Assembly: GCA_964591795.1 (NCBI GenBank)
Contig: CAZQEL010000015.1
Location: 1 to 22,365 of the forward strand
Direction: 5' to 3'
DNA length: 22,365 nucleotides
Source: an uncultured archaeon
Lineage (GTDB): Archaea > Iainarchaeota > Iainarchaeia > Iainarchaeales > CSSED10-239
A program made the translations under genes and the position numbers. This document shows, piece after piece, positions 1-22,365 of this stretch. The notes under the pieces were generated by a model. That model saw only the letters and a program-made list of their open reading frames with translations, had not been told where the DNA came from and did no database searches. Every line of letters begins with the position of its first letter. The first letter of the stretch is position 1.

Positions 1-2
1 GC

Positions 3-161
3 AATTATACTCATGATTACTTAGTAAATACTTTTAGTAAGATTGATCAAGGTAAGCTTCCAATTACTAAATTAGAAAAAACCTATAAATTAGTTAGAAA
101 ATATATACAAAAACATGATAGTAATGGTACTATTAACAATATACCTATTTGGGAAAATTAA
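3..161 (+). CDS. 3' end of an unidentified CDS entering from upstream of the window (partial)
   Basis: The frame is open from the window edge to TAA at 159-161 (...NGTINNIPIWEN*). There is no start codon inside the window and no recognisable motif. Confidence 0.3.
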   Translation, partial: NYTHDYLVNTFSKIDQGKLPITKLEKTYKLVRKYIQKHDSNGTINNIPIWEN

Positions 162-172
162 GTTGATTTATT

Positions 173-724
173 ATGGATGAAAAAATATTTAATAAAGGTT
201 ATAAATATAACCTAATAAAAACAAAAAGATTGATTCTTGTAAAACCAGATTTAAAATATAAAGAAGAACTTTATAACCTTTATATAAATACAAAAATTTG
301 GGTTTATAATGGTGGCGGTAATAATAATTATTCGCCCAATAGTGTAATTATAGAAATTAAAAAGAAAAGAAAATTATGGTTACAAAAAAAAATGGTTTCT
401 TTTTTTATAATTTATAAAAATAAATTTGTGGGTACAATTAGTTTAAATAATATTAGCCCTGATTTTAAAAATGCACAAGTTGGATTTATATTACTTCCAG
501 ATTATTGGGATAAAGGACTTATGTCTGAGGCATTGTTTGAGTTTATGAACTTTATTTTTAAAAATACTAATCTTTTTAGAATTTCTGCTGAGGTGTGTAC
601 TAAAAATATTGGTTCAGTTAAGGTTTTAGAAAAAAATAAATTTAAAAGAGAAGGAATTTTAAAAAAGTCAGCTATCTATAATGGGAAAGTATATGATAAG
701 TATCTTTATGCTTCGTTAAAATAA
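173..724 (+). CDS. GNAT-family N-acetyltransferase (RimJ/RimL-like)
   Basis: 183 aa. The C-terminal half (GFILLPDYWDKGLMSEALFEFMNF...RISAEVCTKNIGSVKVLEKNKFKREGILKK) matches the acetyl-CoA binding core and the typical 'N..S..v.ek.GF..EG' tail of RimJ/RimL-type GNATs. Confidence 0.75.
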   Translation: MDEKIFNKGYKYNLIKTKRLILVKPDLKYKEELYNLYINTKIWVYNGGGNNNYSPNSVIIEIKKKRKLWLQKKMVSFFIIYKNKFVGTISLNNISPDFKNAQVGFILLPDYWDKGLMSEALFEFMNFIFKNTNLFRISAEVCTKNIGSVKVLEKNKFKREGILKKSAIYNGKVYDKYLYASLK

Positions 725-774
725 AAATTATTTTAACTTTTTAATAGAAAGGATAAATCCTAAAAAATATTGTT

Positions 775-1251
775 TTAAAAATATTCTTTAAACTCTTCAA
801 AAATTTTTCTTGCAGTTTCTTTTAAAGTATCTGTTGTAAAATAATTGTTAACTTCTTCTTTTTTAATCCATTTATAACCAGAGATCTCTTCTTCCTGTAT
901 TTTAATTTCTTGATTTGGAGGGCTTATCTTTGCAAGAAAAATTTCTCCTGTAGATCCTCTAAATTTTAAATTTCTTTCAATTATTCTTTCTTTTTCATGT
1001 TCCCATCTATATTCTATTTTAGATTTTGCAATTATTTCTATATCTAGGTTAAGTTCTTCTTTAATTTCTCTAAGTATTGCTTTATCTGAAGGTTCATTTT
1101 CTTCAACACCTCCTGCTGGAGTTTTACAAAATCTGTTTGCAAATGAAGAAAAAACAACAATAAATTCTTTGTTTTCATTTACTATATATGCTGTTACTTC
1201 TTTTCTAAAAGGTAATTTTTCTATATCCATAAATAATTTAATATTAACCAC
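775..1251 (-). CDS. NUDIX hydrolase
   Basis: Near-canonical Nudix box GGVEENEPSDKAILREIKEELNL (Gx5Ex7REUxEExGU, with N at the last G). The listed start is GTG; an alternative ATG (MDIEK...) lies at 1228-1230. Confidence 0.8.
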   Translation of the reverse strand: MVNIKLFMDIEKLPFRKEVTAYIVNENKEFIVVFSSFANRFCKTPAGGVEENEPSDKAILREIKEELNLDIEIIAKSKIEYRWEHEKERIIERNLKFRGSTGEIFLAKISPPNQEIKIQEEEISGYKWIKKEEVNNYFTTDTLKETARKIFEEFKEYF

Positions 1252-1293
1252 TATTTTTAAACATAACTTTAAGTGTAATTATATATAAACTCT

Positions 1294-1298
1294 GTGAT
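1294..1298 (+). promoter_or_regulatory. Shine-Dalgarno-like GTGAT, 3 nt upstream of the ATG at 1302
   Basis: GTGAT is complementary to the conserved archaeal 16S 3' tail (...GAUCACCUCC). The same pentamer recurs before other starts at 5263-5267 and 11376-11380. Confidence 0.4.
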
Positions 1299-1301
1299 AT
1301 T

Positions 1302-2144
1302 ATGATTAAAATAAAAATAATTGGCTCTGGTGGTTGGGATGGAATTCCTTCTCCTTTTTGTAACTGTAAAGTATGTACAAATGCAATGATAAACAAAGAT
1401 TCAAAAGATTATAGAACAAGACCAGAAATTCTAGTCCAAACAGATGAAGGTAAATTTTTAATTGAAATAAGTCCAGATATTAGATTACAATCAGTAAAAA
1501 ATAATTTAATAGATATTCAAGATTTTTTAATAAGTCATTGGCATTTTGATCATATGTATGGATTATTAGAACTTCATGCATGGGTAGAATTTATAATGCT
1601 AAATGAAATAAATCTATATTGTTCTCAAAAAACTAAAGAATGGTTAGATATTAACTTTGGACATATTCCTAAAAATATAATTACTGTTGATTCTTTTAAA
1701 AAATTTAAACTAAAAGGAATAGATGTTACTACATTACCAGTATATCATATGAAATCACAAGACGATTTATTATCAGAAGATAAACTAAACAATACTTTTG
1801 GTTTTTTATTAGAAAAAGATAATAAAAAAATCATATATTTATCAGATTATTATAATATACAAGAAAAAACATTTAATTTAATTAAAAATGCAGATGTAAT
1901 TATACTTGATGGTACTTATTTGTTTGAAGAACAATTTCCAGATAAAGCTTTACAAAATGGGCTCAAGTCAGATCCTGATCATTTACATGGAACTAAAATT
2001 ATTGAATTTGCAAGTTCTTTAAATGCAAAGAGAGTAATTTTCCATAGTGTTACACATTTGACTGAAAAAACACATCAAGAACTACAAAAATTGCTTCCTG
2101 AAAATATGGAAATTAGTTTTGATGGTATGGAAATTGAATTTTAA
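1302..2144 (+). CDS. MBL-fold metallo-hydrolase (PhnP-like)
   Basis: HWHFDHMYG is the HxHxDH metallo-beta-lactamase motif. An N-terminal GSGGWDGIPSPFCNCKVC Cys cluster resembles PhnP-type phosphodiesterases. Later D and H ligands are present (LSDYY, ILDGTY, FHSVTH). Confidence 0.75.
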   Translation: MIKIKIIGSGGWDGIPSPFCNCKVCTNAMINKDSKDYRTRPEILVQTDEGKFLIEISPDIRLQSVKNNLIDIQDFLISHWHFDHMYGLLELHAWVEFIMLNEINLYCSQKTKEWLDINFGHIPKNIITVDSFKKFKLKGIDVTTLPVYHMKSQDDLLSEDKLNNTFGFLLEKDNKKIIYLSDYYNIQEKTFNLIKNADVIILDGTYLFEEQFPDKALQNGLKSDPDHLHGTKIIEFASSLNAKRVIFHSVTHLTEKTHQELQKLLPENMEISFDGMEIEF

Positions 2145-2194
2145 ATTAGCTTATTTTAGTTACATTTAAAATACTTACTATCTTTTAAATAATT

Positions 2195-2512
2195 ATGGGA
2201 TTAAAACCTAAAAAAAATATAACCTCATTCATTGAAGCTAAAAAAAAATTAGAGGCTAAGAAAAAATTAGAAGCTAAGAAAAGCCTAGAATATAGTAAAA
2301 GCTCCAAGGTTAAGGATTCACAAAACCTAAAATTTAAAAAATTAAATAAAAAAAATAAATATATAGTTAAAAAAAAAATAGTTTCTAAAATGCTTACTGA
2401 TAAAAAAGCAAATGATTTATTTATGAATGTATTTTCTATGTTATCAAAAAGTAATATAGAAGTTCATTATAATGATGGTAAAATTGTTTATAAAAATAAA
2501 AGTGATAAATAA
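2195..2512 (+). CDS. hypothetical Lys-rich protein with an EAKKKL x3 repeat
   Basis: 105-aa ORF with a TAA stop that overlaps the next start (ATAATG). No known domain. The C-terminus IEVHYNDGKIVY echoes a motif in the downstream ORF. Confidence 0.45.
   Translation: MGLKPKKNITSFIEAKKKLEAKKKLEAKKSLEYSKSSKVKDSQNLKFKKLNKKNKYIVKKKIVSKMLTDKKANDLFMNVFSMLSKSNIEVHYNDGKIVYKNKSDK
2234..2287 (+). repeat. 3 x 18-nt imperfect tandem repeat inside a CDS (encodes EAKKKL EAKKKL EAKKSL)
   Basis: Units are gaagctaaaaaaaaatta / gaggctaagaaaaaatta / gaagctaagaaaagccta, read directly from the sequence. Confidence 0.85.
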
Positions 2513-3138
2513 TGTCTCGCCATCTACTTATAAATAAAAAAACTAAATTACCTAAAGTTGAAAAAGGTGCTAAACTTTCAGGTGGAGCTAGAGTTCATGC
2601 ACATGATGTCGATCATAATGTGCATCATGGTACTCCTCACATTCATCTAAACGATGGAACTGTTCTAAATGTTTTTTCAGGGGTAATTTATCGTAAAAAA
2701 GTAGTTGTAGGTAAAATGAAGTCAAAAGAACTTTTAAAAATAAGAACTGCAATTATGGAAAATATGATTTCTGTTGCTGAAGGTAAATATAATTTAGATG
2801 GTAAAACTACTTATGTGCATTCAGATACACGTGACCCTTTACCAACAAAAGTACATGTTCATACTGATAGTTTAACTTTTTCTGCAGATAAAAAAGTATA
2901 TAATGTAGGTACACAAAATATAGAACTAAACAAAGTACATGCTAAATTAGATGTTGTACCTAACTCTTTTTATAATAACTTTTCAGAGTACTATAAAAAG
3001 CATCTAACTGTAGATTCAATTCAATCTTCACTTCTTAATAAATTAAATATTTTAGTTAAATCAACAAATATTTGTAGAGAGTATTTCAAGGATAGTCATG
3101 GGGTTGATTTTGAATCTCATAATTTAGATGCTTTTTAA
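2512..3138 (+). CDS. hypothetical His-rich protein with a possible DUF4160-like 'PHxH' core
   Basis: 208 aa. RVHAHDVDHNVHHGTPHIHLNDGTVLNV is followed by YVHSDT, KVHVHTDSLTF and KVHAKLD. The PHIH...G...K..L segment resembles the PHFH core of DUF4160 proteins. This comparison is from memory and was not searched. Confidence 0.5.
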   Translation: MSRHLLINKKTKLPKVEKGAKLSGGARVHAHDVDHNVHHGTPHIHLNDGTVLNVFSGVIYRKKVVVGKMKSKELLKIRTAIMENMISVAEGKYNLDGKTTYVHSDTRDPLPTKVHVHTDSLTFSADKKVYNVGTQNIELNKVHAKLDVVPNSFYNNFSEYYKKHLTVDSIQSSLLNKLNILVKSTNICREYFKDSHGVDFESHNLDAF

Positions 3139-3337
3139 TTTAATTAATTTTGAGATTTAAAAGTCAGAACTAGATATCTATAATGGAAAAGTACATTATG
3201 ATCATATATATGCTTTAGTAAAATAAAATTTAATTATAATAAACTATTTTGCATTTTTGTTTAAATATATATATTTAAAAATAGTTGTATCTTCCATATA
3301 TTTTATTAACTTTTAGATAATTATTTTGTGGATATTT

Positions 3338-3811
3338 ATGGTAGATAATAGGATATTACTTTATAAAATTATTACTTCTATAATTTTATTTGCGTTATTT
3401 TTGTGGACACTACTTTTTACTTTAATTTTAAATGATAAATATGTGTATTTATCTCTTTTGTTGCCTTTGGTTATAGGGTTTATTGTTGTTTTTTTACTTA
3501 AATTATTTTTAACTAAAACCACTTTTAAACTTTTTTTTAACAGCATCAAAATAGTTTTTATAGGTTATTTATTATTTTCAGTAATAACTATACTTACATA
3601 CTTTATTATTAAATTAAATAATTTGATTTTAAATATTATATATTCAAACTTACTTTTTTTAATTGGAATTTATATCGTTTGGAAATTTTTTGGTAGAGAT
3701 TTCACTCCTAACGAAGTAAATTATTTTAATGATTTTGAATCAAATCCTCCAGAACAAACAGATCCTATAATTGCAAATTATTTTGTTACAACTAATTTTT
3801 CAGAAGATTAG
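3338..3811 (+). CDS. multi-TM membrane protein; N-terminal part of a DUF2207-like gene, ending at an in-frame TAG
   Basis: About 4 hydrophobic helices are followed by GRDFTPNEVNYF. ATG at 3338 is preferred over the listed TTG at 3326 and is preceded by GTGGAT. The TAG at 3809-3811 is followed by open frame into the next ORF. Confidence 0.55.
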   Translation: MVDNRILLYKIITSIILFALFLWTLLFTLILNDKYVYLSLLLPLVIGFIVVFLLKLFLTKTTFKLFFNSIKIVFIGYLLFSVITILTYFIIKLNNLILNIIYSNLLFLIGIYIVWKFFGRDFTPNEVNYFNDFESNPPEQTDPIIANYFVTTNFSED

Positions 3812-3856
3812 TTTTCGTCTGCTATTATTTATTTAGTATGGAAAAAAGTATATATT

Positions 3857-4462
3857 TTGACTAAAAAATCATCCGATTTTATTTTAAAAATTAATACTAA
3901 AAATGTTTTAAAAGAACCTTTACCTTTTTATGTTGAAAAAACATTTGATTTTTTAAAAAAACAATATAATACAAATGAAATTAGTTTTAAAGATTTAAAA
4001 CAAAAGATTTGTGATTTTAAGAAAACATCTGATTTCTCTGTTAGTTATTATACTTTAAGTTTTGATTTGAACAACTATTATGATAATTATTTATCTAAAC
4101 AGAATTATTTTTCTTACAAAGGAATTTATATTTATTTTTTCTACATGTTTTTTAGTTATTATATTTTTTTTATATTTGCAAACGAAACTAGTTATTGGTA
4201 TCTATTAGTACCTTTACTAATTGGTTTTTTATCTGTACTATATTCAACTAAATTAATTCTATTATTTGGTAGATTTACAAAAAAAGGGGCTATCTTACAT
4301 TATAAATGGGTAAATTATAAAAAATATTTAGCTACTTATTCAAATATGCATGAAAAAGGAATTTTAGAAGTAAATTTATGGGATTATCATCTTATTTATG
4401 CATCAGTATTTAATCTTGCAAATAAAATAAAGAGTAAATTTAATAATTTTTTTGTAAAATAA
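3857..4462 (+). CDS. DUF2207-like membrane protein, C-terminal part
   Basis: Same frame as 3338..3811. It has only a TTG start and no nearby ATG. The C-terminal GRFTKKGAILHYKWVNYKKYLATYS...LWDYHLIYASVFNLANKI resembles the DUF2207 signature (rT..G...W.gF+.yL ... lWe.yLvYA.aLG). Confidence 0.55.
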   Translation: MTKKSSDFILKINTKNVLKEPLPFYVEKTFDFLKKQYNTNEISFKDLKQKICDFKKTSDFSVSYYTLSFDLNNYYDNYLSKQNYFSYKGIYIYFFYMFFSYYIFFIFANETSYWYLLVPLLIGFLSVLYSTKLILLFGRFTKKGAILHYKWVNYKKYLATYSNMHEKGILEVNLWDYHLIYASVFNLANKIKSKFNNFFVK

Positions 4463-4556
4463 AATTTTTTAATCCTTTTGTAAATATATTAATATTTATT
4501 GAATACATAAGTATTTAATTATCATTGTGTTAAGTAATATTAATTAAGGAAAAATT

Positions 4557-5195
4557 ATGCTTAAAGATTTAAAAAATAATTTGATTTTTAAAAAATATCT
4601 TAAAAAACCTAATTTTATTAGTGATAGTTTTATTTTAAAATCAAAAAATCTACTTTTAAAAGATAAACTTGATGATTTTTTAGTTAATGTTGCTAAATTA
4701 ATGAAAAGTAAAAAACTTAATTCTAATGAAATTTTTCATTTTTATAGTTATTTATTAAATTCATTTGAAAAAGATAATAAAACTAATGATTTTCTAAAGA
4801 AGTATGTTTATTCTAGATTATCGTCTAAAATGTATTTTATTTATACTAATTTAATTGATATTGAAATATATCAATTTTTATTAAAAAGTGATACTAATTT
4901 TAAAAAAATTAAAGATAAAGATGTGCTTTTTGTAAAAGTAAGTAAAGATTATATTAATTTATTAGATTTAATTAATAAATTAGATGTTAATAAAATTAAA
5001 ACTATAAAATCAAAAGTTATAACTGTTAAAAATTATCTTAGACATTTAATTAAAAGTAAACAATTAAATAAAAAAATTGCAAACTATATTTTAGATATTA
5101 TCTATTGGGAATTATCTTATGATTTTGAATTAGATTATAAGGATTCGTCTATTAAAATGAATGATTTTCTTAAACCAAGTGATTTTAAAATTTAA
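4557..5195 (+). CDS. hypothetical protein
   Basis: 212-aa ORF with AAGGA 6 nt upstream of the ATG. It is Lys/Asn/Leu-rich and has no motif I recognise. Confidence 0.45.
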   Translation: MLKDLKNNLIFKKYLKKPNFISDSFILKSKNLLLKDKLDDFLVNVAKLMKSKKLNSNEIFHFYSYLLNSFEKDNKTNDFLKKYVYSRLSSKMYFIYTNLIDIEIYQFLLKSDTNFKKIKDKDVLFVKVSKDYINLLDLINKLDVNKIKTIKSKVITVKNYLRHLIKSKQLNKKIANYILDIIYWELSYDFELDYKDSSIKMNDFLKPSDFKI

Positions 5196-5262
5196 TACTT
5201 TTTCTCGGTCAATTACCCTCTCTTTAGAAATATATATATAAATTGAAGTTGCTAATATATAT

Positions 5263-5267
5263 GTGAT
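5263..5267 (+). promoter_or_regulatory. Shine-Dalgarno-like GTGAT, 5 nt upstream of the dinD-like ATG
   Basis: The sequence reads atGTGATatattATG. An AT-rich TATA-like run (tatatatataaa, 5231-5242) lies further upstream. Confidence 0.4.
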
Positions 5268-5272
5268 ATATT

Positions 5273-6109
5273 ATGCAAAAACAGATAATTTCTAAATTAA
5301 CTAAGACTTTTGAAGAACATGCTTATATTAAAGATGGGATTGAATTTTGGCTTGCAAGAGAATTACAAGTTCTTTTAGGGTATATTGAATGGAGAAAGTT
5401 TTTAGGGGTTATAAATAAAGCTAAAATTGCTTGTGAAAAATCAGGATTAGATATTAATGACCATTTTGTCGACACCGCCAAAAAGGTAGAAATTGGGTCT
5501 GAAGCTAAAAGAGACATAGAAGATATATTACTTACAAGATATGCTTGTTACTTAATAGCTCAAAATGGAGATTCCAGAAAAGAAGAAATTGCATTTGCAC
5601 AAAGTTATTTTGCAATTCAAACTAGAAAACAAGAACTTATAGAAGAAAGAATAAAATTAAAAGAAAGAATTGACGCTAGAGAAAAATTAAGTAAATCAGA
5701 AACTGAATTATCTAAATTAATATATGAACGAGGGGTCGATCAAAAAGGATTTTCTAGAATAAGAAGTAAAGGTGATGAAGCTTTATTTGGTGGAAGTACA
5801 ACCTTTGAAATAAAAAGAAAATTAAATATTTCTAAAAATAGACCTTTAGCTGATTTTCTACCAACAGTTACAATTGCTGCAAAAAATCTTGCAACTGAAA
5901 TGACTAATTTTAATGTTAAAAAAGAAAATTTAAATGGTGAACCTAAAATTACTGATGAACATATAAAAAACAATTCAGAAGTTAGGGGGGTTTTAGTTAA
6001 GAATAAAATTTACCCTGAAAAGTTACCTCCTGAGGAAGATATTAAAAAATTAAATAGAAAATTGAATGTTTCTAAAAAATTAAAAAATGGTTCTAAAAGT
6101 ATTAAATAA
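5273..6109 (+). CDS. dinD: DNA damage-inducible protein D (DinD family)
   Basis: GIEFWLARELQVLLGY..W..F, VEIGSEAKRDIEDILLTRYACYLIAQNGDSRKEEIAFAQSYFAIQTRKQELIEE and the length (278 aa) match my recollection of the E. coli DinD family. Confidence 0.75.
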   Translation: MQKQIISKLTKTFEEHAYIKDGIEFWLARELQVLLGYIEWRKFLGVINKAKIACEKSGLDINDHFVDTAKKVEIGSEAKRDIEDILLTRYACYLIAQNGDSRKEEIAFAQSYFAIQTRKQELIEERIKLKERIDAREKLSKSETELSKLIYERGVDQKGFSRIRSKGDEALFGGSTTFEIKRKLNISKNRPLADFLPTVTIAAKNLATEMTNFNVKKENLNGEPKITDEHIKNNSEVRGVLVKNKIYPEKLPPEEDIKKLNRKLNVSKKLKNGSKSIK

Positions 6110-6115
6110 AAAAAT

Positions 6116-8044
6116 ATGAATAAATTTAAAGTAGTATCAAAGTTTTCTCCAGCAGGAGATCAACCTAAAGCAATTAAAGAGCTATCAGACGGTTTAGCTA
6201 AAAAAAATAAACTTCAAACACTCTTAGGTATAACAGCTTCGGGAAAAACATATGTTGTAAGTAAAATAATCGAAAATCATCAAAAACCAACTCTTGTTCT
6301 TGCACATAACAAAACATTAGCTGCTCAATTATATAGAGAGCTTAAGGAATTCTTTCCAAATAACAAAGTTGAATACTTTGTTTCATATTATGATTATTAT
6401 CAACCAGAAAGTTATGTTCCTCAAAGAGATCTTTATATTGAAAAAAACACAAAAATTAATGAAAAGATAGAAGAGCTAAGGCTTTCAGCAACAGCATCAA
6501 TTGCCTCAAGAGAAGACACTATTGTTGTTGCTTCTGTTTCATGTATTTATTCTTTAGGAAATCCAGAAAAATTCAAAGAAATGGGTTTTGAATTGTTTGT
6601 TGGACAAAAAATTACAAGACAAGAACTTTTAGAAAAATTAGTTAACATCCAATATCAAAGAAACGATATTGAACTCTCTCAAGGTAGATTTAGAGTTAAA
6701 GGATATGTTATTGATTTAATCTTAGGGTATGCTCAAAGTGTAATTAGAATAGAACTTTTTGGAAGCAGTATTGAAAGCATAACTGAAATAGATAAAATAA
6801 CAACAGAAGTTATTTCAAAAACAAAAGAAATATTTATTTTTCCTGCAAAACACTTTGTAATTGATGAAGAATCAAAACTTAAGGCATTAGAATCTATTGA
6901 AAAAGAACTAAATGACGTTTTACCTACAATGGATGTGCTTGAAGCACAAAGACTTAAGCAAAGAACAATGTATGACTTGGAAATGATAAGGGAAGCTGGT
7001 TATTGCTCAGGTATTGAAAACTATTCAAGGCATTTTGATGGTCGTAAGGCAGGAGAAAGAGCATACACTCTAATTGATTATTTCCCAAAGGACTTTTTGC
7101 TTGTTATTGATGAAAGTCACCAAACAATACCTCAACTAAACGCAATGTATAAGGGTGATTTTTCAAGAAAGAAAAATTTAATAGATTATGGTTTCCGTCT
7201 TCCTTCAGCATATGACAATAGACCTTTAAAATTTAAAGAGTTTGAAAAAAATTTCATGAACAAAGTAATATTTGTGTCAGCTACTCCTGGTGATTATGAA
7301 AAATCTAAATCTGCACAAATTTCAGAGCTTATTATAAGACCAACTGGCTTAATTGATCCACCTATTGAGATACATAAAGCAGAAGGACAAATTAAACATT
7401 TAATTGAAAATATTAATGAAACTATAAAAAAAGGATTTAGAGTACTTGTAACAACTTTAACAAAAAAACTAGCAGAAGAAATATCAGAGTATTTTGCTGA
7501 ACAAAATATAAAAACTAGATATCTACATTCAGAGATTAATACTCTTGAAAGAACAGAAATAATAAGAGAGCTTCGTTTAGGTAAGTTTGATTGTTTAGTT
7601 GGAATTAATCTTTTGCGTGAAGGACTTGATATTCCAGAGGTTGGTTTAATTGGTATATTAGACGCTGATAAGGAAGGTTTTTTAAGAGACCAAAGAAGCT
7701 TAATCCAGATAATTGGAAGGGCTGCTAGAAACAAAGACTCAAAAGTTATTCTTTATGCAGATAGAATGACAGACTCTATTAAAAAAGCAATTTCTGAAAC
7801 AGATAGAAGAAGAACAATTCAGGTAGCATACAACAAAAAACATAATATTACACCTAAGACCATTATTAAATCTATTCAAGAAAAAGAAACTGAAATTACT
7901 GATCTTAAACATATACCAAAGAAAGATATTAAGAAAATGATAATTGAAATTGAAAAAGAAATGAGAAAAGCATCAGACAATCTTGATTTTGAAAAAGCTA
8001 TTTTGTTACGGGATAAGCTTAATATGCTTAAGACAAAAAGATAA
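6116..8044 (+). CDS. uvrB: excinuclease ABC subunit B
   Basis: N-terminal [14 protein letters not shown]. Walker [14 protein letters not shown] box (VIDESHQT). Helicase motifs VSATPGDYE and [10 protein letters not shown]-terminal UVR domain ([16 protein letters not shown]). 642 aa. Confidence 0.95.
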
Positions 8045-8046
8045 TT

Positions 8047-8727
8047 TTATTTATCTTTAACAAAATTAAAATCCTTATTAAGTTTATAACCTTCTTCAGG
8101 AGTAAAATAAACTTCAAACTTGTATTTTTCTAAAAGTTTATAAAAATCAATCTTATAATTATCTCTTCTTTTAGTTATTTTTTCTTTATTAAACAACATA
8201 TGTGTGAAAATTCTAGTAAATTGATTCTTAGCACCTCTAAGTGATACCTTTTCCTTTACCATATACTCATTTATCTTCTTTTGAATGTTTTTCATAAATA
8301 CAGGATTTATTTTAATAGTAGTATACCCTAAAACCTTACCTTTTGGATTAACAACTCCAATTACTTCATAACCATGTTTTGTTTTAGGATAGTTAAAAAT
8401 AGAATCAATAAATGTATTTAGATTAGGAATTGCGCTTCCACTACTAACTATTTTATTTGCTTTTGGGTTAAATACTGCTGTGTGAAAGAAAGTTCCCTTT
8501 TCTTTAAGTTTTAGTTTTTTAGTATTTATTTCATTAAAAAGTTTATCATACCTTTCAAAGTTAACTGGTTTATAAGTTTTATTTTTGTCTTTTGTAACAT
8601 TAACTATTCTTTCACCAGGATGTTTATAAAAAGAAGATTCAGTTTTATTTGTTTCTTTTAAAACTTTTTCAAACTTATTTTTTCCAATTTTTGATTTTGG
8701 AATGATTTTTGGTTTTAGTTTAGGCAT
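8047..8727 (-). CDS. hypothetical basic protein; shares an N-terminal motif with 13292..13984
   Basis: 226-aa ORF convergent with uvrB, with a 2-nt spacer. KPKIIPKSKIGKNKF compares with KPKLIRKSSIVKNKI in the ORF at 13292. Confidence 0.5.
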   Translation of the reverse strand: MPKLKPKIIPKSKIGKNKFEKVLKETNKTESSFYKHPGERIVNVTKDKNKTYKPVNFERYDKLFNEINTKKLKLKEKGTFFHTAVFNPKANKIVSSGSAIPNLNTFIDSIFNYPKTKHGYEVIGVVNPKGKVLGYTTIKINPVFMKNIQKKINEYMVKEKVSLRGAKNQFTRIFTHMLFNKEKITKRRDNYKIDFYKLLEKYKFEVYFTPEEGYKLNKDFNFVKDK

Positions 8728-8897
8728 GTTTTATCTTTTTCTTCTCTTTTATAAATATATATTTATATAATGTTAATTTAAACATAACTTTTACCCTATA
8801 CATAATAACTTTGGAAATCTAACGCTTCTTTTTTTAAAGCTGTTGTTCTACATTAACTATAACAATCTTAATTTTTTTAAAAAAGAGGCTTTTTAAC

Positions 8898-9494
8898 ATG
8901 CTAGAAAAATATACTGTATTAGATTTAGAAACAACAGGGCTTAATAGAGAAAAAGATCAAATTACTGAAATAGCTGCTTTAAAGCTTGAAGGGAACAGAA
9001 TAGTTGCTAAATTTGAAACATTAGTTAACCCAAAAATAAAAATTCCTGCTGAAATAACTCAACTAACAGGAATTACTAATAGTATGGTAAAAGATATGCC
9101 TACAATTGATCAAGTTTTACCTAATTTTTTAAGTTTTATTAAAGATGATATTTTAGTTGCACATAACGCTATTTTTGATATTGGTTTTTTAAATGTTAAT
9201 TTTTCAAAGCATTTTCAAAATTCATTACCTAATAAGAACATTTGCACAATGAATCTTGCAAGAAAAATAGTGCCTACAATACCAAGTTATAGACTTTCTT
9301 CTTTATGTAATTATTTTGATATAAAAAACGATTGTGCACATAGAGCAATGTCAGATGTTTATGCAACAACAAAACTTTTTACTAAATTTCAAGCAATTAT
9401 GCATAATAATGGGCTTAAGAAAGATCAAGCAATTTTAGATTTTTATAAAGATCCATTGGCAAAACTTAATCTTTCACTAAATCATTTGATTTAG
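8898..9494 (+). CDS. DEDDh 3'-5' exonuclease (DnaQ / Pol III epsilon-like)
   Basis: ExoI VLDLETTGL, ExoII LVAHNAIFDIGFL and ExoIII HRAMSDVYAT (H-x4-D). AGAGG lies upstream of the ATG. Confidence 0.85.
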   Translation: MLEKYTVLDLETTGLNREKDQITEIAALKLEGNRIVAKFETLVNPKIKIPAEITQLTGITNSMVKDMPTIDQVLPNFLSFIKDDILVAHNAIFDIGFLNVNFSKHFQNSLPNKNICTMNLARKIVPTIPSYRLSSLCNYFDIKNDCAHRAMSDVYATTKLFTKFQAIMHNNGLKKDQAILDFYKDPLAKLNLSLNHLI

Positions 9495-9498
9495 ATTT

Positions 9499-9699
9499 TT
9501 ATTTATTCTTTTTTTTATGATTAACAGGTGCTATTAACCATAGAATAATATAAGCTAAGAAAAAAATACCAAAACTAAAAATTGCAAGTAAAGCCCAAAT
9601 AAGTCTTATTAAAGTTGGATCTGCGTTTATATATTCTGCAAAACCAGAAGCAACTCCACCAATTATAACATCTTTTGAACTTCTTTTGTATTTTTTCAT
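9499..9699 (-). CDS. PspC domain-containing small membrane protein
   Basis: RSSKDVIIGGVASGFAEYINADPTLIRLIWALLAIFS followed by a TM helix is the typical PspC N-terminal domain pattern. Confidence 0.75.
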   Translation of the reverse strand: MKKYKRSSKDVIIGGVASGFAEYINADPTLIRLIWALLAIFSFGIFFLAYIILWLIAPVNHKKKNK

Positions 9700-9822
9700 A
9701 AATTTATCTCTTTTTTAATTTTTAGTTGTTTATAAATATTTATTATTAAAAAGTCTTTATAAGTATATTTAAATATTCTTTTTTCTATATATTATATATA
9801 AATATATAAATAAAGATTAAAC

Positions 9823-10758
9823 ATGGAATATACAAAAGATTTTTTATGGAAAAAAGGCCTTACAGTATCAGAATTGGTTGAGGGTTTTGGAAATATTGGG
9901 TTTCAATCATACGAACTTAAAAGAGCATCAGATCTTTTAGTTAAAATGAAAAAAGAAGGTGCTAAAGTATATCTTTCATATACTTCAAATATGGTTACTT
10001 CAGGTCTACGTGGTTTTTTTGCTCAAGTAATTGATAAAAAAATGTGTGATGTTATAGTTACAACTGTTGGTGCTATTGAAGAAGATATTATGAAAGCTGA
10101 TGGAGATAAATTTATTCTTTCTTCCTTTTCTTCAAATGATGAAGAGCTTTATGAAAGAGGAGAGAATCGAGTTGGTAATATATTAATTACAAATGATCAA
10201 TATCAAAAATTTGAAGCAAAAATGCAAGTAATTTTAAAAGATATTTATACAACTAAGAAATCATTAACAATTTCTGAACTATTAAGAGAAATTGGTTTAA
10301 GAATAAATGATACTAATTCAATTCTTTATCAAGCAGCAAAAAACAATATCCCTATCTTTTGCCCTGCAATAACAGATGGTTCATTTGGTTTCCATTTATA
10401 TTTATTTAAGGACGAACATAAGGATTTTAACATTGATATAATTAATGATTTTAAAAATATTATTTTTTCAACATCACATGATGAAAAAAAAGGAATTATT
10501 GCACTTGGTGGTGGAGTTTCAAAGCATCATGTAATATTAACTACATTAATTAATGGTGGAGCTGATTATGCTCTTTATATGACAACAGCATCTCCTCGTT
10601 CAGGAAGTCTTTCTGGAGCAACAACTGATGAAGCTAAGTCTTGGGGGAAAATAAAAAATAATTCTGATGCTGTTACTGTTATAGGTGATGTAACCATAAC
10701 TTTTCCAATAGCTATGGTTTCTGCACTAGATACTTTAGAAAAAGAAGGATTAATTTAA
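9823..10758 (+). CDS. dys: deoxyhypusine synthase
   Basis: 311 aa. It has the GGGVSKHH motif and the catalytic-lysine motif EAKSWGKI near the C-terminus. Length and motif order are typical of archaeal DHS. Confidence 0.9.
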   Translation: MEYTKDFLWKKGLTVSELVEGFGNIGFQSYELKRASDLLVKMKKEGAKVYLSYTSNMVTSGLRGFFAQVIDKKMCDVIVTTVGAIEEDIMKADGDKFILSSFSSNDEELYERGENRVGNILITNDQYQKFEAKMQVILKDIYTTKKSLTISELLREIGLRINDTNSILYQAAKNNIPIFCPAITDGSFGFHLYLFKDEHKDFNIDIINDFKNIIFSTSHDEKKGIIALGGGVSKHHVILTTLINGGADYALYMTTASPRSGSLSGATTDEAKSWGKIKNNSDAVTVIGDVTITFPIAMVSALDTLEKEGLI

Positions 10759-11127
10759 ATGATTAAAAAAAGTGTTAATTTAATTAAAAATAAACTATTA
10801 AAAGCAAATATATTTAAAAAAAAAGTAAATGTTTATTCTAAATTAAATAAAAGATATAAAGAAAAAGTAAAACTAGCTTATTTTTCAGAAATGCCATCTA
10901 AGAAAAAAATAACTGGCTTATTATTAGAAAACAAATTAGTTGTTTTTTTAAATTCTAATAAAGAATCAATAATTGGTAATTCTAAGTATATGTCCTTTCA
11001 GGCTTTTATTTTTAAAAAAGAAATAAATTTCACTAAAATTCAATTTAATGGGAATTTAAAAAATTCACTTAGAAATATTTTTGAAATAAAATTATTTAAT
11101 GATTTTTTAGTTAATTTTTCAAAATAA
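10759..11127 (+). CDS. hypothetical protein
   Basis: The start abuts the dys stop (TAAATG). 122 aa, Lys/Asn-rich, with no known motif. The TAA at 11125-11127 is followed by open frame into 11194..11379. Confidence 0.4.
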   Translation: MIKKSVNLIKNKLLKANIFKKKVNVYSKLNKRYKEKVKLAYFSEMPSKKKITGLLLENKLVVFLNSNKESIIGNSKYMSFQAFIFKKEINFTKIQFNGNLKNSLRNIFEIKLFNDFLVNFSK

Positions 11128-11193
11128 AACAAATTTTCAAAAATTACAATAGACACTTGGATATTTGAAGAGTTTAAAGGGTTATCTAAATTT

Positions 11194-11379
11194 ATGGGTG
11201 GTTTTAAAGCATCTGATGTAAATAAACTTATAAAATATCATGAAGCACTTAAGACTAATGATGTTAAAAAAGTATTATCTTTTGATTTTAGTAAAAATAG
11301 ATTAAATTGTTTGACAAATAATGGTGAAAATATTAATTTAAATATTGAATTACCTTGTTATGTTTTAAAAGTTAAGTGA
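11194..11379 (+). CDS. hypothetical small protein
   Basis: 61 aa, in the same frame as 10759..11127. Its TGA stop lies inside the GTGAT that precedes the decarboxylase start. Confidence 0.35.
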   Translation: MGGFKASDVNKLIKYHEALKTNDVKKVLSFDFSKNRLNCLTNNGENINLNIELPCYVLKVK

Positions 11380-11384
11380 TATTT

Positions 11385-12431
11385 ATGAAATCAAATGCAA
11401 AATTTATATTTTCTAAAAAAATAATTTTAAAAGAATATAAAAAAATACAAGATGTTTCAGATATTGTTTCATATAGTGTTAAATCAAATCCATATATTGT
11501 TGGTATTTTAGAAAATAACACTACTTGTAAATTTTTAATACATCACATAAATGAAATGTCTAAAATTAAAAATAAGAAAAATGTATGGTATATGTTACAT
11601 TCTCCTGATAAAGAAGAGATTGAATTACTTTTTAAAGAAGGTATAAATAAATTTATTATTGATAATAAAAACGATTTTAATTTTTTACTTAATGAAATAG
11701 AAAAAAATAATTATAAAATAACTTTACTTTTAAGAATGAGACTTAAGGAATATACAGTTGTTACTGGTAAGTATTTTGTATATGGATTTTATTCAAAAGA
11801 AGTTAATGAGCTTATTAGTGTATTGAAAAATAATCCTTTAATTGAAAATAAAGGTATTCATTTTCATAGGAAAACACAAAATTTATCTGAATGGAACTTA
11901 ATTTCTGAAATTGAATCATCTTTAACAAAAGAAACTTTAGATTTGATTGGTTTGTTGGACATTGGTGGTGGTTTACCGGTTGTTTATAAAAATATAAATC
12001 CAAGAACTTTAGATGTTATTTATAAAAAAATAACAGAGCTTAAACAATTTTTAAATAATAAGAATATAAAATTAATTACTGAACCTGGTAGAAGTATTGC
12101 TGCACCTTCAGGTAAACTTGTTACAACTATTAAAAATATTGTTGATGATACAATATTTATTGATGCTTCTTTATTTAATTGTTCAATGGATACATTAGTT
12201 GCACATATTAAACTTTTAGTTGAAGGAGAAAATGATGTTGATATTGGTAAACCATATACTATTAAGGGATTAACTCCTGCTTCAGAAGATATTTTTAGAT
12301 ATAGGGTTTATTTTAAAGAAGGTTACATTCCTAAAATTGGTGATAATATCATTTTTAATAATGCTGGAGCCTATATTTATTATACTGATCTTTTTAACTT
12401 AGAAAGACCAAAAATTGAATTTGTTGATTAG
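11385..12431 (+). CDS. PLP-dependent decarboxylase, Orn/DAP/Arg decarboxylase family (fold type III)
   Basis: PLP-lysine motif SYSVKSNP, HFHRKTQN (HxGSq-like), LDIGGGLPV, ITEPGRSI and NNAGAYIYY...FN. ATG at 11385, with GTGAT 4 nt upstream, is preferred over the listed GTG at 11376. Substrate cannot be assigned from sequence. Confidence 0.8.
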   Translation: MKSNAKFIFSKKIILKEYKKIQDVSDIVSYSVKSNPYIVGILENNTTCKFLIHHINEMSKIKNKKNVWYMLHSPDKEEIELLFKEGINKFIIDNKNDFNFLLNEIEKNNYKITLLLRMRLKEYTVVTGKYFVYGFYSKEVNELISVLKNNPLIENKGIHFHRKTQNLSEWNLISEIESSLTKETLDLIGLLDIGGGLPVVYKNINPRTLDVIYKKITELKQFLNNKNIKLITEPGRSIAAPSGKLVTTIKNIVDDTIFIDASLFNCSMDTLVAHIKLLVEGENDVDIGKPYTIKGLTPASEDIFRYRVYFKEGYIPKIGDNIIFNNAGAYIYYTDLFNLERPKIEFVD

Positions 12432-12433
12432 AT

Positions 12434-13270
12434 ATGGATATTAAAAAACCCTTAAAAATAATTTTAAAATCAAAAGAAAAAGATTCAACTATAGTTAAAC
12501 CATTTTCCTTAAATAAAAAATCTGTTAATTATAAGCAAAAAATGGTTCTTTATAGTCCAGAAATAAAAAAATTATTTAAATCAATAACAGGTATGGGTAA
12601 AAATACTTCGCCAGACTATGTTCCTGGTGCAATGGTGGTTATTCATAAACATCTAAATTCTTCAGATAAATTTTCTTTAAAATACACAGATCCTAAAGGA
12701 AGATTTGTAATAAATTCAGTTTCAATTAATACTATGTTACCTTCTAATATACATAAAGCTTACAAGTTAGATATTTTTGAAAATAATAAAACCTATTCTT
12801 TTTATATTAAGGCAATTTTTGAAAATACTGAATTTAAACAATCCACACAGAAAATTATTATACAAAAGTTTATGGAAAAAAAAGGTTTTAATGTTATAAG
12901 ACCTAAATTTGCATTTTCAGAAGTTAATACTGAAGTTATGGATTTAAGGCTTATTGAAAGTAAAAAATGTGGTTTTCATTTTATTGTTTATGATTATACA
13001 AACCTAAAAAATGTTTATGATTCTTATTTGTTAAAAGAAATAACTTCAAAAGACTATATAGCAATTTCAAAAAAGTTAGATTTAATTAAAATAAGTTTTT
13101 CTAATGAACAAATAAGAGATATTGTTTCAAAAAATGTGTATTATGAAAAAATAAAAAATAAATTTAATTCATTTAATATTTATAAGTTATTTATTTCTGA
13201 TTTATATTTAATTGATTTAGATAAAAAAATATTAGCTGAATTTGCAAAAAAAGAAGATTTAGTTAAATAA
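12434..13270 (+). CDS. hypothetical protein, paralogue of 13292..13984
   Basis: Several collinear matched blocks with the next ORF, including FIVYDYTNLKNVYD versus YICYEYKNLPNVFE. The start is 2 nt after the decarboxylase stop. Confidence 0.55.
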   Translation: MDIKKPLKIILKSKEKDSTIVKPFSLNKKSVNYKQKMVLYSPEIKKLFKSITGMGKNTSPDYVPGAMVVIHKHLNSSDKFSLKYTDPKGRFVINSVSINTMLPSNIHKAYKLDIFENNKTYSFYIKAIFENTEFKQSTQKIIIQKFMEKKGFNVIRPKFAFSEVNTEVMDLRLIESKKCGFHFIVYDYTNLKNVYDSYLLKEITSKDYIAISKKLDLIKISFSNEQIRDIVSKNVYYEKIKNKFNSFNIYKLFISDLYLIDLDKKILAEFAKKEDLVK

Positions 13271-13291
13271 ATTTATTAATAGGAAATATTT

Positions 13292-13984
13292 ATGGTTATT
13301 AGAAAATTTAAATTAATTAATAAGTCAAAGGTTAATAAACCTAAATTAATTAGAAAAAGCAGTATTGTAAAGAATAAAATTTCTCGAGATCTAATTTATT
13401 CTAAACAAATTAGGGCAGCCTTTAGAAAATTACCTGGCCTTTTAAGTGCCTTTAAAGAATTAAAGGTAAATCCAAGATTAAATGTTATCAAAGATCCTAA
13501 TAGAAAATTTGATATTGTAAGATATAAAAATTTTTTAAAGAAAGAGGTTAATTTTTATGGCGAAAATACAAAAAGTTCATTTATTTTATCTTTATATTTA
13601 GTAAAAGGAAAACCAAAAAGATACTATGTTAAGGAAGCACCACATAATACTGAACTTTCATCAGTTTTAGAGTTTATTAGTATGTCTGTTTTAAATAAAT
13701 TAAATATAAATATAATAAAACCTGTTTTTGCATATGATTCTATTGCTAAAAAAAATAGTTATATTTGTTATGAATATAAAAATCTTCCAAATGTTTTTGA
13801 AGCATTATCTAAACATTTAATTAGTTTAGAAGAATTTAATGCTATTGAAACAAAAATTTCGTATTTTAGAAATCATCTTAATAAGTATGGAATTAAGGAT
13901 TTTGCATCAATTAATGCATTAATTAATGTTAAAACTAAGAAACTTTATATGTTAGATACCTTTATTAAAGAAGTTAAACACTAA
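13292..13984 (+). CDS. hypothetical protein, paralogue of 12434..13270; possible kinase-like motif order
   Basis: AGGA lies 7 nt upstream of the ATG. The motif order YYVKE...NTEL...IIKPVFAY...YICYEY...GIKDFASINALIN...LYMLDTF resembles the Lys / alphaC-Glu / hinge / catalytic-loop / DFG-like order of small RIO- or Bud32-type kinases. This is unverified. Confidence 0.55.
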   Translation: MVIRKFKLINKSKVNKPKLIRKSSIVKNKISRDLIYSKQIRAAFRKLPGLLSAFKELKVNPRLNVIKDPNRKFDIVRYKNFLKKEVNFYGENTKSSFILSLYLVKGKPKRYYVKEAPHNTELSSVLEFISMSVLNKLNINIIKPVFAYDSIAKKNSYICYEYKNLPNVFEALSKHLISLEEFNAIETKISYFRNHLNKYGIKDFASINALINVKTKKLYMLDTFIKEVKH

Positions 13985-14024
13985 AAATAAATTTATTTTT
14001 TAAATTGAAAAAATATTAAACTGC

Positions 14025-14030
14025 AAGGTG
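14025..14030 (+). promoter_or_regulatory. Shine-Dalgarno AAGGTG, 7 nt upstream of the agmatinase ATG
   Basis: The sequence reads ctgcAAGGTGttatattATG. Confidence 0.5.
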
Positions 14031-14037
14031 TTATATT

Positions 14038-14922
14038 ATGATCAAAATTAATTACTTAAACTTAAACGAAGAATATTCTTTTAAGGAAAACTCACAAATA
14101 CATATTTATCCTTTGTCTTTTAAACAGAAAGCTACCACTAAAAATTCATCTTTTAATGGACCTGAAGAAATTTTAAAAGCTTCAAGAGAAATTGAATATT
14201 TTGATGAGGAATTTAAAATTGAACCATATTTAAATGGAATTTATACTCATGAGATAATTAATTTAAAAAATAAAGATGAAGGATTTATTTTATCTGAAAA
14301 AATTATTAATAAATTAAAACCTTTAGTTGAAAAAAATAAATTAAATATTTTTCTTGGAAGTGATCATTGGACTACACATGGAATTGTTTCTGTTTTTGAA
14401 AAACAATATAAAGATTTTGGAGTAATATCTTTTGATGCTCATCTTGATTTAAGAGAAGAGTGGGGAAAAGGTACTTGGTGGCATGCATGTGTTTTAAGAG
14501 AAATTTCTAAAAAGCATAAGTGTCTTATTTTAGGTTCTAGAAGTTCTGATTTTTATGAGAATGAATATCTTAAGTCAAATAACAGTGTATCTGTAATTTC
14601 CTCAAGAGAAATAAATAGGAAAAAAAGTTTAACACATTTCAAATATTTTTTAAAAAAACTACCTAAAAATATTTATATTACTATAGATTCAGATGTTTTT
14701 GATCCGTCTATTATTAGAAATACTGATACTCCTGAACCTAACGGGCTTTCATGGATACAAGTTAATGCGTTTTTAAAAGAAATTTTTAAAACTAAAAACG
14801 TTATTGGGGTAGATTTAGTTGAATTTTCGCCAAAAGGTCCTGAATGGAATTATCACAGTGAAGCTTATACTTTGGCTAAATTAATTTATAAAATTATTAG
14901 TTATAAATTTAATGTTAAATGA
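14038..14922 (+). CDS. speB: agmatinase / arginase-family ureohydrolase
   Basis: The Mn-ligand motifs are all present: GSDHW (GGDHS-like), FDAHLDLR, ITIDSDVFDP, TPEPNGLS and GVDLVEFSP. Confidence 0.85.
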   Translation: MIKINYLNLNEEYSFKENSQIHIYPLSFKQKATTKNSSFNGPEEILKASREIEYFDEEFKIEPYLNGIYTHEIINLKNKDEGFILSEKIINKLKPLVEKNKLNIFLGSDHWTTHGIVSVFEKQYKDFGVISFDAHLDLREEWGKGTWWHACVLREISKKHKCLILGSRSSDFYENEYLKSNNSVSVISSREINRKKSLTHFKYFLKKLPKNIYITIDSDVFDPSIIRNTDTPEPNGLSWIQVNAFLKEIFKTKNVIGVDLVEFSPKGPEWNYHSEAYTLAKLIYKIISYKFNVK

Positions 14923-14982
14923 ATTTATTTTTAAAACTTTTGTTCTATTATATATTTAAAATATATAAGTTATTGATTACAT

Positions 14983-16515
14983 ATGAAAACAAGATTTTTA
15001 ATTTCCTTTCAAATAATATTTTTATTTATTCTAATTTTAAGTACATTTACTTTTTCTGAAACTTTAGATGATTCTTGTGGTCCTAGTGATAATTTATGTA
15101 TTATTAATAATATAATTGATGTTAATTATAATAATCCTTTAGAATTAACTAATAATTTAGATGCAAATTTAACTTGTGGAGTTTATTTCACAGGAATTGG
15201 ATGTCCTCATTGTGCAAAGATAGATCCTGTGTTATTTAAGGATATTATTGTTAATAATCCTAAACTGGTTATAATAGAATTTGAAGCAAAACAAAAGAAA
15301 GAAAATGCTCGTCTTTCAATAGGTTATGATGATATTTATAATTCTGGCTTTGATACTCCATTTTTAATTTTTAATAAAGAAAATGTTTTTAATTATCAAT
15401 ATATTTTATCTTTCTTTGAAAACGATTTTAATTCTTTAAATAATAATGCTTGTCCATTTCCAACATCAGTATATCCTGATGGTACTACTTCTTTTTCTAA
15501 AATAAATTTAAACAATCTTAATTCTTCACCAGTAATTTGGTATAACGATAGGGCTTTAGAAAAAACTTCTTTTGCAAAAGAAACTTCCAATGATTTTTTA
15601 CATAAATTACTAACTGATTCGAATATTGAATTACTTTTAGAAAATTCAGATTATAATTATATAAAAGAAGCTCACATATCATATTCTGGAGGTACTTTAT
15701 TTTTTGATAATGCTGTTGATGTTAATGGTTGGATAATATATTTTAATGGAGAATGTAGTCTTGTTGGTTCCAGTGAATGTAAAGATGTTGATTCTGAATA
15801 TGGAACTACAGAAAAAGCAAATTATGAACGACTAAGTTTATTAAAGGTAATAACTTTAGCATTAGCTGATGCTGTTAACCCTTGTTCATTTGCAGTTCTT
15901 TTAATTTTATTGTTAACAATAACTACTTTAAATCCTGATAATAAACGAAAAATATTATATTCTGGTCTTGCGTTTTCATTTTCAATATTTGTTTTATATT
16001 TTTTATATGGATTAATACTAGTTACTTTTTTTAGTGCTTTTTCAGGAAATATTACTGTAATTATTTATAAGTTTTTTGCAGTTGTTGCTATTCTTTTAGG
16101 TGCTTGGCAAATAAGAGATTATATTTATTATAAACCTGGAACTGTTGGTACTGAAATGCCACTTAGTTTAAGACCAAAGGTTAAAAAAATAATATCTAGA
16201 GCAACTTCTCCTTTAGGTGCTGGAATTGTTGGTGTATTTGTTTCTTTATTTTTACTTCCTTGTACTATAGGACCATATATTATTGCCACATCTTCTTTAG
16301 CATTAATAGATATATTAAAATCAATTCCTTTATTACTTTTATATAATTTAATATTTATTTTACCAATGGTATTTATTACAATAATTATATATTTTGGTCT
16401 TAAAAAAATAGAAGATATTGGTGCCTGGAAAGAAAAAAATATTAAATATTTCCATTTAATTACTGGTGCTTTAATTTTGTTACTAGGATTATTAATGTTA
16501 TTTGGTTTATTGTGA
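14983..16515 (+). CDS. secreted CPHC thioredoxin-like domain fused to a CcdA/DsbD-like 6-TM thiol-disulfide transporter domain
   Basis: N-terminal signal/anchor (FLISFQIIFLFILILSTFTFS). GIGCPHCAKIDP has a DsbA-type CPHC active site. The C-terminal ~230 aa contain 6 hydrophobic helices, with Cys in helix 1 (AVNPCSFAVL) and helix 4 (LLPCTIGPYI), as in CcdA. Confidence 0.7.
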   Translation: MKTRFLISFQIIFLFILILSTFTFSETLDDSCGPSDNLCIINNIIDVNYNNPLELTNNLDANLTCGVYFTGIGCPHCAKIDPVLFKDIIVNNPKLVIIEFEAKQKKENARLSIGYDDIYNSGFDTPFLIFNKENVFNYQYILSFFENDFNSLNNNACPFPTSVYPDGTTSFSKINLNNLNSSPVIWYNDRALEKTSFAKETSNDFLHKLLTDSNIELLLENSDYNYIKEAHISYSGGTLFFDNAVDVNGWIIYFNGECSLVGSSECKDVDSEYGTTEKANYERLSLLKVITLALADAVNPCSFAVLLILLLTITTLNPDNKRKILYSGLAFSFSIFVLYFLYGLILVTFFSAFSGNITVIIYKFFAVVAILLGAWQIRDYIYYKPGTVGTEMPLSLRPKVKKIISRATSPLGAGIVGVFVSLFLLPCTIGPYIIATSSLALIDILKSIPLLLLYNLIFILPMVFITIIIYFGLKKIEDIGAWKEKNIKYFHLITGALILLLGLLMLFGLL

Positions 16516-16595
16516 TTTTCAGATTATTTTAAACATAAACAAATATCTTTATATACTTGTTTGTAATTAAATATATTAACTTAAACTGATTAGAT

Positions 16596-17987
16596 ATGAC
16601 TACTATTTTATGGATTATTATAATATTTGCTTCTCTTTTTATATTAGCAAATGTTTCAAAAAAATTATTTAAAACTGATATTTATTTAGGTCTTTTTATA
16701 ATGATAAAAACAAGAAGATTTATTCCTTTTTTAGATAAACTTGCAAAACCTAAAAAAATCTTAAATATAATTACAGATATTGGTATTGTTTTAGGATTTG
16801 GTGCTTTTGGACTTGATTATGTTTTAAAAGAAAAAATAAAATCAAAATTAAAAAGATTGTTTTTATTTATTTTTTCATCAATTATTTTAAGCTATGTTTT
16901 CTATTTTGGTTTAGGTTTAATGCTTAAAAATAATCCTATGGTATCAGCAAACTTTTTATGGTTTATGGCAATACTTTCTGGAATTATGGGTCTTAGTGGT
17001 TTTACTTTATCATCTTTAGTTTTTTCAGCCTATGATATTGTTGTTAAATTATTTGCAGGAACTGTTGCTTCAGCTTGTCCTGGTGTAGGGCTTGTTATTC
17101 CTGGGGTTAAAATGCCTAAGATTGAGCTATTAATTCCATGGTATGGATGGATTATTTTAATTATTTCTGCTATAGTGCATGAGTTTTCACATGGTGCTAT
17201 GCTTAGAACACTTAAAGCTAAAGTTAAGTCTATGGGTTTTATCTTAGCTGGACTATTTCCACTTGGTGCTTTTGTAGAACCTGATGATAAAGAACTTAAA
17301 AAGAAGAAAAATAAATCTATTATTAGAATGCTTTCTGCTGGACCTACTAGTAATACAATAATTGCGATTGTTTTTATCTTAATATATTTATTAATTACAC
17401 CTGGTATTGCAAACTATTCACAGTCAATAGCAGTTCAAAGAGAATCAAGTCTTTTTATTTATTCAGTTGATCAAAATATTTCTATTTGTGGTACTATTTT
17501 TGATAGTCCTGCATATGGTTTAGTTGATGTTAATTCTCAAATTTTTTCTGTAAATGATAAATTAATAAAAAATCGTTATGATTTGATATCTGCAACAAAA
17601 CTTGATTATGATAATAAATTTATTTTTAAAAATACTAATACTAATATAGAAAAAGAAATTTATCTTAAACCAAATGAAATGGGTAGACTTGGTTTTACTT
17701 ATAATGTAAATTATGATTCTTCATTTGTAATTCCTCAAAAATATTATTGGTATAAGACTATTTTATCAGTAGTTTTGTGGAGTGCTGTATTAAACTTTTT
17801 AATAGCTACTGTTAATTTCCTTCCAACTTTTCCATTTGATGGTGGAATGATGTCTAAAATTATATTTGAAGGATATCTTCCACGAAAGAAACAAAATGAG
17901 AAAAAGAGAATGAAAAAAGTAGCAAGATTCTTTGGAATATTAATAATTGTTTTACTTTTATTAAATATTCTTCCTTACTTTTTTTAA
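16596..17987 (+). CDS. site-2 protease family (M50) membrane metalloprotease
   Basis: HEFSHGAM is an HExxH motif in a TM segment. The distal motif is NFLPTFPFDGG (NxxPxxxxDG). A central PDZ-like segment is present (FDSPAYGLVDVNSQIFSVND). Confidence 0.85.
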   Translation: MTTILWIIIIFASLFILANVSKKLFKTDIYLGLFIMIKTRRFIPFLDKLAKPKKILNIITDIGIVLGFGAFGLDYVLKEKIKSKLKRLFLFIFSSIILSYVFYFGLGLMLKNNPMVSANFLWFMAILSGIMGLSGFTLSSLVFSAYDIVVKLFAGTVASACPGVGLVIPGVKMPKIELLIPWYGWIILIISAIVHEFSHGAMLRTLKAKVKSMGFILAGLFPLGAFVEPDDKELKKKKNKSIIRMLSAGPTSNTIIAIVFILIYLLITPGIANYSQSIAVQRESSLFIYSVDQNISICGTIFDSPAYGLVDVNSQIFSVNDKLIKNRYDLISATKLDYDNKFIFKNTNTNIEKEIYLKPNEMGRLGFTYNVNYDSSFVIPQKYYWYKTILSVVLWSAVLNFLIATVNFLPTFPFDGGMMSKIIFEGYLPRKKQNEKKRMKKVARFFGILIIVLLLLNILPYFF

Positions 17988-17989
17988 TT

Positions 17990-18601
17990 TTATTTTTTAT
18001 TTAATTTGTGATAAATTTCTTTAAAAGTAAGAGGTATGTTGTTTGATTTTTGAAGTAGTGATGTGATTTCTCTTAATGCATGACTTTCAAAAATATATCT
18101 TTTATTTGAAATACCAAATTGTATTTTTGAAATTCCTTCAATATAATTTATAAGACTATAATATGCATCTAATGCTTCTAATACTTCTCTACTGTGAACT
18201 TTTTTTATAAGTATATTTGTTGATTTAATTATTTCTTCTTCAACTTCTATTTTTGAAATAAGAGTTTTGTTTTGTTTTCTTTTTTTCATTAAACCTTTTA
18301 GTTCTTCTTTAATTATTTCATTTTGTTCTTTTTTATTTAATTTTGGATTACTAATTATAATTTTAAATCCTTTTAAGTCATTAATTAGGCGATTATCTAT
18401 TGATTTAATATAATTTATTTTTGAAATTGTTAATTTTTTTAAAGTAGTTCTTTCAATTAAAAGATTCTTTTTTCTTAATTCATTTAAAGCTAATTTAAGT
18501 TTACTTTTTTCATTTATTCTTGATAAATTATTAGAAGTACCTTTTTTTATTTTATTTAGTAATTTTATAGTTTTATTTGCGTAATTTATTTTTGGAGTCA
18601 T
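17990..18601 (-). CDS. hypothetical Lys-rich, probably coiled-coil protein
   Basis: 203-aa ORF starting 2 nt after the HIT gene stop, with TTGAT 5 nt upstream. It is convergent with the M50 protease gene at a 2-nt spacer. No known motif. Confidence 0.45.
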   Translation of the reverse strand: MTPKINYANKTIKLLNKIKKGTSNNLSRINEKSKLKLALNELRKKNLLIERTTLKKLTISKINYIKSIDNRLINDLKGFKIIISNPKLNKKEQNEIIKEELKGLMKKRKQNKTLISKIEVEEEIIKSTNILIKKVHSREVLEALDAYYSLINYIEGISKIQFGISNKRYIFESHALREITSLLQKSNNIPLTFKEIYHKLNKK

Positions 18602-18603
18602 AG

Positions 18604-19008
18604 TTAATCAATTTTTAATATTTTTTGTATTTCTGTTAAATCTTTTTTAATATATTTAGTTTTAGGGAAAGTATTTAATTTATCATTGTCATATCTTGGT
18701 AGAATATGGAAATGTAAATGCATAACACTCTGTTCTGCAGCTTTTCCAGATGCATTTAATATATTTATTCCATCACAGTTAAGTTTTTGTTTAATGTTAT
18801 TTGATATTAATTTAACTACTTTAATTACTTCTGATAAATAAAAATCATCAGTATCTAAAACATTAGTAAAATGTTTTTTAGGAATAACTAAAATATGTCC
18901 TTTTAAAATTGGATTAATATCTAAAAATGAAAGTACATATTTATTTTCATATATTTTAAAACAAGGTATTTGTTTATTAATTATTTTACAAAAAATACAA
19001 TTTGTCAT
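18604..19008 (-). CDS. HIT-family (histidine triad) nucleotide hydrolase/transferase
   Basis: N-terminal CIFCKI, then KGHILVIPKKH and an intact triad HLHFHILPR. Confidence 0.9.
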   Translation of the reverse strand: MTNCIFCKIINKQIPCFKIYENKYVLSFLDINPILKGHILVIPKKHFTNVLDTDDFYLSEVIKVVKLISNNIKQKLNCDGINILNASGKAAEQSVMHLHFHILPRYDNDKLNTFPKTKYIKKDLTEIQKILKID

Positions 19009-19043
19009 AATATTCTCTTAAATTTATTTTATAAAAAGATAAG

Positions 19044-19049
19044 AAAAAA
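19044..19049 (-). terminator. oligo-T tract (CTTTTTTC on the minus strand) immediately 3' of tRNA-Gly
   Basis: The T6 run starts 2 nt after the discriminator base. Archaeal RNA polymerase terminates at oligo-T tracts. Confidence 0.35.
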
Positions 19050-19050
19050 G

Positions 19051-19122
19051 TGCACCCGTCGGGATTCGAACCCGAGTCCCAAGCTTGGAAGGCTCAAATA
19101 CTAACCACTATACTACGAGTGC
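19051..19122 (-). tRNA. tRNA-Gly(TCC): tRNA-Gly (anticodon TCC)
   Basis: Hand-folded cloverleaf. Acceptor GCACTCG/CGGGTGC, D stem GTAT/GTAT, anticodon stem TGAGC/GCTTG, loop CTTCCAA, T arm TCGGG-TTCGAAT-CCCGA, discriminator A. 72 nt, no encoded CCA, no intron. Confidence 0.9.
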
Positions 19123-19164
19123 TTGTTTAATATTTTTCTTACAAATATTATATGAAGATAAAGG

Positions 19165-19172
19165 TTTATATA
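19165..19172 (+). promoter_or_regulatory. archaeal TATA box (TTTATATA) centred about 27 nt upstream of the fen ATG
   Basis: Consensus-like TTTATATA is preceded by the purine-rich BRE-like gataaagg. There is no SD-like element between it and the ATG at 19196, which suggests a leaderless mRNA. Confidence 0.5.
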
Positions 19173-19195
19173 CTTTATCTATTTAATAATATTAT

Positions 19196-20239
19196 ATGGG
19201 TGTGGCAATAGGTAAATTAATTGAAGATGCAAAACAAAAGTTTGAACTTAATAATACACATACAAACAAACGATTTGGGTTTGATGCATATAATATTTTA
19301 TATCAATTTATAACAAGCATACGTGGAATTGATGGCGAACCACTTAAAAATAAAGACGGTGTGGTTACAAGTCATTTAAATGGAATGTTTTATAGGGTAT
19401 TGAACCTTTTATCAAATAATATTGATATTTCTTTTATTTATGATGGTAAAAGTATAGATTTAAAATTAAAAACACAAAATGAACGACGTGCAAGAAAAGA
19501 AATTGCAAAAGCACATTTTAAGGATGCAGTTGATCGTGGAGATCTTCAAGATATGCATAAGTTTTCAAAAAGATTTGTAAGTCTTGATGATAATATTATT
19601 AAAGAATCAAAAGAATTACTTGGATATATGGGTGTGTCAATAATAAATGCTCCTTCAGAAGCTGAAGCTCAGATTTCATATATGACTAGAAATAATATGT
19701 TTGATTATACTGTATCTCAAGATTTTGATTGTTTATTATTTAATTCACCTAATCTTTTAAGAAATTTAACTGTTTCTCAAAAAAAAAAAGTACCTTCTAA
19801 AAATCTATATGTTGATATTAATCCTGAGATAATTTATCTTGATTTAGTTTTAGAAAAATTAAATATTTCAAGAGAAAAATTAATTTATTTATCAATGCTT
19901 ATTGGAACTGATTTTAATGATAAAATTCAAGGTATTGGACCCAAGACTGCTTTAAAGTTAGTTTTAGGAAACGATTCATTTAAAGATATTGAAAAAGTTT
20001 TAATTGATAAAAATAAAAAAATTGATTTTGATTATAAAGAAATACTTGATGTTTTTGAAAATCCAATAATTTCAAAAAATCCTGAAATTGAAAAAAATAC
20101 TTTTAGTCAAAAGAAAATTGAAAATATGCTTGTTGATAGATTTGATTTTTCATATGATCGTATTAATTCAATTTTAAATAAATTTACTAAAGAAAAAGAT
20201 GATAAAAATAAACAAAAAACAATAGATCAATGGTTTTAA
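19196..20239 (+). CDS. fen: flap endonuclease 1
   Basis: MGV..G.LI start. Acidic active-site residues are present in FDAYNILYQF, FIYDGKS, PSEAEAQISYM, SQDFDCLLF and IGTDFN. The H3TH motif is GIGPKTALKL. The C-terminal PIP box QKTIDQWF is immediately followed by TAA. Confidence 0.95.
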   Translation: MGVAIGKLIEDAKQKFELNNTHTNKRFGFDAYNILYQFITSIRGIDGEPLKNKDGVVTSHLNGMFYRVLNLLSNNIDISFIYDGKSIDLKLKTQNERRARKEIAKAHFKDAVDRGDLQDMHKFSKRFVSLDDNIIKESKELLGYMGVSIINAPSEAEAQISYMTRNNMFDYTVSQDFDCLLFNSPNLLRNLTVSQKKKVPSKNLYVDINPEIIYLDLVLEKLNISREKLIYLSMLIGTDFNDKIQGIGPKTALKLVLGNDSFKDIEKVLIDKNKKIDFDYKEILDVFENPIISKNPEIEKNTFSQKKIENMLVDRFDFSYDRINSILNKFTKEKDDKNKQKTIDQWF

Positions 20240-20254
20240 ATTATATTTATAAAG

Positions 20255-20264
20255 TTTTTTTTTT
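20255..20264 (+). terminator. T10 tract 15 nt downstream of the fen stop
   Basis: The sequence reads aaagTTTTTTTTTTgtt. It is an oligo-T archaeal termination signal. Confidence 0.4.
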
Positions 20265-20314
20265 GTTAAAAATATTTATACAAAAAGAATAAATTATTAA
20301 AAAAATAGATTTCT

Positions 20315-20345
20315 GGAAAATAAAAAATTTAGTTTTTTAATTTCC
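20315..20345. terminator. 13-bp AT-rich hairpin (one mismatch) between the convergent fen and rpl40e genes
   Basis: GGAAAATAAAAAA-tttag-TTTTTTAATTTCC, with 12 of 13 positions pairing. It lies in a convergent intergenic region. Confidence 0.25.
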
Positions 20346-20394
20346 AAAAATAAAAAAAATGTTATAAAAAAATAATAATTAAAAGAAAATAATA

Positions 20395-20547
20395 TTATTT
20401 TACATTTTTTCCTTTCTTTTTAGCTCTGATTCTTGTTGCACCGCATTTTTTACAAAATTCCATTCTTTTAGAACTTCTCATTGTATTATTGCAGGCCATA
20501 CAAACCCATATATTTTTTAATTTTCTATTTTTAGCTATTGTTTCCAT
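20395..20547 (-). CDS. rpl40e: 50S ribosomal protein L40e
   Basis: Not in the supplied ORF track (50 aa): METIAKNRKLKNIWVCMACNNTMRSSKRMEFCKKCGATRIRAKKKGKNVK. It has a CxxC...CxxC zinc ribbon and a basic tail typical of L40e. AGGTGA lies 7 nt upstream of the ATG. Confidence 0.75.
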   Translation of the reverse strand: METIAKNRKLKNIWVCMACNNTMRSSKRMEFCKKCGATRIRAKKKGKNVK

Positions 20548-20798
20548 TTTATTTTCACCTTTAAAGATTATAATATATTTTTTAAATATTACTTATTATT
20601 AAATATATATTACTAAATATTACTAAAGTATATTATTTAATATTAGTATATATTTAACATACAAAAGGTATTTAAAATAAGACTTTTTTATTTTGAGTAA
20701 AAAACCAAACAGTATATAAATAAATCGCTGCTTATTTATATTGTACTACTTACTAATAATATCTTTTTTTAAGTGGTTATTTTAATGAAGAATTCTAC

Positions 20799-20872
20799 GC
20801 TCTTGTGGTGTAGTCCGGTAATCATTCTGGCCTTTCAAGCCAGAGACTCGGGTTCGAATCCCGGCGAGAGCA
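20799..20872 (+). tRNA. tRNA-Glu(TTC): tRNA-Glu (anticodon TTC)
   Basis: Hand-folded. Acceptor GCTCTTG/CGAGAGC, the GTGTAGTCCGGTAATCAT D arm typical of archaeal tRNA-Glu, anticodon stem CTGGC/GCCAG, loop CTTTCAA, T arm TCGGG-TTCGAAT-CCCGG, discriminator A. 74 nt, no CCA, no intron. Confidence 0.9.
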
Positions 20873-20944
20873 TTTGTTTTTAATAAGTTAAAAACATAAA
20901 ATTATAAAGGATATTTAATAAAATTATAATTAAAGGCGAAAAAC

Positions 20945-21076
20945 ATGGGAACTAGAAAAAAAGATTCAAGTAGATTTAAAAAAACTAAATCCAGACAAAG
21001 ATGGAAATGGAAAAAAAAGAAAATGAGAGCAACAGCAAGAGAAAGAAGATATTTAAGAAAGAGAGCTGCGTCATAA
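20945..21076 (+). CDS. rpl41e: 50S ribosomal protein L41e (probable)
   Basis: Not in the ORF track (43 aa): MGTRKKDSSRFKKTKSRQRWKWKKKKMRATARERRYLRKRAAS. The extremely basic RWKWKKKKMR...R..RKR pattern resembles archaeal L41e. AAGGCG lies upstream of the ATG. Confidence 0.55.
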   Translation: MGTRKKDSSRFKKTKSRQRWKWKKKKMRATARERRYLRKRAAS

Positions 21077-21116
21077 GGCAGTTTAATTTTATTTATTTAT
21101 TTATTTATTGAAAATT

Positions 21117-21572
21117 ATGCAAAAAGAAGATTGTGTTTTTTGTAAAATTACAAAAAAAGAAATTGATTCTGCAATTATTTATGAAGATAATGAATTTATT
21201 GCTATTTTAGATGGATATCCTAATACTAAGGGACAAACTCTTGTTCTTACAAAAGAACATTATGGTTAATATGTTTTTAATTTACCTGATTCTATTTATA
21301 TAAAATTATTAGAGGTTTCTAAAAAAGTTGTAAAGATTTTAGAAAAAGGGCTTTTAACTAAAAGAGTAGCTATGGTTTTTGAAGGACAAGGTGTAGATTA
21401 TATTCATATTAAATTATATCCTATGCATAATATTGATGAAAATAAATTTGGAGAACTTTCTGGAAATGTTTATTTTGAAAAATATCCTGGATATATTACA
21501 ACATTAATTGGACAAGCTCAAGATATTGAAACTAGTAAAAAAATTGCAAATGAAATTATTTCAAATAAATAA
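21117..21572 (+). pseudogene. HIT-family protein gene interrupted by an in-frame TAA (21267-21269), with a degenerate histidine triad
   Basis: A single frame reads MQKEDCVFCKI...KGQTLVLTKEHYG*YVFNLPD...VDYIHIKLYPMH...ISNK*. The N-terminal part before the stop is typical HIT. The listed ORF 21372..21572 is only the tail of this frame. Confidence 0.7.
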
Positions 21573-21700
21573 TTTTTAGTAATTTAAATATAATAAAAAT
21601 ATTTTATATTTAAGACTAAAAAAACCTATTTTTTCATGGTTTTTTCTATTTTTCTGAGGAAAAAAACGATTCCTTTAAAAACATTGCCTTACTATTATTA

Positions 21701-21733
21701 TTTTACTGCGCTAATTTATTTAGTACAGTAAAA
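21701..21733 (+). other. structured hairpin in the 16S rRNA 5' leader
   Basis: TTTTACTG-cg-CTAA-tttat-TTAG-ta-CAGTAAAA gives 8 + 4 bp with a symmetric 2x2 internal loop. It lies about 130 nt upstream of the mature 16S 5' end. Confidence 0.3.
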
Positions 21734-21863
21734 CTCATCAAACCTATTTATTTAGGAAAATGAGGTCTCAAGTTATTTTGAGTCTGATGTGGAAGAAAAG
21801 ACGATAAACATTTATACAACAACACTCAAATATGTTAAAAAAGTGTGCAAATTTTTATACCCA

Positions 21864-22365
21864 ATTCCAGCTGATCCTGCTGGTGGGTACTGCTATTGGA
21901 ATCTGACTAAGACATGCAAGTCTAAAAGTCTCAGCTATGAGAGATTTTGGCGAACGGCTCAGTAACACGTGGTCAATCTACCCTTTTGAAGAGTTAAACT
22001 CGGAAAACTGAGTATAATGCTCTATAGAAAAGTAAATCTGGAATGATTACTATTCTAAAGGTTAAAGGTTCATGCATCTTTAACGCGAAAGGATGAGACT
22101 GCGCCAGATTAGGTAGTTGGTAGGGTAACTGCCTACCAAGCCGAAGATCTGTACGGGCCTTGAGAGAGGGAGCCCGGAGAAGGGAACTGAGATAATGTCC
22201 CTAGCCCTACGGGGTGCAGCAGTTACGAAACTTTTACAATGCGGGAAACCGTGATAAAGAGATTCCAAGTGCTTACTATGTAAGCTTTTATATAGTGTGA
22301 AAAACTATGTGAATAAGAGGAGGGCAATATACGTGCCAGCCGCCGCGGTAATACGTAATCCTCAA
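21864..22365 (+). rRNA. rrs: 16S rRNA, 5' ~500 nt (runs off the window end), archaeal type
   Basis: ATTCCAGCTGATCCTGCTGG...ACTGCTATTGGAATCTGACTAAGACATGCAAGTC, CCCTACGGGGTGCAGCAGTTACGAAA and GTGCCAGCCGCCGCGGTAATAC match archaeal 16S landmarks in the correct order and spacing. Confidence 0.95.

Follow-up and report, generated by a model that had tools for sequence, protein, structure and literature searches.

In this study, we analysed a window of 22,365 nucleotides from an uncultured archaeon (GTDB Iainarchaeota; CSSED10-239), comprising positions 1–22,365 of the forward strand of contig CAZQEL010000015.1 in assembly GCA_964591795.1. The source organism belongs to the Iainarchaeia (Diapherotrites, DPANN) and is a near relative of Ca. 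Forterrea; of a 16S rRNA gene, only 487 nt, from the 5′ end, fall within the window. Positions 9823–14922 are occupied by a run of ORFs on one strand with minimal spacers, as an earlier sequence-only reading had described. That reading counted eight ORFs, whereas its own listing held seven and the actual number of genes is six; the proteins that it listed as four unknowns are three, because its ORF122 and ORF61 are a single 206-aa gene, here called X. The genes, all on the + strand, encode a homologue of deoxyhypusine synthase (DHS; 311 aa; 9823–10758), X (10759–11379), a pyridoxal phosphate (PLP) decarboxylase of the alanine-racemase fold (fold type III; 348 aa; 11385–12431), two kinase-like paralogues of a family that we call PAR (paralogue 1, 278 aa, 12434–13270; paralogue 2, 230 aa, 13292–13984), and an agmatinase-family Mn ureohydrolase (294 aa; 14038–14922). 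The spacers between them are, in order, 0, 5, 2, 21, and 53 nt, the last three being those already given by the sequence-only reading. Its other two junctions were also found as described: the DHS stop and the next start form TAAATG (10756–10761), and the stop codon of ORF61 (TGA, 11377–11379) lies inside GTGAT, 5 nt ahead of the decarboxylase ATG at 11385. Judged from the shared strand and the short or overlapping junctions, the six genes constitute a predicted operon. An AT-rich spacer of 123 nt (9700–9822), presumed to be the promoter region, precedes the first gene, and a divergent PspC gene ends at 9699. The genes downstream (14983–17987, + strand) encode a membrane protein resembling SfLAP and a member of Peptidase_M50, which by Pfam and synteny are conserved but non-core neighbours.

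The DHS homologue matches Pfam DS (PF01916) over its full length (2.9e-101, 339 bits), and its closest solved structure is the DHS of P. horikoshii (7e-65). It marginally passes the archaeal DHS equivalog model TIGR00321 (305.4 against a cutoff of 304.25) and falls below the cutoffs of the remaining DHS equivalog models. With NF002699, the model for bacterial SpeY, it reaches 140 bits, where the cutoff is 500. The catalytic Lys motif noted earlier is SWGK, in which K276 corresponds to human K329; the residues equivalent to human E323, W327, H288, and D238 are also retained. The acidic spermidine-binding residues (human D243 and D316) are not, being replaced by Phe and Leu, respectively, and D313 is replaced by Ser. 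Among 46 distinct DHS sequences linked to this decarboxylase, the D243 position is Phe in all 46, the D316 position is Leu, Met, or Ile in 45 (one could not be assigned), and the catalytic Lys is present in 45. The SpeY proteins of Sphingomonas and Trichormus likewise have Phe at the D243 site, which is occupied by Asp in the DHS of humans and P. horikoshii. In Thermus CdmS, which couples agmatine, the two sites are F204 and L286 (PMC10981699), and the window DHS has hydrophobic residues at both, as that enzyme does. The pair of Phe and Leu/Met/Ile is, at the level of aligned residues, the signature of the bacterial agmatine-coupling SpeY/CdmS enzymes, as defined by one modelled enzyme from the literature and two bacterial sequences, with one spermidine-type archaeal DHS as the contrast. 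The pocket therefore appears to be adapted to agmatine and not to spermidine, and these SpeY/CdmS-type substitutions (Asp243 to Phe, Asp316 to Leu) favour the agmatine route put forward by the sequence-only reading. The DPANN proteins differ from bacterial SpeY at two further sites, as H288 remains His (Asn in SpeY) and D313 is Ser (Asp in SpeY).

The decarboxylase, recognized as a PLP enzyme in the earlier reading, was confirmed as such by a match to Orn_Arg_deC_N (PF02784; 4.4e-10), and has more than 1300 homologues, chiefly from DPANN metagenome-assembled genomes (MAGs). It shows the architecture of alanine-racemase-fold decarboxylases, with PLP-Lys, HxH, GGG, and EPGR elements in an N-terminal barrel and a C-terminal GAY; the invariant motifs are PLP-Lys, HFHR, GGG, EPGR, and GAY (K33, H159/H161, G194–196, E233/G235/R236, and Y330). 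In place of the canonical catalytic Cys (CxSxD, ODC Cys360), which 2p3e, 6n2a, and 2plj have at the aligned position, the decarboxylase has an invariant Pro (Pro298). Because the solved diaminopimelate, Lys/Orn, and Arg decarboxylases are about equally distant from it, the substrate cannot be read by homology. From its context, beside an agmatinase and a SpeY-like DHS, the substrate is probably L-arginine. Previous work showed that alanine-racemase-fold ODC homologues adjoining speY are arginine decarboxylases and that SpeY homologues generally use agmatine (PMC13625781). Sphingomonas SpeY adjoins a type III PLP enzyme. The window decarboxylase shares no more than 24% identity with its Sphingomonas counterpart and was therefore recruited independently.

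The ureohydrolase matches the Arginase family (PF00491; 4.3e-43), and its GSDH, DAHLD, DSDVFDP, and DLVEFSP motifs align to the solved putative agmatinase 3lhl, in keeping with the earlier statement that all Mn-ligand motifs are present. It scores 152 bits with the agmatinase equivalog TIGR01230, below the cutoff of 174.3, and its candidate substrates are agmatine, bis-guanidino-homospermidine, or guanidinobutyl-Lys. Spermidine synthase (speE) and AdoMet decarboxylase (speD) genes were found neither in the window, as noted before, nor in about 95 related loci, and the window contains no aIF5A gene.

Synteny was compared across 79 distinct decarboxylase loci, those with less than 60% decarboxylase identity being treated as distant. 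Of 32 distant DPANN contigs with unrelated flanking genes, 31 have DHS immediately upstream of the decarboxylase; since the pair is kept despite differing flanks, the adjacency is beyond chance. The agmatinase gene is located no more than five genes downstream of the decarboxylase in all 19 members of the Forterrea/Iainarchaeum clade (at least 60% decarboxylase identity) with enough flank, and within 8 kb in just four of 17 distant pairs. The order of agmatinase, SfLAP, and M50 is kept throughout the clade and lost outside it, and within the clade, synteny extends all the way from UvrB to FEN1. The sequence-only reading had suggested that the interleaved unknowns might be missing components of a self-contained module and that their co-occurrence with the enzymes across DPANN would bear on this; neither X nor PAR was found beside any of the 31 distant DHS–decarboxylase pairs, that is, outside the clade. 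The dN/dS values are 0.2–0.5 for X and PAR, compared with 0–0.15 for the enzymes. By their distribution and divergence, X and PAR are fast-evolving families confined to the Forterrea/Iainarchaeum clade, and accessory rather than core. The idea of a module thus holds for the three enzymes, which form a conserved functional unit, but does not extend to the interleaved genes.

The two ORFs that make up X share one frame and are separated only by a TAA codon (11125–11127, + strand), which truncates the product after residue 122. In two contigs that are 99.9% identical to the window (L001 and L002), this codon is CAA (Gln) and the 206-aa ORF is intact; a C-to-T change at 11125 creates the nonsense codon, which accounts for one of the only five differences that separate the window from L002 across 8.3 kb. 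On its sequence, X is inactivated in the window strain by this nonsense codon. Within the clade, the place between the DHS and decarboxylase genes is taken by homologues of 203–222 aa, and close pairs have a dN/dS of 0.21–0.25. X is cleanly absent from L008, the decarboxylase of which is 84% identical to that of the window, and is missing from L022 and L031 too; its slot is filled by AbiE toxin–antitoxin genes (AbiEii) in L021 and by a Fic/DOC gene in L029. No match was found for X in Pfam, NCBIfam, or PDB sequences, nor by hhalign against the window's own GNAT. Its AlphaFold2 model (pLDDT 79) retrieved almost exclusively GNAT acetyltransferases with Foldseek (best E 2.5e-3, probability up to 1.0), at TM-scores of only 0.22–0.37, and X thus tentatively models as a GNAT-like fold. 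The core ends in ‘KY-LGGF’, resembling GNAT motif B, and the Q/RxxGxG/A acetyl-CoA loop is lacking, the corresponding loop being KNSLRN, with no Gly.

The two PAR proteins are indeed paralogues, as proposed earlier: they are 27% identical across 113 aa (E=2e-7), and both match one family HMM (2.7e-59 for paralogue 2); a word-indexed search with paralogue 2 recovered only itself. The AlphaFold2 model of paralogue 1 (pLDDT 80) gave protein kinases as all top 50 Foldseek matches in the PDB library and nearly all matches in the viral library BFVD (E down to 3.8e-5, probability up to 1.0), again with low TM-scores (0.27–0.40). PAR matched no curated kinase sequence model (Pfam, NCBIfam) and no PDB sequence. 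Paralogue 1 has K126, D229, N234, and D256, with Lys at the position of the alpha-C Glu (140), while paralogue 2 has the complete set of catalytic Lys, alpha-C Glu, D..N loop, and metal-binding Asp. Across 26 family members, the Lys, Glu, D, N, and Asp are conserved in 25, 23, 18, 23, and 24, respectively. Both paralogues can accordingly be modelled as protein-kinase-like folds. PAR occupies eight of the 19 decarboxylase–agmatinase slots in the clade and is absent from the other 11; elsewhere, DEAD helicase or DNA_alkylation genes occupy the slot, and among relatives the copy number ranges from 0 to 3 and the position shifts. In an unbiased database search, every PAR homologue with an informative context lay in this type of operon, which argues for some functional tie.

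Taken together, we propose, with a probability of roughly 0.6, that the three enzymes form an agmatine-dependent 4-guanidinobutyl-transfer module leading from arginine through agmatine and DHS-type transfer to urea removal. The observations behind this scheme are the gene content, the conserved association of DHS with the decarboxylase, the substituted pocket residues, and the predicted folds, and we infer all of its substrates and products. The PLP decarboxylase would convert arginine to agmatine, given its context. The DHS homologue, with its catalytic Lys and NAD-type chemistry, would oxidize agmatine, load the 4-guanidinobutyl group onto its own Lys, and hand this group to an amine acceptor, after which the agmatinase-family enzyme would take off urea last. 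The acceptor may be a Lys of aIF5A, giving deoxyhypusine (the model of Prunetti et al., 2016), or a second agmatine, giving bis-guanidino-homospermidine and then homospermidine (the SpeY/DUH pathway); in a genome of about 0.7–0.84 Mb, one enzyme may serve both routes. X and the kinase-like paralogues, which appear to sit at insertion-tolerant junctions of the operon, would be modulators of the pathway at most rather than components that complete it. A more tentative extension, to which we give somewhat less than even odds, is that the linked DHS is the sole DHS of these minimal DPANN genomes and deoxyhypusinates aIF5A straight from agmatine and free of spermidine (a transfer of +113.1 Da, net +71.1 Da after urea loss), making it an ancestral archaeal counterpart of bacterial SpeY, with the GNAT-like and kinase-like proteins perhaps acting as optional modifiers of aIF5A or of the enzymes.

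The locus could instead be an operon for homospermidine only, consisting of an arginine decarboxylase, a SpeY-type diagmatine synthase, and a diagmatine ureohydrolase, with aIF5A served by a separate canonical DHS. Archaeal clusters of ADC, speY, and speB, including those of Diapherotrites and Woesearchaeota, have been labelled as homospermidine clusters (PMC10407285), every SpeY so far tested turns agmatine into G44G (PMC13625781), and the pocket Phe is the same as in bacterial SpeY. Nevertheless, the protein passes the archaeal DHS cutoff and fails that of SpeY, it has the His288 of true DHS, and the small genomes would make a second DHS paralogue less likely, so that we regard this explanation as rather unlikely. 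A conventional route, in which the decarboxylase and agmatinase yield putrescine, synthesis elsewhere or import provides spermidine, DHS uses this spermidine as it does in eukaryotes, and the clustering reflects no more than general polyamine housekeeping, would agree with the intact agmatinase motifs and the archaeal type of the DHS in overall similarity. It is very improbable given that, in all or almost all 46 linked DHS sequences, hydrophobic residues stand at the two acidic spermidine-binding positions (D243 and D316) and Ser at D313, that speE and speD are missing from the loci surveyed, and that the agmatinase falls under its equivalog cutoff.

As to the interleaved genes, the sequence-only reading saw in them required components or dedicated regulators of aIF5A modification, for example a GNAT acetylating (deoxy)hypusine or agmatine and kinases acting on aIF5A or DHS. 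Both families are known from this operon only, with the informative PAR homologues between or beside the decarboxylase and agmatinase genes, both are under purifying selection, and GNAT and kinase folds are plausible modifiers. However, two of the supposed components are the halves of a stop-broken gene, the window copy of X carries a nonsense codon, close relatives lack X or have other genes in its place, PAR is missing from most operons of the clade, and neither accompanies the distant pairs; the synteny of the entire UvrB–FEN1 neighbourhood makes position alone weak evidence, X has no GNAT acetyl-CoA motif, and paralogue 1 has no alpha-C Glu. This role is accordingly quite doubtful. Cargo of a selfish or defensive kind (toxin-like GNAT and kinase folds), inserted at a hotspot, is likewise an unlikely explanation for X and the kinase-like genes. 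In relatives, the same two junctions carry AbiEi/AbiEii, Fic/DOC, DEAD helicase, and DNA-alkylation repair genes, and the variable number and position of PAR would suit such an origin, but there are no matches to PADLOC or PHROG and no partner ORFs of antitoxin size, and orthologues stay at one site down to 24–30% identity, which resembles vertical descent.

Compared with known families, X may be alike in predicted fold to GNATs (NatD, RimI, SpeG/PaiA/SSAT) but is missing their glycine-rich acetyl-CoA loop, and PAR resembles eukaryotic-type protein kinases in predicted fold and in the K/E/D..N/D set but not in sequence, the TM-scores for both likenesses being low (0.22–0.40). As for the enzymes, archaeal speDA–speY–speB clusters have been reported in MGII, Diapherotrites, and Woesearchaeota (Li et al., 2023, PMC10407285), and these, like the present locus, bring ADC, a DHS homologue, and agmatinase together in DPANN MAGs. 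Their ADC, however, is pyruvoyl-dependent and derived from AdoMet decarboxylase, whereas that of the window is a non-homologous PLP enzyme of the alanine-racemase fold, and the interleaved GNAT-like and kinase-like genes are undescribed there (PMC10407285). In the Haloferax volcanii model, aIF5A deoxyhypusination depends on agmatine, and DHS, agmatinase, and aIF5A genes cluster in Euryarchaeota (Prunetti et al., 2016, PMC5178350). The present locus, from a DPANN lineage, agrees with this model in clustering an archaeal DHS with an agmatinase-like gene, in the absence of spermidine genes from the window, and in the proposed chemistry, in which DHS would move the agmatine moiety and agmatinase finish the reaction; it differs in that aIF5A is absent from the window and that the putative ADC is clustered and PLP-dependent, compared with an unlinked pyruvoyl PdaD. 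In the bacterial SpeY/CdmS pathway, ADC supplies agmatine, which is homocoupled to N1,N9-bis(guanidino)homospermidine and converted to homospermidine by the ureohydrolase DUH (PMC10981699, PMC13625781). The DHS of the window differs from SpeY/CdmS in being archaeal, in passing a true-DHS model, and in its His288 and Ser313 (Asn and Asp in the bacterial enzymes), and the decarboxylase is distant from that of Sphingomonas. Nevertheless, the same three enzyme families lie in one cluster, with a candidate ADC and a SpeB/DUH-type ureohydrolase near the DHS homologue, an alanine-racemase-fold ODC homologue adjoins a DHS homologue as in Sphingomonas and Rhodothalassium, and Phe and an aliphatic residue stand at the positions of human D243 and D316.

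The open reading frames between 9823 and 14922 all lie on the (+) strand of the window, which has a G+C content of about 23%, and their close packing, first noticed in the sequence-only reading, was borne out. TAAATG joins the DHS gene (9823–10758) to the next ORF, a TGA lies inside GTGAT, 5 nt ahead of the decarboxylase ATG at 11385, and the three spacers from the decarboxylase to the ureohydrolase are 2, 21 and 53 nt. The family identities also stood (Pfam DS, 2.9e-101; Orn_Arg_deC_N, 4e-10; arginase family, 4e-43), and DHS has its catalytic Lys and the ureohydrolase (14038–14922) its metal motifs. What had been counted as eight ORFs with four unknowns, however, are six genes with three unknowns, one of which is a nonsense allele. 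The proposed ORF122 and ORF61 share one frame and are separated solely by a TAA at 11125; the sibling contigs L001 and L002 (99.86% and 99.94% identical to the window, respectively) have CAA instead and encode a single 206-aa protein; and homologues of 203–222 aa occur at the same position in relatives. This gene (10759–11379) is referred to here as gene X. Programmed readthrough of its TAA was ruled out, because the CAA of the sibling contigs fits an ordinary C-to-T change. In L001, a 1-nt deletion at about position 319 (window position 7241) splits uvrB, which is intact in the window, into two ORFs; as gene X is broken in the window and uvrB in L001, closely related strains differ in inactivating changes.

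The core of the operon is most plausibly an agmatine-dependent DHS-type module, in which the decarboxylase would convert arginine to agmatine, the DHS homologue would transfer a 4-guanidinobutyl group in an NAD-dependent reaction to aIF5A, to agmatine or to both, and the ureohydrolase would remove urea. The DHS homologue scored as an archaeal DHS (305.4 against TIGR00321, cutoff 304.25) and far below the cutoff of the bacterial SpeY model (140 against 500), and its closest solved relative is the DHS of P. horikoshii. Position 243 (human DHS numbering throughout), which is Asp in the human and P. horikoshii enzymes, is Phe in the window protein, and human Asp316 is replaced by Leu. These residues set the substrate pocket apart from that of DHS enzymes that use spermidine. 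A survey of 46 distinct decarboxylase-linked DHS sequences revealed Phe at position 243 in all of them, with Asp238 and His288 likewise retained in 46/46; 45 have Leu, Met or Ile at position 316 (one sequence is ambiguous there), Ser occupies position 313 in 43, and Glu323, Trp327 and Lys329 are retained in 45 of the 46. Thermus CdmS, which carries out agmatine homocoupling, differs from human DHS at exactly the 243 and 316 sites (Phe204 and Leu286), and thus has Phe and Leu at the same two pocket sites as the window DHS (PMC10981699). The SpeY/CdmS-type pocket with Phe243 and Leu316 strengthens the earlier idea of an agmatine route.

The decarboxylase (11385–12431) carries a full set of PLP-fold motifs and has more than 1300 homologues, of which those with a named source are nearly all from DPANN archaea (Diapherotrites, Woese-, Nano- and Micrarchaeia). 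The canonical catalytic Cys of ODC, DAPDC and ADC is an invariant Pro throughout the DPANN family (TPxSxD, not CxSxD), prompting the question of what residue protonates C-alpha in these enzymes. The protein is roughly equidistant from the solved DAP, Lys/Orn and Arg decarboxylases. From the genomic context and the finding that ODC homologues beside speY turned out to be arginine decarboxylases (PMC13625781), we infer that it is specific for arginine. The ureohydrolase scored below the agmatinase equivalog cutoff. Homologues of this enzyme that are associated with SpeY can be specific for bis-guanidino-homospermidine.

For comparison, 80 metagenome loci were fetched with a decarboxylase profile, loci from protein look-ups were added, and all were annotated with HMMs derived from the proteins of the window and divided at 60% decarboxylase identity. 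Among the distant relatives (<60%), DHS lies directly upstream of the decarboxylase in 31 of the 32 loci with enough sequence, although the flanks are otherwise unrelated; the agmatinase adjoins the pair in a minority. Within the clade at ≥60% identity, the agmatinase lies no more than five genes downstream of the decarboxylase in 19/19 loci and DHS no more than three genes upstream in 17/27. Ten loci of this clade have gene X between DHS and the decarboxylase, and 1–3 copies of a kinase-like gene lie between the decarboxylase and the agmatinase in 8/19, as do paralogue 1 (12434–13270) and paralogue 2 (13292–13984) in the window. In two loci the position of gene X is taken by a kinase-like gene, and elsewhere the same two junctions hold a DEAD-box helicase gene, a DNA_alkylation gene, an AbiEii toxin gene with its partner, or a Fic/DOC gene. 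The junction of DHS and the decarboxylase is a hotspot for insertions: exactly there, relatives have an AbiEii toxin gene with its upstream partner (6349–7916 of relative locus L021) or a Fic/DOC gene (6507–7718 of L029). In L008, whose decarboxylase is 84% identical to that of the window, gene X is absent and only 16 nt separate the DHS stop from the decarboxylase start. An apparent truncation of the L008 DHS with loss of the catalytic Lys was traced to a scaffold gap of Ns; the C-terminus is present.

The sequence-only reading had proposed the interleaved unknown ORFs as missing pathway components. This is not supported, because gene X and the kinase-like family were absent from all distant (<60%) decarboxylase loci annotated; unlike them, the DHS–decarboxylase pair outlasts complete reshuffling of its surroundings. 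Moreover, the UvrB-to-FEN1 neighbourhood is wholly syntenic in the ≥60% clade, so that conserved position alone is weak evidence of function for these genes. Selection on both is purifying but relaxed (dN/dS about 0.2–0.5, versus 0–0.15 for the enzymes). An earlier view that the kinase-like family is not conserved, taken from the variable slot in L004, L005 and L006, was softened, as it occupies the slot in many lineages, and we describe it as a clade-restricted accessory family. A word-indexed homology search with paralogue 2 returned only itself, and relatives were recovered by an exhaustive HMMER search with paralogue 1; every homologue found in this way whose context was informative sits in this operon. 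This linkage may reflect birth and retention at the site, and it leaves room for a regulatory link.

Neither gene X nor the kinase-like family had a match in Pfam, NCBIfam, PADLOC, PHROGs or PDB sequence searches. An AlphaFold model of paralogue 1 (ten-sequence alignment, pLDDT 80) gave protein kinases as all of its top 50 PDB matches and as nearly all matches in a viral library (E down to 3.8e-5, with low TM-scores). An hhalign comparison of the kinase-like family with PKA found no match. The kinase Lys, alpha-C Glu, D..N loop and metal-binding Asp are conserved among 26 distinct members of the family; paralogue 2 has all five kinase residues, and paralogue 1 has Lys for the alpha-C Glu. The gene X model (pLDDT 79) matched almost only GNAT acetyltransferases, with weak scores, and the protein is without the glycine-rich acetyl-CoA loop. 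Gene X was found in Ca. Forterrea multitransposorum (complete genome) and in Ca. Iainarchaeum and 'ainarchaeum' MAGs. The window also encodes a canonical GNAT (173–724, (+); Acetyltransf_3, 1e-19), which has no sequence relationship to gene X and gave no hhalign match to it.

Upstream of the operon, 8047–8727 (−) encodes a conserved, unannotated protein family of about 226 aa without a Pfam hit, often present as a tandem pair in relatives (L004, 3032–4376; L009, 1692–3024); a relationship to paralogue 2, suggested by weak N-terminal similarity, was dropped when the family HMM did not detect it. A Bro-N domain protein (5273–6109, (+)) matches PADLOC PDC-S13, a candidate defence-system model (3.6e-111), and phrog_8036 (5e-81), and adjoins a stretch of 16–19% G+C (about 3000–5000) full of unannotated ORFs; together these may form a foreign or defence islet. 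Further downstream are tRNA-Gly(TCC) (19050–19122, (−)), tRNA-Glu(TTC) (20799–20872, (+)) and, running off the window end (21864–22365), the 5′ 487 nt of an archaeal 16S rRNA, by which the archaeal origin of the DNA is confirmed. A second HIT-family gene, split into ORFs of 53 and 66 aa (21108–21269 and 21372–21572, (+)), similarly split in L001 and intact at about 151 aa in relatives, is probably a pseudogene.

How deoxyhypusine is made in archaea lacking spermidine (Prunetti 2016), and whether archaea have both agmatine- and spermidine-dependent DHS (Li et al. 2026), are published open questions. The locus and its relatives provide a concrete test set and a clean experimental handle: an archaeal DHS clade that always has the SpeY-type Phe243 and almost always shares an operon with a PLP decarboxylase of its own, often joined by a ureohydrolase. 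Should this DHS prove to use agmatine in modifying aIF5A, an entire archaeal branch would carry out hypusination independently of spermidine, which would also suggest an origin for bacterial SpeY. The decarboxylase family with Pro for the catalytic Cys, the GNAT-like gene X and the kinase-like family are all uncharacterised.

The chemistry of such a module is known in bacteria, where SpeY/CdmS works together with DUH (PMC10981699; PMC13625781), and Haloferax work put it forward for aIF5A (PMC5178350). Earlier work on DPANN MAGs noted ADC-speY-speB clusters and assigned them to homospermidine synthesis, but the ADC there is pyruvoyl-dependent, unlike the PLP decarboxylase here (PMC10407285). 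New in our data are the partner decarboxylase family of the DHS, the near-obligate DHS–decarboxylase pairing across DPANN, and an invariant Phe243 in proteins whose scores are otherwise those of true archaeal DHS. Two plasmid-borne bacterial SpeY-type proteins also have Phe at 243, and one of them adjoins a type III PLP enzyme: on the Sphingomonas parapaucimobilis plasmid NZ_CP155749.1 (L099, 3491–5960) this enzyme, with only 24% identity to the window decarboxylase, lies directly upstream of the DHS homologue, an independent bacterial case of the same two-gene arrangement. Bacterial SpeY has Asn at 288, whereas the DPANN proteins keep His288 and are thus a type of their own.

Follow-up and report, generated by a model that had tools for sequence, protein, structure and literature searches.

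Genes for an ADC, a DHS/SpeY enzyme and a ureohydrolase make up a known three-gene module, found in bacteria, haloarchaea and DPANN (PMC13625781; PMC10407285; PMC5178350). The published clusters carry no kinase-like gene, and the word "kinase" does not occur in PMC13625781; the agmatine/DHS/ureohydrolase chemistry itself requires no ATP (PMC13625781). The window analyzed here, a stretch of 22,365 nucleotides from an uncultured archaeon of the Iainarchaeales, has all three genes on one strand and in one cluster; unlike the described module, however, loci of this kind have one to three kinase-like genes between the decarboxylase and the ureohydrolase. The decarboxylase also differs: in the window it is a short alanine-racemase-fold (AR-fold) enzyme, while Diapherotrites have been reported with a pyruvoyl SpeDA.

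Which known kinases could these additional genes resemble? Bud32/PRPK, the atypical kinase-ATPase of KEOPS, is minimal, its C-lobe being reduced, and works on a partner enzyme as an ATPase switch. The RIO kinases (Rio1/Rio2) are atypical kinases that lack an activation loop and act as ATPases in ribosome maturation. Kinases of the Kdo/WaaP type (PF06293; KdkA, NF002475) are likewise small and have the same order of Lys, Glu, hinge, D-x4-N and Asp as the family described below.

The Gene Cluster

The two additional genes, ORF A and ORF B, are present where the earlier note had placed them, on the + strand between the decarboxylase and the agmatinase:

9823-10758, + strand: deoxyhypusine synthase / SpeY-type enzyme (PF01916, E=3e-101), which heads the cluster, 5' of the decarboxylase
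11376-12431, + strand: decarboxylase, a short alanine-racemase-fold (PLP fold-III) enzyme (PF02784, E=4e-10), directly 5' of ORF A
12434-13270, + strand: ORF A, 278 aa, pI 9.6, a family member of the clade placed directly after the decarboxylase
13292-13984, + strand: ORF B, 230 aa, pI 10.1, of another deep clade, together with P0017 and L001 K3
14038-14922, + strand: agmatinase-type ureohydrolase (PF00491, E=4e-43; TIGR01230, E=2.5e-44), 3' of ORF B

The context alone makes the decarboxylase an arginine decarboxylase; its NCBIfam matches are of the lysA/nspC/speA type, all under cut-off, and its true start is likely the ATG at 11385. The start codon of ORF A lies 2 nt past the decarboxylase stop, and ORF B has an AGGA 9 nt 5' of its ATG. 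The genome has a GC content of 23%.

From its N-terminus, ORF A has a basic tail, a family-specific region in which the clade motif TGMGKNTSPDYVPGAM occurs, and a kinase-like core; it closes with the tail FAKKEDLVK. ORF B ends 8 residues past the candidate DFG-type Asp and lacks a C-terminal tail. No further or degenerate family copies are found in the window: orf122, orf61 and a 226-aa ORF whose N-terminus is similarly basic do not belong to the family. A search for DNA repeats and mobile-element boundaries around the pair gave only AT-rich noise, and PADLOC and PHROGs revealed no defence or phage relationship.

An Orphan Family of Iainarchaeota

ORF A and ORF B are homologous, with 27% identity over 113 aa (BLASTP E=2e-7), which bears out the proposal that they are divergent paralogs. 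Four of the five collinear blocks on which that proposal had been built are reproduced by MAFFT (ORF A/ORF B: YSPEIKKLFKSITG/YSKQIRAAFRKLPG, FYIK/YYVK, FNVIRPKFAF/INIIKPVFAY and FIVYDYTNLKNV/YICYEYKNLPNV). The last block was misplaced: LYLIDLD had been equated with LYMLDTF, off by four residues, and ISD256LY of ORF A instead pairs with MLD222TF of ORF B. The loss of the D..N block ascribed to ORF A is likewise the product of a mis-alignment, because IRD229IVSKN234 of ORF A aligns to IKD203FASIN208 of ORF B.

Judged by their sequences, the two proteins belong to a family, so far undescribed, of very small and highly basic proteins, and their divergence is ancient. The recent tandem duplication that the earlier note had implied was considered and rejected: ORF A and ORF B belong to different deep clades, and each is at least as far from the other as from remote members of the family.

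An exhaustive HMMER search recovered 31 family representatives among 1.84 billion proteins, all of them annotated as "hypothetical". The named sources are all Iainarchaeota/Diapherotrites (Ca. ainarchaeum, Diapherotrites, Ca. Forterrea and Ca. Iainarchaeum) and, on present evidence, the family is confined to Iainarchaeota (DPANN). Word-indexed homolog searches, including one with a five-sequence profile, returned only the queries themselves and one relative; a scan of a genome collection with the decarboxylase and two scans of viral contigs found nothing.

Family members are basic (pI 9.5-10.2) and have an N-terminal tail rich in Lys, an N-terminal region peculiar to the family (about 70-95 aa) and a core of ~160 aa. 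They stop 5-31 residues past the DFG-type Asp, and thus appear to have neither an activation segment nor the substrate-binding subdomains of the C-lobe. Their genes evolve much faster than those of the adjoining enzymes, which fits an accessory role better than a core role in the pathway. ORF A and its ortholog in a related locus (L001) are 61% identical and have a dN/dS of 0.44, against 0.06-0.27 for neighboring genes; this value indicates purifying selection, yet a much weaker constraint than that on the neighbors. Stop-interrupted copies are found in three loci (L004, L005 and L024).

Conserved Catalytic-Type Residues

What has a family with a mean column identity of 23% kept? In an alignment of 30 members (numbering of ORF B), K114 is the sole invariant non-Met column, and E127, P144, I158, Y160, D203, N208 and D222 are the only others to reach at least 90% conservation. 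Five canonical catalytic residues are thus among the eight best-conserved non-Met columns; when the count is extended to 34 sequences, K114 is found in 34/34, E127 in 33/34, D203 in 30/34, N208 in 32/34 and D222 in 32/34. The corresponding features of the window, all on the + strand, are:

12809-12811, + strand: ORF A K126 (FYIK), candidate β3 ATP-anchoring Lys; column conserved in 34/34
12851-12853, + strand: ORF A K140, in the αC-Glu column; Glu in the other 33/34
13118-13135, + strand: ORF A D229-x4-N234 (IRDIVSKN), candidate catalytic loop, retained
13199-13201, + strand: ORF A D256 (KLFISDLY), candidate metal-binding DFG-type Asp
13631-13633, + strand: ORF B K114 (YYVK), candidate β3 Lys
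13670-13672, + strand: ORF B E127 (VLEF), candidate αC Glu, which pairs with the αC Glu of Bud32 and RIO in hhalign
13898-13915, + strand: ORF B D203-x4-N208 (KDFASIN), candidate catalytic loop
13955-13957, + strand: ORF B D222 (LYMLDTF), candidate DFG-type Asp

The sequence YDY / YEY is a candidate hinge. The kinase-like motif order that had been read from ORF B is beyond chance in the family alignment; its αC Glu, however, had been assigned to an "NTE" motif, and the conserved column is E127 instead. Nor does ORF A look like the pseudo-enzyme that it had been taken for: it keeps D229, N234 and D256 and lacks only the αC Glu, being alone among the 34 sequences in having a Lys at that column. 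The catalytic Asp is replaced by E or N in four other members (L008_Kb, L010_Ka, P0013 and P0019), a change that neither copy in the window has.

Could the pattern be a coincidence? In a low-complexity proteome rich in Lys, Asn and Asp, a K/E/D..N/D pattern and some weak similarities might arise without a kinase fold, in which case both proteins would have another fold and, being basic, would serve a structural purpose or bind nucleic acids. Two features of the alignment speak for this distinctly unlikely alternative. First, no conserved Gly-rich phosphate-binding motif is found within 30 residues upstream of the Lys; the A clade has a GxGKxxS motif, some 70 residues upstream, which the other clades lack. 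Second, the K-to-E spacing of 13 is below that of typical kinases (K-13-E-76-D-5-N-14-D in ORF B vs 24/67/5/11 in M. jannaschii Bud32). Coincidence would, however, have to place all five canonical residues among the eight best-conserved columns of so divergent a family, and it would have to account for the similarities to known kinases considered next.

Similarity to Known Kinases

Taken singly, ORF A and ORF B have no usable matches in Pfam, NCBIfam or PDB sequences, another point in favor of a non-kinase fold. The family consensus, by contrast, matches one known kinase family in Pfam and NCBIfam, that of Kdo/WaaP kinases, to which the single ORFs are below reach: it scores 23.6 bits with PF06293 (E=3.9e-5), above the gathering score of 21.3, in a match that covers positions 29-166 of the 207 in the profile, and its single NCBIfam match is the Kdo kinase KdkA (NF002475, E=2e-5). 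In two independent HMM libraries, then, the top match, or the only one, is a Kdo-type kinase, which argues against coincidence, as does the reversed consensus, which has no matches. The second-best consensus match is PF19909 (DUF6382), and the Kdo model is matched individually by three of the 30 family members. Compared with Kdo/WaaP kinases, the family is archaeal, has no LPS context, possesses its own N-terminal region and stops shortly past the Asp; in hhalign against the single E. coli WaaP and WaaY sequences, the similarity is not significant.

Profile comparisons point weakly in the direction of two other minimal kinases. The family aligns with Bud32 over 101 columns (hhalign P=0.0024) and with RIO over 99 columns (P=0.0092), in both cases with the Glu, D-x4-N and Asp in register; the reversed-sequence controls have P=0.29 and 0.81. 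This agreement of two independent templates on one catalytic register, with clean controls, again counts against coincidence; the family's hhalign probabilities of only 4-12% count for it. As a yardstick, Bud32 and RIO align with P=1e-10 and are far closer to each other than the family is to either. When a Bud32 HMM is applied to 194 kb of related loci, family members come next in rank to the true Rio1 genes, at a non-significant E=0.36-0.49.

The family is not simply a divergent Bud32 or RIO kinase. The Bud32 signatures (the GAEA loop, HxDLTxSN, IDFGL and the basic RxxR C-terminal tail) are absent from the family alignment. So are the features of RIO kinases, namely the STGKEA loop, the N-terminal RIO helix or winged helix, the flexible loop and the region past the DFG-type Asp. 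Genuine Rio1 genes, which match PDB Rio1 at E=1e-39, are also present in genomes that carry family members.

Family profiles of 5 and 30 sequences and the consensus, searched against PDB sequences, find no kinase; the best PDB matches, a fatty-acid-binding protein and a designed helical protein, were judged spurious. AF2 with a three-sequence alignment yields pLDDT 37 and 33, and this lack of a confident fold is compatible with the non-kinase explanation; Foldseek with the ORF B model has no match at E<=0.001. The order of secondary-structure elements in these poor models fits β2-β3-αC ... αD-αE-loop-β7-β8. Because the AlphaFold models are not confident, the protein-kinase-like fold of RIO, Bud32 or LPS-kinase type put forward in the earlier note is something we infer rather than see: conserved residues, consensus matches and in-register alignments favor it, whereas Foldseek and the low pLDDT do not. 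A minimal protein-kinase-like domain of the Kdo/Bud32/RIO type is the best-supported reading of ORF A and ORF B.

Genomic Neighborhoods

Rather than being scattered without linkage to polyamine or hypusine genes, the outcome that the earlier note would have counted against its proposal, family members lie beside a decarboxylase or an agmatinase in 11 distinct related loci; some clades are not polyamine-linked. Besides the window, these loci are L001 and L023 (three copies each), L008, L010 and L024 (two each), and L006, L009, L011/12, L025 and L026/27. Seven distinct loci have the decarboxylase directly 5' of a family member (L001, L006, L008, L009, L011/L012, L024 and L025), an agmatinase follows family members in L001, L006, L009, L010, L023, L024, L025 and L026/27, and a DHS / SpeY-type gene occupies the same position in L001, L006, L008, L009, L011 and L024. 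In L006 and L008, stop and start codons overlap at the family-gene junctions. The number of copies varies from one to three per locus, and different clades fill the same slot. At least 13 of the ~20 representatives of known context are in the DHS/decarboxylase/agmatinase cluster; the main genomic home of the family is an operon of the form DHS - decarboxylase - [1-3 copies] - agmatinase. Unrelated insertions are found in the same operon: an AbiEi/AbiEii pair, a DEAD-box helicase with a 195-199 aa ORF, and a 221-aa ORF.

Other clades have other neighbors. On eight contigs, one sister clade is found 10-15 nt 3' of Cgi121, the KEOPS subunit that binds Bud32; its three representatives are pairwise <50% identical. 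Per-clade hhalign, a comparison of low power, reveals no greater similarity to Bud32 in this clade than in the rest of the family. Further clades adjoin thymidine kinase, aIF2beta/aIF1A/Rio1, HisRS or methyltransferase-like genes, and a pseudogenised member is found ~1.3 kb from an aIF1A-Rio1-KH cluster in two Iainarchaeota genomes. KEOPS genes are not adjacent to ORF A or ORF B.

If the genes encode kinases, do they have anything to do with polyamines? They could belong to a lineage-specific, fast-evolving expansion of Bud32/RIO-like protein kinases or ATPases that serves translation or general signaling, with the interval between decarboxylase and agmatinase being a permissive, well-expressed insertion site that was inherited. 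This explanation, which we regard as rather unlikely, draws on the neighbors that other clades have conserved (Cgi121, thymidine kinase, aIF2beta-aIF1A-Rio1-KH and HisRS), on the unrelated insertions that the operon also takes, on the occupancy of one slot by one to three copies of mixed clades and on the high dN/dS of ORF A relative to its neighbors; it would also sit well with a pathway that is ATP-free (PMC13625781). It has to contend with the retention of most members of known context in the cluster, even though members in the operon share only about 25-30% identity, and with tight or overlapping junctions to the decarboxylase and the agmatinase; such retention would be unusual for a passenger gene.

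Possible Functions

The operon home suggests that the agmatine/DHS pathway probably has an undescribed ATP-using partner. With moderate confidence, ORF A and ORF B may be viewed as ATP-binding proteins of a minimal Bud32/RIO/Kdo-like kind, enzymes or switches with a link to agmatine-dependent DHS chemistry. In the N-lobe, ATP would be anchored by the Lys (K126 in ORF A, K114 in ORF B) with the help of the αC Glu (E127 in ORF B, replaced by K140 in ORF A); the YDY/YEY hinge, the D-x4-N of the catalytic loop (D229/N234 in ORF A, D203/N208 in ORF B) and a Mg-binding Asp (D256 and D222, respectively) would complete the site. Both copies are predicted to bind Mg-ATP and to hydrolyse it or transfer its γ-phosphate. 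ORF B would be an accessory copy from another clade that has kept the full catalytic set.

How might such truncated proteins act? Because the family appears to lack a substrate-binding lobe, a mode of action like that of Bud32 or RIO is the most likely: the proteins would be ATPase switches or kinases in a complex with a partner protein or RNA, not free-standing substrate kinases. From the operon home, the partner or substrate may be placed in the agmatine-dependent DHS pathway, which would lead to deoxyhypusine on aIF5A and/or to homospermidine.

An enzyme that spends ATP on a small molecule or a nucleic acid is a very unlikely alternative to such a switch, though a precedent exists: in TiaS, phosphorylation activates C34 of tRNA-Ile2 for attack by agmatine. 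By analogy, the family could phosphorylate agmatine or a guanidino-polyamine intermediate, or could phospho-activate a target so that agmatine can attack it. The nearest model families, Kdo kinase and WaaP, are small-molecule or sugar kinases; the gene lies directly 3' of the agmatine-producing decarboxylase and is apparently co-translated with it; the high pI and the Lys-rich N-terminal tail are compatible with RNA binding; and AUA-rich coding at the low GC of this genome suggests that agmatidine formation is important. The proteins, however, have no substrate-binding subdomain past the DFG-type Asp and match neither TiaS nor anything else in the PDB, several operon copies have E or N for the catalytic Asp, and multi-copy, fast-evolving genes are atypical of a housekeeping modification enzyme.

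A broader scheme, admittedly a long shot, would make the family the ATP-dependent part of an agmatine-based modification in Iainarchaeota. In one version, a Bud32-like switch would gate DHS, and with it the deoxyhypusination of aIF5A or the formation of homospermidine; in the other, a TiaS-like activating kinase would attach agmatine to a protein or tRNA, and the ureohydrolase would then trim the guanidino group. The Cgi121-linked sister clade would be a cryptic Bud32 in both.

Implications

No domain database covers this family. Should the kinase reading be wrong, the analysis would still have cleanly defined a fast-evolving orphan gene family specific to one lineage. Should it be right, the proteins would be among the smallest kinase-like domains known, ~160 residues that end just past the metal-binding Asp, and a conserved, unexplained ATP-using component would join a module so far described with three enzymes. 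The Cgi121-linked sister clade suggests that KEOPS-type ATPase switches may have been duplicated and re-used in other modification pathways. In genome-reduced DPANN archaea, such a component would offer a handle on the control of aIF5A modification or homospermidine synthesis.

Gene order in the window

ORF A and ORF B stand in tandem between a decarboxylase and an agmatinase gene, with deoxyhypusine synthase (DHS) upstream; the two ORFs and their setting are as the earlier note had reported.

Features of the window
8047-8727, -, 226-aa basic hypothetical protein
8898-9494, +, RNase_T-type exonuclease
9823-10758, +, DHS (PF01916, E=3e-101)
10759-11127 and 11194-11379, +, two short ORFs
11376-12431, +, short PLP fold-III decarboxylase (PF02784, E=4e-10)
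12434-13270, +, ORF A, 278 aa
13292-13984, +, ORF B, 230 aa
14038-14922, +, agmatinase (TIGR01230, E=2.5e-44)
19050-19122, -, tRNA-Gly(TCC)
20799-20872, +, tRNA-Glu(TTC)
21864-22365, +, archaeal 16S rRNA, 5' 487 nt

The window also encodes FEN1, UvrB and other archaeal genes, and its GC content is 22-26% in most 1-kb bins (overall bin range 16.5-29.4%). The decarboxylase stop and the ORF A start are separated by 2 nt, and AGGA or AGGTG lies shortly upstream of both ORF B and the agmatinase gene. At 351 aa, or 348 counted from the ATG at 11385, the decarboxylase is unusually short; its best NCBIfam match, lysA, is far under cut-off, and it is called an arginine decarboxylase (ADC) by context only. 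The two short ORFs jointly match a single intact 221-aa ORF that Ca. ainarchaeum carries in this position (locus L009, 6182-6847), the first with 44% identity across 101 aa and the second with 28% across 61 aa; since both match, it appears that a frameshift or a sequencing error has split this gene in the window. No family match was obtained for it, and it lies outside the family of ORFs A and B. The conserved 226-aa protein (orthologues 92% identical in L001, a related locus, and 32% in L009) likewise matches no family, and the ORF A/B family HMM does not pick it up; its N-terminus, MPKLKPKIIPKSK, resembles those of the family (M..IKKPKI..KSK), a pattern that may reflect a shared basic tail or merely AT-rich codon bias.

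A divergent orphan family

BLASTP shows the two ORFs to be homologous (E=2e-7; 113 residues aligned at 27% identity). Four of the five matching blocks listed in the earlier note are recovered by multiple alignment; the fifth is shifted, the family alignment pairing KLFISD256LY of ORF A with KLYMLD222TF of ORF B. Neither ORF matches Pfam, NCBIfam or PDB sequences, and word-indexed searches of 5.8 billion proteins returned nothing beyond the queries and one relative. When 1.84 billion representatives were searched exhaustively with HMMER, 31 proteins emerged (146-318 aa, one false positive left out), all annotated as "hypothetical protein" or nameless; sources, where named, are Ca. ainarchaeum sp., a Diapherotrites archaeon, Ca. 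Forterrea multitransposorum and Ca. Iainarchaeum.

These very basic proteins (pI 9.5-10.2) share a mean column identity of 23% in a 30-sequence alignment, in which K114 (ORF B numbering) is the only invariant column besides the initiator Met and only E127, P144, I158, Y160, D203, N208 and D222 are at least 90% conserved. In a 34-sequence set, the catalytic-type residues are K in 34, E in 33, D in 30, N in 32 and D in 32. Their spacing in ORF B is K-13-E-76-D-5-N-14-D, compared with 24/67/5/11 in M. jannaschii Bud32 and 19/75/5/13 in PKA; the proteins extend no more than 5-31 residues beyond the last Asp.

In ORF B the conserved Glu is E127 (VLEF), not that of "NTE", and ORF A, described in the earlier note as a pseudo-enzyme that had lost its D..N block, retains it, IRD229IVSKN234 aligning with IKD203FASIN208 of ORF B. 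ORF A does carry Lys (K140) in the E127 column, the sole such case among 34 sequences; E or N in place of the catalytic Asp occurs in copies at other loci. The original observation is confirmed in part, and its kinase interpretation supported in part.

Members of the decarboxylase-following clade carry an extra conserved motif, TG(I/M)GK(K/N)xSxDY(I/V)PGAM (ORF A residues 52-67; representatives P0003-P0007), which reads GIGKKG, GxGxxG-like, in P0004 and P0006; other clades have (K/R)ENPGLL at this site. Lying some 70 residues ahead of the conserved Lys, the motif is too distant to be a canonical glycine-rich loop.

Is the pair a recent tandem duplicate? In a rough NJ tree, ORF A falls in the decarboxylase-following clade, and ORF B groups with P0017 and L001 K3 (one of three family members at L001) in another deep clade; these separate clades rule a recent duplication out. 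Amino-acid identity between the window and L001 is 95% for DHS, 94% for UvrB, 91% for RNase_T, 78% for the decarboxylase (90% over the last 180 residues, the part without sequencing gaps) and 75% for agmatinase, as against 61% for ORF A and L001 K2 and 29% for ORF B and L001 K3. At a dN/dS of 0.44 for ORF A, compared with 0.27 for agmatinase and 0.06-0.17 for the other neighbours, the kinase-like genes are under purifying selection, yet much less constrained than the surrounding enzymes.

Evidence for and against a kinase-like fold

The family consensus matches PF06293 (Kdo/WaaP kinases; E=3.9e-5, profile positions 29-166 of 207) at 23.6 bits, exceeding the gathering score of 21.3, and its sole NCBIfam match is the Kdo kinase KdkA (E=2e-5); 3 of 30 members match the Kdo model individually (best E=0.007), and the reversed consensus matches nothing. 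Hhalign, with Bud32 and RIO templates from PDB search output and the Rio1 genes of related loci, aligns the family to Bud32 (P=0.0024 over 101 columns) and RIO (P=0.0092 over 99 columns) with the Glu, D-x4-N loop and final Asp in register; reversed templates give P=0.29 and 0.81, respectively. Bud32 and RIO match each other at P=1e-10, so the family is far more remote from both than they are mutually.

That there is no kinase fold at all is improbable, given these matches; on its side stand profile searches of PDB sequences that found no kinase, non-significant hhalign comparisons with single WaaP and WaaY sequences, and a family in which no Gly-rich loop is visible. AF2 models are of low confidence (pLDDT 37 and 33), with a secondary-structure order that fits a kinase core; Foldseek with one of them was uninformative. 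Overall, the kinase-like assignment is probable. PF19909 (DUF6382), the second-best Pfam match of the consensus (E=2e-4), spans the hinge to the C-terminus and is matched by 3 of 30 members (P0015 and two others; best E=6e-5).

The polyamine operon and other locations

Family members (K) in the decarboxylase/agmatinase operon
L001 (neighbours 75-95% identical to window): decarboxylase, three K, agmatinase
L006: one K, overlapping the decarboxylase gene at its start and the agmatinase gene at its stop
L008: decarboxylase, K, DEAD-box helicase, K, 199-aa ORF, agmatinase
L009 (Ca. ainarchaeum): one K; whole window synteny between RNase_T and FEN1, with FtsZ in addition upstream
L010: two K, agmatinase
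L011/L012: decarboxylase, K, helicase, 195-aa ORF, agmatinase
L023: three K, agmatinase
L024: DHS, stop-interrupted K (1045-1857), decarboxylase, K, agmatinase
L025, L026/27: K adjoining agmatinase

These loci make this operon the main home of the family, whose members here share only ~25-30% identity. It is also an insertion hot-spot (L006, L024, L008, L011): an AbiEi-like/AbiEii toxin-antitoxin pair (PF08843, E=4e-21; L006 7291-8858) occupies the same DHS-decarboxylase interval as the interrupted L024 copy, and a DEAD-box helicase with a conserved 195-199 aa Cys-containing ORF precedes agmatinase (L008 3938-7003, L011 3978-5903).

Elsewhere, three mutually divergent representatives (P0012, P0026, P0020) are found 10-15 nt 3' of Cgi121, the KEOPS subunit that binds Bud32, on eight contigs (L013 935-1687, L014 1121-1873, L017 6001-6729, L020 2547-3371; also L018, L019, L021, L022), consistently between ribosomal protein S8e and an XPF/Hef nuclease-helicase pair. 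This sister clade could be a cryptic Bud32 of these archaea; hhalign did not place it closer to Bud32 than other clades. One clade overlaps the thymidine kinase start, and one copy follows HisRS. Another (L007) is head-to-head with three tandem paralogous ORFs of ~145-258 aa (657-2678, -), weakly methyltransferase-like (PF13489, E=0.04); ~2.6 kb downstream on its own strand, a 307-aa ORF ends in GGSCHCLTNE, a motif typical of guanidino-group-modifying enzymes. A copy fragmented over 2-3 reading frames, through pseudogenisation or misassembly, lies between a presenilin-like membrane protein and an aIF2beta-aIF1A-Rio1-KH cluster in Ca. Forterrea multitransposorum and a Ca. Iainarchaeum MAG (L004 7881-8695, L005 7911-8688).

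Possible roles

ADC, DHS/SpeY and a ureohydrolase form an established three-gene module: SpeY joins two agmatines into bis(guanidino)homospermidine, which the ureohydrolase converts to homospermidine (PMC13625781). An essential agmatinase-like gene of haloarchaea, clustered with those for DHS and aIF5A, has been implicated in forming deoxyhypusine (PMC5178350), and clusters of this type are described in DPANN archaea (PMC10407285); none of the three papers mentions a kinase-like gene. The chemistry itself requires no ATP, and the family also occurs at other loci; a passenger family with no relation to polyamines is nevertheless rather unlikely, set against its strong operon association. A small-molecule kinase, or a TiaS-like activating kinase using agmatine, is quite improbable, the family being without any substrate-binding C-lobe. 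Because of that lack, Bud32/RIO-like action with a partner is most likely: the proteins, which probably bind Mg-ATP, would be ATPase switches or kinases complexed with an agmatine/DHS-pathway partner. The family is real, conserved and orphan, with a kinase-type catalytic signature; what is new is that, judged from its sequences, it would be a highly reduced family of atypical-kinase type, in a genomic setting that is both new and conserved.
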